DNA from: an uncultured Alphaproteobacteria bacterium
GTDB taxonomy: Bacteria > Pseudomonadota > Alphaproteobacteria > Caulobacterales > Parvularculaceae
Length of the DNA stretch: 64,000 nucleotides
Direction of reading: 5' to 3'
NCBI GenBank assembly: GCA_902826095.1
Contig: CADEDN010000004.1
Span: 1-64,000, forward strand
The notes beneath the pieces were generated by a model. That model was not told the origin of the DNA, made no database searches, and saw only the letters and a program-made list of their open reading frames with translations. Position numbers and translations under genes: made by a program. Shown here piece by piece: positions 1 to 64,000 of this stretch. How positions within the stretch are numbered: position 1 is the stretch's first letter; the number at the start of each line of letters is the position of its first letter.

Positions 1-50
1 GGTTCGCCTTCACCGCAAACCAAATTGATTCGCGTTATTTGCGTGACGCT

Positions 51-476
51 CTAGTGCTTGCCGACGTCAGTGACCGCGAGGTCGCGTCGCGCGGTGACCG
101 TCGTCACGACGAGCCCGGCCATCGGGTCGAGGAAGGTCATCGTCAGGAAGATGAAATAAGTCGAATTGCCGAAGCCCGGCGCGAGGATGAAAAGGAGGAG
201 CGCCACGACGAAAAGCAGAAACGACAACAGGTGGTTGGTGATCGACGCGGTGCCGGCCTTGGTCGCGCGAACGAGTTCGACGAAGAGGAGGCCCATGCTG
301 CCGAGCAGAAACAGCGTTCCCCACGACACCCGCCAGACATCGCCGGAATACATCGGCAGATTGAGAACGACGAGGTCGTGCCAGGCGGCGCCGGCGCCGC
401 CGCCCATGCCGGTGACCGTCAGCACCGTATAAATGATGAGACTGATCGTCAGCAGCGGAAAAACCTGGAGAACCAT
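51..476 (-). CDS. small integral membrane protein (4 predicted TM helices), downstream of GT2 gene; GtrA/DUF2304-like candidate
   Basis: 141-aa ORF rich in hydrophobic segments, co-oriented with and immediately downstream of the GT2 gene at 518-1339. Confidence 0.45.
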   Translation of the reverse strand: MVLQVFPLLTISLIIYTVLTVTGMGGGAGAAWHDLVVLNLPMYSGDVWRVSWGTLFLLGSMGLLFVELVRATKAGTASITNHLLSFLLFVVALLLFILAPGFGNSTYFIFLTMTFLDPMAGLVVTTVTARRDLAVTDVGKH

Positions 477-517
477 ACCGGCCCTGCTCCCTTTATCCGG
501 CCCCCGGGCCGTCTGAT

Positions 518-1339
518 TCAGTCCACCCTATCATAGCCGCAGCCCGGCTCTAGCTCCGAAATCGTCAAAGGCGAGCGGGCGCGGGTTTTCAGCCACACCA
601 CGCCCTTAAGATCGGACAGGGCGACGGCGAGCCTCCCCAGATTGGTGTATTTCGAGGATCCGAAGGCGCGGGCGCGGTGGTTCACCGGCGCAAACTCGAC
701 TTGAAACCCCTCCCGACGCATCAGCGCTGGCAGGTAGCGGTGCGAATGGTCGAAATAGGGAAGCTTCAGATAGGCGTCGCGGTAGAAGGCTTTGAGGCCG
801 CAGCCGGTGTCGGCGGCGCCGTCGTCGAGGATGCGGCGGCGGATCGCATTCGCCAGTCTTGACGCCGTCTTCTTGGCGGCCGCGTCCTGTCGCACTTGCC
901 TTTCCCCTGCAACCATGGCGAGCAGCGCCGGCGCGTCAGACCGCGTGAGGGCGGCATGGAGGGCAGGAATATCGGCAGGGTCGTTCTGGCCGTCGCCGTC
1001 GATGGTGACGACGATCGGCGCGCGCGCGGCGAGGATTCCGGTTCTGACGGCGCGGCTCTGGCCCGCATTGACGCCGTGCCGCAGAACTCTGAGTTGGGGT
1101 GTCCGACGCGCGGCGGCCGCAAGTTCCGCCAGGGTCTTGTCGCGGCTGCAATCATCGACGGCGATGATTTCGAAATCGAGATGGGAGAGGCTCGCCGCAA
1201 TCTCCTCGACAAGCGACGCGGCGCCGCCCTCCTCGTCGAGCATCGGAATGACGACGCTGAGCACCGGTCCCGGCCCATAGGACCGCCTGACGCCGAACAG
1301 CGGCGCCAGCTCGTCATTTCCCACGATGTTTGGCATCAA
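518..1339 (-). CDS. family 2 glycosyltransferase (polyprenyl-phosphate sugar transferase, ArnC/DPM1-like)
   Basis: VLSVVIPMLDEE...IIAVDDCSRDKT...DGDGQNDP motifs typical of GT2 DXD enzymes. Confidence 0.75.
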   Translation of the reverse strand: MMPNIVGNDELAPLFGVRRSYGPGPVLSVVIPMLDEEGGAASLVEEIAASLSHLDFEIIAVDDCSRDKTLAELAAAARRTPQLRVLRHGVNAGQSRAVRTGILAARAPIVVTIDGDGQNDPADIPALHAALTRSDAPALLAMVAGERQVRQDAAAKKTASRLANAIRRRILDDGAADTGCGLKAFYRDAYLKLPYFDHSHRYLPALMRREGFQVEFAPVNHRARAFGSSKYTNLGRLAVALSDLKGVVWLKTRARSPLTISELEPGCGYDRVD

Positions 1340-1457
1340 GGCTCCGCAAGGCGATGATCGTCCGCCGGGGCTAGGTCGCAGAAAACGCCCTCTATTGAAA
1401 GTCTTGGCGCAAGACAGTCCCGGCGCGGGCGCCTATGGTGGCGGTCGAGGGACATTG

Positions 1458-3125
1458 ATGGGACCACCAACAAGCGCGGCGCGGCGGGCGCCTTTTGCGC
1501 CGATGGCGCTGATCGCCGCCTATGCGGCGCTGGTCGCGTTCGCCGGCGTTTTCACAATGCCGGTTCTCGATCGCGACGAGGCGCGATTCGCGCAGGCGAC
1601 CGTGCAGATGCTGGAGACGCGCGACTATGTCGCGATCCGCTTTCAGGACGACGAACGAAACCGCAAGCCGGCCGGCATCCACTGGCTGCAGGCGGCCTCG
1701 GTCGCCGCGTTTTCGAGCGTCGAGGCCCGTGACATCTGGGCCTACCGGATTCCCTCCGCCGTCGGCGCCGTGCTCGCGGCGCTCTTCACCTATTTCGCCG
1801 GGCTTCGACTGTTCGGGCCGAAAACGGCGTTCCTCGCCGCCCTCCTCCTCGCCTCATCGCCCGCGATCGCTGGCGAAGCGACGATCGCCAAGACCGATGC
1901 GATGCTGCTCGCCTGCATCGCCGCGGCGCAGACGGCGCTCATCCATCTTTATGGCGCGATCGCCGATGCGACGCGGCCAGGGCGGCGCTGGGCCGCGCTT
2001 TTCTGGGCCGCGACCGGGGCCGGCATTCTCATCAAGGGCCCGATCATCCTCATGGTCGTCGGACTGACGGGCGCCGCCTTGTTCCTCAAACGCCCGCGCA
2101 CCGACTGGATGGCGGCGACAAGGCCGCTCATCGGCGTCGCCATCCTGGCGGTGATGATCCTCCCCTGGGCGAACGCCATCCATGAAGCGACCGAGGGGCG
2201 CTTTTTCTCGGAGGCGATCGGCGGCGACATGCTGGCGAAGATCGGCGCGGCGCAGGAGCATCACGGCGGCCCGCCCGGCTATTATTCCGTCCTCGTCTTT
2301 ATCCTGTTCTGGCCGGCGGCGGCGCTGCTCCTCCCCGGCCTGCGGAACGCGATCGCCAACCGGTCGGACTGGCGCTACTGGTTCCTGATCGCCTGGATCG
2401 CGCCGAGCTGGGCGGCGTTTGAACTCGCCGCGACAAAGCTGCCGCACTACACGCTCCCGCTCTATCCAGCGCTCGCGATCCTCGCGGCGCAGGCGGCGGT
2501 CGGCGCGCTTCCTGCGTCGCGCCTCGAGCGGATCGGCGCGCTCGTCTATGGCCTTGTCGGCCTTGTCGTCGCCGCGCTCATCGCCGCGCTGGCGATCATC
2601 TATCAGACGGACGCGATCAAGACCTACGCGATCACAAGCGCGGCGGCGCTCGCCGCTGCAACGCTCGCGATCGCCATTCTCTACTGGCGCCGGCGCGCCG
2701 TCGAAGCGCTGATTGGCGGCGCGCTGGTCTCGGCGGGTCTCGCCTGGACGCTTCTCGCCGGCGTTCTTCCCAACCTTGAACCGCTCGCCGTGTCGCCGCG
2801 CGCGAACGCCGCCATCGACGCCGCGGGCCTTCATCCGGTCCGCGACAAGGCGGGCGGTGCCGTTCTCAGCGGCTATTACGAACCGTCGGCGGTTTTCCTG
2901 CTCGGGACGAACACGGCGATGGCGAAGGGACGCGACGCCGCCGACAAACTCGCGGCGCTGCGCGGCGCCGCCATCATCGAGAGCCGCGAAAACGCCGCAT
3001 TCATGTCGCGACTTGCCGAACTTGGTCTCAGCGCCGAACCCTTTGCGGCGATTGACGGCGTCAATTATTCGAACGGCGACGATGTGACTTTGACCCTTTA
3101 CCGTTTGCCGGCGCCCCACCCCTGA
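1458..3125 (+). CDS. ArnT/PMT-like family 39 glycosyltransferase (membrane)
   Basis: RDEARFAQATVQMLETRDYVAIRFQDDERNRKPAGIHWLQA N-terminal loop motif followed by multiple TM helices; start uncertain (ORF opens at 1326). Confidence 0.7.
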   Translation: MGPPTSAARRAPFAPMALIAAYAALVAFAGVFTMPVLDRDEARFAQATVQMLETRDYVAIRFQDDERNRKPAGIHWLQAASVAAFSSVEARDIWAYRIPSAVGAVLAALFTYFAGLRLFGPKTAFLAALLLASSPAIAGEATIAKTDAMLLACIAAAQTALIHLYGAIADATRPGRRWAALFWAATGAGILIKGPIILMVVGLTGAALFLKRPRTDWMAATRPLIGVAILAVMILPWANAIHEATEGRFFSEAIGGDMLAKIGAAQEHHGGPPGYYSVLVFILFWPAAALLLPGLRNAIANRSDWRYWFLIAWIAPSWAAFELAATKLPHYTLPLYPALAILAAQAAVGALPASRLERIGALVYGLVGLVVAALIAALAIIYQTDAIKTYAITSAAALAAATLAIAILYWRRRAVEALIGGALVSAGLAWTLLAGVLPNLEPLAVSPRANAAIDAAGLHPVRDKAGGAVLSGYYEPSAVFLLGTNTAMAKGRDAADKLAALRGAAIIESRENAAFMSRLAELGLSAEPFAAIDGVNYSNGDDVTLTLYRLPAPHP

Positions 3126-3172
3126 CACCGCCCCCGACACCGTCCCCGACACCGTCCCTGACAGGATTTTCC

Positions 3173-4645
3173 TTGCACGCCCTGACCTCCTATCTGTCGA
3201 CGCCCGGCCGCCGTTTCGCCGTCCTCGCCGCCGTATTGACGGCGCTGCGCATCCTGACGCTCATCGTCGGGCACCCGGATCTCGGGCCTGACGAGGGCCA
3301 ATACTGGTTCTGGAGCAAGACGCCCGATTTCGGCTATTTCTCCAAACCGCCGCTGATCGCCTGGTCGATCGCCGCGACGACGGCGCTGTTCGGCGACAGC
3401 GAGTGGGCGGTGCGGCTCAGCGCGCCGCTTTATCAGCTTGGCGCCGCCACTTTCATTTTTCTGCTGACCCGGCGTCTCGCCGGCGCGCGCGAAGCGTTCT
3501 GGGCCGGCGCGGCGTGGCTCACCTTGCCGGGCGTCTTTTTGTCGTCGGCGTTGATCACGACCGACGCGCCGCTGATTTTTTTCTGGTGCGCGGCGCTCTA
3601 TTTCTTCTTCGCGCTCACCGATGAAAGGGCCCCGGAAAATCGTCTTTATTGCGCAGCGGCGCTCGGGCTCGCCGTCGGGCTTGGCTTCCTCGCCAAATAC
3701 GCGATGACGTATTTCCTGCTTGGCGCCCTGCTCGCGCTCATCTTGTCGCCGGCAAGGCGCCGGCGGATGAAAGTCAGCGACGCGGCGCTCGCCCTCGCGA
3801 TCGCGCTCATCACGCTCTCGCCGAATATCTGGTGGAACGCGGCGCATGATTTCCAGACGATTTCGCACACGGCCGCCAACGCCGACTGGAACGGCGATTT
3901 CGGCCATCCGGACCGGCTTGCGAAATTTCTGCTCGACCAGTTCGGCGTCGCCGGCCCGATCGCGCTTGCGCTGGTCATCGCCGCCGCTCTCTTCGGTCGG
4001 CGCGGGCGCCCGTCCGACAGCGACGCCCTGCGGACGCTGCTCGCCTTCTCGATTCCAGTGATGACAATTGTCAGCGTTCAGGCCTTCCTGTCGCGCGCGC
4101 ATGGAAACTGGGCGGCGGTCGCTTATCCCTCGGCGATCATCATGGCGACGATCGTCGCCCTCCGCGACAAACGCATGATGGTCGCGGCGAAAGCGAGCGT
4201 CATCTTGCACATGCTCGTCGGGCTTGGATTTCTTGCAGCCTTCGCCAGCGCTTCTTTCGCGGACAGGATCGGCGCGGCGTCGGCCTTCAAGAAACTGCGC
4301 GGCTGGGAGGCGCAAGGCGCTGAAATCGCCAGGCTGAGCGAGGGCTATGACGCGATCATGACCGACGACCGGGAAATGACCGGCGAACTCGTCTATTACG
4401 CGCGCGGCGGACAACGGATCGTCGCGTGGAATTCAAACCGGTCGATCGACAGCCATTTCGAGGCGTTCCATGCGTATCAGCCCGAACGCGACAAGCGCGT
4501 TCTTTATGTCTCGACAAATGGCGACGCGCTCTATGTCCAGAATCGATTTGCGACAATCGAATTGCTTGGGAAGATCGACGCGGAAATCGGGCGCGGCCGA
4601 ACGCGCACGATCTATTATTACAACGTATCCGGCTTTCTTTGGTGA
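3173..4645 (+). CDS. second ArnT/GT39(83)-like glycosyltransferase (membrane)
   Basis: DEGQYWFWSKTPDFGYFSKPPLIAW motif and polytopic membrane body; paralog of previous gene. Confidence 0.7.
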   Translation: MHALTSYLSTPGRRFAVLAAVLTALRILTLIVGHPDLGPDEGQYWFWSKTPDFGYFSKPPLIAWSIAATTALFGDSEWAVRLSAPLYQLGAATFIFLLTRRLAGAREAFWAGAAWLTLPGVFLSSALITTDAPLIFFWCAALYFFFALTDERAPENRLYCAAALGLAVGLGFLAKYAMTYFLLGALLALILSPARRRRMKVSDAALALAIALITLSPNIWWNAAHDFQTISHTAANADWNGDFGHPDRLAKFLLDQFGVAGPIALALVIAAALFGRRGRPSDSDALRTLLAFSIPVMTIVSVQAFLSRAHGNWAAVAYPSAIIMATIVALRDKRMMVAAKASVILHMLVGLGFLAAFASASFADRIGAASAFKKLRGWEAQGAEIARLSEGYDAIMTDDREMTGELVYYARGGQRIVAWNSNRSIDSHFEAFHAYQPERDKRVLYVSTNGDALYVQNRFATIELLGKIDAEIGRGRTRTIYYYNVSGFLW

Positions 4646-4690
4646 AAGCGGCGGCCGGTTTCGCGGGCAAAGGCGCGCCAAACCAATGAT

Positions 4691-5665
4691 CTAACGGCGA
4701 TTGGCGGCGATCGCCGGCGACGCGGCCGTCGGCTGGAACGCGATCCGCCCGGGCGCGAAGACGCGCGACAACAGCGTCACCGCCGCCTTGACGCCGAACT
4801 GCGCCCAGAGCAGCGCGCCGACAAGCGACAGAAACGGCGCCGGGTAGGGATCGGAAAAATGCGCCTTGAAATAGCGCAGCATGCTGGAGGTCTTGCGCAT
4901 GTCGACGAAAATCGGATCGACCTCGCTCGAACTCTTGAAATGGAGCACCGAAACGGAAGGGTCGAAATAGACGGTTCCGCCGGCGTCCGCGAAACGCAGG
5001 CAGAAATCGACATCCTCGACATGGAGGAAATAACGCTCGTCCATGCCGCCGATCGACCAATAGTCCGTGCGCGGCGTCATGAAGCACGCGCCGGAAATGA
5101 CCGGCACGGGGATGACTTCTCCGGGGCAAGGGTCGCCGTGAAGGTTGAACCGCCGGAAATAGGGATGGCGCGGCGCAAGCCTATAAAGGCTCGTCGCTTC
5201 GACAAAGGCGCGCCATGGGGTCAAAGTCGCGCGCCGGCTGCCGCGCTGCTCGGCGCCATCGGGATCGATGATCTTTGCGCCCATGAGCCAGGGATGCGGG
5301 CGCATCGCGCCGTCGCGCGCCAGTTTCATCGCGCCGCCGGGCGGCAGGATGGCGTCCGGATTGACGAACAGAAGATGATCGCCGGTCGCCGTGCGGGCGC
5401 CGAGGTTGCAGGCGGCCGCAAATCCGACATTGCCGTGACCGCTGATCAGCCGGATCTTCGGGCCGTCGGTCTCGGGACCGATCGCGGCCTCGACCGCGCC
5501 CAGCGGGTTGCCGTTGTTGACAAGAATGATCTCGCGGACGCCTTCCTGCATGCGCAGCGCATCAAGACAGCGCGCCAGCACCGGACCCGTGTAGTAGGTT
5601 ACGACGATCGCCGAGACCACGACGCCTGATGTGTTGTTAGCCGGCAAAACTCGCCCCCGAACCAC
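4691..5665 (-). CDS. family 2 glycosyltransferase
   Basis: VVSAIVVTYYTGPVLARCLDALRMQEGVREIILVNNGNP N-terminal GT-A fold signature. Confidence 0.7.
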   Translation of the reverse strand: MVRGRVLPANNTSGVVVSAIVVTYYTGPVLARCLDALRMQEGVREIILVNNGNPLGAVEAAIGPETDGPKIRLISGHGNVGFAAACNLGARTATGDHLLFVNPDAILPPGGAMKLARDGAMRPHPWLMGAKIIDPDGAEQRGSRRATLTPWRAFVEATSLYRLAPRHPYFRRFNLHGDPCPGEVIPVPVISGACFMTPRTDYWSIGGMDERYFLHVEDVDFCLRFADAGGTVYFDPSVSVLHFKSSSEVDPIFVDMRKTSSMLRYFKAHFSDPYPAPFLSLVGALLWAQFGVKAAVTLLSRVFAPGRIAFQPTAASPAIAANRR

Positions 5666-5695
5666 TGTTTCGGCGCCTCTTAAAGCGGCGCTCTC

Positions 5696-6952
5696 TTATT
5701 GCTTCGATTTGTTTATGGAATATGACACCGCGCAGCCAAAAGCCGCAAGGGCAAAAACAGCAAGCCGCCAGACTTGCCACAGACTCGCTTCCAACATTAC
5801 GGAAATGAAAGATACGGATGCAGCCGCGATCATCGCGGCGAGCGATAAGCGGTCGATATTGCTGCGAAATATCGCGGCGGCGCCGGCTGTCAGCGCGACC
5901 GCGAAGAACATGACGCCGGGAAGGCCAAGCTCGAGCCAGATCTGGATGAAAACATTGTGAGGATGGATCGGGATCAGCGGCAGCGGCAGCGGAAAGCCGA
6001 CGACGTCGATCAGCCCGCCTTGCGCGTGCCAGGCCCGCGCGAAGTCCGCGCCGCACCCTCCCGGAAAACAATCGCCGAGCGCGCGCGCGGCCGCGACCTG
6101 CCAAAGGATGAGGCGCTGGCTCCACGACGCCGGCAAGTCGCCGTCAGACACCAGCGCGCTGATCGGCGCGGAGGCAGCGACGATTGGAGAGAGGAATAAC
6201 CCCGCGAGGAACGCAGCCGTGAGGAGGATCGCGGACAATCGGGGACGGGCGAGGGCGAGGGCGAAACCGCCGGCGCCGACGGCCAGCGCGATGACATTGG
6301 CAAAGACCGAGAACTGCGCCGCCGCGACCAGCAGCGCGCCGAGCGGCGTCAGCGCGACGACCCAGGATCCCGTCAGCCTGAACAAAAGCACGGCGGCCGG
6401 AAAGACAAGCGGCGCGATCGCGGTGACGCCGCGCGCCAGCGCGGTCATATCCTTCCACCGCAAGGGCGAGGCGTCTTCCGGCGGCAGGACGCTGCGGAGA
6501 TAGCCGCCGGACAAGCCCTCAAACAGCAACAGCGCGGCGGCGGCGCTGACCGATATTGCGAAGATTTGCGCGAACCGCCGCGCGCGCCGTTGCGTCGCCC
6601 GCAAGGCCTCGAAAACCAGCGCGCCGCCGGCAAGGGTCGCGGCGAACGCCGTCAGCCCGAGCCATTCGGCGCCGGGCGTCGGCGACCAGAAGGCGGTCGC
6701 GGCGATCCAGACGGCAAAGCCGCCCATCGACAAGGCGGCGACCGACAATGGGGTTGAGAAAATTCTTGCTGGCGCGAAAAGGGCAAAGCCCGAACGCCAG
6801 ATTTGAGGCCGCAAACCGATCGTCAGCGCGATGAAGCCCGCCGCCGGCGCAAGGCCGCGATGGCCGAAAACGGCAAGCCAGGCGACGCCCGCAAAGGCGA
6901 TCAGGACCATCGCATCGATCGCGCGGTCGAGCGTCGAGGGTTTTCCCGCCAA
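5696..6952 (-). CDS. O-antigen ligase/polymerase-like polytopic membrane protein
   Basis: 418 aa, ~10 TM helices with large loop, embedded in glycosyltransferase cluster. Confidence 0.5.
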   Translation of the reverse strand: MAGKPSTLDRAIDAMVLIAFAGVAWLAVFGHRGLAPAAGFIALTIGLRPQIWRSGFALFAPARIFSTPLSVAALSMGGFAVWIAATAFWSPTPGAEWLGLTAFAATLAGGALVFEALRATQRRARRFAQIFAISVSAAAALLLFEGLSGGYLRSVLPPEDASPLRWKDMTALARGVTAIAPLVFPAAVLLFRLTGSWVVALTPLGALLVAAAQFSVFANVIALAVGAGGFALALARPRLSAILLTAAFLAGLFLSPIVAASAPISALVSDGDLPASWSQRLILWQVAAARALGDCFPGGCGADFARAWHAQGGLIDVVGFPLPLPLIPIHPHNVFIQIWLELGLPGVMFFAVALTAGAAAIFRSNIDRLSLAAMIAAASVSFISVMLEASLWQVWRLAVFALAAFGCAVSYSINKSKQ

Positions 6953-6954
6953 TG

Positions 6955-8892
6955 TCAGCGACCGCGCAGATCAGGCGGCGTCGCCTCGTCGCCAAGACGC
7001 GCCAGCGCCTCGTCGAGCGCGGCGACGTCCTGACGCTCCGATCCAAGGCGGCGAAGCGACACCTTGCGCTCTTCCGCCTCGCGCGCGCCGACGACGGCGA
7101 TCACGGGAACCTTGGCGAGCGAATGTTCGCGCACCTTGTAATTGATCTTCTCGTTGCGAAGATCGGTCACGACGCGAAGGCCCGCCGCGCGCATCTCCGC
7201 GGCGACTTTCAGCGCGTAATCGTCGGCGTCGGAGACGATGGTCGCGACGACGATTTGCACTGGCGCGAGCCACAGCGGAAACTTGCCGGCGTAATGCTCG
7301 ATCAGAACGCCGGTGAAACGCTCCAGCGAGCCGAGGATCGCGCGATGCAGCATGACGGGCGTGTGGCGCGCGCCGTCCTCGCCGACATATTCGGCGCCAA
7401 GGCGCCGCGGCAGATTGAAATCGCACTGAAATGTGCCGGTCTGCCATTCTCGGCCGATCGCGTCGCGAACGACGAAGTCGAGTTTTGGGCCGTAAAACGC
7501 GCCGTCGCCGGGGTTCAGTTCCGGCTCGATGCCAAGTCGCTTGCAGGCGCCTTCGAGCGCGGCCTCCGCCTTGTCCCAGATTTCATCGGCGCCGATGCGC
7601 TTTTCCGGGCGCGTCGAGAATTTGACGAGCGGCTCCTCAAAGCCGAGTTCGGCGTACATTTCGAACAGCAGGCGGACGAAAGCGATCGCTTCATCCTCGA
7701 TCTGGCTTTCCATCAGGAAAATGTGGCCGTCGTCCTGAACAAACCCCCTGACGCGCATGAGGCCGTGCAGCGCGCCCGACGGCTCATAGCGATGGCAGCA
7801 GCCGAATTCGGCAAGGCGCAGCGGCAGCTCGCGGTAAGACCGAAGCCCTTGCCGGAAGATCTGCACATGCGCCGGGCAGTTCATCGGCTTTAGGGACATC
7901 ACGCGTTTTTCTTCGCCGCCCTCATCGACTTCGGCGATGAACATGTTCTCGCGGTAATTCTCCCAGTGCCCGGACGCCTCCCAGAATTTGCGGTCCATCA
8001 GCTGCGGGGTCTTCACCTCGACATAGTCCTTCGCCGCGATCTTGCGGCGGACGTAGTTTTCGAGCGTCCGGTAAAGCGTCCAGCCATGCGGGTGCCAGAA
8101 CGCCTGGCCAGCCGCCTCTTCCTGGAAATGAAAAAGATCCATCTCCCTGCCGAGGCGGCGATGGTCGCGCTTTTCCGCCTCCTCAAGGCGCGTCAGATAG
8201 GCCTTTAGATCTTTCTCGTCCTTCCACGCCGTCCCGTAAATTCGCTGCAGGACGGCGTTTCGATGATCGCCGCGCCAATAGGCGCCCGCGACCTTCATCA
8301 GCTTGAAGGCCTTGCCGATATGTCTTGTCGACGGCAGATGCGGGCCGCGACAGAGGTCATGCCAGTCGCCGTGCCAGTAGACCTTGATGTCCTCGCCGGC
8401 GGGCAGATCGGAAATGATCTCCGCCTTGTAGGTCTCGCCGATCGACTTGAAATGGGCGATCGCCTTTTCGCGCGCCCAGATCTCCTTGCGGGTCGGACGA
8501 TCCTCGTCGACGATCTCCGCCATCCTTCTTTCGATGCGGGCGAGATCGTCGGTCGAAAACGGTTCGGGCCTCGCGAAGTCGTAGAAGAACCCGTCCTCGA
8601 CATTCGGGCCGATCGTCACCTGCGTTCCCGGGAACAGCTCCTGCACCGCCTGCGCGAGGAGGTGCGCCGTATCGTGACGGATAAGGTCGAGCGCGTCCGC
8701 ATCCTTGCGCGTGACGATTTCAATCCTTGCGTCGCGCGCGACCGGCTGGAAGAGATCGGAAAGGACGCCGTCGACCCGCATCGCGACCGCCTTTTTGGCG
8801 AGCGATTTTGAAATCGATTCCGCGACGTCGGTTCCTGTGACCGCGCGGTCGTAATGTCGAACCGAGCCGTCGGGGAGTGTGATCGCGACCAT
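6955..8892 (-). CDS. thrS: threonine--tRNA ligase
   Basis: [15 protein letters not shown]... TGS domain, class II aaRS motifs; true start at ATG 8892 (ORF-track extension to 9150 is antisense of tRNA genes). Confidence 0.9.
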
Positions 8893-9074
8893 ATTGGTCT
8901 TCCTGCCTTGCGGGCGTCCGACATCCATGAGCGCGGCCGAAACGTCAAGTTTGGATGGACTTCGTTCGCGCCGCCGTGTAACGACGCGGTCGATTTTCGT
9001 CGTTTCGTTGGGGCTCGAAGACCCTTCGGGCGCGGGGCGGCCCTGCCGCTTTCGTGTTCCACGGCGAAGATCAC

Positions 9075-9149
9075 GCCTCAGTAGCTCAGCGGTAGAGCAG
9101 CCGGCGTAAAGCCGGCAGGCGGTCGGTTCGACTCCGATCTGGGACACCA
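9075..9149 (+). tRNA. atypical tRNA-like gene (class I cloverleaf, anticodon loop CGUAAAG: anticodon UAA but G33; C2:A71 mismatch; encoded CCA) - possible pseudo-tRNA
   Basis: GCCUCAG/UA/GCUC-AGCGGUA-GAGC/A/GCCGG-CGUAAAG-CCGGC/AGGCG/GUCGG-UUCGACU-CCGAU/CUGGGAC/A/CCA hand-folded. Confidence 0.45.
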
Positions 9150-9221
9150 CTGGATAGCTCAGTAGGGTAGAGCAGGAGACTGTTAATCTCTCGGTCGGGG
9201 GTTCGACTCCCCCTCCAAATT
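9148..9221 (+). tRNA. tRNA-Asn(GUU) with defective acceptor 5' strand (overlaps CCA of upstream tRNA-like gene)
   Basis: canonical D arm UAGCUCAGUAGGGUAGAGC, anticodon loop CUGUUAA, T arm GGGGG-UUCGACU-CCCCC; but 5' strand CACUGGA pairs only 4/7 with 3' strand UCCAAAU. Confidence 0.5.
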
Positions 9222-9597
9222 GGCCTGCAACGCCAACTTCGAAGTGTGGGGAGGCCGGGCCGTCTCGGCGGCGACCGCGCCAAAGGCATTAGCCGGCGGC
9301 GCGCAAGCCGCGCCCGGGAACGGGCTTCGCGCCGGCGCAGATGCCGGCGGCGGGAAAAGCCGCGAGGCGCCGCCTCCCAGGGCAGGACTTTCGGGTCTTG
9401 CCGCTGCGGGCGGCGCGGACGGCCGGCCCCGCCGCCTCAAGCGCCGGACCGCCCAGCTTTCGGGGAGACGGCCCGGCTTCTCTTTTTTTTCCGCTAACGG
9501 ACGATTTATTGTTTACACGCAGCGCCGATTGCAGTATTTCGCGCGCCCCTTTTTCGGCATTGGGCCGGAAAGGCGATAGAGAGAGGAGCGCGAAGTC

Positions 9598-10734
9598 ATG
9601 CTGAAAACGTATGTCGTCGCTGAAAACCAGCGCGGCCTCCTCATCAAGGACGGCCGCATCGTCCGCCTGCTCGAACCGGGCCGCCGCCAGTTCTTCGACC
9701 CGCTCGGCCGTCTCAAGGCCGAGATCGTCGACGCGCGCGGCGAGTTCAACTCTCCGTGGGCGGAGATCGTCGAAAAACGCCACCCCGCGATCGCGGCGCG
9801 GATGCTTGAGACCGTGCGCGTCAAGGAGGGAGAGGTCGCGATCGTGATGATCGACGGCGCCGCGCGCGCGATCGTGCGTCCGGGCGAAGTCCGTTATTTC
9901 TGGAAGGCGCTCGCGAAGATCGAGTCGGTGCGCGTCGACGTTAACGCCGAGCCGCGACTTGCCCGCGCCGATCTCGTCGCCTTTGAAAAGGCGGCGGGCG
10001 CGGCGCAAGCGATCGCGATCATCAATGTCGAGCCCCACGAAGCGGGTCTTGTCTATTTCGACGGGGCGCTTGTCGAGACGCTTGCGGCCGGCCGTTACGG
10101 CTATTGGCAGGTCGGGCGCAGCGTCCGCTCGAAGACGCTCGACAAGCGTCCGCTGCCGCTTGAAGTGACGGCGCAGGAGATCTTGACGAAAGACCGCGTC
10201 AGTCTGCGCGTCACCTTGACCGCTTTCGTCAAGGTGACGTCGGTCGAACAGGCGGCGGCGTCGACGCCGGACTACATGGGCCATATTTACAAGCTCGTGC
10301 AGTTCGCCGTGCGCGAAGCCGTCGGCGGACGGACGCTCGATGAAGTCCTGAACGATCGCGAAAGCGTCGACGACCAGATCGTTCGGCACGTTCGCGGCGC
10401 GCTTGGCGATGTCGGCGTCGAGGTCACCGAACTCGGCGTCAAGGACGTGATCTTGCCCGGCGACATGCGCGAGCTCATCAACCGGGTGGTCGAAGCGGAA
10501 AAGACGGCGCAGGCGAACATCATTCGCCGGCGCGAGGAAACGGCGGCGACCCGCTCGCTCCTCAACACCGCCCGGCTGATGGAGGAGAGCCCGACCTTGC
10601 TCAGGTTGAAGGAGCTTGAAGCGCTCGAACGCGTCACCGAGAAGATCGGCCGCATCGACGTGCATGCGAGCTCCGGCGAAGGCCTCAACGCGATCGTCGA
10701 TCGCCTGATCAGCCTGAAGCCGAGAGAGCAATAG
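9598..10734 (+). CDS. SPFH/band-7 (slipin/stomatin-like) domain protein
   Basis: 378 aa; TKDRVSLRVTLTAFVKV...EKTAQANIIRRREETAATRSLLNTARLMEE band-7 core and coiled coil. Confidence 0.75.
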   Translation: MLKTYVVAENQRGLLIKDGRIVRLLEPGRRQFFDPLGRLKAEIVDARGEFNSPWAEIVEKRHPAIAARMLETVRVKEGEVAIVMIDGAARAIVRPGEVRYFWKALAKIESVRVDVNAEPRLARADLVAFEKAAGAAQAIAIINVEPHEAGLVYFDGALVETLAAGRYGYWQVGRSVRSKTLDKRPLPLEVTAQEILTKDRVSLRVTLTAFVKVTSVEQAAASTPDYMGHIYKLVQFAVREAVGGRTLDEVLNDRESVDDQIVRHVRGALGDVGVEVTELGVKDVILPGDMRELINRVVEAEKTAQANIIRRREETAATRSLLNTARLMEESPTLLRLKELEALERVTEKIGRIDVHASSGEGLNAIVDRLISLKPREQ

Positions 10735-10736
10735 GA

Positions 10737-10775
10737 AACGGGGCGGCTCATCGCCGCCCCGTTTCGCCTTTCGCG
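10737..10775. terminator. bidirectional stem-loop terminator between SPFH gene and yidD
   Basis: AACGGGGCGGC-TCAT-GCCGCCCCGTT perfect hairpin followed by T-rich tract. Confidence 0.45.
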
Positions 10776-11056
10776 CCGCGCTCCGTCCTCGCCCAGTCGC
10801 CATAGCGCCACAGGCGCCAGCCATGGTCCGGCAAGGTCTCCGGAACCGGGTCGAATCCGTGCGAGCCGAACGGATGACAGCGCGCAACGCGCGACAGGCT
10901 GAGCCAGAATCCCTTCATCGCGCCATGGCGTCGAAACGCGTCTGCGGCGTAATCCGAACAGGTCGGCAAATGCCGGCAGCGCGCGCCGAGCGAATGAAAC
11001 AGCGGCGACAGCGTGCGCTTGTAGAGCCAGATGAGGGCGAGGGCGATTTTTGTCAT
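10748..11056 (-). CDS. yidD: membrane protein insertion efficiency factor YidD
   Basis: MTKIALALIWLYKRTLSPLFHSLGARCRHLPTCSDYA conserved YidD motif; start at internal ATG of the 151-aa ORF. Confidence 0.8.
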   Translation of the reverse strand: MTKIALALIWLYKRTLSPLFHSLGARCRHLPTCSDYAADAFRRHGAMKGFWLSLSRVARCHPFGSHGFDPVPETLPDHGWRLWRYGDWARTERGAKGETGRR

Positions 11057-11089
11057 GCGGGTGTGCGGATCAACTGGCGCGCTCGAATT

Positions 11090-11213
11090 CCCTCCCCTTG
11101 AAAAGGGGAGGGTAAGGGTGGGGATTGGCGCCGGTTCTGGAAAGCAAATCCTCGACGCACTGACGGCCATCGCGGCGCCAATCCCCTCTGCCCCCCTTTC
11201 CAAGGGGGGTGAA
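11090..11213. repeat. composite REP-like palindromic element (family A: CCCTCCCCTTGAAAAGGGGAGGG hairpin + GGGGATTGGCGCCG...CGGCGCCAATCCCC + CCCCCCTTTCCAAGGGGGG hairpin)
   Basis: same hairpin modules recur at 29641-29664 and 50837-50878 in opposite orientation. Confidence 0.7.
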
Positions 11214-11227
11214 GGAAGACGCCGCCC

Positions 11228-12178
11228 TTATTCAACAATCCCCAGAAACTCGTCGAGGCCGAGCGCGATGTTGAGATTCTGGATCGCCTGCACCGCGGCG
11301 CCTTTGAGGAGGTTGTCTTCCGCCGCGACGACGACGGCGCTCCCGCCGCCCTCGCCGACGTCGAAGCCGCCGATGAGAACGCCGGCGCGGTTCGCGCCGT
11401 CTTTCAGTTCCGGCGGCTCGTCCTGCAGATCGATCAGGCGTTCGGCGTCATAATATTCGTGAAAGAGCTTTTTCAGTCCCGCCTTGTCGAGCGGCGCCGC
11501 GAGCGGGACATGCGCGGTGACAAGGAGCCCGCGAAACGCCGGATGAACATGCGGGAAGAACCGCACGGGGAGGCCCAGATGCCGCGTCGCCTCTTTCTCG
11601 TGATTGTGGCCGACGAGCTTGTAGGGCATCAAATTGCCCTCCAGACGCTTTGGGTCGTTGCGCGGGCCTGGCGTCGTCCCGGCGCCCGAATAGCCGGAGA
11701 CGCCAAAGATCGCCGGCGCTCCCTCGACCATGGGGACGAGCGGCGCGACCGCGAGCTGCAGCGCGGTCGCGTAACAGCCGGGATTGGCGATCCGCGTCTT
11801 GCCCCTGATCTTCGCGCGATGAAGCTCGGGGAGCCCGTAGGCCCATTGATCGTCAAACCGTCTGTCGGCGGAGAGATCGACGATGACCGTCTCCTTCGCG
11901 GACGCCTCGAACGCGTCGACATAAGGGCCGCCGGCGCCGTCAGGGAGCGCGAGGATCACCGCATCGACCCGGCGACGCGCGGCCTCCTTCGGATCGAGCG
12001 CTTCAAAAATGCACTCATCCTTGTCCTCGGGCGCGATCTCGGAGACTTTCCGGCCGGCGAATTCGCGGCTGACCGCATAGGCGAGCATCATCTCCGGATG
12101 GCCGGAGATCAGGCGAATGAGTTCGCGGCCCGTGTGGCCGCGGGCGCCGACAAGGCCGATGAGGTAGGGTTCGGTCAT
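11228..12178 (-). CDS. argC: N-acetyl-gamma-glutamyl-phosphate reductase
   Basis: MTEPYLIGLVGARGHTGRELIRLISGHP... NAD-binding N-terminus and catalytic Cys region of short-form ArgC. Confidence 0.9.
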   Translation of the reverse strand: MTEPYLIGLVGARGHTGRELIRLISGHPEMMLAYAVSREFAGRKVSEIAPEDKDECIFEALDPKEAARRRVDAVILALPDGAGGPYVDAFEASAKETVIVDLSADRRFDDQWAYGLPELHRAKIRGKTRIANPGCYATALQLAVAPLVPMVEGAPAIFGVSGYSGAGTTPGPRNDPKRLEGNLMPYKLVGHNHEKEATRHLGLPVRFFPHVHPAFRGLLVTAHVPLAAPLDKAGLKKLFHEYYDAERLIDLQDEPPELKDGANRAGVLIGGFDVGEGGGSAVVVAAEDNLLKGAAVQAIQNLNIALGLDEFLGIVE

Positions 12179-12189
12179 GGTCTGGGGGT

Positions 12190-12216
12190 TGGTGGCTAGT
12201 GGTTAGTGGTTAGTGG
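12190..12216. repeat. heptad tandem repeat (GTGGCTA/GTGGTTA x3-4), left inverted flank of four-helix-bundle cassette
   Basis: GGTGGCTAGTGGTTAGTGGTTAGTGGT; reverse-complement array at 12594-12659. Confidence 0.7.
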
Positions 12217-12597
12217 TCATAGACGGGCATTCAACGATTTCGAAAGACCAGACAACATCCTTCCGATCTCGTCCGCGGAATGGCGCAGTTTGTCAGATTG
12301 CTGGCCGTCAAGATACCGAAGACGGGCGGCGAGGATCACGAAGGTCTTCGTTTCCGCCAAAGAGCCTCTCGCGATGGAGACGAAACGCAGAAAATCCTTT
12401 GTTCCGTCTCGTTCTGCGCCCTCGGCGATATTCGCCGCAATGGATATTGCGGAGCGGCGAATTTGTTGTGTAAGGCCGAATCGCTCGTCCGCTGGCCAGG
12501 CTTTTGAGGACTCGTACACGACTTCGGCAAAGTCGACCGCTTTGCACCAGACCTGCAATTCCTCGTAACTCTTCGCCATGCCTGCGTTGCCCGCCAC
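12217..12597 (-). CDS. four-helix-bundle protein (rRNA intervening-sequence-type protein)
   Basis: YEELQVWCKAVDFAEVVYESSKAWPADERFGLTQQIRRSAISIAANIAEGAER...RGSLAETKTFV signature of the IVS four-helix-bundle family. Confidence 0.8.
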   Translation of the reverse strand: MAGNAGMAKSYEELQVWCKAVDFAEVVYESSKAWPADERFGLTQQIRRSAISIAANIAEGAERDGTKDFLRFVSIARGSLAETKTFVILAARLRYLDGQQSDKLRHSADEIGRMLSGLSKSLNARL

Positions 12598-12659
12598 CAG
12601 CCACTAGCCACTGACCACTAGCCACCGGCCGCTAGCCACTGACCACCGACCACCGAACA
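12594..12659. repeat. heptad tandem repeat array (CCACTAG/CCACTGA...), right inverted flank of four-helix-bundle cassette
   Basis: CCACCAGCCACTAGCCACTGACCACTAGCCACC...GCCACTGACCACCGACCACCGAACAC, reverse complement of 12190-12216 style repeats. Confidence 0.7.
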
Positions 12660-13979
12660 CTAATCCTCAAACGACGCCGGCAGCGCCGCCACCCGATCGA
12701 CGATGCGGGCGATCCTCGCGAAATCCGTCTCGCCGATCCAGTAGACGGTCCACGGCCCGCGCTTCACCGAGCCGGTCGCCGCGTCATTGTAGAAGGCGTT
12801 GAAATTGTTGACGGTGCGCGAGCGCCACCAGAAGACCGGGTTCTGCTTGGTGAACTGGCGCCAGATCGTGCGCGAGAGGCCCTCGCCGCGCGCCTCTTCC
12901 GTCACCGCGAATTTGTCGAGATAAACGAAATCGTCGATCTTTGTCAGGATCGCGCCGGCGCGGTATTTCTCCGACATGAAGACCTGGTGGATGTCGAGGT
13001 TTTCCCACCAGCCGCGTCTGAGCTTGCGGCCGAACGCGGTCTCGACCAGCGCCTCCGCCTTGTCGCGATCCAGTCTTGTCTTCGACGTGAAAGTGCGGAT
13101 CGCTTCGCCCTGGCGGATCAAGGTGCCGGAGCCGCCATGGGTGAAGAGTTCGCGCACAAGGCCCTTTGGCGTCGTGATCGACACTGACGAGGTGAGCGGC
13201 AGGGCGTCGAGCAGCTTCTTGATCTCCTGAAGCTTCAGACGCATGCCGCCGGCGACCCAGTCGGCCTTCATCAGCTTGTCATAGTCCGACGCGAGGTTGA
13301 TCGAATGCATCGGCCGCTTGTGCCTGTCGAGGAGACCGCCGGTTCCGGTGAGGAAGACGACCTTCAGCGGCTGCAGCGCCGCAACGACCGCGCGCGTCGC
13401 CGAATCGCCGTTGATGTTGAGCAGCTGCCCGCCGGGCGCGATGCCAAGGCAGGTCATGATCGGCACCGCGCCCGATTTGACGATCGAGGTCAGCATGCCG
13501 AGGCGGATATTCGTCGGCTCACCGACAAAGCCGTATTTCGCCTTGTCGAGATAATCGGCCTCGATGACGCCGGCGACGATGCCGTCCGCCTCGACGCCTT
13601 CGGCGCGGACCGCCTCGACCAGCTTGATGTTCTCGCCGATGAAAACGTCGCGCGCCGCGTCCATCGTCGCCGCGTCGGTGACGCGCAGCCCGTCGATCTT
13701 CGGCGTCTCGATCCCGCGCTCTTTCAAGACCGCGTCAAGCTGCGGCCCGCCGCCGTGAATGACGATCGGCGTCAAGCCGACCGTGTGCAGGAAAGCGAGC
13801 GCGTCCGCCGTCTCCTGCAGCTGCTCCTGCAAGATCGCGCCGCCGATCTTGATGACGGCGAAGCGCGACTGATCGATCGAGGAAAAACGCTGGAGATAAT
13901 TCCGGATCTCCTTCCCGTCCTGCATGTTGGAAAGAAGCTGAACGATCGTCTGGCGCGTAGAGAGGGAGGGGGCGGTCAT
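12660..13979 (-). CDS. bifunctional N-acetylglutamate synthase/kinase (vertebrate-like NAGS/K, amino-acid-kinase domain + C-terminal NAT domain)
   Basis: 439 aa; AAK fold (AVIKIGGAIL...VIHGGGPQ) plus C-terminal DUF619-like acetyltransferase region; resembles Xanthomonas/Maricaulis ArgA/B. Confidence 0.7.
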   Translation of the reverse strand: MTAPSLSTRQTIVQLLSNMQDGKEIRNYLQRFSSIDQSRFAVIKIGGAILQEQLQETADALAFLHTVGLTPIVIHGGGPQLDAVLKERGIETPKIDGLRVTDAATMDAARDVFIGENIKLVEAVRAEGVEADGIVAGVIEADYLDKAKYGFVGEPTNIRLGMLTSIVKSGAVPIMTCLGIAPGGQLLNINGDSATRAVVAALQPLKVVFLTGTGGLLDRHKRPMHSINLASDYDKLMKADWVAGGMRLKLQEIKKLLDALPLTSSVSITTPKGLVRELFTHGGSGTLIRQGEAIRTFTSKTRLDRDKAEALVETAFGRKLRRGWWENLDIHQVFMSEKYRAGAILTKIDDFVYLDKFAVTEEARGEGLSRTIWRQFTKQNPVFWWRSRTVNNFNAFYNDAATGSVKRGPWTVYWIGETDFARIARIVDRVAALPASFED

Positions 13980-14461
13980 TCGGCTGGTCTCGCCACAGGC
14001 TTCGCCTCATCCTGAGGAGCGCATCGAAGAGGCGCGTCGCGAAGGATGCCCGCGGCGGCGCCTTTGGTGACGTCGCTTTGCTGCTCCTCAGGGTGAGGCG
14101 AAACAGAACCGGCCTCATCCTGAGGAGCCTCGCGCAGCGAGGCGTCGCGAAGGATGCTTGCGGGGCGGACCCCGCGCCGCGAAAGCGCCTTCAACGCGGC
14201 CGCATCGCCGCGGACGAGCGCCTCCTTCTTGGCGCGGCTCCAGCCCTTCGATTGCCGCTCGGTCCGGATCGCATCGAACGCATTGGTGAAATAGTCCGAC
14301 CAGACGAGGTCGACCGGGCGGCGCTTGAACGTGTAGGCGGTTGGATGTTTCCCCGCATTGTGCTCGCCGACGCGCCACATCAGATCATGCCCCCGATAGC
14401 TGCCGACATAATACGATCCGTCGGCGCAGCGCAGCATGTAGACGAAGAGATCGTGCTTCAT
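13976..14461 (-). CDS. GIY-YIG nuclease family protein (core ~95 aa; C-terminal 60 aa is read-through of REP hairpins)
   Basis: FVYMLRCADGSYYVGSYRGHDLMWRVGEHN GIY-YIG motif; C-terminus encoded by repeated CCTCATCCTGAGGAG palindromes. Confidence 0.7.
   Translation of the reverse strand: MKHDLFVYMLRCADGSYYVGSYRGHDLMWRVGEHNAGKHPTAYTFKRRPVDLVWSDYFTNAFDAIRTERQSKGWSRAKKEALVRGDAAALKALSRRGVRPASILRDASLREAPQDEAGSVSPHPEEQQSDVTKGAAAGILRDAPLRCAPQDEAKPVARPAE
14111..14160. repeat. ~50-bp inverted terminal repeat (left) of GIY-YIG cassette: GCCTCATCCTGAGGAGC...CGTCGCGAAGGATGC
   Basis: inverted copy at 14458-14510 abuts GIY-YIG start codon; extra direct copy at 14002-14050. Confidence 0.65.
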
Positions 14462-14510
14462 CGATCATCCTTCGCGACGCGCCGCTTCGCGGCGCTCCTC
14501 AGGATGAGGC
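14458..14510. repeat. ~50-bp inverted terminal repeat (right) of GIY-YIG cassette
   Basis: CATCCTTCGCGACGCGCC...GCGCTCCTCAGGATGAGGC is the reverse complement of 14111-14160. Confidence 0.65.
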
Positions 14511-14544
14511 TTTCCCCTTGTCGCAACGATCGCCGCGAGCGCCC

Positions 14545-15555
14545 TCACCCCGCCAGCGCCTTCATGATCGCCTTTTGCACATGCAGGCGGTTTTCGGCCT
14601 CGTCATAGGCGATGCAGTTCTTCGAATCGAAGACCGCGTCGGTCATCTTGACGTTGCGGCGCATGGGGAGGCAGTGCGAGACGAGCGCGTCATCAGTCAT
14701 CGCCATCTTCTTTTCGTCGACGATGAAATGGCGGAAGCGGTCGCGGATCGCTTTTTCCGGCTCCCAGTTTCCGAAGAACGGCAAGGCGCCCCAGCTCTTG
14801 CAATAGACGATTTCGGCGCCGTCATAGGCCTCTTCGATGTCATGGGTGATCGTCAGCGCATGGCCGTTGGCGCCGCAATCCTTCGTCGCCTGCTCGATAT
14901 AGCGGTCGTCGAGAATGTAGTCCTCGGTCGGGCAGAGCAGCGTCACTTTCATCCCGAATTTCGCCGCCGCCATCAGCGCCGAATTGGCGACGGCGGTGTT
15001 CAAGGGCTTTGGATGATAGGTCCAGGTCAGCACATATTTCTTGCCGTCGAGCGGTCCGCGCCCGGCCTGCTCGAAGCGCTCCTTCAAGGCGAGGATATGC
15101 GCCATCTCCTGGCAGGGATGGGTGATCGTCTCGAGATTGATGACGGGGACGTCCGACCAGCGGGCGATCGCCTTCAGCACGCGGTCTTCCCGATCCTCGG
15201 CCCAGTTCTGGAATTTCGGAAAGGATCTGACGCCGATCAAGTCGGCGTAGCGCGAGAGGACCTTCGTCGCCTCCTTCACATGCTCTTCCGCCTCGCCGAG
15301 CATCACCGCGCCGTCCGCAAACTCCAGCGGCCACATGCCGCCGGTCGGGGAAAGGACGACCGCATGGCCGCCGAGCTGCGTCGCGCCGATGTCGAACGAG
15401 GTTCTGGTCCTCAAGCTGTTGTTGAAAAAGAGCAGCGCGATCGTCTTGTCCTTGAGGGCGTCGCCGATCGGGGATTTCTTCAGGCGCCGGGCGTCGGCGA
15501 GCATCGCCTCAAGCTCGGCTCTCGACCAGTCGGCGGTGTTCAGGAAATGTCTCAT
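14545..15555 (-). CDS. argF': N-acetylornithine carbamoyltransferase (AOTCase, ArgF')
   Basis: MRHFLNTADWSRAELEAML...FFNNSLRTRTSF...ITHPCQEMAH...HCLPMRRN; near-collinear with remembered Xanthomonas AOTCase. Confidence 0.8.
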   Translation of the reverse strand: MRHFLNTADWSRAELEAMLADARRLKKSPIGDALKDKTIALLFFNNSLRTRTSFDIGATQLGGHAVVLSPTGGMWPLEFADGAVMLGEAEEHVKEATKVLSRYADLIGVRSFPKFQNWAEDREDRVLKAIARWSDVPVINLETITHPCQEMAHILALKERFEQAGRGPLDGKKYVLTWTYHPKPLNTAVANSALMAAAKFGMKVTLLCPTEDYILDDRYIEQATKDCGANGHALTITHDIEEAYDGAEIVYCKSWGALPFFGNWEPEKAIRDRFRHFIVDEKKMAMTDDALVSHCLPMRRNVKMTDAVFDSKNCIAYDEAENRLHVQKAIMKALAG

Positions 15556-15706
15556 CGGCCGCGTTTATCAGATGAGATCGCGCTTCGCCATGGGACGCGC
15601 CGGGGGGCGGCGGCGGCGCCGTCGGCGCGGCGTTTCTTTCACAGCGGTTGAACCCGACGCCGCCGACGCTCTAGAAGCGGGCCGACGCTGAGAGAGGCTC
15701 GCCCGC

Positions 15707-18310
15707 ATGCGGACTGACGCCGACCGCAAACCTGTTCGCCGCGAAGATTATCGCCCCTGCGATTACAAGATCACGCACGCCGATTTCTATTTTTCGCTCG
15801 ACCCCAAACGGACGACCGTCAAATCGCGGCTGACGATCCGCCGGGCGCCGGGCGCGGCGGCGGACGCGCCGCTGGTGCTGAACGGCGAGATGATCGAACT
15901 TCTCTCGCTGGCGCTCGATGAAGACCCGATCCCGCCGTCGCGCTATGAACGCGCCGACGAGACCTTGACGATCCGCGGCCTGCCCGCCGAATTCACGCTC
16001 GACGTCGAGACCGCCTGCGCGCCGGAGGCGAATGACGCGCTCTCCGGGCTCTATCTTTCAAACGGCATGTTCTGCACGCAATGCGAAGCCGAAGGCTTTC
16101 GCCGCATCACCTATTATCTTGACCGGCCCGACGTCCTCGCGAAATTCTCGGTGCGGATCGAAGCCGACAAGCGCGCCTATCCGGTCCTGCTTTCGAACGG
16201 CAACAAGCTCGCCGAGGGCGATCTGCCCGGCGGTCGGCATTTCGCGCAATGGGCGGACCCGCACCCGAAGCCTTGCTATCTCTTCGCGCTGGTCGGCGGC
16301 GATCTCGTCGCGGCGGAAGACGAATTCACGACGCGCTCGGGACGGAAGATCGCGCTCAAGGTCTTCGTACAGGCGAAGAACATCGACAAATGCGGCTACA
16401 CGCTCGATTCGCTAAAGCGCGCGATGCGGTGGGACGAGGAGGCGTTCGGCCGCGAATATGATCTCGACGTCTTCATGATCGTCGCCGTCGACCATTTCAA
16501 TTTCGGCGCGATGGAGAACAAGGGCCTCAACATCTTCAATTCCGCCTATGTGCTGGCGAGCCCGGAGACCGCGACCGACGCCGATTATCAGGCGATCGAA
16601 TCGATCGTCGCGCATGAGTATTTTCACAACTGGTCCGGCAACCGTGTCACCTGCCGCGACTGGTTCCAGCTCTGCCTCAAGGAAGGCTTCACCGTCTTTC
16701 GCGACCAGGAATTCTCCGCCGACATGCGCTCGCGCGCCGTGCAGCGGATCAAGGATGTCCGTCGCCTGTGGGCGCAGCAATTCCCGGAGGACGCGGGGCC
16801 CCTCGCCCATCCGGTTCGCCCGGAAAGCTTCATCACCATCGACAATTTTTACACGGCGACTGTCTACGAAAAAGGCGCGGAGCTTTGCCGAATGATCCGG
16901 ACGATCGTCGGCGCGGAGAATTTCCGCAAGGGCGCCGATCTCTATTTCTCGCGCCATGACGGCGAGGCCGCGACTGTCGACCAGTTTGTGAAGGCGATCG
17001 AAGATGCGAGCGGCGAGGACCTTGCGCAGTTCCGCCTTTGGTATTCGGACGCCGGAACGCCGTCGATCCGCGTGAAAGAGAAATTCGACAGCGCCGGCGC
17101 CTATCGGCTGACGCTGTCGCAATCGACGAAGCCGACGCCGGGGCAAACCGAAAAGCCGCCGCGTGACATTCCGGTCGCGTTCGCGCTGATCGGCGCGCGG
17201 ACCGGCGCTGTGCTTGAGGAAGGCGTCATCCGGTTGCGCGAGGCCGAGACGACGAAGAATTTCGGTCCGTTCCGCGATCGTCCCATCGCCTCGCTGCTGC
17301 GGTTTTTTTCGGCGCCGGCGACGCTCGACCAATCCTTGAGCCTCGATGATCGCCTCGCGATCGCAAAATCCGAACCCGATCTCTTCGCGCGCTGGTCGGC
17401 GACCGACGCGCTCTGGCGCGACCTCTGCCTTGCTTTCGCCGGCGATCGCGAGATGGCGGACCGCGAGGCGACGCTCGCCCGCTTTTCAAAGGCGCTCGGC
17501 GCCAGCATCGACAGCGCCCGCCATGATCCCGCTTTCGCGGCGGAACTTCTCAAGGCGCCGAGCGAGGCCGAACTCGCCCAGCACGCGTCGGTCATCGATC
17601 CGGCCAAGATCGCGAGCGGGCGCAAGCGCGTGCGCGAGGCTGTCGCATCGGCGCTGAAGGACCAGTTCGCGGCGATCTATCGCGACCTCGCGACCAACCA
17701 ACCCTACGATCCTTCGGCGCCCTGCGCGGGCCGGCGGTCGCTGCGCAACGGAGCGATGGCGCTTCTCGTCGCCGCCGGCGAATTCGGTCTTGCCGAGGCG
17801 CAGGCGGCGAGCGCCGCCAACATGACCGATGAAGCCGCCGCCGTCTCCGCGCTCGCGACATCCGAGGCGCCCGGCCGCGAGGCGGCGCTGCAGCGCTTTT
17901 ACATGAAATGGCGCGCCGACACGCTCGTCGCCAACAAATGGCTCGGCTGGCGGGCGATGGCGCCGTCGGATCGCGCGCTCGACGAAGTGCGCGCGCTCCT
18001 CGATCACGAGGCGTATGATCCCAAAAACCCCAACAAGGTTCGCGCGCTCATCGGCGTCTTCGCCGCCCAGAACCTCGCCGGCTTTCACCGCGCCGGCGGC
18101 GAGGGCTATCAGTTCTTCGCCGACCAGCTCCTTGCGATCGACAAGGCGAACCCGCAGCTGGCGGCGCGGCTGACGACGTCGCTCGAAAGCTGGCGGCGGC
18201 TGGAGCCCGTGCGCCGGCGCCATGCGGAGGCGTCGCTGAAGCGGGTCGTTGCGGCGCCGAACCTCTCGTCCAATCTCTTTGAAATGGCGTCGCGCCTTAT
18301 CGCCGATTAA
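15707..18310 (+). CDS. pepN: aminopeptidase N
   Basis: GAMENKGLNIFN and HEYFHNWSGNRVTCRDWFQLCLKEGFTVFRDQEF gluzincin motifs; 867 aa. Confidence 0.9.
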   Translation: MRTDADRKPVRREDYRPCDYKITHADFYFSLDPKRTTVKSRLTIRRAPGAAADAPLVLNGEMIELLSLALDEDPIPPSRYERADETLTIRGLPAEFTLDVETACAPEANDALSGLYLSNGMFCTQCEAEGFRRITYYLDRPDVLAKFSVRIEADKRAYPVLLSNGNKLAEGDLPGGRHFAQWADPHPKPCYLFALVGGDLVAAEDEFTTRSGRKIALKVFVQAKNIDKCGYTLDSLKRAMRWDEEAFGREYDLDVFMIVAVDHFNFGAMENKGLNIFNSAYVLASPETATDADYQAIESIVAHEYFHNWSGNRVTCRDWFQLCLKEGFTVFRDQEFSADMRSRAVQRIKDVRRLWAQQFPEDAGPLAHPVRPESFITIDNFYTATVYEKGAELCRMIRTIVGAENFRKGADLYFSRHDGEAATVDQFVKAIEDASGEDLAQFRLWYSDAGTPSIRVKEKFDSAGAYRLTLSQSTKPTPGQTEKPPRDIPVAFALIGARTGAVLEEGVIRLREAETTKNFGPFRDRPIASLLRFFSAPATLDQSLSLDDRLAIAKSEPDLFARWSATDALWRDLCLAFAGDREMADREATLARFSKALGASIDSARHDPAFAAELLKAPSEAELAQHASVIDPAKIASGRKRVREAVASALKDQFAAIYRDLATNQPYDPSAPCAGRRSLRNGAMALLVAAGEFGLAEAQAASAANMTDEAAAVSALATSEAPGREAALQRFYMKWRADTLVANKWLGWRAMAPSDRALDEVRALLDHEAYDPKNPNKVRALIGVFAAQNLAGFHRAGGEGYQFFADQLLAIDKANPQLAARLTTSLESWRRLEPVRRRHAEASLKRVVAAPNLSSNLFEMASRLIAD

Positions 18311-18388
18311 TGTTCGGCCGCGCTGATTCGCGCGTGACAGCCGGACCCGAATGGGAATAGTTTCAAATTCGTAAACGGTCGGCCCCCT

Positions 18389-18412
18389 TGCGGGGCCTTT
18401 CCCTTGAATCCG
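18389..18412 (+). terminator. rho-independent terminator candidate after pepN
   Basis: GGCCCC-CTTG-CGGGGCC hairpin followed by TTTCCCTT. Confidence 0.4.
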
Positions 18413-18442
18413 GCATTTCGGCGAACATTAGGGCGATAGCGT

Positions 18443-20683
18443 TTGATGGGGGCGCAGGAGAAAGGAGCGGGCGCGATGGCCGCAAAGGCGGACGCCTTGT
18501 CGCCGCGCCGGCTGATGCTCCTGACGGGCCTGCTTGTCCTTGCGATCGCCGTTCTTTTCTTCGGCAAGATCCAGGAAGAAAACGACGGACGCCGCGTCGA
18601 AACCGCGCTCCGGGTCGATCGCGCGGCGGGCGAATGCGGCGCGGCGGCGAATGTCGCGCTGATGACCGGCGACCCGGTCAGGAAGGCGCTGGCTTCTTGC
18701 GCGCCGGACGGCCTTGCGGCGGTCTATCATCTGTCGGCCGCGGGCGATGTTCTGTCGAGCGCTGGATCGGTGAAGAGCGCGCGCTTCGAGGCGCCCGACG
18801 CGCAAGGGCTTGCGCTTGTCGAGCGCGGCGCCGTCGTCATCCCGCTGAAGACCGGCAAATCCTTTGTCGCCTGGCGACCGCTCGACAATGGCGAGGCCGC
18901 GCTCGTCGCGGCGCCGGTCAATGATATCTACGCGCGCTCGCCGACCTGGGTGTTCTATCTGCTGGTCTTGTCGGCGGTCTCGGTCGCGATCGCGTCGCTG
19001 ATGGCGGCGTTCATTCGCCAGAGCCGGGCCGCCGCGCTCGCCGCCGGCGCCGTCGACGCCTTGCAGGCGATGAACGTCGCGCTCGCCTCGGGGCGCTCTG
19101 GAACCTGGTCCTTCGACCCGAAGGAGCGCAGCGTCACGATCTCGAAAACATTCCTTGAGGCGATCGGGCTTGGACAGCGCGATCGCAGCTTCACCATGCG
19201 CGAGATCACCGCGCTCGTTCACGCCGAAGATTTGCGCGGCGCGCTCGCCGTCATCACCGGCGACACCAGCGGCGTCGCCGAGGCGGTCGTTCGCCTTCGC
19301 CAGCCGGCCGGCGGCTGGACGCGCACTTTCTTTCGCACGTCGTCGCTGGCGACGCGGTTCAATCGCTCGGGCTCGGCGGTCGACCTCTCGGGGTCGAAAT
19401 CCGTCGCGCCGGGCGCCGCGATCGCCGAGGCGCGCCTCAAGGACGCGATCGAGAGCATCCCCGAAGCCTTCGTGCTTTGGGACGGACACGGACGACTAGC
19501 GGCGTTCAATCGGCGTTTCGCCGCGATCTTCCGCATTGATCCCAAAGCCATGCAGGCGGGGCTCTCCGCCGCCGAGGTCGTCGCGCTCGCGCCGGCGGGC
19601 GGCGAGGTGATCGCCAATTATTTCGCGCCGGACAGCGCCGTCGAGGAGCAGTCGGTCGAGGTCGAGCTGCCGAAGGACCGCTGGATTCTGATTTCAAGAC
19701 GGCGGACCGGCGAAGGCGGCCTTGTCTGCATCGCCTCGAACGCCACCGAAATGAAACGCCGCACCAGAGCCCAGAAAAAGAAGGAGCGCGAACTCGAAGC
19801 GACGGTGAACGATCTGCAGGCCTCGCGGCGCGACCTTTCGGAGACGATGCGGAATTACGAGCTTGAAAAGCGCCGCGCCGAGGACGCGAGCCGCTCGAAA
19901 AGCGAATTCCTCGCCAATATGAGCCACGAACTCAGGACGCCGTTGAACGCCATCAACGGCTTTTCGGAGATCATGCAGTCGGAACTCTACGGTCCGCTCG
20001 GCGACGAAAAATACCGCGAATATGTCGGCGACATCTTGTCGAGCGGCCAGCATCTCCTTGAACTCATCGACGACATTCTCGACATGTCGCGGATCGAGGC
20101 CGGCAAGCTGCAGCTCGAGCCCAAGCGCGTCGAGCTGGAGCGCATCCTTGAAGAATGCGCGCGGCTCGTCGCCAAGCGCGCGAGCGACGCCGGCGTCGCC
20201 TTGACCGCACATGTCGCGCATGCGCCGGCGATCTTCGCGGATGCGCGGGCGGTCAAGCAAGTGACGCTCAATCTTCTCTCGAACGCCGTCAAATTCACGC
20301 CGGCGGGCGGCGAAGTCACCTTGACGGCGGAGGCCGATCTTGACGGCGTCACGATCATCGTCGCCGATAACGGCTCCGGGATCGCCAGCGAGAACATCGT
20401 CCGCCTCGGCGCGCCGTTCGAACTGATCGAGGATCATTTCTCAAAGACGCGCAAGGGCTCGGGCCTCGGCCTTGCGCTCTCGAAGTCGCTGATGGAGCTG
20501 CAGGGCGGCATCCTCGCGCTGGCGAGCCAGGAGGGGAAAGGCACGGTCGCCTGCGCGGCTTTCCCCCGCCGGCGCGACGCGCGCGTCCGCCTGCCGCAAT
20601 TCATCCGCGACGACGCGCATGTGCTGACCGCGCCGACATCGCCCGCGCCGACGCCGCCGAAACATATCGAGGCGGCGGAGTAA
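18443..20683 (+). CDS. sensor histidine kinase (periplasmic sensing region, PAS, HisKA, HATPase_c)
   Basis: SKSEFLANMSHELRTPLNAINGFSEIM H-box; NAVKFTPAGGEVTL...DNGSGI...GSGLGLALSK ATPase boxes. Confidence 0.8.
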   Translation: MMGAQEKGAGAMAAKADALSPRRLMLLTGLLVLAIAVLFFGKIQEENDGRRVETALRVDRAAGECGAAANVALMTGDPVRKALASCAPDGLAAVYHLSAAGDVLSSAGSVKSARFEAPDAQGLALVERGAVVIPLKTGKSFVAWRPLDNGEAALVAAPVNDIYARSPTWVFYLLVLSAVSVAIASLMAAFIRQSRAAALAAGAVDALQAMNVALASGRSGTWSFDPKERSVTISKTFLEAIGLGQRDRSFTMREITALVHAEDLRGALAVITGDTSGVAEAVVRLRQPAGGWTRTFFRTSSLATRFNRSGSAVDLSGSKSVAPGAAIAEARLKDAIESIPEAFVLWDGHGRLAAFNRRFAAIFRIDPKAMQAGLSAAEVVALAPAGGEVIANYFAPDSAVEEQSVEVELPKDRWILISRRRTGEGGLVCIASNATEMKRRTRAQKKKERELEATVNDLQASRRDLSETMRNYELEKRRAEDASRSKSEFLANMSHELRTPLNAINGFSEIMQSELYGPLGDEKYREYVGDILSSGQHLLELIDDILDMSRIEAGKLQLEPKRVELERILEECARLVAKRASDAGVALTAHVAHAPAIFADARAVKQVTLNLLSNAVKFTPAGGEVTLTAEADLDGVTIIVADNGSGIASENIVRLGAPFELIEDHFSKTRKGSGLGLALSKSLMELQGGILALASQEGKGTVACAAFPRRRDARVRLPQFIRDDAHVLTAPTSPAPTPPKHIEAAE

Positions 20684-20685
20684 GA

Positions 20686-20852
20686 CCAAGTTGCGTTGGG
20701 GAAGGCTAAAAAAACCGTGTCATCCCGGGCGCGCCGCGGCATGACAATGCCGCGGCGCAGACCCGGGATCCCGCGCAATTTCGGGCCCTCGGCTGCACGG
20801 GGTCCCGGGTCTGCGCAGCAACACTACGTGTTGCAGCGCGCCCGGGATGACA
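20686..20852. mobile_element. truncated copy of ~258-bp MITE (left TIR ACCAAGTTGCG + palindromic core, right end missing)
   Basis: aligns to full copies at 31301-31557 and 38060-38327; begins 3 bp after HK stop codon. Confidence 0.65.
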
Positions 20853-20878
20853 ATCAATCAGATCGCAAAACAATCCGC

Positions 20879-21352
20879 CTACGGACTATCTGGCGGCGGC
20901 GGTCCCCGCCGCCTTTTCGCGCGGCGGTCGAGGTGATCGGCGAGCGCCTTGCGGTCAGCGGGCGAGAGCGCGCCCGCCGTCTCGACGAGAAGCCTTGCAA
21001 GATCGGCCCGGCCCGCAATTTCGACGGTCTCGATCTTGGCGACGATTTCGTCGGCGGCGGCGCGGTCGAATTCGTCGGCGCGCAGGACCGCGATGAGCTC
21101 CTCATGCAGCGCGCGCCCGGCGCGCCGTCTTTCGGCGCCGGCGTCGCGGCGTTCGGCGAAGGCTTTCTTCAGGGCCTCGCGCGCCGCCGGCGGCAGATCG
21201 GCGAAGTCTTCGGCGCCGCGATGATGAAAGCCGAAGCCCTGCGCCCCGCCGCGATGATGCGGGCCGCCGGCGATCTTGCCGGCGATCATGCCGCCCATGA
21301 AAACATTCGCCGCGAGCGACAGCCCGAGCGCGATGATCACTCCGCGGCCCAT
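20879..21352 (-). CDS. periplasmic protein (Spy/CpxP/ZraP-like LTXXQ-type sensor candidate) of ECF module
   Basis: signal-anchor MGRGVIIALGLSLAANVFM, His-rich helical body; last gene of sigma/anti-sigma operon; start uncertain. Confidence 0.45.
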   Translation of the reverse strand: MGRGVIIALGLSLAANVFMGGMIAGKIAGGPHHRGGAQGFGFHHRGAEDFADLPPAAREALKKAFAERRDAGAERRRAGRALHEELIAVLRADEFDRAAADEIVAKIETVEIAGRADLARLLVETAGALSPADRKALADHLDRRAKRRRGPPPPDSP

Positions 21353-21723
21353 GACGCGTCCTCCCCGGTGAAATCCAATGACTGGTCGATCGCTGTCGAC
21401 AATTCCGCATAGGCGTCGGCGCCGCCCGTCGTCGCCGCGGCGCCGGCGATAAAACCGCCGGCGCAAAGCGAACCGAGAAGACCCGCCGCCGCGATCGGCC
21501 GCGCCAGCGCGCGCCAGCCGAAGGCGTCGGCGAAAGAGGCGAGCGACAAACGCTCGCGCCGTCGTCGCTGATGCGTGTCGTAATCGGAGAGCAGCCGCGC
21601 CGCGAGATCAGGACCAAGGATCGCGTCGACCTCGCGCAGATGCGCGAGCGCCGCGTCGACCATCGCTTCGGCGCGCGCGCGCATCAATCCTGTCTCCTCG
21701 CCGTTCGTCATATCCTCTTTCAT
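21337..21723 (-). CDS. anti-sigma factor (DUF1109/NrsF-like, single TM)
   Basis: 128 aa directly downstream of and overlapping ECF sigma gene; C-terminal TM segment. Confidence 0.5.
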   Translation of the reverse strand: MKEDMTNGEETGLMRARAEAMVDAALAHLREVDAILGPDLAARLLSDYDTHQRRRRERLSLASFADAFGWRALARPIAAAGLLGSLCAGGFIAGAAATTGGADAYAELSTAIDQSLDFTGEDASWAAE

Positions 21724-22295
21724 CCGGAAGCCCCTTCCAGCAATTCATCGCGCAGCCCCGTCAGCGCCTCGCGCAAGGCGCGCCGGCCGCGCGTCAGCAG
21801 CGCTTCGACCGCTTCAACGCTGACATTCATCGCCGCCGCCGCCTCGATATTCGACAGATCCTGCAAGTGACAGAGCGTCACCGCGATCCGCTGACGTTCG
21901 GGGAGCGCCGCGAGCGCTGCTTCGACCGCCCGTCGCCGCTCATCCGTCGAAATCCGGTCGACCGCCGAGGGCGCGCCGTCGGCGATGTCGCCGGCCGCGT
22001 CCGCGCCAAGCTCGCGCGGGCGACGTCGCAGCCGGTCAAGGGAGGCGTTGGTCGCGATCCGGCACAGCCACGCCTCGAACCGGACGCCCTGCGGCTTCCA
22101 GCGCGAAGCGTTTTCCCAGAGCTTCATGAACGTCTCCTGCGCCGCGTCTTCAGCGCCGGACCGATCGCCGAGAATTCTGACGCACACGGCCATCACCCGC
22201 GGCGAATGCCGGGCGATAAGGGCTGACGCGGCGAGCCGGTCGCCCCGGCCCGCCCGCGCGACAAGCGCTTCGTCGCTTTCCTCATCGCCTGACAA
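21720..22295 (-). CDS. ECF-family RNA polymerase sigma factor
   Basis: sigma-70 region 2 (ETFMKLWENASRW...FEAWLCRIATNASLDRLRRR) and region 4 (RQRIAVTLCHLQDLSNIEAAAAMNVSVEAVEALLTRGR). Confidence 0.8.
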   Translation of the reverse strand: MSGDEESDEALVARAGRGDRLAASALIARHSPRVMAVCVRILGDRSGAEDAAQETFMKLWENASRWKPQGVRFEAWLCRIATNASLDRLRRRPRELGADAAGDIADGAPSAVDRISTDERRRAVEAALAALPERQRIAVTLCHLQDLSNIEAAAAMNVSVEAVEALLTRGRRALREALTGLRDELLEGASG

Positions 22296-22325
22296 GCACG
22301 CGCCCGTTCTCTTCCAGAGGCGCCT

Positions 22326-22739
22326 TTAATGCTTGTTCGATCCATGATGGCGCCGATGGCCGCGATGGTCAGCCATTTCCTCCTTGCTGATCAAGCCGTC
22401 GCCGTTCTTGTCGAGGTCGGCGAATTTGGCGCGCGCGGCGTCTTCGAATTCGCGCCGGTCGACGGAACCGTCCTTGTTGGCGTCCGGAAAGCGCCGCGCC
22501 TCGTGTTCGGCGCGGCGGGCCTCATGCATCGCCTTCATTTCGTCTTCGGTCAAAAAGCCGTCCTTGTCGGCGTCGGCTTCAGCGAGAAATTCCCTGTGGC
22601 GGGAATCGAGTTCGGACATCGCGACTTTGCCGTCGCCGTCCTTGTCGAAGCGGGAAAAATCGCCGCGCCGTCCTTCGGCGGCGGCCGCGCCGATGGCGGC
22701 GAGGCTGGCGAGCATGGTTAATCCAAGAATGGCTTTCAT
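22326..22739 (-). CDS. secreted EF-hand calcium-binding protein
   Basis: signal peptide then four DKDGDGKV / DADKDGFLT / DANKDGSVD / DLDKNGDGLIS EF-hand loops. Confidence 0.7.
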   Translation of the reverse strand: MKAILGLTMLASLAAIGAAAAEGRRGDFSRFDKDGDGKVAMSELDSRHREFLAEADADKDGFLTEDEMKAMHEARRAEHEARRFPDANKDGSVDRREFEDAARAKFADLDKNGDGLISKEEMADHRGHRRHHGSNKH

Positions 22740-22789
22740 CGATGTGTCCTTTGATTGCGGGTTTTCGTCCTCTTGGAAACTTAAACGCG

Positions 22790-23950
22790 CTAGCGGCGCG
22801 ATTCCGTCGCTGCGCGCGTCGTTTCCCGGAAGGCGGCGGCGAGCCGGCTTTCCGCCGTGTCGTGGAGGCGGGCCGGGAGCCGCATGCCGGGGGCCTCGGG
22901 CAGCGCGGCTTCGAGCGGCCGGTCGAGGGCCGCAGCGTCGATATCGGCGAAACAGAGCGCCCGGCGGAGCCTTGGCGAGAACGCCGCGGAAGTGACGCGC
23001 CCGACAATCTCGGCCCTTGCGTGGATCGTCGCCCCGACCGGCGCAAGATCGGTGTCGACCGTCAGCACGACCAGATAGCGGCGCGGATCGGCGGCGTTCT
23101 TCATCGCGCGCCGGCCGTTGAACCAGGCGCGGTTCGGCGGGGCGAGATGCGGCAGGCCGATTTCGTCCGGCATCCTTGCAGCGCCCGCGGCGGCGCGATC
23201 GGCGCTGACGAAATCGACGCCGGGGCGCGGCGCGCCGCCTTCGATCCTTAGAATGTCGAGGGCGTCGATGCCGGCGACCGGCAATTGGCGCTTGCGCTTC
23301 AGCCGCTCCCAGATCACCAGCGCGTCCTCCGCCGGATAGATGATTTCAACGCCGGGCGCCGCGCCGAAATTGATCGGGCGGATGGCGAGTTCGACGCCGC
23401 GCACGCGCCCTTGCGCCGACGCGTCCGCCGACAGGACGTCGATCCCCGCGGCGGCGGCGGCATCGCGCGCGCCGGGTCCGACAATCCCGAGCGCCGCGAC
23501 CTCCGCGCCGACATTGCTCACCGACGCCTCAAAGCCGCGCGCCGCGAGATCAAGGCGCCGGTCGGCGGGCGTCGCCGTCGTCAGCAGATAAAGATCGCCG
23601 GAAAGCCGCGTCAGATCCGCGAAATCGACGACCGCGCCGGCGGCGTCGAGGATGAGGCCGCGCGCGCTTTCGGCGACCGAGAGTTCGTTGACCGGCGTCG
23701 TCGTCAGCCGCGCGAGAACTTTCGCCGCGTCAAACCCGCGGACCGTGTAGCGGCAGAGCGGGCCAAGATCGACGAGCGCCGCGTCCTCGCTCGCCGCGCG
23801 GTATTCCTCTTCAACCTTGGCGTAGACGCGCGCCGCCGCCCAGCCATTGATCGCGGTCCAGCTGTTCGAGGTGGATTGCGACGCCGCCGCCGCGTAGAGC
23901 GGCGTCGGCCTTGGCGTCTTGCAGTCGTCGTCGCCTTGCGGGAAATGCAT
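22790..23950 (-). CDS. aminomethyltransferase (GcvT) family folate-binding protein
   Basis: 386 aa; GcvT-like fold motifs; last gene of a three-gene operon with two FAD oxidoreductases. Confidence 0.5.
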   Translation of the reverse strand: MHFPQGDDDCKTPRPTPLYAAAASQSTSNSWTAINGWAAARVYAKVEEEYRAASEDAALVDLGPLCRYTVRGFDAAKVLARLTTTPVNELSVAESARGLILDAAGAVVDFADLTRLSGDLYLLTTATPADRRLDLAARGFEASVSNVGAEVAALGIVGPGARDAAAAAGIDVLSADASAQGRVRGVELAIRPINFGAAPGVEIIYPAEDALVIWERLKRKRQLPVAGIDALDILRIEGGAPRPGVDFVSADRAAAGAARMPDEIGLPHLAPPNRAWFNGRRAMKNAADPRRYLVVLTVDTDLAPVGATIHARAEIVGRVTSAAFSPRLRRALCFADIDAAALDRPLEAALPEAPGMRLPARLHDTAESRLAAAFRETTRAATESRR

Positions 23951-25440
23951 CAGTCAAATCCGCCTTGCTTGAAAAAAGCGAGCGCGCGCTCGCCGGCGCG
24001 ACGGCCGGCCGCGAGGCTTAACGGGCCGCCGATCAGCGCTTCCGGGCCGCAGAAATAATAGCCTTCAAGACCGGACGCGCCGGTCAGAATTTCCCGCCGC
24101 TCAATCGCCGCAAGCGTCGGCGGCGCCGCGGCCTCCGGCTCGCCGATATCAATCGCCTCGATCAGCGACGCCGATCCGGGCGCGATCCGTCCGAAGGCGA
24201 CGCGCGAAGCGGCGTCGACGCTTTCGCGCCACCGCTCGTCGCCGGGCGGACGCAAGGCGACCGGATGAAGAAGGAGGCTCGCCGTCGCGCAGCCCTCGGG
24301 CGCGAGCCCCGCCTCGAGCGCGCTTGGAAAAATCAGTTCGGCGATCAACGGCGCGCCGCAGACGCCCTCGCCCGCAAGGCGAAAGGCGCGGTCAAGCTCG
24401 ATCGGCGCCGGCGCGTAAAGAAAGCGCCGGTCAAGCGCCGCGGCGGCGTGCGGATCAACGAGCGGGCCGCTGATCGCGAGATTGACGCGGACGCTGGCGA
24501 TCGCCGGAGACGGCGTCTCGACGACGCGCGCGAATTCGATATCAAGGCGCGCGCGGCCGACGAGATCGAAAAACGTCTCGCGCGCCGGCAGCGCCGAGAT
24601 GATGATCGGCGCGCGGATCTGCCCGCCATCGTCGAATTCAACGCCGGCGACGCGATCGAACTCAACGATGACGCTTTTGACGCGATCGGTCTGGCGGATG
24701 CCGACGCCGGCGGCCTGGCCGGCGCGCCGGAGCGCCTGGACAAGCCCGCGCCCGCCCCCTTCGATGGCGGCGACAGCGCCCTGCAATCCCGCCGCATCGC
24801 CCGCCATCCGCCGCAGCAGCGCGAGATAGGTGAACGGCTCCGACGGGCGCGAAGCGGCGCCGAGCGCGGCTTCCGCGCGCAGATAGTCGGCGATGCGCGC
24901 ATCGAGAAATCGCCCGGTCACCGCTTCCTCAATCGACGCGGCGGCTTTCTCCGTGCGCAGATCCGGCGCGATCGCCGGCTCGGCGCCGCCTGAAAACCAC
25001 GCCGCGAACTGCCGGGCGGTCTTGCGCTCGGCCTCGGCGTAGTCGGCGAATCTGTCCGCATCCGCCTCCGACATCGCGGCGATCGCCTCATGCGCGAAGG
25101 CCGGATCGCCGGGAAGGACGAGCGCCGCCCCGTCGGAAAAGCGCACGAATGTTTCCAGCCGGCGGCGCGCGAAGGCGAGACCATGGCGATAGAGGTCAAG
25201 CTGGTCGATCGTCTGCTGGTCGAGCGCCGTCGCGATCGGATCGCCGTCGGCGGCGTAATAATGGGGCGCGAATTCCGCCCGCTCGCGAAAGCGACCGGCG
25301 CCGGTTTCGATCAGGACGACATGAAGGCCGCCGCGCGCGAGGATCGCGGCGGCGGCGAGCGCGTCGACGCTGGCGCCGATGATGACCGCGTCGACGCCGC
25401 CTTCGATTTTCGGACCCGTCTTGCGCCGCAATTCAGTCAC
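23950..25440 (-). CDS. FAD/NAD(P)-binding oxidoreductase (phytoene-desaturase/amine-oxidase-like)
   Basis: VDAVIIGASVDALAAAAILARGGLHVVLIETG Rossmann dinucleotide motif; start uncertain (ORF overlaps upstream gene). Confidence 0.55.
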   Translation of the reverse strand: MTELRRKTGPKIEGGVDAVIIGASVDALAAAAILARGGLHVVLIETGAGRFRERAEFAPHYYAADGDPIATALDQQTIDQLDLYRHGLAFARRRLETFVRFSDGAALVLPGDPAFAHEAIAAMSEADADRFADYAEAERKTARQFAAWFSGGAEPAIAPDLRTEKAAASIEEAVTGRFLDARIADYLRAEAALGAASRPSEPFTYLALLRRMAGDAAGLQGAVAAIEGGGRGLVQALRRAGQAAGVGIRQTDRVKSVIVEFDRVAGVEFDDGGQIRAPIIISALPARETFFDLVGRARLDIEFARVVETPSPAIASVRVNLAISGPLVDPHAAAALDRRFLYAPAPIELDRAFRLAGEGVCGAPLIAELIFPSALEAGLAPEGCATASLLLHPVALRPPGDERWRESVDAASRVAFGRIAPGSASLIEAIDIGEPEAAAPPTLAAIERREILTGASGLEGYYFCGPEALIGGPLSLAAGRRAGERALAFFKQGGFD

Positions 25441-26695
25441 GGCGGACGATCTCCATCGCAAGGGCCGAGGCGGCGCCGATCGAATCGTGCGAGGGCGGCG
25501 GCGCCGGCAGCGGCGGGATGTCGAAGGAACGGCGCGCAAGCCCCGCCGCGACGTCAGGGCCGATCGTCACGGTGATTTCCCGCGGCGTTCCGAGCATCGC
25601 GCCGAGGCGCTGCTCAATCAGCGCCGCCGCCTGCCGGCCGAGAATTTGCCGGTCTTGTCCCGTCCACTCCCGAACCTCGCCATTGTCGCGCAGGCGCGCC
25701 GGGCAATAGGGCGCTTTCGCGATGATCTCCTTGCCGCGGATTTCAAAAGAGAGCGGCGCGTCCTCTTCGAACTTCCCTTCGATCATGCTGTTGCGCGCGC
25801 GGATGATCGCCTGTCGGTCGGCGGCGGTGAAATAGGCGGCGGCGGCGTCTTTGGCCGAGAGCTTGGGCTTTCTGTCATAGCGGATGCGGATCGTCGCTTC
25901 GGCGCCGCTTCGACGCAGCAGCGGCGAGCCGGCCGCGTTGACGCGGACGCCCGCCGCCTCCGCGAGGAGCGCCGACGACGCCATCGCGCCCCTCGCGCGC
26001 AATTCGCGGCCGTCTTCCATGCGGATCTTCCAGAATTTGCCGCCGTCGCGGGTGAGCGCCGCGAGGCGCCCGGCAAGCTGATCGACGCCCGCCGCCTGCG
26101 CCGCCGCCTTCAGCGCCTCGATCAGCGGCGTTGTCGCGGTCCGCCGATAGGGCCAGGCGCCGGCGGCGGCGAGCGCCTGCGCGGACCCGGCCTCGTCGCC
26201 GGCAAGTCCGCAGGGCGCAAGCAGCGCGCCGACGAGATGCGTTTTCAGATGTTCGTCGCGAAAATAATCGTCGAGCGCCGCGTTGGCGGACTGATACGGC
26301 CCGGGCCCGAGACCGCCAGCCGCCTCCCGCGTCGGCGCCGATCGTTTCATGTCGTCGATGAAGGCCGGCCACAAATGCTCGAGCGAGGCGTCGAGGGCGG
26401 CGAGCCGGCGGCCGGTTTCGCCGACGTCGTCGGTCGTCGTCAGCGCCGGCGCGCCATTGGCGAAGAAGGTCGTCCGCAGCGGGAGCGTTTCAAAGCGGAG
26501 GTCATATTGGTGAAGATCAAGCAGCCGCCAGACGAAATTCGGCGGCTCTGACGTCGCGGTCGCGTCGGGCGATTCAAGACCGGTCGGCGCGAGCGCGACG
26601 CTGGCGCCCGTGCGCGCGGCGCAGGCGGCGGCGGCGATCCCGGCCGCGTCCGCGCCAATGACGAGAAGATCGATCGCCGTTCGTTGCGCCATCAC
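25433..26695 (-). CDS. FAD/NAD(P)-binding oxidoreductase
   Basis: IDLLVIGADAAGIAAAACAARTGASVALAP GXGXXG motif. Confidence 0.55.
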   Translation of the reverse strand: MMAQRTAIDLLVIGADAAGIAAAACAARTGASVALAPTGLESPDATATSEPPNFVWRLLDLHQYDLRFETLPLRTTFFANGAPALTTTDDVGETGRRLAALDASLEHLWPAFIDDMKRSAPTREAAGGLGPGPYQSANAALDDYFRDEHLKTHLVGALLAPCGLAGDEAGSAQALAAAGAWPYRRTATTPLIEALKAAAQAAGVDQLAGRLAALTRDGGKFWKIRMEDGRELRARGAMASSALLAEAAGVRVNAAGSPLLRRSGAEATIRIRYDRKPKLSAKDAAAAYFTAADRQAIIRARNSMIEGKFEEDAPLSFEIRGKEIIAKAPYCPARLRDNGEVREWTGQDRQILGRQAAALIEQRLGAMLGTPREITVTIGPDVAAGLARRSFDIPPLPAPPPSHDSIGAASALAMEIVRRD

Positions 26696-29595
26696 AAAGG
26701 CGAACTCCTCGATCGCGAAGCCAGAACGATGTCAGCATAGACGTTTCGCGCCGCCGCTTCGAGCGCGACGAGTTTTGTTTCCGCCGCCTCAAGACTTGTC
26801 CCGCCGAAGATCGCCGCCATCATCCGCCGGACCTGATCGCCCGCGGCGCCGGGCGCAAAGACGCCGCCGGTCGCCGCCCGGCTCATCTGGTGAGCGGCCT
26901 CAAAGAGACGCGAGGCCTCCCGCAAATCCGCGGCCTGCGCGGCGGAGAGAACCCCGCCCGCTTCAAGTGCGTTGATCGCCGAGGGTAAATCGCTTCGGAT
27001 TGCGCCCGCCATCGCTAGAGGATGGGTCAAGATCAGATACTGAACCGTGAAATCGATCTCGACAAAGCCGCCGACGACCGCCTTCAGATCCCAGGGGCCA
27101 ATCGCCGGCTTGGCGCTTTTCAGCCTTTCGCGCATAGCGTCGACGTCGCGCGCGCAGGTCGCCGGATCGCGCGGGCGCGCCATGACCGCCGAGATTTCCG
27201 CCTCGACGCGGCGCGCGATCGCTTCGCCGCCGGCGATGACCCGCGCTTTCGTCAGCGCCATCAGCTCCCATGTCCAGGCGTCGGCGCCGTAATATTGGCG
27301 GAAGGCGGCGAGCGAGACCGCCGCCGGGCCTTTGGCGCCGGACGGCCGCAGCTGCATGTCCGCTTCATAGAGGACGCCTTCCTCGGTCGGGGTCGTCACC
27401 GCGGCGAGGTACCGGCGCACCAGCCGGGCGAAATAGGTGACGGCGTCGAGCTTTGCGTCGCCCGTCGCGCGCGCGTTCTCCGCCGCCTCATAGACGAACA
27501 TCAAATCGACATCGGAGGCCGCCGTCATCGCCTTGGCGCCGAGCCGCCCGAGCGCGATGATGGCGATCTCGCCGTCGATCCGGCCGAATTGTCGCTCGGT
27601 CTCGGCGACCGCCGCGTCGTAGAGCTCGGCGAGCGAGGTTTCCGCAACCGCGGTGAAGCGCGCCGCCGCATCGTCCGGCCTTATCAGGTCGGCGAGTAGC
27701 TGCGCCGAGATCGAAAAGGATTCCTCCGACGCCCAGCGCCGGACGCCATTGAGGATCTGCTCATGATCGTCCGCCGCCGCGAGTCTCGCCGCGAGCTTTC
27801 CCCGCAGCATTTCCGCCGAGGGCGCCGCGTCCGGCCATCGGCTTTCGATCAGCGACTCGGCGAGATGCGCCCGCCGCGCGACCTCGCGCGCGAGATAGGG
27901 CGACGCCGTCATGATGCGGATCAACCGGTCGAAAACGTCCGGTCGGTTCAAGAACAGCGAGAAGATCTGAACGCCGGCCGGCAGCCCCCGCAGGAAACCG
28001 TCAAACGCCGCGAAGGCGTCGTCCGGCGCGCCGGCGCGCGCCAGCGCTTCAATGAGCTGCGGCGTCACCCTGGCGAGGAGGGCGCGCGCGCGCGTCGATC
28101 GGGTGGCGCGGGTTTCGCCCGCATGCCAGCGGCGAAAGGCGTCGGCGATCTGTTCGGGCCGTTCAAAGCCGAGCGCCTTGAGCGCCGCGATCGTTTCTGG
28201 ATCATTGTCGACGCCGGTGAAACTGAACGAAGGCGCTTTCGGCCCCTGGCGCTCTTCCGGCTTGAACAGCGGCGCCGTCAGCTGATGTGTCGACCGGAAG
28301 ACGCCGGTCAGGCGTTCCTCGAACGTCTCAAGGCTTACTTCGCCAAGAAAAGCCGCAAGCCGCGCCGCGTCGTCCTCATTGATCGGGATGCGGTGGGTCT
28401 GTTCGTCGGCGATCATCTGCAGCCGGTGTTCGACCATCCTCAAATAGCAATAGCGCTCTTGAAGCGCCGCCGCGGTCTCTCGCTCGACATTGCCCGCCTG
28501 CGTCAGCGCCGCCATCGCCTCCAGCGTCGCGCGCGCGCGCAAGGCGGGATTTTTGCCGCCGGCGATCAATTGCTGGGCCTGCACGAAGAACTCGATCTCG
28601 CGAATGCCGCCGCGACCGCGTTTCAAATCAGCGCCGAAGAAGTCAGCTTCGCCGGCGCCCCTTCCCGCATGGATCTGGCGCATCACGGCGTGGACTTCCT
28701 CGATCGCCGCGAAGTCGAGATATTTGCGCCAGATAAAGGGTCGAAGGCGGCGGATGAAGTCTTCGCCGACCCCGATATCGCCGGCCGCGGCGCGCGCCTT
28801 GATGAAGGCCGCGCGCTCCCAGTTCTGGCCGTGCGATTCGTAATAGGCCTCGGCGGCGCCGACCGAAACCGCCGCCGCCGAAACGCCAGGATCGGGGCGA
28901 AGGCGAAGATCGGTGCGAAAGACATAGCCGTCCGCTGTCTGATCATTGAGGCGCGAGACCATGGCGCGCGCCGCCGCGACCGCGACGCGCTTGGCCTCGT
29001 CGCCGGCGCCGAGCGCCGGGCTCGCCTTGTCAAAGAGCACGACAAGGTCGATGTCGCTCGAATAATTGAGTTCGAAAGCGCCGTGCTTGCCCATGGCGAG
29101 GACGACAAGGCCCGAGCCTTCCTCGGGACGCTCGGCCTGCGCCGGGCGAAATCCCATTTTCTCCGTCTGGCGCAGCGCCATTCTGACCGCGGAGCCGACC
29201 GCCGCGTCGGCAAAGCGCGACAGACGCGCCGCCGATTCCATCGTCGTCGCCGCGCCCGAAATCTCGGCGAGCGCCGTTGAAAGCGCGGCGTCCGCCTTGG
29301 CGCGGCGGAGCGCCTTCATCTGCGCCCCCGCCTCGCCCTCGTCGGCCGCCCGCCAGGCGGCGTCGACGGCGCGCGCAAGGCTCGCTTCGGGCGAAGAAGA
29401 GAGCGCGAGGCGCGCGGTTTCCGGATAGCGGCTGATCAGCCTTGCAAGATAGGGCGAGCAGCCGGCGACGCCGAGAATGAAATCACTGGCGCCGTCGGCG
29501 CCGCCGAGGGCGGCGCGCGCGCGCTCGCCGGCGGCCCGGTCAACCGGCTTTGGCGCAAAGGCGATCAGCTTCGAAAGGGACGCGTCCTCTGGCAT
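26692..29595 (-). CDS. glnE: bifunctional glutamine-synthetase adenylyltransferase/deadenylyltransferase
   Basis: 967 aa; two nucleotidyltransferase domains (GKHGAFELNYSSDIDLVVLF and GRLGAKAMTAASDVDLMFVYE). Confidence 0.9.
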   Translation of the reverse strand: MPEDASLSKLIAFAPKPVDRAAGERARAALGGADGASDFILGVAGCSPYLARLISRYPETARLALSSSPEASLARAVDAAWRAADEGEAGAQMKALRRAKADAALSTALAEISGAATTMESAARLSRFADAAVGSAVRMALRQTEKMGFRPAQAERPEEGSGLVVLAMGKHGAFELNYSSDIDLVVLFDKASPALGAGDEAKRVAVAAARAMVSRLNDQTADGYVFRTDLRLRPDPGVSAAAVSVGAAEAYYESHGQNWERAAFIKARAAAGDIGVGEDFIRRLRPFIWRKYLDFAAIEEVHAVMRQIHAGRGAGEADFFGADLKRGRGGIREIEFFVQAQQLIAGGKNPALRARATLEAMAALTQAGNVERETAAALQERYCYLRMVEHRLQMIADEQTHRIPINEDDAARLAAFLGEVSLETFEERLTGVFRSTHQLTAPLFKPEERQGPKAPSFSFTGVDNDPETIAALKALGFERPEQIADAFRRWHAGETRATRSTRARALLARVTPQLIEALARAGAPDDAFAAFDGFLRGLPAGVQIFSLFLNRPDVFDRLIRIMTASPYLAREVARRAHLAESLIESRWPDAAPSAEMLRGKLAARLAAADDHEQILNGVRRWASEESFSISAQLLADLIRPDDAAARFTAVAETSLAELYDAAVAETERQFGRIDGEIAIIALGRLGAKAMTAASDVDLMFVYEAAENARATGDAKLDAVTYFARLVRRYLAAVTTPTEEGVLYEADMQLRPSGAKGPAAVSLAAFRQYYGADAWTWELMALTKARVIAGGEAIARRVEAEISAVMARPRDPATCARDVDAMRERLKSAKPAIGPWDLKAVVGGFVEIDFTVQYLILTHPLAMAGAIRSDLPSAINALEAGGVLSAAQAADLREASRLFEAAHQMSRAATGGVFAPGAAGDQVRRMMAAIFGGTSLEAAETKLVALEAAARNVYADIVLASRSRSSPL

Positions 29596-29640
29596 TGGAC
29601 GGGTTTTAGGCTGTTGCGCGCGAAGTTGGGAACTCTTCCT

Positions 29641-29664
29641 TCACCCCCCTTGGAAAGGGGGGCG
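29641..29664. repeat. REP family A hairpin (TTCACCCCCCTTGGAAAGGGGGG)
   Basis: matches 11190-11213 (inverted) and 50837-50859. Confidence 0.7.
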
Positions 29665-29688
29665 ATCGCATTTGGCGCTGCAATGCCT

Positions 29689-29812
29689 TCCCCTCTCCCG
29701 CTTGCGGGGTCGGACCATGTGTCCGACGGGCTGGGGGTGAGGGGGCGTCAACGAAGGGAATCCCCCGTTCAGACGCCCCCTCACCCTGCCCTCTCCCGCA
29801 AGCGGGAGAGGG
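29689..29812. repeat. REP family B composite palindrome (CCCTCTCCCGCNNGCGGGAGAGGG arms + GGGGGTGAGGGGGCGTCAA...GACGCCCCCTCACCC)
   Basis: same unit at 43512-43992 (x3 tandem), 44441-44666 and 50946-51073. Confidence 0.75.
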
Positions 29813-29857
29813 TGGGCGCCATCCAAGGAGAGGGAATCTGTTCCGTACACGCCCCCA

Positions 29858-31282
29858 TCAGACCTTCTCAAACGCCGGGAAGGCGATCGTCACCTTGAGG
29901 CCGCGGCGCTCGGCGTTTGACGAGGAATCGCCAAGCGCGATCGACGCGCGGTGCGCCCGCGCGATCGCTGAAACAAGCGAGAGGCCGAGGCCCGAGCCCG
30001 GCGTCGTTCGGCTTTGCTCAAGTCGGACGAAGCGCTTGACGACGCTGTCGCGGTCGGTTTCGGGAACGCCCGGCCCGTCATCGAGCACCGACAGCAAGAC
30101 GCGGTTTTCCGCGCCCTTGCGGACGTCGATCCGGATCGTCGTGCCGCCGATCGCATATTTCAGCGCGTTATCGAGAAGGTTTGAAATCGCCTGGCTGATC
30201 AGCGACCGCGAGCCGCGGATCGGCGGCGTCGGCGCCGTCTTGATCTGCAGGGTGAAGCCCGCGTCCTGCGCCGCCGGCTCGTAGAGTTCGGCCATCTCCT
30301 CCGCGATCGAGACGAGGTCGATCGCCTCCATATGGCCGGCGCCCTCGCCCGATTCGATGCGCGCGATCGACAAAAGCGCGTTGAAGGTCATGATCATGTT
30401 CTCGGCGTCGTCGAGCGTCGAGCGCAGCGCCGCTTCCTTCTCCGAGGGCGTGCTTTTCAGCGCGTCGTTCAGCCGCCCGCGGATGCGATTGAGCGGCGAG
30501 CGCAGATCATGGGCGATATTGTCCGAGACCTCGCGCATGCCGTTCATCAGGCGCTCGATCTGGTCGAGCATCGCGTTCAGGTTGATGGCGAGGTTTTCAA
30601 GCTCGTCGCCGGCGCCGGTCAGCGCGATGCGCTTGGAAAGATCGCCGTCGCGGATCGCTTTCGCCGTCCGGTTGACGCTGTCGACCCGCCTTAAAAGCGC
30701 GCGCGAGAAGACGAGGCCGACGATGATGCCGAGCCCGATCGTCGCCGCGCCGATGCGCGTCATCAGCGCCTGGCTTCGTTTGCGGAGCGCCTCGCGCGCC
30801 GAAATATCGCGGGCGACGAAGACGAGGAACGAGGTCTCGGCGTCGGGCGTCGGCTTGAAGCGGCGGATCTTGCCGCGCGCCTCGCGCGTGTCGATGCCGA
30901 TCTCGCGCCCGGCGGCGTCAAGGCGCGGGCGTTCGAAGGTGAAGTTGAAAAACCCCTCGCTGGCGGAGAGCGCCTCGGGCGGCAGCGCCGACAAATTCCC
31001 CGAAAGCACCGCGCCCGAGGGCGAGCCGATCAGCATGTAAAGCCCGTCGTCGCGCCAGGCCGCGCGCTCGCGAACGACGCGCCGCAGGACGCCTGCGCCT
31101 TCGGAGGAAAACACTTCCGAGAGGACGACGAGCTCCTGATCGACGATCTGGTCGGTCTGCTTCGACATCGCGCCGAACGTGTCCTGGTAGAACAACAGCC
31201 CGAGCAGCGCGACGGCGAACGCGAACACGAACACGTAAATGATCGTGAAGCTGAAAGTCGTCGTTCGGAGGATGCGGAACAT
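29858..31282 (-). CDS. sensor histidine kinase (2 TM, HAMP, HisKA, HATPase_c), partner of OmpR-type regulator
   Basis: REVSDNIAHDLRSPLNRIRGRL H-box; LDNALKYA...DDGPGV...GSGLGLSLV ATPase boxes. Confidence 0.8.
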   Translation of the reverse strand: MFRILRTTTFSFTIIYVFVFAFAVALLGLLFYQDTFGAMSKQTDQIVDQELVVLSEVFSSEGAGVLRRVVRERAAWRDDGLYMLIGSPSGAVLSGNLSALPPEALSASEGFFNFTFERPRLDAAGREIGIDTREARGKIRRFKPTPDAETSFLVFVARDISAREALRKRSQALMTRIGAATIGLGIIVGLVFSRALLRRVDSVNRTAKAIRDGDLSKRIALTGAGDELENLAINLNAMLDQIERLMNGMREVSDNIAHDLRSPLNRIRGRLNDALKSTPSEKEAALRSTLDDAENMIMTFNALLSIARIESGEGAGHMEAIDLVSIAEEMAELYEPAAQDAGFTLQIKTAPTPPIRGSRSLISQAISNLLDNALKYAIGGTTIRIDVRKGAENRVLLSVLDDGPGVPETDRDSVVKRFVRLEQSRTTPGSGLGLSLVSAIARAHRASIALGDSSSNAERRGLKVTIAFPAFEKV

Positions 31283-31300
31283 TGAAGGGATTAGGGATTA

Positions 31301-31557
31301 TACCAAGTTGCACTGAGTCCAACTCATTCGGCGAGGATCCCTTCTGCTTTTGAAAGTGTCATCCCGGGCGCGCTGCAACACGTAGTGTTGCTGCGCAGAC
31401 CCGGGACGGCGTGCAGCCAAGGGCCCGAAATTGCGCGGGATCCCGGGTCTGCGCCGCGGCATTGTCATGCCGCAGCGCGCCCGGGATGACACGGTATTCT
31501 CCTTTGAAGAGGTCCGGGAAACAGGAACGTCATGAGTCTTCTTCAACGCAACTTGGG
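31301..31557. mobile_element. full-length ~258-bp MITE (TIR TACCAAGTTGC / GCAACTTGGKA, long internal palindrome, TTA target duplication) in the RR-HK intergenic region
   Basis: terminal inverted repeats and ~95% identity to copy at 38060-38327; flanked by TTA on both sides. Confidence 0.75.
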
Positions 31558-31620
31558 ATTAGGCCTTGGGCGTCGGGGTCGCGCGCCTCCCCCTAACACC
31601 TAAAACCTCAAACCCAAAAC

Positions 31621-32304
31621 CTACTCGCCGTCGCCGATGGTGTAGCCGGCGCCGCGGATCGTTTTCAAAAGCGCGGTGTCGAAGTCCTTGTCGATCTTGG
31701 CCCTGAGGCGCGAGATGTGAACGTCGATGACATTCGTCTGCGGGTCGAAATGATATTCCCAGACGTTTTCGAGCAGCATGGTGCGCGTCACCACCTGGCC
31801 GGCGTGGCGCATCAGATATTCAAGCAGGCGGAATTCGCGCGGCTGCAGGTCGATCTTGCGGCCGGCGCGGCGGACGGTGCGGGTGATGACGTCGATTTCA
31901 AGATCGCCGACGGCGTAGCGCGTCGTCACCGCCGACGGGGCCTGATGGCGCCGCCGCCCCAAAGCCTCGACGCGGGCGATCAGCTCCGGGAACGCGTAGG
32001 GCTTGACGAGATAATCGTCGCCCCCCGCCTTGAAGCCCTTCACGCGGTCATCGACCTCGCCGAGCGCCGACAGGAAAAGCGCCGGCGTCTCGTCGCCGCC
32101 GGCGCGCCGTTTCGACAGCAAGCTGACGCCGTCGAGCTTTGGCAGCATGCGGTCGATCACATAGGCGTCGTAATCGCCGGCGCCGGCCATGTTGAGCCCG
32201 ACCTCGCCGTCCAGCGCATGATCGACGACATGGCCCGCTTCGCGCAGGCCCTTCGACACATGCGCGGCGGCTTCGGCGTCGTCTTCGACTACGAGGATTC
32301 TCAT
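31621..32304 (-). CDS. OmpR/PhoB-family DNA-binding response regulator
   Basis: MRILVVEDD...receiver Asp; C-terminal winged helix (VHISRLRAKID...IRGAGYTI). Confidence 0.85.
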   Translation of the reverse strand: MRILVVEDDAEAAAHVSKGLREAGHVVDHALDGEVGLNMAGAGDYDAYVIDRMLPKLDGVSLLSKRRAGGDETPALFLSALGEVDDRVKGFKAGGDDYLVKPYAFPELIARVEALGRRRHQAPSAVTTRYAVGDLEIDVITRTVRRAGRKIDLQPREFRLLEYLMRHAGQVVTRTMLLENVWEYHFDPQTNVIDVHISRLRAKIDKDFDTALLKTIRGAGYTIGDGE

Positions 32305-32401
32305 GGGCGTTCCTTCTAGGTTGCCGGTTGCCGGTTGAAGGTCGCAGGAACCCGACGCACATCCGCTTGCCGCGCCCTGCCGCCTGCTCCCCGCAACCTC
32401 A

Positions 32402-33919
32402 TTATCCCTTCTTGATCGTCAGCGCGCTGAACTGTTTCGCCTGTCCGAGCTGGAGGCGCAACAACACCGCCTCCTTGCCCGCGGCTTTCGCGTCGGCGAC
32501 CTTCTTTTTCAGCGCCGCCGTCGTCGTCACCGCCGCGCCGTCCACCTGCAAAATGACGACGCCCGGCTGCAGGCCGGCCTGTTCGGCGGCGCTGCCGGGC
32601 TTGACCGCCGTCACCAGGACGCCGTTGACGCCGTCGTCGATGCGAAATTGCTGGCGCGTCGCGTCGCTGATGTCGGCGACGCGAAGGCCGATGTCTTTCG
32701 ACAGCTGGTCCTCGGCTTTCGACGGCGCTTCCTCGGTCGCGGCGATCTTGTCGTCCTTGTCGCGCTGGCCGAGCGTCACCGTCAGATCGCGCGTCGCGCC
32801 GTTGCGCAGGACCGTCACTTTCGCCTTGTCGCCCGGCGGCAGCGCCGAAATCGACCGCGTCAGATCGCGCGGCGAGTCGATATCGCGCCCGTTGAGCCGC
32901 ACCACGAGATCGCCGCTTTCAAAGCCCGCCTTGTAGGCGGGGGTTCCTTCAAGCACCTCAGCGACGAGCGCGCCCTTGGTTTCCTTGCGGCCGAGCGCGG
33001 CGGCGATTTCCGTCGTCACCGGCTGGATCGAAACGCCGAGCCAGCCGCGCGTCACCGACCCGTTCTCGATGAGCTGCGCGACGGTTTCCTTGGCGACTTT
33101 CGACGGGATCGCGAAACCGATGCCGACGCTGCCGCCGGTCGGCGAGAAGATCGCCGTGTTGACGCCGACGACGCGGCCCTTGAGATCAAAGGTCGGGCCG
33201 CCGGAATTGCCGCGATTGATCGGCGCGTCGATCTGGATGAAATCGAGGAACTGCCCCTCGCGGTTCTGGCCGCCGATCGCCGAGACGATGCCGCTCGTCA
33301 CCGTGCCGCCGAGCCCGAACGGATTGCCGACCGCGACGACCCAGTCGCCGACGCGCAAATTCACGCCGTCCGCGAATTGCACGAAAGCCTGGCCCTTCGG
33401 CGGCTCGACCTTCAGCACGGCAAGATCCGTGAGCGGATCAGCGCCGATCAGTTTCGCCGCGATCTCCTTGCCGTCGGCGAGGCGCACCTTGATCGCGTCA
33501 GCGTCCTCGATGACGTGATTGTTGGTGACGATATGGCCGGACCCGTCGATGAAAAAGCCCGAGCCCTCCGCTTCCATGCGCTGCAGGCCCGGTTCGCCGT
33601 CAAAGCCGTCGCTCCCGCCGCCGCCCTCGCGATCCTCGGGCGGCTGGCCGAACCGGAAGAACTCTTCAAACGCCTGCGGAACCCGCGGCGCCTCGACTTC
33701 CTTTTCAACGAGCACGCTGACGACCGCCGGCGCGACGCGCTCGACGAGATCGGCGAAAGAAAGCGACCCGTCGATCGCGGCCGGCGGCGGCGCGACAAGA
33801 CGCGGCGCCTGCGCGCTCGCTTGCGGCGCGATCACCGCGCCCGCGCCGATCAGCGCGACGCTGGCGGCGATCCCCGCCAGCAATCCCTTTTTGAAGCCGT
33901 ACACTTTCACCTCGGTCAT
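32402..33919 (-). CDS. DegP/HtrA periplasmic serine endoprotease (trypsin domain + 2 PDZ)
   Basis: HVIEDADAI (His), DLAVLKV (Asp), GNSGGP (Ser) catalytic triad; two PDZ domains; signal peptide. Confidence 0.9.
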   Translation of the reverse strand: MTEVKVYGFKKGLLAGIAASVALIGAGAVIAPQASAQAPRLVAPPPAAIDGSLSFADLVERVAPAVVSVLVEKEVEAPRVPQAFEEFFRFGQPPEDREGGGGSDGFDGEPGLQRMEAEGSGFFIDGSGHIVTNNHVIEDADAIKVRLADGKEIAAKLIGADPLTDLAVLKVEPPKGQAFVQFADGVNLRVGDWVVAVGNPFGLGGTVTSGIVSAIGGQNREGQFLDFIQIDAPINRGNSGGPTFDLKGRVVGVNTAIFSPTGGSVGIGFAIPSKVAKETVAQLIENGSVTRGWLGVSIQPVTTEIAAALGRKETKGALVAEVLEGTPAYKAGFESGDLVVRLNGRDIDSPRDLTRSISALPPGDKAKVTVLRNGATRDLTVTLGQRDKDDKIAATEEAPSKAEDQLSKDIGLRVADISDATRQQFRIDDGVNGVLVTAVKPGSAAEQAGLQPGVVILQVDGAAVTTTAALKKKVADAKAAGKEAVLLRLQLGQAKQFSALTIKKG

Positions 33920-34074
33920 TTTTGTCCCTTGCCAGTCCGTTGAATGCGCCGCCCGATTTGGTTCGAAAGTCCTGCGCTTTTGCGCGCCTCACCATAAGCC
34001 CCGCCTTGGCGACGAAATCCCGGCGCGGCGAATTAAAAATTATCAAGGATTTAGGGCGCTTACGAGGCAGATCA

Positions 34075-34090
34075 AGGAATCTTGTGCGAC
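34075..34090. promoter_or_regulatory. perfect 7-2-7 palindrome TGCGACA-AA-TGTCGCA upstream of htrA (candidate operator)
   Basis: AT-containing perfect inverted repeat in otherwise GC-rich 200-bp htrA leader. Confidence 0.25.
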
Positions 34091-34120
34091 AAATGTCGCA
34101 ACTGTGAACGGCGCGAGGGC

Positions 34121-35596
34121 TCACGCCGACACCGCGGCGGCGGCGGCGCGCTCGCGCAACAGCGCGATTTCGCTCTCCGGAAGGAGCGGCGCGGCGGCGA
34201 GGAGCGTCGCGTCGAAGCGCTTCTTGGCGGCGGTGCGCTCGGGCCCTTCGGCGGCCCTGATTTCAAGGACGAGATCGCCGGCGTAGCGGCGCGTCTCGGC
34301 GATCGCATCATCGACGAGACTGCGCGCGGCGTCCGGCCGGCCGAGAAGGCCGGCAAGGCCGTTCGCCTTCATCAGGAAGGCGGCGGCGGCGCGCGCGGCG
34401 CGGTCGGCGGCGCGATCAAGCGGGCGGTCGATGTCGGGCCGGCGCCCCATCAGCAAGGAAGAGCCGCCGGCGTGGCGGACCGGATGAACCCGCCGCACCG
34501 CGCCGAGCGCTTGTTCGGCGAAACGCGCGAGCGCCGACGCCGCGACGTCGCGGCTCGCCTCGGCGCGCGCCGCGAGCGCGCCGTCGCCGGCGCTTTCAGC
34601 CTCCTTGATGACGCCGCTCGCGAACTCGGCGAGATGCGCGAGCCGCGCCGGCGCGTCGTCCGTATCGGGATCATCATCGGCGTCGCGCTCAAGGCCGCGC
34701 GCGAGGCTTTCCAGATCCTCAAACAGCGCCTCAACGATATAGCCCGCGTCGGCGCGCGCATAAGGAAGGCGCTCGTCGCCAGAGCCGGCGAAATGGCGAT
34801 AGAGCGCAAGACCGCGCCAGGGCGCGTCCATCCGCGCCGCGATCGCCAGAAGCACATAGGCCGCCGTGTCGGGATGATCGCCCGCGGCGTCGGCGTAAAG
34901 GCGGCGCGCGTCGTAAAGCTGCTCTTCGGTCAAGGCCGATGTCGGCCGCGGAAAGAGGCGCTGCGCTTCGCGAAGATGCGCGGCGAGCGGTAAGAGGTGG
35001 TTGATCTCCGCAAGATCAAGGAGCGCGGCGGCGCCCGCCTGTTCGTCATCAGGGCCAAGCCGCCGCGAGAGATCGGCGCGAAACGCCGCGTCTTCTTCCG
35101 CATGCGCGATCAGCCGCGCAAATCCGGCGCCGGCCTGCGCATAGAGCGCGCGCTCGCCATGCGAAAGGTCGCGCTCGCCGCGCGCGATCGCGGCGTCGAG
35201 ATCGGCGGCGGCCGCCGCCGCGCCGGCGAGCGCCGTATCGACGAGAATGAGCGACCAGATCGGCGCAAGCGAAGCGCGGCCGATCCGCGCGCGGCGCTTG
35301 CGGCCGCGCCGGCGCGTCACGAAGAAATCCTCGAACGGCGTGAAGAACAGCCGCGCGGCGGTCTTGCGGCGCGCCGGGAGCCGCGCGCCGCCGTCAATCA
35401 ACCGTGTACGGAGAACCGCGAGCATCGCGGCGGCGGGAACGCCCTCGGCGCCAGCCCCGCCCGCCGCCTCCAGCGTTTCAAAAAGGCGGAGCGCCGCGGC
35501 GGGCGGCAAGGCGCCCAAAAACGCCTCAAGCCGCGCCCATTTTTTCGGCGGCACGCCAGGCGGCGAGGAGGAAAACGCTGCGGAAAGATCGGTCAT
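34121..35596 (-). CDS. hypothetical Ala/Arg-rich protein (491 aa)
   Basis: long ORF with consistent codon usage, no recognisable motif. Confidence 0.45.
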   Translation of the reverse strand: MTDLSAAFSSSPPGVPPKKWARLEAFLGALPPAAALRLFETLEAAGGAGAEGVPAAAMLAVLRTRLIDGGARLPARRKTAARLFFTPFEDFFVTRRRGRKRRARIGRASLAPIWSLILVDTALAGAAAAAADLDAAIARGERDLSHGERALYAQAGAGFARLIAHAEEDAAFRADLSRRLGPDDEQAGAAALLDLAEINHLLPLAAHLREAQRLFPRPTSALTEEQLYDARRLYADAAGDHPDTAAYVLLAIAARMDAPWRGLALYRHFAGSGDERLPYARADAGYIVEALFEDLESLARGLERDADDDPDTDDAPARLAHLAEFASGVIKEAESAGDGALAARAEASRDVAASALARFAEQALGAVRRVHPVRHAGGSSLLMGRRPDIDRPLDRAADRAARAAAAFLMKANGLAGLLGRPDAARSLVDDAIAETRRYAGDLVLEIRAAEGPERTAAKKRFDATLLAAAPLLPESEIALLRERAAAAAVSA

Positions 35597-35727
35597 CGGG
35601 CGGAGAAGCTAGAACGCGTTCGCGGAAAGTGTAAGCGGTTTTCGGAAAAGAACGCGCGACAAATCAAGCGCCGGCGGCCGGAATCCGAATTGGATGACGC
35701 ACCCCCTCCGTCGGCTTCGCCGACACC

Positions 35728-35792
35728 TCCCCCGCTTTGCGGGGGAGGAAAGGTCTCGGCGCCTGCCTTTCCTCCCCCGCTTCAGCGGGGGA
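35728..35792. repeat. pair of REP-like hairpins (family C: CCTCCCCCGCTTYRGCGGGGGAGG)
   Basis: two near-identical palindromes 41 bp apart. Confidence 0.6.
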
Positions 35793-35912
35793 GGTGGCGA
35801 GCGCAGCGAGCCGGAGGGGGGCGGCGCTCAAGCGCGGCGATTCCGGGCGCCGGAGGCGTCCGGCGCGCCGCCGCCCTTGTTCTCGTCCCGTCGCGCCTTG
35901 CGCCTTTGATAT

Positions 35913-35926
35913 CGTCAGTATACTGA
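35913..35926. promoter_or_regulatory. perfect 14-bp palindrome GTCAGTATACTGAC
   Basis: AT-rich perfect palindrome between cbpA-like gene end and hypothetical gene start. Confidence 0.2.
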
Positions 35927-35941
35927 CAATAGGAGAGCGCC

Positions 35942-36964
35942 TCACGCGCCGGCGAAATGCTTGCGCGGGGCGGCGTCCGCGCCGCTCCAGCGTTTGACGA
36001 ACTCTTCAAGCTCGGCGTCGCCGCCCTCGGGGAGGACGATCTTCAGCTTCACATATTGATCGCCCGCCGGCGCGCCCTCGCGCGCGACGCCGCGCCCCTT
36101 AAGGCGCAGCACCGCGCCCGAGCTTGAATTCTTCGGCACCGAAATCGAGACCTCGCCGGCGATCGTCGGCGCGGTGATCTTGCCGCCCAGAACCGCCTCT
36201 TTCAGCGTGATCGGCGCCTCGATATGGATGTCGTCGCCGTCACGCTCGAACAAGGGATGGGGCTTGACCGCGATCTCGACATAGACGTCGCCCGCCGGGC
36301 CGCCGGAGGTTCCAGCCTCGCCCTGGCCCTTGAGGCGCAGGGTCTGGCCGTTCTCAAGCCCTGACGGAATGGCGATGTCGAGCGATCGCCCGTCCGGCAT
36401 GGTCACGCGTTTCTTGGCGCCTTTGACGGCGTCGAGAAAATCGACCTCAAGGCGGTATTTGACGTCGCGCCCGCGAAACGCCGCGCCCTGGCCTGCGCCC
36501 TGGCCTGCGCCGCCCGGCGCAAACCCGCCGCCTTGACCCGGTGCGCGCCCGCGCCCGAAGAGATCGGCGAAAATGTCGCCAAGATCGTCAAAATCGCCCT
36601 TGTTGGCGAAGCCGCCGGAATAATTGGCGCCGCCCTGACCTGATGTCCCTTGACCTTGCGCGTTGGGGCCGCCGGTCCATTGCCGGTACTGATATTGCGG
36701 ACGCTCGCGGCCATGTTCGTCGATTTCGCCGCGGTCATATTTCTTGCGGCGGTCGGCGTCGCCGATGATGTCGAAGGCGGCGGAGATTTCCTTGAATTTC
36801 TCCTCGGCCTTCTTGTCGTCCTTGTTGCGGTCGGGGTGGTATTTTTTGGCGAGCGTCCGGAACGCCGTGCGGATTTCCGCGTCGGTCGCCGACGGGGTGA
36901 CGCCAAGCACGCTATAAGGGTTCCTCGCCAAGTCCTTACAAGGCTCCTTTTGAGCGCAAAACAT
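35942..36964 (-). CDS. J-domain co-chaperone (CbpA/DnaJ-like, J domain + Gly-rich linker + DnaJ C-terminal domains, no zinc finger)
   Basis: NPYSVLGVTPSATDAEIRTAFRTLAKKYHPDRN J domain with HPD; G-rich region; C-terminal beta domains. Confidence 0.7.
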   Translation of the reverse strand: MFCAQKEPCKDLARNPYSVLGVTPSATDAEIRTAFRTLAKKYHPDRNKDDKKAEEKFKEISAAFDIIGDADRRKKYDRGEIDEHGRERPQYQYRQWTGGPNAQGQGTSGQGGANYSGGFANKGDFDDLGDIFADLFGRGRAPGQGGGFAPGGAGQGAGQGAAFRGRDVKYRLEVDFLDAVKGAKKRVTMPDGRSLDIAIPSGLENGQTLRLKGQGEAGTSGGPAGDVYVEIAVKPHPLFERDGDDIHIEAPITLKEAVLGGKITAPTIAGEVSISVPKNSSSGAVLRLKGRGVAREGAPAGDQYVKLKIVLPEGGDAELEEFVKRWSGADAAPRKHFAGA

Positions 36965-37121
36965 TCATCGCGGGACCACGGCCCCGCGTTCTAGATAGGC
37001 AATCCTGCCACAAAATGAAGGGAACGCGGTTAATTTCGCCCCGCGATCTTGTGATCGGCCGGCGGATTGCCGATCGAGCGCGCAATAAGGAGGATCGCGC
37101 CGCAATCCGCGGAGCGCATCG

Positions 37122-37601
37122 ATGAAATACCGCCTCGCCGCCCTTTTCGCCTTGTTCGCCCTGCCCGCTTTGGCGAGCGATCCGGTCGATCTTTCCTTCC
37201 TCGCCGGGGATTTCGCGATCCATGATCCGGCGGGCGCCGAAATCGGCGAAGCCGCCGCCATCGAGGAAGCGGCGGACGCCGTCATCCGGGAAACGCGCAA
37301 AGTCGGCGACGGCGCCCCGCAAATCCTGTGGTTCGTCAACGACGAAGAAAAAGGCGGCTGGCGCCAGCTCTTCGTCGCCGCGACCGGCCGCGTGCGCGCC
37401 TTCGATCCGGTCTCCGCGGCGGGCGAATGGCCGCTCGTTCTTGGAAGCGAGACGACGCTCAAGGACGGAACGACAGCGCGGTTCCGCATGACCCTCTCGA
37501 AAACCGGCGACGACCGCGCGCGGCGCCTTCTTGAAATGTCGAAGGACGACGGCGCGACATGGACGACCGTCTTCGACTATGATTACCGGCGGCGGGAATA
37601 A
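37122..37601 (+). CDS. secreted hypothetical protein
   Basis: signal peptide MKYRLAALFALFALPALA; 159 aa. Confidence 0.5.
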   Translation: MKYRLAALFALFALPALASDPVDLSFLAGDFAIHDPAGAEIGEAAAIEEAADAVIRETRKVGDGAPQILWFVNDEEKGGWRQLFVAATGRVRAFDPVSAAGEWPLVLGSETTLKDGTTARFRMTLSKTGDDRARRLLEMSKDDGATWTTVFDYDYRRRE

Positions 37602-37651
37602 GGGACGCAGGCGGATCATCGGAGGGAGAAGGCGGCGCAGACCGGAGACGA

Positions 37652-38497
37652 TCATATGTCGCCGACAATGAGCGCGCGCAGCTCGGACAAGCAGGCCGGC
37701 GTTTGCGGAAGGCCGGCGCGCTGCAGCTCGGCGAGGTAACTGTCAAATGAGATCGGCGGATTTCGATAGTGCTCGAAGTCCCATTTGACGGCGGCGAGGA
37801 ACGCAAGCTCGCCAATGCTCGCGACGTCGAGGATGAATTCGTCGGGATGGCGGGTATGAAGCCCGAATTTCGCGAGGATCTCCTTAGGGAAATCCTTCTC
37901 ATTAAATGTGACAATGACGCTTGCGTTCGCGCAAATCGCCGCGGCGAGTATCGGCCGGTCGCCCGCATCCGGCAAGGTCAGCGAATTCGCCAGCTCTTCA
38001 TATTCCTCGACCAGGCAATCAGGGACCGCGCGGTCCATCGCCGCGCGAGTTGCAACTAATACCAAGTTGCACGGGGTCCAACGCATTCGGCGAGGATCCC
38101 TTCTGCTTTTGAAAGTGTCATCCCGGGCGCGCTGCAACACGTAGTGTTGCGGCGCAGACCCGGGACGGCGTGCAGCCAAGGGCCCGAAACTGCGCGGGAT
38201 CCCGGGTCTGCGCCGCGGCATTGTCATGCCGCAGCGCGCCCGGGATGACACGGTTTTCTCCTTTGAAGAGGTCCCGGAAACAGGAACGTCATGAGTCTTC
38301 TTCAACGCAACTTGGTATAACGATGGCGGATTGAGATCGCTTCGCTTTGAGAGAACCGCCCTGATCCATTCTTCATGCACGTATTCCGACCAGCGCGCGC
38401 GGAACAAGCCCGTTTTCGCCAAAGAGACTACGAGACTTCTAAGGCGCGCGCCGAAGAAAACGTTTGAACCGAAGAACGCGGTGAAAGTGGAGATCAC
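37652..38497 (-). pseudogene. PIN-domain toxin gene carrying an in-frame 261-bp MITE insertion (87 extra aa between N- and C-terminal halves)
   Basis: N-terminal FFGSNVFFGARLRSLVVSLAKTGLFRARWSEYVHEEWIRAV and C-terminal LPDAGDRPILAAAICANASVIVTFNEKDFP halves match a PIN family paired with HTH antitoxins; the middle is MITE-encoded. Confidence 0.6.
38060..38327. mobile_element. full-length MITE copy (TIR TACCAAGTTGC..GCAACTTGGTA, TAA target-site duplication) inside PIN toxin gene
   Basis: TIRs, internal palindrome GTCATCCCGGGCGCGCTGC...GCAGCGCGCCCGGGATGAC, TAA flanks. Confidence 0.75.
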
Positions 38498-38498
38498 G

Positions 38499-38954
38499 CT
38501 AATCGAGCCTCAGCCGCTCCGCTTCGGCCGCAAGCTCCTCAAGCGCCGCCTCGCGCTCTTTCATTGATCGGCGCTCATAATCGAGAAGGTCGCCGAACCG
38601 GATCCGGCGATGCCGCCCAACGACCCGGTGCCTGATGAGACCGCGGTCGATGAGGCCGGTGAGATAGGGCCGCGAGACATTCAGATAATCGGCGGCTTGC
38701 TGCGTTGTCAGCTCCGCCTCATTCGGGATGATCGAGATTGGAATCCGTTCCGACATGCATTCGAGAATTTTGACGATCAGCGAAACGGCGCGCGCCGGCA
38801 ACGGCACGACGACCTTTGCGCCGTCCTGCACGACGAGGCGAATGTCTTGCTTCGCGTCCGCGCTCGCTTTCAATTTCTGAACAGCCGCTTTGGCGATTGT
38901 CGCCTCAATCTCATCGGCGACAAACGGATCGGTCTGGTCCACCAGCGCAAACAT
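38499..38954 (-). CDS. helix-turn-helix (excisionase/MerR-like) antitoxin partner of PIN toxin
   Basis: LTTQQAADYLNVSRPYLTGLIDRGLIRHRVVGRHRRIRFGDL HTH; immediately upstream of the PIN gene with 1-bp spacing. Confidence 0.65.
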   Translation of the reverse strand: MFALVDQTDPFVADEIEATIAKAAVQKLKASADAKQDIRLVVQDGAKVVVPLPARAVSLIVKILECMSERIPISIIPNEAELTTQQAADYLNVSRPYLTGLIDRGLIRHRVVGRHRRIRFGDLLDYERRSMKEREAALEELAAEAERLRLD

Positions 38955-39124
38955 GGTTCAAGCGGCTCCCTTGGGCCTGGCGGGCGGCCTCCAAGACCGG
39001 CCCTGAAGTCCTATACATTGGTGGTCAAACGAAATAAACGCAATAAATGCAATAATCGTAAATCGCCCTTGAGCTGACGTTGAATGCTCGCAACCAGTGT
39101 TTGTGTGGATGATCCTCCTAAAGT

Positions 39125-39190
39125 TTAGAATGAGCCCTCCCCTCTTTCCCCCACCCCGACCAGGTCCGAGATCTCCGCGACGCTGAGGGT
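39125..39190 (-). pseudogene. 3'-terminal fragment homologous to C-terminus of GTA tail protein (…EISDLVGVGERGEGSF)
   Basis: ~45-bp nucleotide and 17-aa similarity to the end of the 1005-aa gene (…QISDLVGVGEWGETGA). Confidence 0.35.
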
Positions 39191-39309
39191 GAGCGCCGAC
39201 GTGCCGCCCCGCGGGCGCAACAATGCGACTTCGGCGATTTGATAATGTTGATTTGCTTTTATTTGACGATAAAGTGACCCAATTGCTATCGGGGTTAGGG
39301 GCGACAACA

Positions 39310-40065
39310 ATGAAATATGCGTTATTGCTGGGCGCGATTTTCTTATCGTGCTCATGCGCAACAGTCGTGCGCGGAACCAAAGACACGGCCGAATTTGAAA
39401 GCCGGCCTAGCGGCGCCAATGTCACGGTCGAGTCGGTCAGCGAAGACAAGCTCGGACCGTATGACTGCGTCACGCCCTGCAGTCTTGAACTGAAGCGCAA
39501 ACGGACTTGGGCGGTCGACTTTACGCTCGAAGGATACAAGCCGGCTTCGGGGCGTCTTAGACCGAAAGTCACTGGCGGCGGCGTTGCGGCCGGCGCCGGC
39601 AATGTGCTGCTTGGAGGCCTCATCGGTGTCGGCGTTGATGCAGGAACCGGCGCCAATCTCGATCTGCGGCCAAATCCGATGATCGCCGAACTAGAGCCGC
39701 TCGACTCGCCGAATGAATCGCGCGTCCTCGACACGGAAATCGACGACGACGCGGCGCCGACCGCGGCCGGTGAGCCAGCGCCTTCCGCTGCGAGCGATAC
39801 TCCGTCGGCGGAGGACTTGCCCGCGAACGATGACGCCGCGCCGGCGAGCGTTGATCGGGAAAGCGCAACAGACGCCGCACCGCAGGAGACGACCGCTGCG
39901 ACCAGCGGCGAGGCGGCGACGGAAACGACCGATGAAATCGCTGGGGAGCCGGTCGCCCAGCCGGCGCGCCTGTACAAGCCCGGTGAGGTCGCGCCGAACG
40001 ATGAAGCGGCAAGCGATCTTAACCGGCGACAGCTTGAAAAGATCGAGAACCTTCCACAGCAATAA
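39310..40065 (+). CDS. lipoprotein with acidic low-complexity C-terminal half
   Basis: MKYALLLGAIFLSCSCAT lipobox; gene start sits in a locally low-GC patch; the long antisense ORF 38958-40169 is rejected. Confidence 0.6.
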   Translation: MKYALLLGAIFLSCSCATVVRGTKDTAEFESRPSGANVTVESVSEDKLGPYDCVTPCSLELKRKRTWAVDFTLEGYKPASGRLRPKVTGGGVAAGAGNVLLGGLIGVGVDAGTGANLDLRPNPMIAELEPLDSPNESRVLDTEIDDDAAPTAAGEPAPSAASDTPSAEDLPANDDAAPASVDRESATDAAPQETTAATSGEAATETTDEIAGEPVAQPARLYKPGEVAPNDEAASDLNRRQLEKIENLPQQ

Positions 40066-40075
40066 TCAAAACCCC

Positions 40076-40112
40076 GCGCCGCCTGATCCGGACCGTCAGG
40101 CGGCGCGTCACA
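40076..40112. terminator. convergent-gene hairpin (CGCGCCGCCTGA-n9-TCAGGCGGCGCG)
   Basis: 12-bp perfect stem between the ends of lipoprotein (+) and 1005-aa gene (-). Confidence 0.35.
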
Positions 40113-40147
40113 TCGGCGGGCGTTGTTTGCGGCCGAGGCGGCTGTGC

Positions 40148-42985
40148 TCACGCCCCCGTCTCCCCCCATTCGCCGACGCCGACCAAATCCGAGATCTGCG
40201 CGACTTTGATGACGAGCGGCGGCTTTCCGCCGGGAAATCCGGCCGGCGGAAAGTCGGCGGCGATCATCGCCGCCGCATAGGCGAAGGCGGGGGTTGAGAC
40301 TTCCGCCGTGCGGACGCGGGCGGCGCCGTTCCAGATCTCGACGCGGTAGCGCTCGAAGGCCTCGCCCAAGGGGACGTCCTCGCCTTCCCAGCTGTCGCCG
40401 CCGGCCCTCGTTCTCCTTATCCAGGAGACGGCGATGTCGCCGTTCGGCTGGTCCTTCGCGCGCAGATGCGCCGGGGAGAGAGGCTTTAGCCCCCGCGCCG
40501 CGCCGGCGAAGGTCTTTATACGGAAGGTCTCTTCGGTCGGAAGATCGCCCGCCGGGCCGGCCGCCCAGTCGAAGGAGAGGCCGCGCAGGTCGAAGGGAAG
40601 CTCGGCCTGGATGATCGCGGGCGAGAGGAGGATGAAGCGCGCGCCGGCGCCGGCGCCCGCCGCCGCCTGGCGCTCGGTTCCCGCCTGCCCGCGCAAAAGG
40701 CCCGTCAGCGTCCAGACGCCGTCCGGCCCGAGCGTCGCGTCGCGAAATTGCAGAACCTCGAACCCTTGCGGCGTTTCGACGACGGCGCTGTTGGCGCCGG
40801 CGAAAATCTCTTCGGCCCCGCGCGACGCGAGCGCGCCGAAGGCGAGCCGCACGCGGAGCGTCCGCTCGTCGAAGCGGCCGGCGACGCCGGGCGCGAGCGC
40901 CGCGTCAAGCCTTCCCATCACCGCGCGCGTCGCGGCGGTTGCGGCGAGCGCCGACCCCCGATAGAGCGCGACGGCGCCCGGCCAGGGATCGGCATAGACG
41001 GCGAGATAGGGCGCGGCCGGATCATCGCCCTCGGAGAGGAGCGGCAGATTCATCAGCTCGAACGCCGGCTTTCCAAATTGCGGCGGGCTCGCCGGCGTCT
41101 TCCACCCCGATGTCGCGACCGGCGCTTCATAGACGGCCGGCGAGACGCGCACCGCCTCGACCTTGCGCGCCGCGCCGTCGGTCAGCGAGATGATGCGGAA
41201 ATCGCGGGCGACGGGCCCGAATTCGACGCGGACCGCGTCGCCGGGTTCGAGAAAGGCGAGCGAGGGCGGCAGCGTGAATGTCGCCGTTTCGCGCATCAAG
41301 GCGGCGTCGGCGAGGATCGAGCGCGCACGCGCCGCCGCGCTCGCCTCGTCCATCACCGCGGGGAGCTCCAGCGCCGTCTCGCGGATCTCGTCCGTGTGCG
41401 GATGGCGCGCCTCGGCGACAGCGGGGAGATAGTCGCCGCCCTCGTCGATATAGAGGAGGCGGACGGCGCTCGGCAGATCCGCCTTCTGCCCGGTCGTCAA
41501 GGTGAAGGCGGCGGCGCCTTTGCCGCCGGCGCCGTCGTCGACAAGCGCCGCCTTGCCGATCGTCAGCGCGTTCGGGCCGCCGCGCGGCTGGAACCGCAGG
41601 CCGGCTTGCGTCTCGACCATGTCGAACTGGAAAACATCCGCCAGGGGATCGATCATCTGGCGGGGCGAGAGCGGCCGGTCGACGACAAACCCCGCGAGCG
41701 AGCCATTGAGCGCGCCGGCGTCGGCCGCGACATCGCCTTCGGCGGCGAGCGCTTCGACGAGGGCGCCGAGCGGCGCGCGCGAGAGGCGCCCGTTCAGCCA
41801 GTGGCCCTTTTCCCAATTGCCGGCGTCGCCCCAGATGTCGCCGCGCGCCGGAAAGAACGGATAGGGCCGCGCGTCGACGGCATAGACATAGAGCCGGTCG
41901 GTGTCGATCATCGCGACGCCCGCCGCGCTTTCATTATGCGCGCGCCAATAATCATGCACGGCCTCAAGCGCGCGGCGCTGGATCTGATCGTCGCGCGCGC
42001 CGCTCGAAAAAGGCGGCAGCGCCGATTCCGACGATTTCGGATCGACAAAGACATTCGGCGCGTTCGCCCCCTTGTCGACAGCGGGACAGCCGATTTCGGT
42101 GAAGCGGATCGGCTTTGATTTCGGGACCCATGCCGTCGGCGCCGCCGCCCTTGCGAAATTCGGGCGGTCGTGATGCGCGTTCTTCCACCAATTGCGGATG
42201 TCCTTGGCGCGCCAGACGAAGGGCTCATTGTGCGCCGCGTCGCTGATCGGCGTTCTTGTCTGCGCGATGCGGTCGGCCTCGCTCGCATAATGCCAGTCGA
42301 AATGCTCGCCGCCCTCGATATTGGCGGCGATATAGGCAGGGTCGTAAGGGCTCTTCCAGCCGGCGTTCAAATCCGCATGATCAAAGCCGTCGCGCCAGTC
42401 GGCGAGCGGCGGGTAATAATCAACGCCGACAAAGTCGATATTGGCGTCCGCCCACGCGGCGTCGAATTGATGGCCGCGAAGCCCGTCCGGATCCTCCGAG
42501 GAGAACACATAGGCGACCGAGCCGTTCGCCGGAAAGACGAGGCGCCGGCGCGAGACTTCATAGCGCGGGCGCTCATTGTCGGGGCCAAGATGCGCGAGGC
42601 CGGATTGGCCGTCGATCATGACTTCCCTCCCGTCGGCATAGGTCTCGCTGACGAGCGCGATGCGCGCCGGCGTCGTCCGATCACGGACGAATTCCCGGAT
42701 CCATTCGGCGCCCGCTCTCGTCTTCCCGGCGCCGCGCCCGCCGAGCAGAAGCCATAAGGTCCAGTCATCGGTGAGCGGCCATTTCTGGTGGTCATGCGCG
42801 TTGCGGCGATACCAGTCATGCTCGGTCCCCCGAGCCTTCGCCGTGCTGTCCGCCATCAGCCTCGCGACCCCCAGCAGCGCCGCGACCTGTGAGTCGGTAT
42901 ATATGCTCATCAAGCTCTCGCTTGAGGACAGCCGCGTCAGCGGCGATGCGGGCGTTGTGGTCGGCGTCAGCGCCGTCTGTTCCAT
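40148..42985 (-). CDS. chimeric phage/GTA protein: N-terminal ~240 aa terminase-large-subunit ATPase fragment fused in frame to GTA TIM-barrel/host-specificity (g15-like) tail protein
   Basis: DWTLWLLLGGRGAGKTRAGAEWI...LRGHQFDAAWAD (TerL Walker A region) then NIDFVGVDYYPPLADWRDG... GTA TIM-barrel-like and tail regions; start uncertain (42856-43165). Confidence 0.55.
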   Translation of the reverse strand: MEQTALTPTTTPASPLTRLSSSESLMSIYTDSQVAALLGVARLMADSTAKARGTEHDWYRRNAHDHQKWPLTDDWTLWLLLGGRGAGKTRAGAEWIREFVRDRTTPARIALVSETYADGREVMIDGQSGLAHLGPDNERPRYEVSRRRLVFPANGSVAYVFSSEDPDGLRGHQFDAAWADANIDFVGVDYYPPLADWRDGFDHADLNAGWKSPYDPAYIAANIEGGEHFDWHYASEADRIAQTRTPISDAAHNEPFVWRAKDIRNWWKNAHHDRPNFARAAAPTAWVPKSKPIRFTEIGCPAVDKGANAPNVFVDPKSSESALPPFSSGARDDQIQRRALEAVHDYWRAHNESAAGVAMIDTDRLYVYAVDARPYPFFPARGDIWGDAGNWEKGHWLNGRLSRAPLGALVEALAAEGDVAADAGALNGSLAGFVVDRPLSPRQMIDPLADVFQFDMVETQAGLRFQPRGGPNALTIGKAALVDDGAGGKGAAAFTLTTGQKADLPSAVRLLYIDEGGDYLPAVAEARHPHTDEIRETALELPAVMDEASAAARARSILADAALMRETATFTLPPSLAFLEPGDAVRVEFGPVARDFRIISLTDGAARKVEAVRVSPAVYEAPVATSGWKTPASPPQFGKPAFELMNLPLLSEGDDPAAPYLAVYADPWPGAVALYRGSALAATAATRAVMGRLDAALAPGVAGRFDERTLRVRLAFGALASRGAEEIFAGANSAVVETPQGFEVLQFRDATLGPDGVWTLTGLLRGQAGTERQAAAGAGAGARFILLSPAIIQAELPFDLRGLSFDWAAGPAGDLPTEETFRIKTFAGAARGLKPLSPAHLRAKDQPNGDIAVSWIRRTRAGGDSWEGEDVPLGEAFERYRVEIWNGAARVRTAEVSTPAFAYAAAMIAADFPPAGFPGGKPPLVIKVAQISDLVGVGEWGETGA

Positions 42986-43214
42986 TCTTCTTCTTTTCCT
43001 CTCGAATGCGGCCGAGAAGCGCGTTCGCATCCTGCGCGACGCGCATGAAGGCGACCGCGGTGCGCGCGATGCGGTCGAATTTGCGATTGTCCTCGCGCTC
43101 GTCATAGGCGACGTCGGCGAGGCGTTGCCTGGTTTCGGCGATCGCAAAGCCGAAGATGCATTCAAGGCTCTCTTCGCATTCGGCGATCGTCAGCGCTGTC
43201 TTCTTCTCCGTCAT
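42816..43214 (-). CDS. hypothetical helical protein (possible GTA g1-like small protein) overlapping the terminase-fragment N-terminus in another frame
   Basis: MTEKKTALTIAECEE... 130-aa charged helical ORF just upstream of the TerL-like region. Confidence 0.3.
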   Translation of the reverse strand: MTEKKTALTIAECEESLECIFGFAIAETRQRLADVAYDEREDNRKFDRIARTAVAFMRVAQDANALLGRIREEKKKNGTDGADADHNARIAADAAVLKRELDEHIYRLTGRGAAGGREADGGQHGEGSGDRA

Positions 43215-43273
43215 CGGCTCTCGGCCCTCGTCTAATTTCAAACTCGACGGAGAATGTAGGGTCGCCGGAGGGG

Positions 43274-43345
43274 TGTGGGATAAAGTGGGGGATAAACTGG
43301 GGGATAAGGTGGGGGATAAGGTGGGGGATAAGTAGGGGGATAACT
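43274..43345. repeat. tandem ~12-bp repeats (GTGGGGGATAAG x6) followed by AT-rich segment
   Basis: GTGGGATAAAGTGGGGGATAAACTGGGGGATAAGGTGGGGGATAAGGTGGGGGATAAGTAGGGGGATAAC. Confidence 0.7.
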
Positions 43346-43511
43346 TTTTTTTATTGAGGAAAATCAGCGCGCTATATAATTAATAAAAAAGGTTGGTTAA
43401 CGGATCATTCGCCTTGTTTTTGATGAGCAGAAGATTCCAATTTTTGCAACCGCTGGCGGATGATCCGTAGACGGATCGTCAACCGCCGGGGGATTTTTGA
43501 AAGGGGCGCAT

Positions 43512-43992
43512 CCCCCCTCTCCCGCTCGCGGGAGAGGGGCCGGGGGTGAGGGGGCGTCAAAGGAGAGCGCCGCCCATGTTCGACGCCCCCTCACCCTACC
43601 CTCTCCCGCAAGCGGGAGAGGGTGGCGCGTCTCATGCGCCTCACGACAACTGAAATTTCCGGTTCTGCAGCGAGATCGCGCCGCTACCTCCCCTCTCCCG
43701 CTCGCGGGAGAGGGGCCGGGGGTGAGGGGGCGTCAAAGGAGAGATCCGTCCCTGTCTCACGCCCCCTCACCCTGCCGTCGGACGCATGGTCCGACCCCGC
43801 AAGCGGGAGAGGGTGGCGCGTCTCATGCGCCTCACGACAACTGAAATTTCCGGTTCTGCAGCGAGATCGCGCCGCTACATCCCCTCTCCCGCAAAGCGGG
43901 AGAGGGGCCCGGGGTGAGGGGGCGTCAAAGGAGAGCCCTGTCCATGTTCGACGCCCCCTCACCCTGCCCTCTCCCGCAAGCGGGAGAGGGGG
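43512..43992. repeat. tandem array (3 units of ~180 bp) of REP family B composite palindromes
   Basis: units at 43512, 43690, 43870 with identical inter-palindrome segments (not CRISPR). Confidence 0.8.
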
Positions 43993-44088
43993 GCGCACTA
44001 AATGCGATCGCCCTGCGCTAGCGGAAGAGGGGGGGGCGGCGGCGGATTTGGTCTTGTCGACCGCAAATCCGGCAGACAATCTTGACAT

Positions 44089-44427
44089 ATGCGAGACGAC
44101 CAAAAAACCAAGCTTGCGCGCCGCCTTCGTCGCGATGCGAATGCGCCGGAACGCGCCGCGTGGGCCGCACTGCGCATGCTGCGCGAGCGCGGTTTCGCCG
44201 TGCGGCGCCAGCATCCGGTTGGTCCCTATGTCGTCGACTTCGCCATTGTCGCGCGCAAACTCGTGATTGAAATCGACGGCGGCGTTCATCGCCTCAAGGC
44301 TGCGGACGACGCGCTGCGGCAATCGCATCTTGAGGGCCTTGGCTGGCGCGTCGTTCGCGTCAAACCGGAGGTCGCGCTGAGCCGGGATCATTTGCTTGAT
44401 CTTATCGAGAGAGTGCTCGGGAATTGA
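44089..44427 (+). CDS. DUF559 endonuclease-domain protein (Vsr/restriction-endonuclease-like fold)
   Basis: ERGFAVRRQHPVGPYVVDFAIVARKLVIEIDGGVHR...GWRVVRV conserved DUF559 core; embedded between REP arrays. Confidence 0.75.
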   Translation: MRDDQKTKLARRLRRDANAPERAAWAALRMLRERGFAVRRQHPVGPYVVDFAIVARKLVIEIDGGVHRLKAADDALRQSHLEGLGWRVVRVKPEVALSRDHLLDLIERVLGN

Positions 44428-44440
44428 AGCGCCCTCTCTT

Positions 44441-44666
44441 CCCCCTCTCGCGCTTGCGGGGTCGGACCATGCGTCCGACGGGCCGGGGGTGAGGGGGCGT
44501 CAAAGGAGAGCGCCGCTCATGTTCGACGCCCCCTCACCCTGCCCTCTCCCGCAAGCGGGAGAGGGTGGCTCGTTTGGCGCACGCAATAAACTTCGAAGAT
44601 TTGGATTGCGCGGTGAGATCGCAGAAGAAGGGCGCCTTCCCCCCTCTCCCGCAAGCGGGAGAGGGT
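44441..44666. repeat. REP family B copies
   Basis: CCCTCTCGCGCTTGCGGGGTCGGACCATGCGTCCGAC...GGGGGTGAGGGGGCGTCAAAGGAGAG...CCCTCTCCCGCAAGCGGGAGAGGG. Confidence 0.75.
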
Positions 44667-44674
44667 TCGCGCCG

Positions 44675-46177
44675 CTACGTCTCCAGCATCGGCAGGAGGT
44701 AGCGGTACAAGGGATCGGCGAAGAGGAAGAGGAGGAGCGCCAGCGCCGCCGTCAACGCCGGGGCGAGGAGGCAGAGGAGCGGCGCTTCCTTCATCGCGCG
44801 CCAGTCGATCGGTTTGCCGCCGGACCCTTGCGAGCGGGCGCCGGCCCCCGCCGGTTCGAGATAGAACGCCATCACCGGGATCGCCAGCAGATAGACGACA
44901 TTCAGCAGCGACGAGAGAATGAGGACGCCGATCGCGAACAGCGCGCCGGCGTCCGCCGCGCCGAGCATCAGCAGGAATTTCGGCCAGGAGCCGCCGGCGG
45001 GCGGCAGGCCGACGATCGACATCGCGCCGATGAAGAACAAGATGAAGGTGATCGGCATCTTCGCGCCAAGGCCGCGCATTTCCGAGACCAGCGTCTTGTG
45101 GGCGGCGACGTAGATGGCGCCGGCGCACATGAAGAGCGTCATCTTGCCGGCGGCGTGCGCGGCGATCTGCAAGGCGCCGCCCATCGCGCCCATCGACGTC
45201 GCCAGCATCGCGCCCAGGGTCACATAGGAAAGCTGCGAGATCGTCGACCAGGCGAGGCGCGCTTTCAGATTGTCCTGATGCATGGCGATCGCCGAAGCGA
45301 GGAGGATCGAGATCGCGGCGATCCACAAGAAAGGCGTCGCCGCGCCGGACGCCGACAGGAAATCGATCCCGAATATGTAAACGGCGATCTTGAGGACCGC
45401 GAAGACGCCCGCCTTGACGACCGCGACGGCGTGCAGGAAGGCCGAGACCGGCGTCGGCGCGACCATCGCGTTCGGCAGCCAGGAATGAACCGGCATCAAC
45501 GCCGCTTTCGCCGTTCCGAACAGGAAGAGCCCCATCAAGATCGCCGGCAGCGGACCTGAATCCTGCAAGGGCGCCGCCAGCACGCCGCCCGGCGTGAAAT
45601 CCGTCGTGCCGGCGATCGAATAGACCCAGACGATCGCCGGCAGCAGCAGCGCCATCGAGGTTCCCATCAAGACGCCGAGATAGACCCGCCCGCCATGGCG
45701 CGCCTTGTCGTCGCCCTTGTGGGTGACGAGCGGCCAGGTTGAAAGCGTCAGCGCTTCGTAAAAGAAGAACAGGGTGAACAGATTGGCGGCGTAGGCGACG
45801 CCCATGGCGGAGGCGATGGCGATCGCAAAGCACATGTAAAAGCGCGTTTGATGCTTCTCATCGCCGGCGCGCATATAGCCGATCGAATAGAGCGAATTGA
45901 CGACCCACAAGACGCTCGCAAGGAGCGCGAACATCGCGCCGAGGGGCTCGGCCTGAAAGGCGATCGGCAGCCCGCCGACGACCGTCGTCAGCACAAAGCC
46001 CGGCCGCGCGCCCTCGCCGACGCTGAGGAAGACAAGGGTCGTCAGCGCAATGAGGATCGCGCCGGTCGCCAAGGTCGCCGCCTCGCGAAAATTCGGCGCG
46101 CGGTCAAGGATGAGGATCGCGGCCATGCCGACAAGCGGAACCGCGAGCGCGAGAATGATGGCGAGGCCGGGGGTCAT
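44675..46177 (-). CDS. Mrp/Mnh antiporter subunit D-like (NuoM/NuoL-family proton-conducting membrane subunit)
   Basis: ~500 aa, 14 TM, NuoM-family conserved helices; start placed at MTPGLAIILAL. Confidence 0.75.
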   Translation of the reverse strand: MTPGLAIILALAVPLVGMAAILILDRAPNFREAATLATGAILIALTTLVFLSVGEGARPGFVLTTVVGGLPIAFQAEPLGAMFALLASVLWVVNSLYSIGYMRAGDEKHQTRFYMCFAIAIASAMGVAYAANLFTLFFFYEALTLSTWPLVTHKGDDKARHGGRVYLGVLMGTSMALLLPAIVWVYSIAGTTDFTPGGVLAAPLQDSGPLPAILMGLFLFGTAKAALMPVHSWLPNAMVAPTPVSAFLHAVAVVKAGVFAVLKIAVYIFGIDFLSASGAATPFLWIAAISILLASAIAMHQDNLKARLAWSTISQLSYVTLGAMLATSMGAMGGALQIAAHAAGKMTLFMCAGAIYVAAHKTLVSEMRGLGAKMPITFILFFIGAMSIVGLPPAGGSWPKFLLMLGAADAGALFAIGVLILSSLLNVVYLLAIPVMAFYLEPAGAGARSQGSGGKPIDWRAMKEAPLLCLLAPALTAALALLLFLFADPLYRYLLPMLET

Positions 46178-46373
46178 CGGGACAGAGCCATAGAGGGCGC
46201 GGCCTTTGCTCCCCCGTTTACGGGGGAGCTGTCGCGAAGCGACTGAGGGGGCGCGCCGATGCAACGAGGGCGGCCCTTGCGGCAGCGGCGGCCCCCCTCA
46301 GTCACGCTTCGCGTGACAGCTCCCCCGCTCGCGCGGGGGAGCAGAGCGGCGCCATCAAACGCTTGCGTCGGAC

Positions 46374-47867
46374 TCATCGCGCGTCTCCCATCAGCGCGAC
46401 AGCCGCGCGTTCGGCGAGGTCGACGGTCATTTCGGTGTTGAGCCCGAAATAGACATTCGCGGCGACGAGGATGTAGAGCGGGATCAGCATCGTCGCCGGC
46501 GCCTCCTTCGTTCGGCCGCCGGCGCCTTCGCGCATCGTCATCAGTTCGATGACGCGGCCCATATAGATGACGGCGAGCAGCGACGCGCCGACGACGAGGA
46601 ACGCCGCCCAGGGGCGCCCTGAATCGAACGAAGCGGCGAGGAGCTGCCATTTCGAGATGAAGCCGACCGTCCCCGGAACGCCGACGAGCGACAGCGCGGC
46701 GATGATGAACGCCGCCGCGGTCAGCGGCATCCGCCGCGCAAGGCCGGCGTAACCGGCGCAGGTCTGCGTTCCAAGGCGTAGAACGACGCAGGCCGCCGCC
46801 ATGAACAAGGCGCCCTTCATCAGCCCGTGATTGAAGAGATGAACAAGGCTCGCCGAAAGCCCCTGCTCGGTGCCGAAGGAGACGCCGAGCAGCATGTAGC
46901 CGATCTGGCCGACCGAGGAATAAGCGAGCATGCGCTTCAGATCGTCCTGGAAGATCGCGACGATCGAGGCGAACATCATGCCGGCGACGGCGAGCGGCGC
47001 GATCAGCCAGTTGAACGCGGCGCCCGCGAAATCGAAATCAGCGCCGATCACCGTGTAGATGAAGCGGATGACGACATAGACCGCGACCTTGGTCGACGTC
47101 GCGGCGAGGAAGACGGCGACCGCCGACGGCGCGTGGGCGTAGGCGTTCGGCATCCACAGATGCATCGGGAACATCGCCGCCTTCAATCCCATGCCGACGA
47201 GAATGAAAGCAAAGCCCGCCTCGACCATGCGGTTGCTCTCGCCGGCGAGCTGGATCTTCAGATCCGCCATGTTGAGCGTGCCGGTCGCCTGATAGAGAAG
47301 GCCAAGGCCGATGACGAAGAACGTCGCGCCGATCGTCCCCATGACGAGGTAGTTGAACGAAGCGGTCAGCGCGCGGCGGTCGCGCGCCGCGCCGAGCGCG
47401 ACGAGGGCGTAGGTCGAGAGCGATGATATCTCGACGAAGACGAAGACGTTGAACGCGTCGCCGGTGATGACGACGCCAAGCAGGCCGACCATCGCGATCA
47501 GCGCCATTGCGTAGAACATCGACAATTGCCGGTCGTCGATCTCGGCCCTGATGCTGGCGTAGGAAAACGGGAAAGCGAGCGCGGCGACGCCGGAGACGAG
47601 CGTCAGGACCAGCGCGTTGGCGAGATCGATCCGGTACTCGATGCCGATCGGCGGCGCCCAATCGCCCATATGATAGGAGATCGGCCCCGCCGTCGCGACG
47701 GAATGAAGCAGCGCCGCCGACGCCGCGAAGACGATCCACGAAACGAGCGTCGCAAAGACGTAAGGCAAAAGCCCCTTCAATCGCCGCGGCGGCAGCAAAA
47801 TGGTCAGCGGCGCCGCGATCAGCGGAATGATGATCGGCAGGACCGGAAGCTGCGCCGCCAGATTCAT
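46374..47867 (-). CDS. Mrp/Mnh antiporter subunit D (NuoN/NuoM-like)
   Basis: 497 aa polytopic; AMFPMHLWMPNAYAHAPSAVAV motif typical of MrpD/NuoN. Confidence 0.75.
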   Translation of the reverse strand: MNLAAQLPVLPIIIPLIAAPLTILLPPRRLKGLLPYVFATLVSWIVFAASAALLHSVATAGPISYHMGDWAPPIGIEYRIDLANALVLTLVSGVAALAFPFSYASIRAEIDDRQLSMFYAMALIAMVGLLGVVITGDAFNVFVFVEISSLSTYALVALGAARDRRALTASFNYLVMGTIGATFFVIGLGLLYQATGTLNMADLKIQLAGESNRMVEAGFAFILVGMGLKAAMFPMHLWMPNAYAHAPSAVAVFLAATSTKVAVYVVIRFIYTVIGADFDFAGAAFNWLIAPLAVAGMMFASIVAIFQDDLKRMLAYSSVGQIGYMLLGVSFGTEQGLSASLVHLFNHGLMKGALFMAAACVVLRLGTQTCAGYAGLARRMPLTAAAFIIAALSLVGVPGTVGFISKWQLLAASFDSGRPWAAFLVVGASLLAVIYMGRVIELMTMREGAGGRTKEAPATMLIPLYILVAANVYFGLNTEMTVDLAERAAVALMGDAR

Positions 47868-48544
47868 GCCGCGCGCCCCGGCTTGTGCGGAATATGGCCG
47901 AATTCCGCGATGTCGTCGGCGGCCTCAAGCTCGTCTTCCTCGATTGTTCCGTAGGCCTCGCGGATGCGGACGATGAGCGCGAGGCCGACCGCCGTCGTCG
48001 CGATCCCGACGACGATCGCGGTGAGGATCAGCACATGCGGCAACGGGTTCGAATAGAGGATGTCCGCCGCCTGATGCGCGAGATCGGCGCCGGCGCCGGG
48101 CCCGTCGATCGTCAAGGCGGGCGCGGCGAGAATGTCATTGGCGCCGCCGGCGGGCGCCGCGTGAATTGCGGCCGCGTCCGGCCTTTCGGCGGGCGCGGTG
48201 AGGCTTGCAAGATCATTGCCGGCGAGGTCGAACCCGTCATGCAGGCTCTCGTCAGGGCGAAGGGCGCCCGCGCCCATCTCCGACTTGCCCGCAAGCGACG
48301 GCGCATGATCGCCCGCATGGGCGGTCCGCGCCTTCAGATCGTCGGGGAGGTAGATCGGCGCCGTGCCGCCGTCGATTTTCCCGATCGAGATGTAATAGAT
48401 GAAGACCGACGTCTGGAAGACGTTGAGGCCGATCATCTTCTTGATCAGATTGCCGCGCGCGATGACGATGTAGAGGCCCATCATCATCAGCGTAATGAAT
48501 ATCCAGTAATTGTAGCGCTCCAGCGCGAATGTCACGAAGTCCAT
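47864..48544 (-). CDS. Mrp/Mnh antiporter subunit C (NuoK-like) carrying a ~105-aa low-complexity loop insertion
   Basis: N-terminal NYWIFITLMMMGLYIVIARGNLIKKMIGLNVFQTSVFIYYIS and C-terminal LILTAIVVGIATTAVGLALIVRI match MrpC; middle Pro/Ala/Asp-rich insert. Confidence 0.7.
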   Translation of the reverse strand: MDFVTFALERYNYWIFITLMMMGLYIVIARGNLIKKMIGLNVFQTSVFIYYISIGKIDGGTAPIYLPDDLKARTAHAGDHAPSLAGKSEMGAGALRPDESLHDGFDLAGNDLASLTAPAERPDAAAIHAAPAGGANDILAAPALTIDGPGAGADLAHQAADILYSNPLPHVLILTAIVVGIATTAVGLALIVRIREAYGTIEEDELEAADDIAEFGHIPHKPGRAA

Positions 48545-48550
48545 GGGGCC

Positions 48551-48997
48551 CTACCAGTCCTCGTCGCGGATTTCGGGCTCGCGGCCGGCGAAGTGATAGA
48601 AGATCATCAGCATGGTCGAGGCGACCGCCATGCCGACGCCGAACTCGACGAGCAAGATGCCGTAATGCTGGCCTTCATGATGGGTCGAGTGCGGCGCGAT
48701 CGCGTCGTAGCCGAGAAGATTGCCGCCGAGCAGCATCGTCGCGGCGCCGGTTCCCGCATAGAACAGAAAGCCGACGACCATCATCATCCGCAAGGCGCCG
48801 ATCGGCAGCACGCGGCGCGTCTCTTCAAGGCCCATGACCAGCGCGTGAAGGATGAAGGCGACCGCGAAGATGACGCCCGCCTGAAAGCCGCCGCCGGCGC
48901 CGTAATCGCCGTGGAACTGCACATAGAGCGCAAACAAGAGGATCGGCGCGAACATGAGCTTGATGACGACGCGCAAGATCAGATGTTCGTCTCTCAT
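48551..48997 (-). CDS. Mrp/Mnh antiporter subunit B
   Basis: 148 aa, 4 TM, MnhB-family. Confidence 0.7.
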   Translation of the reverse strand: MRDEHLILRVVIKLMFAPILLFALYVQFHGDYGAGGGFQAGVIFAVAFILHALVMGLEETRRVLPIGALRMMMVVGFLFYAGTGAATMLLGGNLLGYDAIAPHSTHHEGQHYGILLVEFGVGMAVASTMLMIFYHFAGREPEIRDEDW

Positions 48998-49614
48998 GAC
49001 GGCTGATCCTCGCCCCCGCGATCATCGGCCGGACGGTCCTTCACCGCCCGCCCGCCGCGCGGCGCGCCGGCGCCGAGCAGCAGCATGACGCCGAGCCCCG
49101 CGGTGAAGATCACCATCGTCTCGCCGAGCGTGTCGAAGCCGCGATAGCTCGCGAGCACGGCGGTGACGACATTCGGAACCGCGATCTCCGCCGCCGTGCG
49201 CTCCATATAGGCGGCGCCGATATAGGAATTGGCCGGCGCCGCCGCGTCGCCGAAGGCCGGCATGTCGATCGTCGCATAGATGAGCGCCGAGCCGACAAGC
49301 GTGACCACGGCGACGCCGATCGCCGCGCGCCCCGATCGCGCCGGGCTTTCGCGGCGGACGGTCAAGAGCATCGCGCCGAGCATCAGGACCGTTGAAACGC
49401 CCGCTCCGACCGCCGCTTCGGTGAACGCGACGTCGACCGCATCGAGCGAGACGAAGAGCGCGGCCGAGAGCAGGCTGTAAATCCCCGACATCATCACGAT
49501 CGCAAAAAGATGGCGCGAGCGGAGCATCTGATAGGCGACGAGGACAAGCATCGTCAGCAGCGAAAGATCGATGACACGGCCGAAAAGCGCGGCGATTTCC
49601 CCGGTCGGCGTCAC
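48994..49614 (-). CDS. MrpA C-terminal-domain-like (DUF4040/MnhB-like) membrane protein, GTG start
   Basis: membrane segment LLTMLVLVAYQMLRSRHLFAIVMMSGIYSLLSAALFVSLDAVDV; N-terminal 100 aa of the called ORF is Arg-rich junk. Confidence 0.5.
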   Translation of the reverse strand: MTPTGEIAALFGRVIDLSLLTMLVLVAYQMLRSRHLFAIVMMSGIYSLLSAALFVSLDAVDVAFTEAAVGAGVSTVLMLGAMLLTVRRESPARSGRAAIGVAVVTLVGSALIYATIDMPAFGDAAAPANSYIGAAYMERTAAEIAVPNVVTAVLASYRGFDTLGETMVIFTAGLGVMLLLGAGAPRGGRAVKDRPADDRGGEDQPS

Positions 49615-49949
49615 GCCTCGCCCTCCCGCTTCAGAAGGGGGCCGAGCATCGGGCGAAGGCCGACGACATAGGCGGCGTGCGCGATCGCATGCGTCGAAAC
49701 CGGGCTCGTCATGAACAGGAAGAAGCCGATGATGACGAGCTTGGCGGCGACGAGCCAGCTTGGCGCCTGAAGGATCATCGCCAGGAGGATCAGCTCCGCG
49801 CCCGCCGTGTCGGTGATGCCGGCGGCGTGAAGGCGGGTGTAGAAATCCGGAAAGCGGACGATGCCGATCGCGCCGACGACGACGCCGGCGCCGCCGAGCA
49901 GGAACAAGAACCACGACAAGAGATCGCGGATGAGGTCGAGCGTGATCAT
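49611..49949 (-). CDS. Mrp/Mnh antiporter subunit G
   Basis: 112 aa, 3 TM, PhaG/MnhG pattern (GAIGIVRFPDFYTRLHAAGITDTAGA). Confidence 0.75.
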   Translation of the reverse strand: MITLDLIRDLLSWFLFLLGGAGVVVGAIGIVRFPDFYTRLHAAGITDTAGAELILLAMILQAPSWLVAAKLVIIGFFLFMTSPVSTHAIAHAAYVVGLRPMLGPLLKREGEA

Positions 49950-50260
49950 GCGAGATCGCGCTCCCGCATCGCCGGGGCGGCCGATTCCGGCCCCTGCAGC
50001 GGCGCCGATAATGTCCGGTAACGGAAGAATTTGAGGATCGCGATCGTCGAGGCGAAGTTCAACAGCGCATAAAGCAGCGCGATGTCGAGAAAATCCGGCC
50101 GCCCGGTCAAAAAGCCCATGAGGCCGATCAAAATCACCGTCTTGGTGCCGAAGGAATTGCCGGCGAGGACGCGGTCATAAAGCGTCGGCCCGGCGAAAGC
50201 GCGCACCAGCGCCAGCAGCATGGCGACGAGGATCGCGCCGGTCGCGACGGCGATCATCAT
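49946..50260 (-). CDS. Mrp/Mnh antiporter subunit F
   Basis: 104 aa, 3 TM, MrpF pattern. Confidence 0.7.
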   Translation of the reverse strand: MMIAVATGAILVAMLLALVRAFAGPTLYDRVLAGNSFGTKTVILIGLMGFLTGRPDFLDIALLYALLNFASTIAILKFFRYRTLSAPLQGPESAAPAMRERDLA

Positions 50261-50742
50261 CCGCCCCTCCCCTCGATCGCCGCGACGCGCCGGCCCATGT
50301 CGTTGATCGCCGCCTCATCGGCGAGCGCCTCGGTCAGGGCGTGAACGACCATGTGACCCGGCTCAAGATCGACCGTCACCGTGCCGGGCGTCAAGGTGAT
50401 CGAATTGGCGAAGGTCGCAAGACCGGCCTTCGTTTTCGTCGGCGAGACGATCCTGAGAAGCTTTGGCGACAGTTTCGGTTCGACCGCGAGCGCCTGGCGC
50501 GCGACGATGAAATTCGCCTTGCCGATCTCGGCGAACAGCCACCACCAATAAAGGAAGACGCGCGGCATCATGCCGGTCGGCGCGCCTTCCGCATCAAGAA
50601 CGCGGGCGCGGACCGCCAGCGCGACGCACAAGGCGACGGACATGACGCCAAAGCCGAGCAGCAGCGGCTTGTCGAAATAGCCCGAGAGCAATAGCCACAA
50701 AACCGTGAGCGAAACGGTCAGGATGATCGCTCTTCCCAGCAA
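50257..50742 (-). CDS. Mrp/Mnh antiporter subunit E
   Basis: 161 aa, N-terminal 2 TM then soluble domain, MnhE pattern (ANSITLTPGTVTVD). Confidence 0.7.
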   Translation of the reverse strand: MLGRAIILTVSLTVLWLLLSGYFDKPLLLGFGVMSVALCVALAVRARVLDAEGAPTGMMPRVFLYWWWLFAEIGKANFIVARQALAVEPKLSPKLLRIVSPTKTKAGLATFANSITLTPGTVTVDLEPGHMVVHALTEALADEAAINDMGRRVAAIEGRGG

Positions 50743-50836
50743 GTCTTATAGCTCCCGTTCCGACGCGGGCGCGCCCTCGGGATCGACCATTAGGAGTTTT
50801 CAGAGAAAATCAAGCCCTTGGAAAGCGCCCCCTGCC

Positions 50837-50878
50837 TTCACCCCCCTTGGAAAGGGGGTTTGGGGGGATTGGCGCCGC
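50837..50878. repeat. REP family A (TTCACCCCCCTTGGAAAGGGGG + GGGGGGATTGGCGCCG)
   Basis: inverted counterpart at 11120-11213. Confidence 0.7.
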
Positions 50879-50945
50879 GAGGGACCGATCGTCCGTATAA
50901 AAACCAATCTCCGCGGCCTCGCCATTTCCGGCCGGGGCGCTACTT

Positions 50946-51073
50946 CCCCCCTCTCCCGCTTGCGGGAGAGGGGTCGGGGGTGAGGGGGCGTCAACGCAGA
51001 GGTCCGCCCATGTCTCACCTCCCCTCACCCTGCCGTCGGACGCATGGTCCGACCCCGCAAGCGGGAGAGGGTT
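50946..51073. repeat. REP family B copy
   Basis: CCCCTCTCCCGCTTGCGGGAGAGGGGTCGGGGGTGAGGGGGCGTCAACG...GTCGGACGCATGGTCCGAC...CGCAAGCGGGAGAGGG. Confidence 0.75.
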
Positions 51074-51102
51074 CGCACCATAGGGGCGGGAACAAGGACG
51101 GC

Positions 51103-51492
51103 TCAGGCCTCGCCCGGCTTTTTCATCGCGGCGGCGAGGCAGGAGCAGCCGCCGAGGGAGAGGACGCCTCTTGCGTCGAGATATTCCTCGATCGCTTCGG
51201 CGATGAGATCGTCGGCGCTCATGTCGGCTTCGGCGGCGCCGAGCGCGAGGCGCATGAATTCGCGCGCCGACAAATGCACGGTGACGCCGGCCTTGACCTC
51301 TTTTGTCTGCGGCGCCGGCGCGGGCGCGGCGACCGGCGGCGCCGGCGCGGCGTCCCTCACCCGCCGCGCGATCGCACCAGAGACAGCGCACGACGCCCGA
51401 AAGCGACGCGCGCGGAGGACGAATGGAATCACAACTCGGCCGTGACATCTTAGGAAAATACTGCGGGAACGCAAATCATGGAACAATTTCAA
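51103..51492 (-). pseudogene. chimeric ORF: insertion-derived N-terminus fused to orphan duplicate of RHH C-terminal domain
   Basis: C-terminal 77 aa identical to the end of 53969-54883 protein; N-terminal 50 aa encoded by low-GC inserted DNA. Confidence 0.4.
51106..51357. repeat. ~250-bp direct repeat (copy L) duplicating the 3' end of the RHH/ParG-like gene; left boundary of 2.6-kb low-GC insertion
   Basis: near-identical (1-2 mismatches) to 53964-54215. Confidence 0.85.
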
Positions 51493-51610
51493 TGCTTCGC
51501 CCCATCAGGATCCGCGGAGGCCATTGCGAAGGGCGTCGACACTGAAATTAACCGCAATCAATCATAAGCTGGTCCGAGCGTTTAACGGCTCAAGGAATTG
51601 AGGTACTGCA

Positions 51611-53794
51611 CTATTCTTCGGCAAGCTGCACTCGATCAAACTCAGCGACCCTGACTATGTCCTGAAGTTTCCGTTTCATTTCGTCCGTCAATAGGCGGGC
51701 AGCACCACAAGAGTTCTCACCCAGCATCCTGCGTGCAAATTCTTCGCGTGCGATAAATGGCGATGGCTGATCTGGATGACCTTCATCATCCATCATCGGC
51801 GTAAGCGCCTCTAATAAGATCTTCTCAACGATATCGGAATCGGACTCCATGCAGGCAGAGCGCGCGACGACCGTCAATCGCTGAGGCAGGATGCCGCCCG
51901 CAACATCCTCAAATTCAATTGCAGGAGACCACTCTGCCGTGTATCCCAAGTCAAAATCTTCATTACTCAGGCAACCTTCGAGCGATTTTGGATCGGTCGC
52001 GGCTCTTAACCGAGCGCCCCGCTCAGTTGAGATGAAACCATCTTTGACTACTTGTGCGAATTTGCCCAATGTGTTTTCGATTTCCGACACTTCGAGTGGT
52101 GCGCAGCCGAATTTTGCGCGGAAAAGCATTGCGGAATCTGTGGTCTTTGGGTGTCCCTCTGCCCGTCGAAGATCCACTCCATTGAGATCCGCCGCGGCCA
52201 GATCAGCATCCAATAGACTGACTCCGATTAGACTTGCATTGGCCAACTTTGTTCCTTGGAGAATGGCGTCCTTTAGATCGGCGCCAACCAACACAGTGTT
52301 GGTGAGCGACGCCCAGCTCAGGTCTGTGCCGTGAAGATTTGCCCCCAGCATGCTCGCGCCGTCCAACAAGGCGTGCTTCAACTTTGCGCGGGTCAGTTCT
52401 GCGCCCGACAAATCGGCACGACTGAGGATGCTCATTTGCACCTCGGCATCCATCAAGCTCGCTGACCTCAATTCGGCATCTACGAGAATTGCGCCATGGA
52501 GGTCTGCCCGATCGAGTATGGCTTTATTCAATATTGCGCCTTTCATGTCAGCTTGTTGAAGTCTTGCCGATGTCAAGTTGGCAGCGCTGAGAGATACGCT
52601 CTCCATTAATGCACCCTCCAAATCAGCACCAATCAAGTCTGCTCCTTGAAGAAATGCGCCGGTCAAGTCAATTCCACGAAGAGATGCGTTCCGAAGAAAC
52701 GCACCTTCCAGGCGGCGCTTGCGCAACGATAATCTTGATAGTTTCGGAGCACCATCGCCCTGCGCCGCATGCTCGGCAAAATCATAATAGGGCAACATTA
52801 TTGAGTCACTGAACGGGCTTGCAGGCCGCCGCGAGATGTCATCGAAAGATTGATCGAATAATTTCTCTCGCACTCGAGCAACAAATGGCAGTTCGCGAAC
52901 GCGCGCAAAAATAGTTTCCTCGTCAAAGGCGACCAAGATCCATGACGTTGCGAGCAGGAGCGCGCTAAGCAACGCAATCAAGATGTACTTTGTGATAGAT
53001 TTCAGTGTACGTCGGGCGGGAGCCATAATTGAGCGGCGCTCCGGTCTTACCCAAATTATAGAGAGAAGAAGCACGTCGAATGCGATGAGGGCGCGAATCC
53101 ACCAGAGAGTTGCCTCCCCGTGATAAGGAAGGAATTGCACTTGCGTCAGCAGCAATCCGAACATGGGTAAGATCGCCAATGTCACGAATCCTATCAGTCG
53201 GAGCACGTAGGCGAAAAACCCCGTCCGATTCCAAGTCGGTCCTGCGAGCATTTGCGCAAATACAAAGTTTGAAATTTGGAGACGCGTCTCGTTTTGACGA
53301 TCAACCGAAATCTCGTGATCCGCCAAGAAGCGATTCAGCTGGGCCGCATTGTCAGCCAGCAACCAGATGTGCAGCAGGGAGTAGCTATGCAGCAAAAACA
53401 GGAGCAGTGGCGCAACCCAGAAATAGGGCACCAGCGGCAATTCGGCGTCAATAATCGGCAATCTGAATGGTGTTTCGAGTAGCAGTTGTGTGTGCGTCAC
53501 TGTCCCCATTGAGATTAGATAGTAAGTCGCAAATGAAATGAACGACAACCAAATGCCCTGTGTCTTTGCTGCCGCATCATTCAGTGCTGCCATTGCGTCT
53601 TGCAGGCGCCTAGTTTGCGTCCCAGTTAGATTGGGACCAAACACTAAACTGGCTGCGGTGCCTCCAGAGTCAGCGCCACCATGATTTTGCTCTACAGAGG
53701 GAGCCGTGACGCTCGGCCCGCCAGAGGCGCTTTTTGCCGCGCATTGAAGCGCATTTCGTCGAAGCGCCATTGCGATATCGAACTGAGTGACCAC
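51611..53794 (-). CDS. membrane-anchored pentapeptide-repeat protein (N-terminal ~300-aa polytopic domain, ~230-aa pentapeptide-repeat solenoid, ~180-aa C-terminal domain)
   Basis: tandem A(D/N)LxxAxL pentapeptides (LRGIDLTGAFLQGADLIGADLEGALMESVSLSAANLTSARLQQADMKGAIL...); ~50% GC versus ~67% flanks. Confidence 0.75.
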   Translation of the reverse strand: MVTQFDIAMALRRNALQCAAKSASGGPSVTAPSVEQNHGGADSGGTAASLVFGPNLTGTQTRRLQDAMAALNDAAAKTQGIWLSFISFATYYLISMGTVTHTQLLLETPFRLPIIDAELPLVPYFWVAPLLLFLLHSYSLLHIWLLADNAAQLNRFLADHEISVDRQNETRLQISNFVFAQMLAGPTWNRTGFFAYVLRLIGFVTLAILPMFGLLLTQVQFLPYHGEATLWWIRALIAFDVLLLSIIWVRPERRSIMAPARRTLKSITKYILIALLSALLLATSWILVAFDEETIFARVRELPFVARVREKLFDQSFDDISRRPASPFSDSIMLPYYDFAEHAAQGDGAPKLSRLSLRKRRLEGAFLRNASLRGIDLTGAFLQGADLIGADLEGALMESVSLSAANLTSARLQQADMKGAILNKAILDRADLHGAILVDAELRSASLMDAEVQMSILSRADLSGAELTRAKLKHALLDGASMLGANLHGTDLSWASLTNTVLVGADLKDAILQGTKLANASLIGVSLLDADLAAADLNGVDLRRAEGHPKTTDSAMLFRAKFGCAPLEVSEIENTLGKFAQVVKDGFISTERGARLRAATDPKSLEGCLSNEDFDLGYTAEWSPAIEFEDVAGGILPQRLTVVARSACMESDSDIVEKILLEALTPMMDDEGHPDQPSPFIAREEFARRMLGENSCGAARLLTDEMKRKLQDIVRVAEFDRVQLAEE

Positions 53795-53963
53795 TCAGAC
53801 ATTACCGCACAGACCGCATTTACATGCAATTTAGCGCAGTCAGATTTTCCGGTACCAGATTCGAAGGAAGCCACACGTCATTGGCGAATAATCGCCTTAC
53901 CCTTCGGCAGGTTGCTGCGTAAGTGCTTTGGAGCTCGGCTTTCGCCAGGGTGCGCTGCGGGAT

Positions 53964-54215
53964 GAAAACTACGCCTCGCCCGGCTTTTTCGTCGCGGCGG
54001 CGAGGCAGGAGCAGCCGCCGAGGGAGAGGACGCCTCTTGCGTCGAGATATTCCTCGATCGCTTCGGCGATGAGATCGTCGGCGCTCATGTCGGCTTCGGC
54101 GGCGCCGAGCGCGAGGCGCATGAATTCGCGCGCCGACAAATGCACGGTGACGCCGGCCTTGACCTCTTTTGTCTGCGGCGCCGGCGCGGGCGCGGCCGCC
54201 GGCGGCGCCGGCGCG
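53964..54215. repeat. ~250-bp direct repeat (copy R), within 3' end of intact RHH/ParG-like gene
   Basis: matches 51106-51357. Confidence 0.85.
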
Positions 54216-54883
54216 TCGTCATCAAGCGCGTCCGGCGGATCGTCATCATCCTCTAAACTGTCGAGAACGTCGTCCTCTTCCCGCCGGTCGCCGTAGAAGG
54301 CGCTTTTTTCCTGCGCGATCGTCTCGGTGTCGCCGAATTTCTCGAAATAGGAGAGAACTTCGTCGGCTTCGGCTTCGAGCGCGGCGATTTCCTCCGGCGA
54401 CGGATTATCGGGATAGCCGGCGTCGAGGCTGCGCTCGTTGATGACGGTCATCGGCCGCGGCGGCGCCGTAGCGGCGGCGGGGGCGGCTTTCGCCGCGGGC
54501 GCGGGCGCGGCTTTGGCCGCCGGCTGCGCCTTGACGTCGGGAACGCTCGGCGATTTCGAGGCGGCGGGCGCGCTGGCGGGCGGAACAGCAGGCGCCGGCG
54601 CCTTCGCTTTTGGATCGCGCGCCGGCTCTTTCGCGGACTCTTTCGCCGGCTCCTTCGCCGGGGGCCTCGCCGCGGTTTTCAGATCGAGCGGCGGCGCTTT
54701 TGATTTGGGCTTGCCTTTGGGCTCAAGATTGAAGGCGTCGGTCTCTTCGGCCGGATCGACGATCGGCGCGTTCGACGGCGCGGCCTGTCCCTTGCGGGCG
54801 AGCAGGCCCGATGTCAGGGCGGCGAAGCGGGCTTCAAGCTTCCCCTCGCCTTCGCGCGCGCCGTTCTTTTTCATGCCGAGCAT
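53969..54883 (-). CDS. ribbon-helix-helix (ParG/CopG-like) DNA-binding protein with long Pro/Ala/Lys-rich N-terminal region; partner of ParA-like ATPase
   Basis: C-terminal VTVHLSAREFMRLALGAAEADMSADDLIAEAIEEYL RHH motif; immediately downstream of parA-like gene. Confidence 0.55.
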   Translation of the reverse strand: MLGMKKNGAREGEGKLEARFAALTSGLLARKGQAAPSNAPIVDPAEETDAFNLEPKGKPKSKAPPLDLKTAARPPAKEPAKESAKEPARDPKAKAPAPAVPPASAPAASKSPSVPDVKAQPAAKAAPAPAAKAAPAAATAPPRPMTVINERSLDAGYPDNPSPEEIAALEAEADEVLSYFEKFGDTETIAQEKSAFYGDRREEDDVLDSLEDDDDPPDALDDDAPAPPAAAPAPAPQTKEVKAGVTVHLSAREFMRLALGAAEADMSADDLIAEAIEEYLDARGVLSLGGCSCLAAATKKPGEA

Positions 54884-54916
54884 CCCGCGTTCGGGACTTT
54901 CCCTGTTCGCCCGCCG

Positions 54917-55636
54917 CTATTGGGCGGCTCTGCGGCCGAAAACGCGGTTTTGCGCCGCGACCGCGGCGGCCGCCTGCTCTTCGGGCGACCTTATGCCGCC
55001 CTCCGCGCGTTTGAGGCGCCGGTCGAGATATTGCCAGAGCTCGGAAATTTCCTGCGCGGATTTGCAATAGGGATCGATCTCCATCACCGTCCGTCCGTCA
55101 ATCATCGAGGCGGCGTAGTCGACGCGGTGATGGATGACGGTCGGCGAGACGGTCCCGTGCTGGGAGAGCGCGATCGCCGCTTCCGAGGTGATGCGCGCCT
55201 TGGGCGTCGCGCCGTTGACGACAAAGACGAGCTGTTTGCCGCGCGCCTGCGCGATGTCGACGGTCGGTCCGACGGCGCGAAGATCATGCGGCGAGGGCCG
55301 CGTCGGCGCGACCACGAGATCGGCGAAATTGACGACCTCCGAGATCGCCCGCGTCACCGCCGGCGGCGTGTCGATGACGACCAGGCGAAAGCCTTCGTCG
55401 CGCGCGCGATCAAGGTCCTGAAAGAGATTTGAAAACACCGACTGGATGAAGGCGGGGTTTGGATCCTCGCGGACGTTCCACCATTTCGCCAGCGATCCTT
55501 GCGGATCGGTGTCTATGAGCGCGACGGGGCCCGCCCCGGCTCGCCCTGCTTCGACGGCAATGTGGCCCGAGAGCGTTGTTTTGCCCGAGCCCCCCTTTTG
55601 CGACGCGAAGACTATTACGCGCATCGACGCCAGCAT
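54917..55636 (-). CDS. ParA/MinD-family P-loop ATPase
   Basis: deviant Walker A VFASQKGGSGKTT; start likely at MLASMRVIVF (ORF opens at 55693). Confidence 0.85.
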   Translation of the reverse strand: MLASMRVIVFASQKGGSGKTTLSGHIAVEAGRAGAGPVALIDTDPQGSLAKWWNVREDPNPAFIQSVFSNLFQDLDRARDEGFRLVVIDTPPAVTRAISEVVNFADLVVAPTRPSPHDLRAVGPTVDIAQARGKQLVFVVNGATPKARITSEAAIALSQHGTVSPTVIHHRVDYAASMIDGRTVMEIDPYCKSAQEISELWQYLDRRLKRAEGGIRSPEEQAAAAVAAQNRVFGRRAAQ

Positions 55637-56253
55637 GCGTCCTCCCGGAATCTTTTCCCTGGGCGTGTCGCCCCGGCCGCCATCTTCGCGCATGAGGCGT
55701 TAAAGCCGCGCGCAGAACGCGCTTCGAATTGTCTGAAAACCTTAACCATAAAGTGAGGGTTGGCGGACGGCGCGAAGACCGCGCGAAAAAAAAGAGCGCC
55801 GGAAGCAGCCTAGATACGCAAGGCCGCGACCGACGCGACGCGAGCTATGACAGAGATGTTTTAAATCGCGCTTAATTGCAGGCGCGTCATCAAGCGCCGC
55901 GCGCGGGCGGATGGATGTGACGGCGAATGCGGATTTTGCGGCCGGCCGCAGGGACGGCGATGTCTCATTTTGAATGGACGCGATCCGCCGATTGGTCGCG
56001 GCCCTGAAGGGCCGCTCGGGGGCGACGCTGACGATCGTTGTCGAAGAGTAGACGGGTTGGGATTTGGCCCGAAGCCGACGCAGACGACGCGCGCGGCGAA
56101 CGGCTGGTTGATCCGCAAGGCGGACTCTTACGCACACGATCGCGCGACTTAGCAGACATCAGATAAGGAGGCGCCGGGAGAAGAATCCCGCGTCACGATC
56201 CCGCCGGCCCACTCCGGTTAGGACGAAAAAGAAATTCGTACAGCAATCGCACC

Positions 56254-56898
56254 CTATGCGGCGTACTGCTTTTGGTAGACCTTATTCTCGAGCAGCGATC
56301 GAAAGTGCTGCATCAGCCCAAGGATTTCGGCGATTAAATCGTCTACGCCCGTTTCTTGGATGAATTCGTTCTGGCCGTGCGCAATGGCATTCCTACGCTT
56401 AAGAATGAATTGGTCGAGGAACACGCGCTTGGTTTCAAAATGCAAAGAATCGACTGAGCAGATAAGGCAGATTTCCCTGATGATGTCCGTATTGAGGTTA
56501 GACTTTGTGTCGATCAGTGATGGGTTTACGTATTTGAACGTGCCGGTCATTCCATCGAGAATGTCGTTGACTAGTTTGCATCGCGCTTCCAGGTTCGCAC
56601 GACTCTGATGTAGCGCATCGATCCTGGCGAGGAACGTGTTCACGTAAATTTGCCGCTCAAGGTTCGCGTAGGTTCGGCGCCGGATTGTGAGGTATTCGAA
56701 ATATCGGTTCGCGCAGTTGCGAACATAGCCCTCCCAATGCGCATAGCTCATCGTCACTATGGCGCGGAGCAAAACAGGCTTCGCAGCGGCGTCTGCCGCC
56801 TTCACCGCGGCCTTCAAATCGGAAAGCTCTTTGCGGCGCCAGATAAGGTCCTGGTCAAAAAGGTCCGAGAGGTCTTGGTCTGTATAGGGTTTGCTCAC
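56254..56898 (-). CDS. HEPN-like predicted nuclease (MAE_28990/MAE_18760-type), downstream partner of DUF262 gene
   Basis: all-helical 214-aa protein with C-terminal RRNAIAHG (Rx4H HEPN motif); 4-bp overlap with upstream gene; low-GC islet. Confidence 0.65.
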   Translation of the reverse strand: MSKPYTDQDLSDLFDQDLIWRRKELSDLKAAVKAADAAAKPVLLRAIVTMSYAHWEGYVRNCANRYFEYLTIRRRTYANLERQIYVNTFLARIDALHQSRANLEARCKLVNDILDGMTGTFKYVNPSLIDTKSNLNTDIIREICLICSVDSLHFETKRVFLDQFILKRRNAIAHGQNEFIQETGVDDLIAEILGLMQHFRSLLENKVYQKQYAA

Positions 56899-58007
56899 TG
56901 CGCGAACCAGTTAGTGCCGAACGGAATCGTCCGTTGGATGCGGACGGTCCCACGAAGACCGGCTACAAAGAAGGTATCGATATCGGGCGACTGCCAGAAC
57001 TGGGCGATGCGGTGTTGGACGTATTGCGTCGGATCGGGCTTGGCCTGGATGGCAGGAAGATTCCGCGCGATGCCGATCGCGATGCATTCATAGGCCGCGA
57101 GGAGCACACGTCCAGTTGGCTGCCCATTGTTGAAGCGACGAAGCGCGTTTTCGCCGTACGCCGCGTGGAGGAGGTCAAAAGTGCCGTTAAAAGTCTCGGC
57201 GACCTGCTGAGTCACACCAGCCGATGCTAGCTCGACGATACTCTTGTCGATGAACTCCTCTACGTCCAGCTTGTTGTCGTAATCTATGTATTTGTGGACG
57301 AGGTAACGCGACACGTATTCCATGTCGCGCTGCTTTTCGAGCTGGTCCTCGCTCGCCGAAAGAACGAAACGGTAGGATTGCCTCTGCGAGAGCACGCGCA
57401 TCATCTGGTGGTACGCGGGGTTCACCATGATAACGATGACATTTCGAAGCTCTTGTGCGTTGGCCAAAGTACCGCCTGCATTTAGGCGCTGGAACAAGTC
57501 GTACTTGGTTTCATTTGAACTTGGCCGCTTCAGAATTTCGACGCTTATCCTGCTCCGCCGGATGGCGAGCTGAAATGGTCCTGTGAACGGCTGTTGTTCA
57601 TCCAATGGGACACCCGGAATATCGTTCGATGCCTCCCATACCGCCTTGTCTAGTGACGGCAGATACTTAGTGGCAACGAGCGCGGTCGGCGGCTCGAGCT
57701 GGTTGGATTCCGAATTACGCAAGACACCAACGAATTCGAGGAGAGTTGAGACACGCTGAAGCCCGTCTATGAGCTCCCATCTCGAGTTCTCCTTCTCGAA
57801 AACGAAGATGGGCGGAACCGGAATACCCAGAAGGATGGATTCAATGAGCTTCGACTTCTGCCCAATCTCCCAGCGGAAGAGCCGCTGGAAATCAGGATTG
57901 ATGATGAGTTCGTTATCCTTGTACATGTTGATCAGCTCACCGACGGACATCTGATATGCGTCGGTCTTCACAAGCCGCGTGGCGATCTCAATCTCATTCT
58001 CCAGCAT
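56895..58007 (-). CDS. DUF262 domain protein (ParB/sulfiredoxin-fold, GmrS-like N-terminal NTPase/nuclease domain)
   Basis: INPDFQRLFRWE and ELIDGLQRVSTL (DGQQR-type) signature motifs; 370 aa; ~50% GC. Confidence 0.8.
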   Translation of the reverse strand: MLENEIEIATRLVKTDAYQMSVGELINMYKDNELIINPDFQRLFRWEIGQKSKLIESILLGIPVPPIFVFEKENSRWELIDGLQRVSTLLEFVGVLRNSESNQLEPPTALVATKYLPSLDKAVWEASNDIPGVPLDEQQPFTGPFQLAIRRSRISVEILKRPSSNETKYDLFQRLNAGGTLANAQELRNVIVIMVNPAYHQMMRVLSQRQSYRFVLSASEDQLEKQRDMEYVSRYLVHKYIDYDNKLDVEEFIDKSIVELASAGVTQQVAETFNGTFDLLHAAYGENALRRFNNGQPTGRVLLAAYECIAIGIARNLPAIQAKPDPTQYVQHRIAQFWQSPDIDTFFVAGLRGTVRIQRTIPFGTNWFAQ

Positions 58008-58335
58008 GTGAGAGCTCCGAATTTGCAGGGGCAGATTAGCCGGGTGCAGCGGATAGCGCGACCGCGAAAGTAACGTGTCAAATCTGTATTAGGTCGTGCC
58101 CTCGCTGGATCCGTCCAAACTTATTCCGTCTTGCTTCCGATCACACGAGGGTAGCATAGTCCGCTTCTGCCCCCAATCCGGTCATTCCCGCGATCAGGTT
58201 CGCGCGTCCGCGCTCGGCGATTTGCAGCAAGGGCGTCGCCGCATGGCGCGCGGCAGGAGGTTCCGGATAATCGCTTTCGGCGATTTCCGGGATGACAGGT
58301 GATGAGCCTTCATCAGCGCAAATCGGGACGAGCCC

Positions 58336-59517
58336 TTACGCGACGTCGTCCTCGTCGAATCCTAGGAGGCGGGTGATGCGCGCTATTCGCGGATTGCCGT
58401 CCCAGTCCCAATAGCGAAGGACGGCTCTCGCGTAATCGCGCGCCATTGAATCGAAGACGCCGAGGATTTTCTCCGCGCGTTCCGGCGAGAGCGGATTTTC
58501 CGCGTCCTTGCGCGAGACGATCTGGAAGAATTCGGCGCGCGGCAGGCCGAGGCTCTTGGCCATAACGGCGAAGGGCTCGACGCCCGGATCGCGCAGGATG
58601 CGCGCGACAAGTTCGCGGCTGACGCCGGCGATCATGGCGCAGGCGTGGATGATCTCTTGCGCCGGATATTTGCGCGCCGCGGCCAGCGTCTTGATGACGA
58701 CGTCCATCGTGACCGGCTCGCCGTTGACGCCGCGCGGGCGGTGGCGGCGGTCGAGCATGATGAGGATTTCCTTGACGAGCGGATCGGCGCCCTCGCCGCG
58801 GAAGACGCGCGCGTAAAGCTCCTGCACGCTGTCTTGCACGATCGTGCGGTCGAGCGCGAAGCGCGCGAGGATGCGCTTGCGGCTTTCAACGTCGACCCAC
58901 CAGAACATCATGAAGCCATGCGCGGGCTCAAGCTCGCGCCGGCGCAGCAACAGCGCCTGCGTCTCCGTATCGGCGGTCGAACGGCTGACGAGCAGATCGA
59001 TGGCGGACGGCGAGAACTGGAACTCCTCGCGGCGGAGCAGCAGCTTCGTCACTTCCGGTTCGTTGAATTCAAGAACGACGTCGGCGAGCGAGGCCGTGAG
59101 GTCGAGGCGGCGGGCGATCATCTCGCGATGCGCGGTCGTGCCGGTGCGCGCGCACTCGATCAGCAGCGCTTCGGGGAGCGGCTCGACGCGGCGGATCACC
59201 GGCTCGGCGACGCGCGGCTCGTCAAGCAGCAGCATGCGCAGCAGCGAGTTCGGGGCCTCGGCGACGCGCGCGATGCGGCGCGACACCTCAAGGCGAAGGT
59301 CTTCCTCGACCTTGTCGAGCGCCTGCAGCATGATGTCGGCGACCAGCGAGCGCTGGTTGGCGGTGAGACGCGCCGGCGGCAGGACGACGATGTCGGAGAG
59401 TTTCCGGACCAGCACCTCGCGCGGGGTGTGGCCGCGCGTCGAGGGCGGCGTCAGGCCGACATCGCTTTGCGGCGCGACATCCTCTTCTTCCATTGCCGGA
59501 TCTTGCGTCGACATCAA
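58336..59517 (-). CDS. DUF2336-like hypothetical protein
   Basis: 393 aa helical repeat protein common in alphaproteobacteria. Confidence 0.5.
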   Translation of the reverse strand: MMSTQDPAMEEEDVAPQSDVGLTPPSTRGHTPREVLVRKLSDIVVLPPARLTANQRSLVADIMLQALDKVEEDLRLEVSRRIARVAEAPNSLLRMLLLDEPRVAEPVIRRVEPLPEALLIECARTGTTAHREMIARRLDLTASLADVVLEFNEPEVTKLLLRREEFQFSPSAIDLLVSRSTADTETQALLLRRRELEPAHGFMMFWWVDVESRKRILARFALDRTIVQDSVQELYARVFRGEGADPLVKEILIMLDRRHRPRGVNGEPVTMDVVIKTLAAARKYPAQEIIHACAMIAGVSRELVARILRDPGVEPFAVMAKSLGLPRAEFFQIVSRKDAENPLSPERAEKILGVFDSMARDYARAVLRYWDWDGNPRIARITRLLGFDEDDVA

Positions 59518-59584
59518 TGCCCTGCGGTTTCGCCGTTTTGACAGGCGCTTTTAGGCCCGGCAGGGTTAAGGTCGGTTAAAGACA

Positions 59585-59687
59585 GGGACTGGGGACTGGG
59601 GACTGGGACTGGCGGCCGAAGCTGTGCGCGATTGGCAAGTCCGGTCCGGTAGCCTACTAATCCCCAGTCCCTAGTCCCCAGTCCCCA
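59585..59687. repeat. inverted heptad-repeat hairpin (GGGGACT x4 ... AGTCCCC x4) enclosing 45-bp loop
   Basis: GGGACTGGGGACTGGGGACTGGGACTGG...AATCCCCAGTCCCTAGTCCCCAGTCCCCAA. Confidence 0.65.
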
Positions 59688-59699
59688 ACCTTCCAGGCG

Positions 59700-59993
59700 T
59701 TGATCGTGTTGAAACAGTTCCTTTGCGCCGCTGGCGCGCTTGTCCTTTCCGCCTGCGCCGGCGATCCCGGCCTCAACGAGGAGCCGGGTTTCCTCGCCGG
59801 TTACGGCGACGGCTGCGCGACCGCGCATGAGCTTGAAAAGAGTTTTTCAACCAAGCGCGTCAAGGATGATTACCAGTTCGATAATGACAAGGCCTACCGC
59901 TCCGGCTGGCGCCAGGGCTACCAGGAATGTCAGACGCCCTATCGCAAGACAGACGACGGCGGCCGCATCCTCGGCGACGAGGAAGGGTTTTAG
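59700..59993 (+). CDS. small lipoprotein
   Basis: MIVLKQFLCAAGALVLSACAG lipobox. Confidence 0.5.
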   Translation: MIVLKQFLCAAGALVLSACAGDPGLNEEPGFLAGYGDGCATAHELEKSFSTKRVKDDYQFDNDKAYRSGWRQGYQECQTPYRKTDDGGRILGDEEGF

Positions 59994-60267
59994 AGACCGT
60001 TTGGAAACTCTACCGCCTTGGGGTGCAAATGATGGAATTTCGCCGGTCCGATTCACGCGCCCAGAAGGCCGACCTTTCGCATAGCGCTGTCTCCTTGGCG
60101 CTGAGACAATCGCAATCTCATTGAACGGGGCCGTTAAGCCGCCCATGTAGGCGCAATACTTCTGTGACGGCGCATCGCGGCGGCGATCAAAAGCGCAAAC
60201 GCCGATGATCAGTGCGCGGCGTTTTCAGAACTGGCCGAGTTGATCCGGAGAGCGAAGCGGTGACATC

Positions 60268-60669
60268 ATGCAGGCGGCGCTTTGGGGAGCGGTTGTGGGC
60301 CTTGCCGGCGCGATCGCCGCAAGGGTTGTCGGCCTTGATCGGGATCGCTCCTTTTATCCGACGGTTCTGATCTTCATCGCGTTCTATTATGTCCTCTTCG
60401 CGGCGATGGCGGGAAACGCAAGCGCGATCGGCGTCGAAACCATGATCGCCCTGTTGTTTTTCGCGGTCGCCGCCGTCGGGCGACGCTTTGGATCCTTCAT
60501 CGTCGCCGGCGGATTGCTGGCGCACGGCGCATTCGATCTCGTCCGCCCTGACGCCCTTCACGCGGCCGGCGCGCCTTCCTGGTGGCCGGCCTTTTGCGCC
60601 GCCGCCGATGTGGCGCTGGCGTTCGCCGCGGCGCAATCCGCATCGCGGCCGGCCGACCGGGTCGGGTAG
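60268..60669 (+). CDS. hypothetical membrane protein (4 TM)
   Basis: 133-aa hydrophobic ORF. Confidence 0.4.
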   Translation: MQAALWGAVVGLAGAIAARVVGLDRDRSFYPTVLIFIAFYYVLFAAMAGNASAIGVETMIALLFFAVAAVGRRFGSFIVAGGLLAHGAFDLVRPDALHAAGAPSWWPAFCAAADVALAFAAAQSASRPADRVG

Positions 60670-60767
60670 CCGCCGCATTCTCCGCAAAGGCAAGGTTAAT
60701 CTCCGCAACTTATGCGAGGATTAATGCGGCTTGCTCCGCGCGCGCCGAACGGCCGCGCGGGCGCTTA

Positions 60768-61604
60768 TCAAGAAAAGGGCGGCCAGATCGGCTTGCCGGC
60801 GAGCGCCTGAAGGAAGAGCGCGGCGGCAAGGCCGATCTGCAAGATCGCGGCGCCGATCATCGCGGCGCTCGCCGGCGCGCGCATCCGGTCGAGCAAAAAA
60901 CCGACGATCGGCAAGGTCTGCATCGCATGGAGGGCGACGAAATGCGCCGGGCGCAAATCGCCGGCCTCCAGCGACCAGCCTAAAAAGGGGACCTCGGCGC
61001 CGCCTGCCGGATGAACGCCGACATGATGGCTGCCGCTGATCGACATGTATCCGGCGAAACCGATCGTCGCGGCGGCGCCGAGGAGGAGACCGAGACTTGA
61101 GCCGAGCTTCAACCCAGGCGCGGCCGGATCGCCCTTGCGCATGATCTCGATCGCGAGAACGATCGCGACGATGACGAGAAACAGCGCGCCGAGCCCCATC
61201 AGGGAGTAGAGCTGGCTTTCAAACACGGTCTCATAATTGAAATGCGAGCGCCGCGCGCGCGCCGCCTGGATCGACATATAGATGATTTCAAACGCCATCG
61301 AGACGAGCGCGGCGTAAGCGAAGATCGTGAGCGTCGGCCCGGCCCGCACCTTTCGCGGCAATTGCTGCGCGAGGATCGCGAGCGTCAGGAAATGGATCGT
61401 CAGCGAGATGTTGAACTTCTGCGGCTTCAGCCATGCTGAAACGCCGTCGACCGTTCGGGTGTCGATCAGCAACGCCGGCAAGGTGACGACGAACATCGCG
61501 ACCGTAAAGAACGCGGCGGCGACGAGCGCGCGCGTCACATGATCATCGTCGAGCCCCGGCACGGCCGGCGAGCGGCGGCGCATCGCGTCGAGAAACCGCA
61601 TCAT
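60768..61604 (-). CDS. hypothetical polytopic membrane protein
   Basis: 278 aa, ~7 TM; 4-bp overlap with upstream membrane gene. Confidence 0.5.
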   Translation of the reverse strand: MMRFLDAMRRRSPAVPGLDDDHVTRALVAAAFFTVAMFVVTLPALLIDTRTVDGVSAWLKPQKFNISLTIHFLTLAILAQQLPRKVRAGPTLTIFAYAALVSMAFEIIYMSIQAARARRSHFNYETVFESQLYSLMGLGALFLVIVAIVLAIEIMRKGDPAAPGLKLGSSLGLLLGAAATIGFAGYMSISGSHHVGVHPAGGAEVPFLGWSLEAGDLRPAHFVALHAMQTLPIVGFLLDRMRAPASAAMIGAAILQIGLAAALFLQALAGKPIWPPFS

Positions 61605-62050
61605 GACGCCGCCCCGTCAGCGCGTCGCCGATAAAGGCTCCGCATTGTCAAGAAGAGCGCGAGGCCGACGGGGCCGAACATGAAGGTCGCGACCAGAATC
61701 GGCGCCTGTAACAGGCGCGGCAGACCGATTGCGTCCGACTGACGCGCGATCCAGGCGCCGATGAACATGTCGAAGGCGAGGTAATGCAGCCAGCCGGCGA
61801 GCAAGAGTTCGTCCTTGCCGAACAGCGCGCGCACGTCGGCGATCGACGAGAAGCCGCCGTCGACCGTGTAGACATTCGCGAAAATGAGGCCCGCATAGAG
61901 AAGCGCGAAACCGAACGGCATCAAATATTGCGGGATGAAAAAGATGACGTCGAAACGGCGCGGCAAAATGATGAGAATCATCCAGCCGATCAGCGCCGCA
62001 GAATTGGCGAGCGCGAAAAGCCGTTCCGGCTCCGGCAACTCAAGAACCAC
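61601..62050 (-). CDS. ABA4/DUF4281-like small membrane protein
   Basis: 149 aa, 4 TM, operon with following membrane gene. Confidence 0.45.
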   Translation of the reverse strand: MVLELPEPERLFALANSAALIGWMILIILPRRFDVIFFIPQYLMPFGFALLYAGLIFANVYTVDGGFSSIADVRALFGKDELLLAGWLHYLAFDMFIGAWIARQSDAIGLPRLLQAPILVATFMFGPVGLALFLTMRSLYRRRADGAAS

Positions 62051-62131
62051 AAGGAACCCCTGCTCCGCGCACGACGAGCGCTCCAGGGCCAGCCTAGCAG
62101 ATCGGCAGAAGCGAGGCGATCCGGCCCCAAA

Positions 62132-62473
62132 CTATTCGGCGAGCCTTAGTCTCTGCCGGTCGAAAAGGCGCAGGACCTGCGCGAGGTCGTGCCCGCGTTT
62201 TAAAATGACGCCGGTCATCGAGACGACGGCGTAGGCGCCTTGTCGCTGGGCGAGCGCCGGGCGCTTCTCGATGCGATAGAGCGGCGTTTCCGCGGCGCGG
62301 CGAAACACCGAAAAAACCGCGGCGTCTTTCAGATGATCGATCGCATAATCGCGCCATTCGCCGGCGGCGACGAACCGGCCGTAAAGGCCGAGGATCCTCG
62401 ACAACTCTTCGCGGGAGAAGGCGACAGCGTCCGTCCTTGCTCCCGCCCAAACCTGTCCGGGCGTTGCGACCAT
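62132..62473 (-). CDS. DUF2794-like hypothetical protein
   Basis: 113-aa conserved alphaproteobacterial small protein pattern. Confidence 0.45.
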   Translation of the reverse strand: MVATPGQVWAGARTDAVAFSREELSRILGLYGRFVAAGEWRDYAIDHLKDAAVFSVFRRAAETPLYRIEKRPALAQRQGAYAVVSMTGVILKRGHDLAQVLRLFDRQRLRLAE

Positions 62474-62576
62474 GCGAGGGCGAGCATCCGACGGGTCGGC
62501 GGCGAGAGCAAGGGGGAAGATGCGGGCGGCGGCTTCGGGGTGGGCGCGTCAGGGCGGGCGCGTCAAGGCGGGCGCG

Positions 62577-63713
62577 TCAGGGCGGCGTATTCCTGTTCAG
62601 CCAGACGCCCCACGCCCGCTTTGGCACGAGATTGCGATCATGCAGTCCGGCGAATTCCCAGATGTGAACGGCTTCATCGGCGATCCCGATCTTTTCAAGG
62701 AGCGCTGGATAGTCGACCGGAACGAACCAGACGATGAACAAATAGCGGTCCTTGTGCGCCGTCGCGACGAGATCGCGCAGGAACTGCTCCTGCAGGAATT
62801 CGTCGCCGGGAAAATGAAGGCCGGTGTTCGGCAAGGTGACGTCGCGCGTCGTGTAGCCGGTCTCGGCGATGGCGATCGGCTTGTCCGTATAGGTCTTTAG
62901 GAAGGCGAGCGGCGTTCGCCATTGCGCCGGCGGCGGCGGCAGCGGCGCAAGACCGAAAAACTCGCCGAACTCCGAACTGTATGGATAAAAGCTGACGCCG
63001 AGAAAGTCGGCCTTGTCGACGGTCGGCTTCACCTGGTCGCCGACCCGCTTCAGCATCAGCCCCTGCGCCTCCATTTCAACGCCGATCGGCAACGCCGGAT
63101 GCCGCGCCTTCAGCCTGTCATAGACGGCGAAGTAGAAGCGCTCGAAGGCGGGCCAGCGCGCCGGCGCATTCAGCGACAGGCCGGTGATCTCGATGCCGAC
63201 GAGGAAGAATGACGGGTTCATTTTCGCGATGACGCGGTCGGCGTAGGCCGCATAGGCGTCGATGATCGCCGGATCGTCATAATCCTTGCCGGCGAGGGCG
63301 GGCGGCATCGGCGCCGGCGCGCCTTCGGCGTCGCCGCATTGTCCGACCATGTCCACCCGCGACTGGTCGGTCGGCGTTGTCGAGACGTAAATCCTGTGGC
63401 GCGGCGTCACGCGCGCGAGGGCGTCGTCGAAACCCGCCTCGAACCAGGCGGGGAAGGGCGCGCCGCTCATCGCTTGCGACCATGGGATGCAGCCGGCGAG
63501 ATCGAGATGGAGCGCGTAAAGCTCCGAGTTCGGAAGAATGATGTCGTGAAGCGCGTCTTGCGCGGCCGCGGTCGCGTCATAGGGAAAGGGGACGAAGCCC
63601 CATAGCGGCGCCGCGGCGGGCGGCGGGGGCGGCGGCGGCGGCGCGGGATCGCCGCTTGTGCAGCCGGCGAGCGCGGCCGCGGCGAAAACGCCGAACAGTA
63701 AAGATCGCGGCAT
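62577..63713 (-). CDS. lipoprotein, TIM-barrel glycoside-hydrolase-like
   Basis: LFGVFAAAALAGCTSG lipobox; poly-Pro linker; catalytic-looking GIEITG / ETGYTT segments. Confidence 0.5.
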   Translation of the reverse strand: MPRSLLFGVFAAAALAGCTSGDPAPPPPPPPPAAAPLWGFVPFPYDATAAAQDALHDIILPNSELYALHLDLAGCIPWSQAMSGAPFPAWFEAGFDDALARVTPRHRIYVSTTPTDQSRVDMVGQCGDAEGAPAPMPPALAGKDYDDPAIIDAYAAYADRVIAKMNPSFFLVGIEITGLSLNAPARWPAFERFYFAVYDRLKARHPALPIGVEMEAQGLMLKRVGDQVKPTVDKADFLGVSFYPYSSEFGEFFGLAPLPPPPAQWRTPLAFLKTYTDKPIAIAETGYTTRDVTLPNTGLHFPGDEFLQEQFLRDLVATAHKDRYLFIVWFVPVDYPALLEKIGIADEAVHIWEFAGLHDRNLVPKRAWGVWLNRNTPP

Positions 63714-63806
63714 GGACGCAGCCTCCTCGTGCTATATAAGATACCGATATAGCGTACCTCGGACAGTGATATAGCGCAAGCGGCCGCATCATGGTAAGCG
63801 CGCGCC

Positions 63807-64000
63807 ATGACCGAAAAATGGCTTCAGCAGACGCGCAAGGGCCTCGCCGAACTTTGCGTGCTGGCGGCGCTCCGGGGCGAGGAGGCCTATGGCTACGCCA
63901 TCCTGAAAAAGCTTTCCGCCGCCGGATCGCTGTCATTCACCGAGAGCACGGTCTATCCCGTTCTCGCGCGCCTCGCTGAAGAGGGAGACGTCGTCATGCG
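63807..64000 (+). CDS. PadR-family transcriptional regulator (5' partial, runs off window)
   Basis: MTEKWLQQTRKGLAELCVLAALRGEEAYGYAILKKLSAAGSLSFTESTVYPVLARLAEEGDVV winged-helix PadR signature. Confidence 0.65.
   Translation, partial: MTEKWLQQTRKGLAELCVLAALRGEEAYGYAILKKLSAAGSLSFTESTVYPVLARLAEEGDVVM

Follow-up and report, generated by a model that had tools for sequence, protein, structure and literature searches.

Several classes of short repetitive element offer a background against which the sequence described here can be judged. A T-N-A target and a 3-bp duplication have been reported for the IS1031 group (PMC12016507), and the bacterial MITEs derived from that group are small and non-coding. 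Correia (NEMIS) elements of Neisseria, together with ERIC and RUP, lie between co-transcribed genes, where they can act as new promoters or change how the mRNA is processed (PMC10969869, PMC2229807). CIR elements, as far as they are characterized in the account of PMC2229807, measure ~110 bp and comprise two arms and a linker.

The element that is the subject of this report was found in a window of 64,000 nucleotides (the whole stretch of DNA analysed) from an uncultured Parvularculaceae-like bacterium. It is real but ordinary: a previously undescribed MITE of a known type. With the IS1031-group-derived MITEs it shares small size, absence of coding capacity, terminal inverted repeats, an exclusive 3-bp duplication at T-N-A (here TAA, TTA and probably TCA) and insertion sites that are both intergenic and genic. 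It differs in possessing an apparently foreign REP-like core and in its TACC ends (TACCAAGTTGC), which are unlike the GA/GG-type end of the single group member compared (GAACCTGTCTAGTATCT, GAACCTG..., PMC12016507).

With Correia/NEMIS, ERIC and RUP it has in common a length on the order of 100–250 bp and terminal repeats which, once transcribed by read-through, base-pair as a long hairpin; however, their duplication is TA (2 bp), which is excluded here, and there is no sequence relationship. The 133-bp core, a pair of hairpin arms with a linker between them, resembles REP/REPIN and CIR-type palindromes, as does the occurrence of core-type units singly after genes, with pairing kept by compensatory changes; REP and CIR nevertheless lack the terminal repeats and duplications of the whole element. 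The core is also devoid of GANTC, the hallmark of CIR (CcrM-associated intergenic repeats; PMC2229807), in which this conserved site is exposed in the loop of a hairpin; GAGTC is confined to the arms (31315, 31534 and 38293). Finally, as in Rickettsia palindromic elements (RPE), one copy resides in frame within a protein-coding gene, but genic copies here are just one of three, and the host gene is also substituted at a conserved acidic residue: it therefore looks like gene death and not protein remodelling of the RPE kind.

Anatomy, target-site duplication and probable mode of movement

We consider it highly probable that the sequence is a 258-bp, non-coding, chimeric MITE moved by a transposase that recognizes the terminal inverted repeats and generates a 3-bp TNA duplication. 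Two copies are full length (258 bp each) and show eight differences from one another. Copy 2 (31301–31558, + strand; left arm 31301–31357, core 31358–31490, right arm 31491–31558) occupies the spacer between a response regulator gene and a histidine kinase gene, and has one mismatch in its right terminal repeat (GGGA where GGTA is expected). Copy 3 (38060–38317, +; left arm 38060–38116, core 38117–38249, right arm 38250–38317) lies in frame within a PIN toxin gene; its 11-bp terminal repeats are perfect at both ends.

Copy 1 (20684–20852, −) is decayed and adjoins the TAA stop (20681–20683) of a PAS/HisKA/HATPase histidine kinase gene (18443–20683, +), the relatives of which are named PleC by JGI. 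Its terminal repeat, GACCAAGTTGC (20684–20694), is followed by a right arm that carries a 33-nt deletion and extends to 20718, and by a core (20719–20851) that is 96% identical over 133 bp; the left arm is absent. Homology ends exactly at the core boundary, an outcome that simple truncation does not predict and that counts against the MITE explanation. A large inversion as the source of the truncation was rejected, the inverted segment being only 15 nt.

The terminal sequence TACCAAGTTGC, with up to one mismatch, matches the window five times (0.20 expected), a count attained by none of 100 shuffles; the 19-mer at the core ends matches six times (0.15 expected). The terminal repeat continues imperfectly to ~27 bp (20/27 matching). 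Base composition divides the element in two: the arms, 57 bp on the left and 68 bp on the right, have a GC content of 47–48%, and the core has 71%, in a window of 65%. A probable, heavily decayed relic comprising the right arm and part of the core is present in intergenic space at 58238–58328 (+), detected by nhmmer with both a whole-element profile (E=0.0013) and a right-arm profile (E=0.0014), although not significant by simple local alignment; 8 nt separate it from an ORF at 58336–59517 (−), whose 3' end faces it. No further elements with TACCAAGTTGC-type terminal repeats were found within the window. One reading frame stays open across the whole element, and a word-indexed comparison of the concatenated six-frame translation with 5.8 billion proteins produced no match at E≤0.001.

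Much of the initial annotation is borne out by these data. It described a family of small, non-autonomous transposons that end in TACCAAGTTGC repeats and duplicate 3 bp (TNA) of the target, a description upheld by restoration of the PIN gene, by element-free relatives and by an extra copy on another contig (below); it placed three copies at these locations, and noted a spurious ORF inside copy 2, which is present at 31298–31546 (−). Four details require correction. Copy 1 was placed 3 bp after the kinase stop, but begins directly after it. The interior, portrayed as one long perfect palindrome, in fact consists of two inverted hairpin units of ~50 nt, which have different loops and a 31-nt linker, enclosed by outer arms that are perfect over 19 bp. 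The terminal repeat continues, imperfectly, to the ~27 bp given above, and copy 3 falls beyond the coordinates quoted (20686–31557).

The most direct evidence for insertion comes from the PIN_3/VapC50_C toxin gene (37652–38497, −), which is read through copy 3 as an ORF of 281 aa and is neighbored by an HTH_17/excisionase-type gene (38499–38954, −), its presumed antitoxin partner. Copy 3 is flanked by TAA (38057–38059 and 38318–38320), corresponding to the Leu60 codon TTA on the gene strand. Excision of the element plus one copy of the duplication (258+3=261 nt) yields a PIN protein of 194 aa that aligns without gaps to homologues of 190–200 aa, the best of which is 81% identical. It is this gapless restoration that proves the 3-bp duplication at copy 3, and a 2-bp TA duplication is therefore excluded. 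Alternative boundaries fare poorly: were the element CC...GG and the duplication TA, excision would leave five extra nucleotides and shift the PIN frame, and with ACC...GGT and AT one surplus codon would stay behind, both in contradiction to the gapless alignment.

At copy 2 the duplication is TTA (31298–31300 and 31559–31561, by direct reading), and a single TAA (gene strand) is found at the matching place in a related contig, L028. An apparent 7-bp duplication, GGGATTA, was rejected at this site: it is explained by TTA together with the mutated end GGGA, beside a GGGATTA tandem in the flank. The element offers a clean example of a small bacterial MITE for which a 3-bp duplication is provable from sequence alone. 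As to the interrupted gene, position 10 is Gly where nine of nine full-length homologues have Asp; because this substitution is present in addition to the 87 in-frame codons of the insert, the split toxin gene is probably dead.

A mechanism that would account for these features begins with a transposase recognizing the terminal repeats (perfect over 11 bp, imperfect to ~27 bp) and cutting T-N-A targets with a 3-bp stagger, from which the duplication would follow. The two arms (57 and 68 bp), richer in AT, flank the GC-rich core with its two inverted hairpin units; they resemble the ends of an insertion sequence and may derive from one. On the reverse strand the right arm reads, at its inner end, AAGGAG, six nucleotides, then GTG, reminiscent of a ribosome-binding site and start codon that a lost transposase gene might have left.

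As to the class of transposase, the initial annotation offered two candidates, IS5-family (IS1031-like) and IS630-like. The second falls, since an IS630/Tc1-mariner derivative requires the 2-bp TA duplication that the PIN reading frame excludes. For the first we infer no more than a fit to the duplication signature: mobilization by an IS1031-group enzyme would match the 3-bp TNA duplication and nothing else. Searches of the window and of ~250 kb of related loci turned up no autonomous element bounded by matching ends, nor a transposase so flanked, and PLSDB plasmids likewise yielded none. The exact pattern of the right end had a single, chance match (in a Lentilactobacillus) among 185,579 representative genomes of GTDB, the left-arm pattern had none in JGI metagenomes, and neither arm pattern had any in IMG/VR; in these searches the arms turned up nowhere outside this organism.

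The copy between regulator and kinase genes

MITEs in such positions, between regulator and kinase genes, are well known. Copy 2 separates an OmpR-family response regulator gene (31621–32304, −), upstream, from a HAMP/HisKA/HATPase histidine kinase gene (29858–31282, −), the ATG of which is 18 nt from the element end. Insertion has enlarged the spacer from 77 to 338 nt. Most plausibly, the element acts here as a passive passenger. In a read-through transcript its structure might shield the regulator mRNA upstream of it or be a point of cleavage by RNases; the role of attenuator or insulator proposed in the initial annotation is speculative.

That copy 2 has been co-opted is possible but doubtful, and would be an addition to the MITE explanation, not a replacement for it. 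Under co-option the hairpin would be processed by RNase III/E, or would stabilize the 3' end and raise regulator over kinase expression, or else the sequence TGGTATAAT (31297–31305, −) would provide a new kinase promoter. This last sequence joins TGGTA from the end of the element to the duplicated TAA and one flanking T. It agrees with the consensus of an extended −10 box, a speculative assignment, and its end lies 14 nt before the ATG of the kinase gene. Strong predicted folds speak for a role at the RNA level (−172 kcal/mol, z=−8.5, for the spacer read-through RNA; −143 kcal/mol, z=−8.2, for the element alone), and there are precedents in the documented cleavage of Correia elements by RNase III and in the effects of RNase E at ERIC elements (PMC10969869). 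The three window copies share one orientation relative to transcription of the neighboring gene, which also speaks for a role, but three of three has a chance probability of 0.25.

Several observations weigh against co-option. Consensus scans detected neither a canonical terminator nor a sigma-70 promoter in copy 2, and for TGGTATAAT the sigma-70 scan made no call, a −35 lacking. Promoters in Alphaproteobacteria, moreover, do not have to conform to the −10 consensus of E. coli. In related contigs the same spacer measures 131 nt (L028) or 215 nt (L037), and in the latter it contains unrelated palindromes. A spacer so variable, and so laden with palindromes, looks therefore like a permissive dumping ground. 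The placement of copy 2 lends itself to a natural test: would a large hairpin that separates regulator from kinase change their stoichiometry?

The GC-rich core and its REP-like architecture

The core of the element has a life outside it, as a separate and widespread REP-like module that the initial annotation missed. Core units stand alone, without arms, in 23 metagenome or NCBI loci and on one Terrarubrum plasmid. In other Alphaproteobacteria, core-type units take the form of intergenic palindromes located just after genes, and are also found in tandem arrays; the stand-alone units have no duplications of their own. Conservation of structure is evident in the apical stem of the core unit, where five pairs have changed on both sides, giving a covariation score reached by none of 500 shuffles. 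In this organism the core occurs only inside arms.

Searches with the sequences themselves added little. When PLSDB was queried by blastn with the whole element and with each arm, a half-core match in the Terrarubrum plasmid was recovered, and otherwise only chance 19–22-mers; Rfam contains no family to which the element belongs and returned only sub-threshold, generic hairpin matches; a literature search on the terminal-repeat and core sequences led to unrelated papers only. On the basis of the contrast in GC content between arms and core, and of stand-alone core units that have no arms, we conclude that the element is, to judge by its composition, chimeric: IS-like arms combined with a REP-like core of putatively different origin. 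This two-part build bears on how such elements arise.

An ambitious extension of the MITE explanation holds that a DDE-transposase MITE captured a REP-like double-hairpin module, and that its insertions deliver both RNA structure and an outward-facing TGGTATAAn box (at TAA and TTA targets), thereby resetting the ratio of regulator to kinase. We regard this as improbable; if true, it would give the REP-like module a second, DDE-based route of spread.

Still less probable is a reading of the whole element as a palindrome of REP/REPIN type whose dispersal depends on recombination or on a tyrosine transposase (RAYT), the terminal repeats and duplications being incidental. The architecture of the core invites the comparison, because it is an inverted doublet of hairpin units, as in a REPIN, and because kindred units elsewhere are solitary after genes or arrayed in tandem, with no duplications of their own. 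Considered alone, the core fits this architecture; the whole element, in contrast, has terminal repeats and a duplication. Copies 2 and 3 are homologous through both arms, with homology ending exactly at the terminal repeats and with 3-bp direct repeats immediately outside; the length of the PIN insertion equals arms plus core plus 3 nt exactly; and the core in this organism is confined to the interior of arms. All three facts count against the REP/REPIN reading.

Further copies and element-free sites in relatives

A further copy is present on a separate 130-kb contig, where it is read through as an ORF (protein P0241, with the arrangement Ser, element, Ser). It was the sole strong match when one frame of the element was compared by phmmer to a representative library, and its flanking Ser residues are consistent with a TCA duplication. 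The count of known copies is four or five, and every one belongs to a single organism.

Related contigs, which share 81–87% nucleotide identity and represent different species, not strains of one species, lack the element at each of the positions compared. In L028 the PIN gene is intact and the regulator–kinase spacer has its single TAA at the insertion point; in L035 the element is absent after the PleC-like kinase gene. Matching sites free of the element indicate insertion, and not a conserved regulatory sequence. The initial annotation had proposed that conservation at orthologous positions would speak against mobility; what the relatives have at those positions is sequence without the element, and its view of a mobile sequence stands.

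The same sites dispose, in practice, of the idea that the element is a conserved cis-regulatory RNA or DNA (an attenuator, riboswitch-like leader or protein-binding site) belonging to these genes. Its structure is strong and signalling genes adjoin two of the three sites, but one copy is inside a coding sequence, the neighboring genes are functionally unrelated, and no Rfam family corresponds to it; together with the empty orthologous positions these leave the idea next to no credibility. Equally negligible is an assembly artefact, in which a repeat was misplaced in a metagenome-assembled genome: the contig is metagenome-derived and short-read assemblies do break at the repeat, but separate Logan assemblies of four runs from the same organism recover the flank–element junctions of all three copies with their copy-specific variants, and duplications plus an exact in-frame insertion of 261 nt are unlike mis-joins.

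Within the element the Logan assemblies are interrupted, as a repeat would lead one to expect. For annotation, then, a single element explains the split PIN pseudogene, spurious ORFs (such as 31298–31546 and the 281-aa read-through) and the breaks in short-read assemblies.

Copies of the element and the duplicated target

The initial annotation described three copies of one element, one of them truncated, and this is what we find. Copy 2 (31301-31558), in the spacer between the genes for an OmpR-family response regulator (RR; 31621-32304, minus strand) and a HAMP histidine kinase (HK; 29858-31282, minus strand), and copy 3 (38060-38317), inside a PIN toxin gene, are both 258 bp long, share the same orientation and differ at eight positions. 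Copy 1 (20684-20852) has the opposite orientation and lies between the convergent genes for a PAS kinase and a Metal_resist protein; it retains one terminal repeat (GACCAAGTTGC), a right arm shortened by 33 nt and, at 96% identity, the 133-bp centre; its left arm is absent. The terminal 11-mer TACCAAGTTGC, allowing at most one mismatch, has five matches in the window against 0.2 expected, and all five are ends of the element; read inwards, the two ends agree at 20 of 27 positions, which makes for a longer, imperfect terminal repeat. A faint fourth trace (58238-58328) appeared in a profile search of the window (E about 0.001); plain local alignment of this region to the element was not significant.

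Copy 1 is old and decayed. Its homology ends 1-2 nt or less from the core boundary, for which hairpin-promoted deletion may be the cause. Adjoining the truncated end is a micro-inversion: the 15-mer TCCGCCTACGGACTA (20873-20887, the 3' end of the Metal_resist gene) is strand-flipped relative to positions 5441-5455 of L035, a contig from a relative, and the C-terminal residues are altered in step (PPPDSP-stop in the window, DPPPTD-stop in L035).

The PIN gene defines the duplication. An open reading frame (37652-38497, minus strand) reads through copy 3 uninterrupted; excising 258 bp and one TAA leaves a 194-aa protein with PIN_3/VapC50_C features. Its homologues number more than 1,600, measure about 190-200 aa and reach 81% identity, and the alignment crosses the junction without a gap (...NPPSL/VATRAAM... 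versus ...NADSL/AATRAAM...; the slash marks the junction). At a spacing of 261 nt the direct repeats are exactly TAA for copy 3 and TTA for copy 2, and together with the gapless restoration they bear out the proposed 3-bp TNA target duplication. With CC...GG ends, duplication of TA (2 bp) would produce five surplus bases and a frame shift; with ACC...GGT ends, duplication of AT would produce one surplus codon. The gapless alignment rules out both, and with them the IS630-like transposase that had been considered possible. A 7-bp GGGATTA repeat at copy 2 is the TTA plus a mutated end, GGGA, which matches by chance a GGGATTA tandem in the flank.

The initial annotation had set mobility against conservation of the element at orthologous positions, and in relatives these positions lack it. 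L028, a JGI metagenome contig, is syntenic with the window (HTH-PIN-DnaJ-DegP-RR-HK-GlnE): its PIN gene is intact, and its RR-HK spacer of 131 nt is without the element, with one TAA (gene strand) where the window has TAA-element-TAA. In L035 the PAS kinase orthologue is followed by a 115-nt spacer, likewise without the element, and the same Metal_resist gene. At 81-87% nucleotide identity these relatives are different species, yet near enough to show insertion, not conservation. Four sequencing runs (ERR3089230, ERR3089232-34) contain the same organism. Their Logan assemblies recover a single junction per copy for all three copies, and the contigs end about 30-80 nt into the element, because repeats break assemblies. 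In L028 (306-4825) and a further contig, L029 (1-9999), the HTH-PIN pair directly follows a gene-transfer-agent-like head-tail cluster (Phage_capsid ... GTA_TIM/Phage-tail_3), which is likely also to lie beyond 38954 in the window.

A phmmer search of 1.84 billion representative proteins, querying the element's open reading frame, revealed a further copy in a 201-aa NCBI protein (P0241) encoded on a 130,194-nt contig; the proteins of the window are on a contig of 209,176 nt, so this is a different one. P0241 includes all 86 codons of the element at 94% identity, between different flanks, and has a serine on either side of the segment, as a 3-bp TCA duplication would give. The element is apparently restricted to one uncultured Parvularculaceae-like lineage, a placement based on how its close homologues are named.

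Arms, core and comparison with known repeats

The GC-content of the arms (57 and 68 bp) is 47-48%, compared to 71% for the core and 65% for the window. Beyond the copies of the element, the arms had no match in PLSDB, in IMG/VR or in about 250 kb of retrieved loci; the right-end pattern gave no arm match in GTDB representative genomes and the left-arm pattern no match in JGI metagenomes. The core unit (50 nt: GTCATCCCGGGCGCGCTGC, a small hairpin, GCnGCGCAGACCCGGGA) was seen on a plasmid of Terrarubrum flagellatum and at 23 loci from metagenomes or NCBI, where it opens stand-alone palindromes bounded by GTCATCC...GGATGAC. Those with both ends delimited span 77-158 bp, mostly 113-158 bp; the palindromes mostly lie directly 3' of a stop codon, at times in tandem, and none has TACCAAGTTGC ends. 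Single units fold at -27 to -44 kcal/mol. Across 22 distinct units all five apical pairs left free by the search pattern vary on both sides, the covariation score was reached by none of 500 shuffles, and in slid registers pairing drops to 30-47%.

Within the window and about 45 kb of syntenic DNA from relatives the core is confined to the element. The element is thus chimeric, with IS-like arms enclosing a REP-like double hairpin, a build of modest interest. On the reverse strand the right arm reads AAGGAG-N6-GTG at its inner end (31504-31490), reminiscent of the ribosome-binding site and start codon that a lost transposase gene would have had. Stand-alone core-like elements stand in tandem in contig L011 (2400-2800; period about 156 nt). 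Core-like arrays in other genomes are annotated as hypothetical proteins of about 200 aa, rich in RGPGSAPHHCVLRRVRDD; the database proteins P0242 and P0243 are spurious reading frames across such arrays.

The element behaves like any bacterial MITE and is an undescribed member of this well-known kind; the terminal repeats, the 3-bp duplications and the empty sites in relatives confirm the original interpretation as a MITE family. Rfam holds no matching family, and literature text searches for the element's sequences returned unrelated papers only. Correia, ERIC and RUP elements duplicate TA, and in this respect the element, duplicating 3 bp, is not like them; likeness to the Rickettsia palindromic elements is limited to one in-frame genic copy. 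The core is similar to REPINs and, in its two-armed build, to the CIR repeats of Caulobacter and Brucella in their published description (PMC2229807). CIR repeats are defined by a GANTC site, which the core lacks.

Consequences for the PIN gene and the RR-HK pair

The insertion adds 87 in-frame codons to the PIN gene after Leu60. Position 10 (38469 region) is Gly, compared to Asp in nine of nine full-length aligned homologues (FFGSNVF versus FFDSNVF); this Asp is the first conserved acidic residue of PIN domains. The toxin is thus probably inactivated, by two separate lesions. Its HTH_17 partner gene is intact.

The RR-HK pair (DegP-RR-HK-GlnE) has a spacer of 338 nt, of which the insertion accounts for 261. 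Read-through RNA is predicted to fold at -172 kcal/mol (z = -8.5). Consensus scans of the spacer detected neither a terminator-like site nor a sigma-70-type promoter, and no U-rich tract follows the hairpin in either orientation. The motif TGGTATAAT is composed of the element end, the TAA of the duplication and one flanking T, and lies 14 nt upstream of the kinase ATG; insertion at any TAA or TTA target yields TGGTATAAn on one side. In relatives the spacer measures 131 nt (L028) or 215 nt (contig L037, 3185-3399; also L041, 1524-1698; RR protein 96.5% identical), the latter with a pair of unrelated palindromes (GAGCAAGTTTCGCGC...GCGCGAAGTTTGCTC; GGGCGTTTTCTTCGATCAA...TTGATCGGAAAACGCCC). The second is where many Logan contigs terminate, which suggests that yet a different small repeat occupies this intergenic position. 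Given such variable, palindrome-bearing spacers, the site looks insertion-tolerant rather than finely tuned; a real regulatory effect of the element on the pair is unlikely.

Mobilization and other repeats in the window

The terminal repeats and fixed 3-bp T-N-A duplication point to mobilization by a DDE transposase, most likely supplied in trans. As anticipated, its source would lie elsewhere: the window contains no transposase and no longer element bounded by these ends. An IS5-family (IS1031-like) enzyme had been proposed, and the duplication fits, the IS1031 group reportedly showing an exclusive 3-bp duplication at TNA (PMC12016507); the one published end compared is unlike that of the element, and the duplication is the one feature that would link it to that family. 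GAGTC, a form of the GANTC motif methylated by CcrM in Alphaproteobacteria, occurs inside the imperfect terminal repeat at 31315 and 31534 (both arms of copy 2) and at 38293 (right arm of copy 3). With 1.36 of these sites per kb in the window this is not enrichment; methylation-gated transposition is worth a thought.

Mosaic repeats of a second family, unrelated to the first (CCCCTCTCCCGCTTGCGGGAGAGGGG..., GGGGGTGAGGGGGCGTCAA..., CCCCCCTTGGAAAGGGGGG; families D1, D2, D7, D11, D19, I4, I6 and I13-16), are clustered at 29634-29820, 43501-44665, 50825-51072 and 11167-11225; one cluster separates GlnE from the 3' end of the gene encoding the HAMP kinase. Direct repeat D5 (51107-51354 and 53973-54220; 248 nt, 98% identity, copies 2866 nt apart) may be a duplicated gene segment. 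Further inverted repeats (I8, I3 and I9) occupy 12173-12644 and 13964-14550: I8 has GTGGTTA/GTGGCTA-type heptamer runs, and I3 and I9, built on GCCTCATCCTGAGGAGC...CATCCTTCGCGACGC, resemble a further intergenic element of the palindromic type. Two adjacent tRNA genes (9075-9217) are the sole Rfam matches in the window at the gathering threshold.

Follow-up and report, generated by a model that had tools for sequence, protein, structure and literature searches.

In the 64,000-nucleotide stretch of DNA analyzed in this study (referred to as the window), two genes located on the minus strand are arranged like a toxin-antitoxin (TA) pair, and the second of them, encoding a PIN-domain protein, contains a MITE (Table 1). 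The upstream partner had been described in the initial annotation as an excisionase-type HTH protein, and profile searches agreed with this assignment, yielding matches to PF12728 HTH_17 (E=1.7e-11, residues 82-129) and to TIGR01764 excise (E=6e-12). Moreover, length and position of the HTH gene correspond to those in orthologous loci. The GTG start codon of the PIN ORF follows 1 nt past the TAG stop codon of the HTH gene. A small DNA-binding gene in first position, abutting a PIN gene on the shared strand, represents the layout of a type II TA operon, and the HTH_17-PIN pair is conserved in five further loci (L001, L007, L009, L017 and L018).

The deduced 281-aa protein possesses the PIN (RNase H-like) fold; its PIN_3 match is limited to the C-terminal part, comprising the remainder of the PIN fold and the VapC50_C region (PF26343 is recorded on homologues). 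In the window protein, the otherwise uninterrupted PIN domain of about 190-200 aa is broken by an insert of 87 aa. Scores of 103-115 bits were obtained against the NCBIfam RSP_2648-family equivalog, for which the cut-off is 170, and the protein was therefore placed in a sister group of that family. No relative was detected by sequence search of the PDB. Since PADLOC returned no match for the PIN gene and a weak HTH match for the antitoxin gene, the pair was not filed as a defence system.

Table 1. Features of the HTH-PIN gene pair, the inserted element and further element copies, given as positions in the window.
Feature	Position	Strand or orientation	Sequence, evidence or remark
HTH antitoxin-type gene, 151 aa	38499-38954	minus	PF12728 HTH_17, TIGR01764; intact
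PIN ORF, 281 aa	37652-38497	minus	GTG start at 38497
PIN N-terminal part, 59 codons	38321-38497	minus	aligns to residues 1-59 of homologues
PIN C-terminal part, 134 codons + stop	37652-38056	minus	aligns to residues 61-194 of homologues
PIN codon 10, GGT (Gly)	38468-38470	minus	first catalytic Asp in family (D10G)
MITE copy C, 258 bp	38060-38317		perfect 11-bp TIRs, TSD, other copies
TIRs of copy C, 11 bp, perfect	38060-38070 and 38307-38317		TACCAAGTTGC / GCAACTTGGTA
TSD copy 1	38318-38320		TAA on plus strand, TTA (Leu60) on gene strand; direct repeat beside TIRs
TSD copy 2	38057-38059		TAA on plus strand; direct repeat beside TIRs
MITE core, nested double hairpin	38115-38251		inverted repeats I1, I2, I7, I8
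MITE copy B, 258 bp	31301-31558		TSD TTA at 31298-31300 and 31559-31561
MITE copy A	20684-20853	opposite orientation	core and shortened right arm; left arm absent

According to the initial annotation, the element occupies positions 38060-38327 and separates an N-terminal part of 59 aa from a C-terminal part of about 130 aa by 87 aa. Its start, the N-terminal part and the length of the insert were reproduced, but the element ends at 38317, the end given earlier overshooting by about 7 nt, and 134 aa make up the C-terminal part. The TAA/TTA target duplication proposed at the same time was recovered as a direct repeat at 38057-38059 and 38318-38320. An inverted-repeat search returned arms of 12 nt because one TSD base per side was included. 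Element and one TSD copy together amount to 261 bp or 87 codons, the MITE proper to 86 codons. In five of the six frames of this copy stop codons were found, and the sole stop-free frame is the one read by the PIN gene. As proposed, the insert is thus stop-free and a multiple of three, and the PIN ORF stays open because 258 + 3 bp make up whole codons and the gene is in register with the open frame.

The core of the element is composed of perfect outer arms of 21 nt, inner arms of 27 nt and two small hairpins, and it contains four CCCGGG sites. RNA folding of the insert on the gene strand yielded a minimum free energy of -153.6 kcal/mol (z = -10.9). A transposase-sized ORF is absent from this copy. 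The element-encoded peptide (87 aa) is of low complexity and basic, with a pI of 11.7, 20 Arg and Lys residues and 9 Pro residues, compared to a pI of 5.2 for the host protein; no family, domain or intein match was obtained for it. TWA sites occur at 5.5 per kb in the window, six of them in the PIN gene, and the G+C content of the genome is 65%. The insertion target is a TTA leucine codon (codon 60). The flank at 38045-38056 (GAGTTGCAAC) resembles the terminal repeat of the element (AAGTTGCAC), which may be due to chance or to a target preference.

To the two other copies located in the window (Table 1), a fourth can be added from another contig at NCBI (130 kb, found via protein P0133), so that three copies lie within 64 kb and only one of the four known copies is intragenic. 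Copy B is 97% identical to the copy in the PIN gene (copy C), with 8 differences and TIRs matching at 10 of 11 positions. It is located between a response-regulator gene and a histidine-kinase gene, where it stretches the intergenic gap to 338 nt. The frame that is stop-free in copy C is also open in copy B. The TIR of copy A abuts the TAA stop codon (20681-20683) of the histidine-kinase ORF 18443-20683, and this stop codon represents its target. All three copies have the same orientation relative to local transcription, right end first, which for 3/3 is not significant (p=0.25). The motif of the inner core arm occurs 6 times in the window, with 0.00 occurrences expected, and the element is thus no product of chance.

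Searches for the element in public data returned few relatives. An exhaustive HMMER search with the 87-aa peptide against 1.84 billion representatives gave one true match, P0133 (94% identical), which is no PIN protein and has no family match; here the called ORF runs through a further copy of the element. In the weaker matches P0135 and P0136, the ORFs span arrays of hairpin repeats that are distantly related. No match to the peptide was obtained in a word-indexed search against 5.8 billion clustered proteins. Likewise, the patterns of left end and core arm were found in none of 185,579 species-representative genomes, a set in which the source genome was not included. Screening of JGI metagenomes with the core-arm pattern yielded one distant double-hairpin relative (L013) and no true copy. 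In L013 (Ga0209347_1030674, positions 385-510), the double hairpin shares the arm motifs GTCATCCCGGGCGCGC…GCGCAGACCCGGGA; it is situated between the end of a terminase gene and the start of a portal gene (GTA genes, as read by eye). Taken together, L013, P0135 and P0136 are an indication that palindromic repeats rich in CCCGGG may form a broader family. The sole blastn match among plasmids covers 47 nt of the core arm (Terrarubrum), Rfam returned no match at gathering score and only sub-threshold hairpin look-alikes, about 50 kb of related-lineage loci contained no copy, and a parent IS with matching ends was not present within the 64-kb window.

Comparison with homologous proteins supports the earlier statement that the insert is foreign to the PIN gene. 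The best 120 homologues have lengths of 172-235 aa, nearly all of them 190-207 aa, and the insert is covered by none. The predicted 87-aa gap was visible in the alignment with intact homologues, in which the window protein has an exact gapless excess of 87 residues between residues 60 and 61. At the DNA level, the orthologous gene is exactly 261 nt shorter and carries a single leucine codon at this site (TCG-TTA-(258 bp)-TTA-GTT in the window vs TCG-CTC-GCG in the orthologue); the empty site of the window's PIN gene was reconstructed as …CCATCGTTAGTTGCAAC…. The empty site belongs to a related metagenomic lineage other than the source strain. Hence, of the suggestion that MITE-less alleles might exist in relatives, the part concerning related lineages was borne out, and no MITE-free allele was found in the same lineage. 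That the segment is not native PIN sequence also agrees with its absence from all homologues and with the peptide searches of 5.8 and 1.84 billion proteins, in which the one match is a non-PIN protein. Small size without a transposase gene, TIRs, a TSD together with an empty site, and dispersed copies are all features of a MITE. The family appears to be undescribed and lineage-restricted, and otherwise typical.

Both junctions between gene and element were recovered in Logan assemblies. Contigs of the runs ERR3089230, ERR3089231 and ERR5523452 encode the antitoxin and end about 34 nt inside the MITE, with an identical junction; from the side of the DnaJ-like gene, the other junction is contained in contigs of ERR3089230 and ERR3089240, which end 35-54 nt into the element. 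Contigs from short-read assemblers are expected to break inside repeats. The ERR5523452 contig (L006) originates from a distinct strain (99.6% identical) carrying the junction, and the insertion is therefore common to at least two strains. It is no assembly artefact.

Besides the insertion, a lesion that is absent from the initial annotation was found in the PIN gene. Column 10 of the alignment is occupied by Asp in 60 of 60 aligned homologues, and this residue is also invariant in a 58-sequence alignment from which the window protein was left out. The orthologue has GAC at codon 10. The window gene has GGT, which was observed in three independent assemblies, that of strain L006 among them. 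Accordingly, the conserved set of acidic active-site residues (D, E, D, D) is incomplete in the window protein, its first position being G10; the remaining residues E43, D93 (D180 in 281-aa numbering) and D115 (D202) are kept. Because of D10G, the PIN nuclease is most likely dead, whatever the effect of the insert.

Structure prediction with and without the insert, as had been recommended, indicated that a helix is split and that the insert is modelled as disordered. In the AF2 model of the 281-aa protein, both PIN halves reached pLDDT values above 90 (driven by the alignment), and residues 82-140 remained below 50 and without secondary structure. Since a Foldseek search with this model gave weak PIN matches only (E = 0.24), a model of the uninterrupted orthologue was built instead. 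A single helix spans residues 57-70 in it, and the MITE lands after residue 60. Structural tolerance of the insert is conceivable because the site is near a loop, and the insert alone is weaker evidence of inactivation than D10G.

In order to evaluate the age of both lesions, substitution patterns were compared. Against the nearest MITE-free lineage (L001/L007; dS about 0.6-0.7), dN/dS amounted to 0.087 for the antitoxin gene and 0.176 for the PIN gene; between two intact lineages, the values were 0.093 and 0.096, respectively. Relative-rate tests revealed no excess of amino-acid changes on the window PIN branch (11 vs 14 changes, and 6 vs 8 with a second outgroup). Apart from D10G, one deviation was observed at columns conserved to at least 95%, and it is common to intact relatives. 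Furthermore, the PIN ORF contains neither frameshift nor stop codon. In the absence of rate acceleration and with only one other deviation, both lesions are regarded as young compared with the divergence from the closest MITE-free lineage, which is consistent with the 97% identity between MITE copies. A long-standing pseudogene status is excluded by the intact PIN ORF, the lack of branch acceleration and the dN/dS of 0.18. The two insert-bearing strains differ by three substitutions in the N-terminal 177 nt of the PIN gene, each of them nonsynonymous (V40A, P58A and R20G, the last at an invariant position), and by none in the 456-nt antitoxin gene. Assuming an even spread, the chance of all three falling in the PIN part is about 0.02 ((177/633)^3, own calculation). 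This pattern suggests that selection on the PIN gene may be relaxed and that the antitoxin gene is still constrained, although only three events near a contig end underlie it. Since no signal was obtained from the relative-rate test, decay is claimed solely on the basis of D10G, the insertion and the three between-strain substitutions.

Regarding the genomic context, orthologous loci share the order GTA tail gene, HTH_17 gene, PIN gene, small ORF and DnaJ-like gene. The placement of the HTH_17-PIN pair between a GTA tail gene and a DnaJ/CbpA-like gene in L001, L002, L009 and L016/L017 corresponds to window positions 35942-43165, and the PIN proteins of the lineages sharing this synteny, which include the Parvularculaceae MAG GCA_046296195.1, are 56-81% identical to that of the window. 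TA modules are not usually retained vertically in one place for so long. The source organism is itself probably Parvularculaceae-like, given this synteny and one window protein that clusters at >=90% identity with a protein named from a Parvularculaceae bacterium. In Rhizobium mesosinicum, the HTH-PIN pair is located elsewhere, near an integrase. The ORF beside the pair in the window (40148-43165, minus strand, 1005 aa; region upstream to about 44400) is a fusion, in which a Terminase_6N N-terminal half (aa 140-240) leads straight into GTA_TIM from profile position 72, with Phage-tail_3 and Rcc01698_C behind it. Relatives encode a GTA tail protein of 1287-1288 aa preceded by other GTA genes; the window fusion matches residues 513-1287 only of that protein, and the next genes upstream of the fusion encode Mrp antiporter subunits. 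Based on the fusion, the partial tail match and the Mrp genes upstream, the GTA cluster was apparently internally deleted in this lineage. This fusion is also annotated on the Logan contig L004. Elsewhere in the window, at 9075-9217 on the plus strand, two adjacent tRNA genes (Rfam RF00005, 48 and 54 bits) were detected.

Based on these results, the locus is interpreted, with a probability of roughly 0.8, as a chromosomal type II TA-like operon whose PIN toxin gene is a young pseudogene carrying a MITE insertion and D10G next to an intact antitoxin gene. The earlier view that the toxin is inactivated and the antitoxin orphaned is thereby supported and extended by D10G, the loss of activity being deduced from the sequence. 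The element would have been mobilised in trans by a DDE transposase recognising TACCAAGTTGC ends and making a 3-bp staggered cut at TWA. Such sites are sparse in a genome of 65% G+C, and a rare TTA leucine codon presumably served as the target. The insertion duplicated this TTA triplet and added 87 codons, with the ORF still open. If made, the PIN product would be expected not to bind the catalytic metal, to lack nuclease activity and to be non-toxic, as judged from the Asp loss. Folding would be further reduced by the basic, disordered 87-residue insert splitting helix 57-70, and translation of the part behind it is probably lowered by an RNA structure of -154 kcal/mol located 177 nt into the cistron. 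The HTH protein would persist as an orphan antitoxin or autorepressor. A non-catalytic role of the PIN ORF may have been retained.

Among other explanations for the locus, an unlikely one is that the insertion was tolerated or exapted: the PIN::MITE fusion would fold, with the 87 residues forming a surface loop, and be kept for a non-nucleolytic role, for instance binding RNA, or acting together with the HTH protein as its partner or co-repressor, by analogy with what has been proposed for Rickettsia palindromic elements (RPEs). This would fit an insert that is in frame and stop-free, a site only four residues into the helix that follows a loop, the otherwise complete set of residues conserved in the family and the lack of branch acceleration. 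However, about 6% of shuffled frames of the same composition are open per frame, the frame is open in intergenic copy B too and one in six intragenic insertions would be read through, so the read-through needs no selective explanation. In addition, the protein lacks the catalytic Asp, and a disordered, strongly basic insert sits within an otherwise acidic chain. Each of the three changes that separate the strains in the PIN N-terminus is nonsynonymous, with one at the invariant R20, and, in contrast to RPEs, the element is intragenic in just one of its four known copies. Still somewhat less probable is a dead PIN::MITE fusion that is retained and expressed as a non-toxic HTH partner or co-repressor, or an HTH-PIN pair functionally tied to the GTA. 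If the fusion were retained, the element would have supplied a basic, disordered loop on a nuclease-dead PIN scaffold, an RPE-like exaptation; if the link to the GTA were true, the pair would have decayed together with the GTA, which is reduced here to a terminase::tail fusion remnant.

A toxin that is still active, with the insert as a harmless loop and an enzyme working on three acidic residues or on a substitute, would agree with the open ORF and with the conserved, adjoining antitoxin gene, but it is very improbable given that D10 is invariant in the 58-60 family homologues, that PIN nucleases bind their metal in the acidic pocket, that the helix is split by the insertion and that the strains differ by R20G at an invariant position. 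Least credible of all is that the 87 aa stem from a mis-assembled repeat or represent a lineage-specific domain or an intein-like insert. The window DNA is a metagenome-assembled contig, and the whole element is spanned by no short-read contig; both gene/MITE junctions nevertheless recur unchanged in Logan assemblies from four runs, and the segment is identified as mobile DNA by its TIRs, its TSD and the intergenic copies, occurs in no homologue and matches no intein or domain. Intein, native domain and assembly artefact were ruled out on these grounds (junctions, TIRs and TSD, further copies, no domain matches).

The inactivated young pseudogene, as the preferred reading, can be compared with known systems. 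MITEs inserted in frame within bacterial genes have been documented for Rickettsia RPEs, ERIC, Coxiella QMITE1 and Anabaena MITEs (PMC10969869), a review in which the prediction that RPE insertions are compatible with the conformation and function of proteins is called 'intriguing'. Like these elements, the window element is a short palindromic mobile repeat in a coding gene of an alphaproteobacterium, in frame and stop-free, by which the ORF is extended. In-frame insertion of RPEs has occurred repeatedly, in numerous genes and even in essential ones, whose function is presumed to persist, whereas a single one of the four known copies of the window family is intragenic; recurrent in-frame insertion into unrelated genes with a conserved peptide was not observed for it. 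Furthermore, unlike in RPE hosts, the host gene in the window has a catalytic-site mutation, and its open frame is explicable by chance. No similarity to any described element was found in the 185,579 genomes or in Rfam. In its short TIRs, its TSD of TAA or TTA and its size of about 260 bp, the element resembles MITEs with a 3-bp TWA duplication. Such duplications are typical of the IS1031, ISL2 and IS427 groups of the IS5 family as known from ISfinder and of the eukaryotic PIF/Harbinger elements; no citable statement on 3-bp TSDs was found in the literature.

The gene pair itself resembles VapBC50 of M. tuberculosis (Rv3750c/Rv3749c), in which an HTH_17/excisionase-type gene is likewise followed by a gene for a PIN_3 and VapC50_C protein of about 195 aa. 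The window PIN protein differs from VapC50 and from RSP_2648-family PINs by D10G and the 87-aa insert. Since VapC50 was not toxic in E. coli (PMC5175181), the term 'toxin' is an assumption for this subfamily. Degrading TA pairs are one source of orphan antitoxins, and orphans of this origin are common, as described in a Klebsiella survey (PMC7192599). The window pair is similar to such degraded loci in that the antitoxin is intact and its cognate toxin, as predicted from the sequence, inactivated; it differs from them in that the toxin ORF is full-length and open, so that it would pass for intact in a survey based on ORFs.

In summary, the case is of ordinary, known kinds, namely a MITE inserted in frame within a gene and a TA pair in decay, and would not surprise a specialist; neither the annotation caveat nor the MITE family alters the current understanding of MITEs or TA systems. 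For annotation, ORF callers and TA pipelines would read through the insert and score an intact, unusually long PIN toxin where two inactivating lesions are present. A MITE family, apparently undescribed so far, is documented: its element is 258 bp long, ends in TACCAAGTTGC, targets TWA and has a double-hairpin core of extreme stability. It is locally dense in a Parvularculaceae-like MAG (three copies in 64 kb) and breaks short-read assemblies at every copy. For the TA pair, the locus represents a datable snapshot of the first steps of decay, in which the toxin goes first and the antitoxin is kept.

Follow-up and report, generated by a model that had tools for sequence, protein, structure and literature searches.

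Gene transfer agents (GTAs) kill the cells that produce them, their loss is thought to create 'cheaters', and the persistence of GTAs is an open question. The closest described system for the locus presented here is the RcGTA head-tail cluster (g1-g15; PDB 6TBA/6TEH). The window, that is, the whole 64-kb stretch of DNA that was analyzed, comes from a Parvularculaceae-like host and not from the Rhizobiales, among which a preliminary description had placed its relatives. Like RcGTA, the locus shows the g1/g2 overlap, lies in the same neighbourhood as the intact clusters of relatives, and contains a hybrid gene whose g2 (large terminase) N-terminus and g15 C-terminus are collinear with their RcGTA counterparts. 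It differs from RcGTA in that at least 13 of the 17 genes are missing from the window, and in that the g15 part of the hybrid lacks the iris/penetration domain, the adhesin-like domain and, of the peripheral domain, the initial ~300 aa (domain limits taken from PMC7296036).

GTA 'small clusters', pseudogenised clusters and recurrent GTA loss have already been described (Shakya et al., 2017, PMC5721377; Kogay and Zhaxybayeva, 2024, PMC10883770). The present locus resembles that pattern as a partial GTA locus whose relatives keep complete clusters, and it fits the repeated loss and the 'cheater' lineages proposed there. However, the published cases concern gene-content loss and scattered pseudogenes, with no in-frame two-gene hybrid, common breakpoint or repeated junction, and a search of one literature library found no report of an in-frame terminase-g15 hybrid with a recurrent junction. 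There are further remnants of GTA loci: L029 and L030 retain g1 and a whole 403-aa terminase beside the usual DnaJ neighbour, L023 retains only g14 and g15, P0333 has terminase residues 1-190 fused to a g8-like protein, and P0124 and P0212 are terminase::g15 hybrids with other junctions. These breakpoints were each seen once, whereas the window belongs to a recurring class.

Architecture of the terminase-g15 hybrid

In the open-reading-frame listing, the hybrid ORF spans 40148..43165(-) and encodes 1005 aa from an upstream TTG. The gene likely starts at ATG 42910, giving a product of 920 aa (40148-42910(-)) through which the reading frame is uninterrupted; the database copy of the hybrid (P0001) is 945 aa long. 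The ORF is confirmed as the N-terminus of a GTA large terminase in frame with the C-terminal 60% of g15 ("megatron"), comprising the first 155 residues of the former and the last ~765 residues of the latter. The preliminary description had read the ORF as a terminase N-terminus running into a GTA TIM-barrel tail protein, and the Pfam matches that it proposed to look for, GTA_TIM and Phage-tail_3, were both found (Table 1).

Table 1. Coordinates of the features of the locus; residues are in the numbering of the 1005-aa ORF unless stated otherwise.
Feature	Position (nt)	Strand	Residues	Evidence and remarks
g15 3' relic	39128..39208	(-)		last ~27 codons and stop of another copy; nucleotide and protein similarity
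Lipoprotein-like gene	39223-40065	(+)		convergent, between the g15 relic and the live g15 end
g15 C-terminal part with stop codon	40148..42445	(-)		GTA_TIM, Phage-tail_3 and Rcc01698_C matches
Deletion junction, TGG GCG GAC (W-A-D)	42454-42446	(-)		nucleotide comparison with L024
Large-terminase (g2) stub	42446..42910	(-)	1-155 (920-aa product)	Walker A GGRGAGKT to Walker-B strand QFDAAWAD
Terminase_6N			140-240	profile 2-103 of 215, E 5e-11
GTA_TIM			216-439	profile 72-299 of 299, E 2e-93
Phage-tail_3			496-661	profile search
Rcc01698_C			748-845	profile search
g1-like small ORF	42816..43241	(-)		start ATG 43214, kept in related loci; overlaps 5' end of hybrid gene
Six tandem 12-nt units (TTATCCCCCnnn, gene strand)	43273..43343	(-)		directly upstream of g1; TRF
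TTAACCA	43394..43400	(-)		~50 nt upstream of the repeats

The terminase stub matches PHROG 2 (terminase large subunit) and is 78% identical to residues 9-134 of the intact terminase of the related locus L024. It ends at WAD, with Ala at the position of the catalytic Glu, and, lacking this residue, the remainder of the ATPase and the nuclease domain, it does not amount to a complete g2; a domain profile search found Terminase_6C absent from the hybrid ORF. On the g15 side, the TIM-like peripheral domain is represented by its second half, together with the central and fibre-binding domains, and this part aligns to residues 525-1295 of RcGTA g15 (PDB 6TBA/6TEH). The hybrid scores 846 bits with the NCBIfam equivalog model GTA_megatron (NF048004; curated cutoff 800), with the match confined to profile positions 519-1294 of 1299, and the full-length g15 architecture is lacking. 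In the AlphaFold model, pLDDT is below 50 at the junction, 35-64 in the TIM remnant and 75-93 in the C-terminal domains.

The first g15-only codon begins at 42445, precisely where the preliminary description had suggested looking for the junction, and the join reads ...QFDAAWAD followed by ANIDFVGVDYYPPLADWRDG. The W-A-D junction sequence occurs in both parent genes, which in L024 read TGG GGC GAC GAG (terminase) and CTG TGG GCG GAC AAT (g15). Between the two breakpoints, L024 holds a complete terminase-portal-protease-capsid-tail-g15 array, which supports an internal deletion, as proposed earlier, here of ~11.2 kb, as the origin of the hybrid. A tblastn search with all L024 GTA proteins recovered only the g1-like ORF, g2 residues 9-134 and the g15 C-terminal part, and no further head-tail gene within the 64-kb window, which is short of the 14 of 17 head-tail genes at least that define a complete cluster (PMC10883770). 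This gene content shows that the locus is unable to build particles. The contig of the window recurs at 100% identity in an independent Logan assembly.

Upstream region and chromosomal neighbourhood

The promoter-like region, with its tandem 12-mers and the TTAAC half-site farther upstream, and the g1-like small ORF overlapping the terminase start, all pointed out in the preliminary description, were recovered (Table 1). The g1-like ORF has no match in Pfam, NCBIfam or PHROG and is labelled g1 because of its position and the g1/g2 overlap in the intact cluster L028. In L005, L013 and L026, tblastn detects relatives of it (32-45% identity) upstream of the fusion gene. The window and L026 copies are 32% identical, although the corresponding hybrids are 74% identical, and the L003/L031 copies differ by 8 non-synonymous vs 2 synonymous changes; g1 was dropped as an internal neutral control because it evolves fast everywhere.

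For the repeat tract, TRF gave a period of 12 and 5.9 copies, and TTATCCCCC occurs five times within it and nowhere else in the 64 kb, against 0.12 occurrences expected by chance. The repeats are, however, not peculiar to this remnant. Six 12-nt units precede g1 in both L005 and L013, five in L026 and two in L003, with one unit more in L031 than in L003; in all five related fusion loci that were checked, the repeats are conserved ahead of g1. A single unit is found near g1 at the intact-cluster locus L028 (gene strand) and, on the opposite strand, at the fusion locus L027. A literature search turned up no relevant mention of the repeat motif. In addition, GTTAACCA(A/T) stands at an equal relative position upstream of g1 in L003, L005 and L013. 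We take TTAACCA to be a putative CtrA-type half-site-like element, presuming a TTAACCAT motif. Scans of the region found neither a sigma-70-like promoter nor an Rfam family.

The hybrid occupies the canonical GTA head-tail locus, in a conserved and vertically inherited neighbourhood. Its downstream genes (DnaJ-like, HtrA-like, HisKA and others) are common to the intact-cluster loci L004, L012, L015 and L024, and fusion loci and intact loci have this downstream synteny in common. HTH_17 and PIN genes directly follow g15 in L024, L026 and L031, and a homologue of the lipoprotein-like gene comes after g15 in L006 and L023. The additional g15-like 3' fragment noticed earlier is likewise real: positions 39137-39208 are 76% identical to 40160-40231 and encode ...LSVAEISDLVGVGERGEGSF and a stop. 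This relic is altered at otherwise constant positions (VAEISD vs VAQ[IL]SD).

Recurrence and independent origins of the fusion

At least 20 hybrid genes exist besides that of the window, scattered among intact genes in g15 trees, and 11 other loci have the junction at the identical codon position. Four junction types recur, all of which break the terminase between the same GAC and GAG of Walker B, and type 1 (W-[A/S]-D), the type of the window, is the commonest. This class was defined here by ...QF.AAW[A/S/G]D joined to xx[I/V]xx[I/V][G/A][I/V]D.Y.P...WR in a GTA locus with g1 upstream, and the protein alignment, the nucleotide view and the synteny with g1 all place the hybrid of the window within it.

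In neighbour-joining trees, P0009 and P0040 are the sole fusions in clades of 14 and 10 members, respectively (bootstrap 100% for each), P0039 and P0018 pair as sisters with intact P0082 (80%) and intact P0014 (100%), respectively, and P0112 clusters with intact P0095 and P0098 (100%). Moreover, the residues after the junction resemble those of local intact relatives (e.g. IDQYAPL, IDNYMPL), and distant lineages (P0121, L027) also hold type-1 fusions. The scatter of the fusions implies that type 1 originated independently at least six times, type 2 at least three times and type 6 at least four times. A single ancient fusion with vertical inheritance was ruled out by the 80-100% bootstrap scatter together with the junction-adjacent residues, and spread of one deletion allele by homologous recombination appears unlikely at the 55-80% protein identity seen between lineages. 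The 16-member clade of the window, with five fusions, forms a star-like polytomy in which quartet counts are near chance for monophyly of these fusions.

Such repeated origins were not foreseen in the preliminary description, whose simplest reading was an internal deletion. It had also taken intact single genes of the same domain order in GTA-less genomes as speaking against its interpretation. This objection applies in part: such genes do occur in many other genomes in which the cluster is absent from this locus, but they arose repeatedly and independently and do not form one orthologous family.

Regarding frequency, type 1 was found in 3 of ~14 Parvularculaceae-type loci in a tblastn-based sample of species-representative genomes, and no g15 truncation of another kind was found in that sample. 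Undecayed fusions account for ~8% of close g15 homologues. Fusions are present in short-read and long-read assemblies from NCBI, ENA, JGI and Logan, and in an isolate of Hyphococcus sp. (WP_375205587.1). Searches with junction-spanning DNA patterns added one type-1 locus from JGI metagenomes (L027) and found none in IMG/VR; a junction-centred protein search returned only proteins of at most 405 aa, missed known fusions and is not a census.

Explanations for the recurrent join and their implications

With moderate confidence, the locus is interpreted as a native RcGTA-type locus after an in-frame internal deletion of ~11.2 kb and as one instance of a recurrent deletion class. The deletion would begin at the g2 codon for the Walker-B Asp and end at g15 codon ~520, removing the catalytic Glu and nuclease of the terminase, portal, protease, capsid, head-tail adaptors, tail tube, tape measure and g12-g14, as well as the N-terminus of g15 with its pore-forming and adhesin parts. 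It would leave the GTA promoter region (TTAACCA and the TTATCCCCC repeats), g1 and one 920-aa hybrid ORF, and the GTA-ON subpopulation probably continues to transcribe the hybrid from the GTA promoter. The event itself was probably illegitimate recombination at the short shared TGG-NCG-GAC, with an extra strong bias for this join; the donor site could be a hot spot of mutation, or hybrids that are tolerated or useful could survive preferentially. In the deletion class as a whole, the GAC-GAG breakpoint of the terminase has been linked, time and again and independently, to one of four g15 codons.

Microhomology was rejected as a cause that suffices by itself. In the intact locus L024, terminase and g15 have 158 exact repeats of 9 nt or more in common, the longest being 15 nt, the type-1 site ranks ~25th to 450th of 14,400 positions in similarity to the donor window, and junction types 2 and 6 share only ~4 nt between parents. 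Given these alternative repeats and this modest rank, a plain microhomology deletion is inadequate to explain the recurrence, and chance deletion does not easily account for a repeated in-frame join in so many relatives. Across families, the four junction types place the donor site within ~3 nt of the same point. The acceptor sites have no common sequence besides GA(C/G), and on a confident model of intact g15 they are irregularly placed and follow no clean structural rule. A chimeric barrel in which the Walker-B strand takes the place of a TIM strand was also considered and is unsupported, owing to the low confidence of the fusion model in this part and the irregular acceptor sites.

The locus had been regarded as a decayed remnant, but no decay of the hybrid gene is visible. 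Its ORF carries none of the marks of a pseudogene (frameshifts, premature stops, excess conserved-site changes), with 0/175 conserved g15 sites and 1/35 conserved terminase sites altered, and is therefore either young or still constrained. Fusions overall match intact genes in this respect (0-2/175 g15 and 0-2/35 terminase sites), and most members have intact ORFs. Three loci are broken: the terminase stub is disrupted in L005, L032 has two in-frame stops (short-read assembly), and L013 has 4 frameshifts in 2.8 kb vs 1 in ~6.5 kb of neighbouring genes (p about 0.03), a difference that, together with the stops in its short-read sister L032, counters sequencing noise as the cause. Such decay fits a loss allele, whereas the ~8% share of undecayed fusions is hard to explain if each were a fresh neutral relic. 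Two options stand for the hybrid, a GTA-loss allele that recurs and a chimera that is maintained.

The second of these options, in which a functional hybrid is kept by purifying selection after GTA loss and few architectures recur because only those give a useful or at least stable protein, is possible rather than probable. It draws on the multiple origins of three junction types at one terminase breakpoint, on the intact ORFs and intact-like conserved sites, on the retained promoter motifs, and on the near relatives of a fusion at ≥90% identity (P0389, P0390, P0391, L032), 4/4 of which are fusions too, favouring shared, old deletions. Furthermore, dN/dS is 0.05-0.25 in two sister fusion pairs, both other than the window, which equals the value of intact-intact pairs and speaks against neutral relics. 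In L003/L031 it is 0.23 overall, 0.17 in the stub and 0.14 in the TIM remnant; in L013/L032 the stub has 4 non-synonymous vs 27 synonymous changes (dN/dS 0.047 at dS 0.40), and dN/dS after the junction is 0.19. The deletion is likely shared by ancestry within each pair; had the sisters deleted separately, however, the low dN/dS would reflect their intact GTA past. Recombination with intact alleles could also keep dN/dS low; L003/L031 have a tract with dS 0.94 at the 3' end. The broken loci, the AlphaFold model without a confident fold for the junction or TIM remnant, and the irregular acceptor sites likewise stand against maintenance. Speculatively, a maintained hybrid might act as a poison subunit against related phage/GTA terminases or baseplates, or as a fibre-binding scaffold. 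More broadly, and only tentatively, such TerL-stub::megatron hybrids may be a convergent, selected gene type, kept only if joined at the Walker-B Asp and one of four g15 positions and expressed from the GTA promoter in a new role, e.g. phage/GTA interference.

Site-specific or programmed excision at the Walker-B site, for instance where a homing-type endonuclease cuts or replication pauses, would yield frequent and always recent products, in line with the exact donor site and the mostly undecayed products. This is very unlikely, as the loci examined have no associated gene for a recombinase or endonuclease, the acceptor sites share nothing past GA(C/G), break repair would presumably not spare the left end from resection each time, and sister fusions at dS 0.08-0.28 point to older events. 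A one-off random decay, a single chance deletion outside any wider pattern, shares the well-supported deletion origin but is less credible still in view of the polyphyletic fusions with the same terminase breakpoint and, in 11 cases, the same junction codon. An assembly or binning artefact joining two distant genes can be practically dismissed: no evidence for it was found, the sequence shared at the join (at most 10-11 nt) is far below any assembler k-mer, an independent assembly gave the identical contig, the same join occurs in MEGAHIT, SPAdes-type and long-read contigs, some >1 Mb, and flanking synteny is as expected.

Automatic annotation labels the hybrids 'megatron' or 'glycoside hydrolase/phage tail protein', and GTA censuses that count g15 or terminase hits therefore overcount GTA-positive genomes. 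If the favoured reading is right and the deletion class is a recurrent one, the locus indicates a specific GTA-loss allele that arises repeatedly at one nucleotide position across families and that is easily recognized and easily assayed by PCR. If the cause is mutational, a conserved ATPase motif would harbour a fragile site, offering a direct measure of natural GTA loss rates. If it is selective, two unrelated phage genes would have given rise, repeatedly and in parallel, to one chimeric protein, and nature would have run a rare experiment in recombining domains and in the exaptation of viral remnants.

Composition and origin of the hybrid gene

Four Pfam domains are carried by the hybrid gene, in which the N-terminal stub of the GTA large terminase (g2) is joined in frame to the C-terminal part of g15. 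Terminase_6N is matched at the N-terminus over profile positions 2-103 of 215 only and GTA_TIM over positions 72 to 299, Phage-tail_3 and Rcc01698_C being the remaining two. The NCBIfam model GTA_megatron is likewise covered over positions 519-1294 of 1299 only, and residues 525-1295 of the solved RcGTA g15 form the span aligned by the hybrid protein. The switch from terminase to g15 (...QFDAAWAD^ANIDFVGVDYYPP, where the caret marks the join) falls exactly where the preliminary description had placed it, and every other element of that description, namely the hybrid frame, the small ORF, the repeats, the TTAACCA motif and the g15 relic, was borne out.

Features of the window at and around the hybrid gene
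Feature	Position (nt)	Strand	Remark
Two adjacent tRNA genes	9075-9217	plus	
PIN-domain gene (RSP_2648 family)	37652-38497	minus	downstream of HTH_17 gene
In-frame insert in PIN-domain gene	especially 38040-38310		
Perfect 21-nt inverted repeat	38115-38135 / 38231-38251		
Decayed g15 copy, last ~27 codons	39128-39208	minus	downstream of hybrid
~1-kb segment	39128-40231		
Lipoprotein-like gene	39223-40065	plus	between live g15 end and relic end
Open frame of hybrid	40148-43165	minus	ORF listing; likely start ATG 42910, giving 920 aa
Junction W-A-D codons	42454-42446	minus	nucleotide comparison
Aromatic residue of RRRLV[W/F]P	~42540		
141-aa ORF	42816-43241	minus	upstream of hybrid; conserved start ATG 43214
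Six 12-nt repeats	43273-43343	minus	beside 141-aa ORF; core TTATCCCCC
TTAACCA site	43394-43400	minus	motif position
REP-like palindromic repeat family	43500-44670		
DUF559 endonuclease-like ORF	44089-44427	plus	enclosed by REP-like repeats

The nearest genomes are Parvularculaceae-type MAGs and not Rhizobiales, the order named in the preliminary description. A DnaJ-like gene, an HtrA-like protease, a histidine kinase and others lie 3' of the hybrid, and the same genes follow g15 in loci with a full-length g15 and upstream GTA genes. In the intact cluster L024, the equivalent locus holds the full array of terminase, portal, protease, capsid, adaptors, tail tube, chaperones, tape measure, g12-g14 and g15; its g15 (1287 aa) is 76% identical to that of the window, and the HTH_17 and PIN pair after g15 is common to both. 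Given this array, the 11,166 nt that separate the two W codons in L024 coordinates, and the absence of further head-tail genes from the window's 64 kb, the hybrid arose at the native GTA locus through an internal deletion that preserved the reading frame. Particles cannot be produced by this locus. An assembly error is rejected as the source of the join, since an independent assembly contains the identical contig and the join shares only ~10 nt.

The repeat core is absent from the rest of the window. In related fusion loci, TTATCCCCC units with their 12-nt period and the GTTAACCA site are kept upstream of g1, with six units each in L005 and L013, five in L026 and two in L003; L003 and L031, at 96% identity, differ here by a single 12-nt indel, exactly one unit. 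Furthermore, one unit lies near g1 at the intact cluster L028 and another, on the opposite strand, near g1 at the distant fusion locus L027. The repeats thus belong to the native GTA control region of the window's clade, where their copy number varies, and did not arise through decay. The TTAACCA motif is a putative CtrA half-site.

Several elements were observed in the surrounding sequence. Compared with its 196-aa homologue in L026, the PIN-domain gene carries an in-frame insert of ~90 aa, whose overlap with the perfect inverted repeat suggests that a small palindromic element may have been inserted into the coding sequence. The REP-like family comprises four ~100-nt copies of 73-100% identity with many CCCTCTCCCGC..GCGGGAGAGGG hairpins; PLPLAGEGR, a peptide typical of these repeats, occurs in frame inside the otherwise intact L024 terminase (464 aa vs the usual ~403). 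The tRNA genes were the only Rfam matches at gathering level in the window.

Recurrence of the junction

The first homology search recovered eight further proteins in which these four domains follow each other in the same way, in addition to P0021, whose gene call begins within the terminase stub; these hybrids are 54-77% identical to the window's protein. Further searches enlarged the set, and alignment sorted its members into a few junction types. Other junctions are found in the singletons P0124, P0212 and P0333, the partner of the terminase part in P0333 being a g8-like protein. Among isolates, one Hyphococcus sp. encodes a fusion (WP_375205587.1), and intact clusters are present in cultured Hyphococcus, Rhodobacter capsulatus and Caulobacter crescentus.

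Junction types of terminase::g15 hybrids (caret, position of the join)
Type	Junction	Members (P, proteins; L, loci)
1	AAW[A/S/G]D^xx[I/V]DF...	window, P0002, P0003, P0004, P0009, P0021/L005, L013, L032, P0039, P0040, P0121, L027
2	AAWSD^E[I/T/A]GCPAVDK	P0018, P0112, P0400
4	AAW[A/S]D^DFGYHP	P0125, P0270
6	AAW[S/C]D^DPKS[S/A]ES	P0395, P0396, P0399, P0403

In all four types, the terminase break falls within GAC^GAG, which codes for the Walker-B Asp-Glu. In the loci with sequence context (L003, L005, L013, L025, L026 and L031), the hybrid occupies the same position and is preceded by a g1-like ORF; in L003, L005, L013, L025 and L026, the DnaJ-like neighbour lies 3' wherever the contig reaches. 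Among the ~14 Parvularculaceae-type loci of species-representative genomes, found by tblastn with the g15 C-part and hence sampled blind to upstream content, type 1 occurred in three and other g15 truncations in none.

Neighbour-joining trees of the shared g15 part (100 bootstraps) place the fusions scattered among intact genes. P0009 and P0040 are the sole fusions of clades of 14 and 10 members, respectively (both 100% bootstrap), P0039 has an intact gene as its sister (80%), and P0018 and P0112, both of type 2, each nest among intact genes (100%). For each of the four proteins of type 6, a different intact gene is the nearest neighbour (71-86% identity), and the residues directly after the junction resemble those of local intact relatives. 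The window's own 16-member clade (99% support), a polytomy, contains five type-1 fusions and one of type 2. A conservative count gives at least six origins for type 1, at least three for type 2 and about four for type 6.

This recurrence could have a mutational cause, with a hot spot at the donor site, or it could arise because only tolerated or useful hybrids survive. The bias of protein searches, which detect in-frame terminase-plus-g15 products only, accounts for the in-frame character of the matches but leaves unexplained why the joins involve a single donor codon and four acceptor codons. Microhomology in types 1 and 4 is real but short (TGG-NCG-GA, 8-10 nt), with W-[A/S]-[D/E] at the join positions in both parent proteins. 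It is insufficient as the only cause, because the exact repeats shared by the terminase and g15 of an intact cluster number 158 at 9 nt or longer and 55 at 10 nt or longer (the longest 15 nt), the type-1 site comes no higher than about 25th to 450th among 14,400 positions in similarity to the donor window, and types 2 and 6 share only ~4 nt at the join. A structural rule, by which the Walker-B strand would replace a barrel strand, was not borne out by AlphaFold models: the fusion model is confident for the stub (pLDDT 72-88) and the C-terminal domains (75-93), with the junction below 50 and the TIM remnant at 35-64, and the acceptor sites lie in dissimilar places on the confident intact-g15 model (pLDDT 85.6).

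Conservation and decay of the fusions

The hybrid may be a maintained, functional chimera, though this is less likely than not. Several results favour maintenance. Of 175 g15 positions conserved to at least 97% among 80 full-length proteins, 0-2 are changed in the fusions and none in the window; of 35 conserved terminase positions, the corresponding counts are 0-2 and one. Between L003 and L031, both with the type-1 junction (dS 0.08), dN/dS is 0.23 for the hybrid as a whole, 0.17 for the stub and 0.14 for the TIM remnant. Between L013 and L032 (dS 0.28), the whole hybrid gives 0.14 and the stub 0.047 (4 non-synonymous vs 27 synonymous codons). These values equal those of intact-intact pairs (0.14-0.23). 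In addition, every near relative of a fusion recovered at ≥90% identity (four in all) is itself a fusion, which favours deletions older than those splits. Other results speak against maintenance. The stub is broken in L005, four frameshifts occur in L013, and in L032 two in-frame stops interrupt the gene and radical replacements are numerous beyond the junction, the L032 branch carrying 25 non-synonymous and 36 synonymous changes vs 8 and 28 on the L013 branch (polarised against the window). Separate deletions in sister lineages would leave a low dN/dS that mirrors an intact past, and recombination with intact alleles could likewise lower it, as fits the divergent 3' tract of L003/L031.

In this tract, the last 63 codons of g15, dS reaches 0.94 vs ~0.04 elsewhere, so that the 3' end of g15 resembles a hot spot of recombination. 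The relic in the window, 76% identical to the live g15 end, also points to exchange at this end. The ~1-kb segment is missing from L024, L026 and L031, and a lipoprotein-like gene follows g15 in L006 and L023; this distribution suggests the import of a g15 3' end together with the adjoining gene.

The stub motif RRRLV[W/F]P includes a Trp whose conservation among 45 intact terminases is at least 95%. Five fusions from the window's clade carry Phe there, namely P0002, P0018, L013, P0122 and P0001, the last being the database copy of the window's protein; the two intact terminases closest to these fusions (L024 and P0271) have Trp. The Phe could be a lineage marker or a fusion-specific change.

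The hybrid among GTA remnants

Remnants of other kinds were also observed. In L023 (600-8900; MAG RIFCSPHIGHO2_12_FULL_63_12), g14 and a full g15 are retained, and about ten tandem paralogous ~255-aa genes, some with weak DUF6090 matches, stand upstream in place of the remaining cluster. In L029/L030 (3499-5212), g1 and a complete 403-aa terminase are left, with a DUF885 gene and the usual DnaJ neighbour immediately after them. All genes from portal to g15 are missing, and 3 kb upstream there is an IS1595-family transposase.

GTA clusters have been described as repeatedly lost and pseudogenised, and lineages of this kind have been proposed to be cheaters (PMC5721377, PMC10883770). Neither in-frame terminase::g15 hybrids nor a shared breakpoint was found described in the literature searched. 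By origin, the window's gene is a GTA remnant of an ordinary kind, but the class to which it belongs is regular and recurrent to an unexpected degree.
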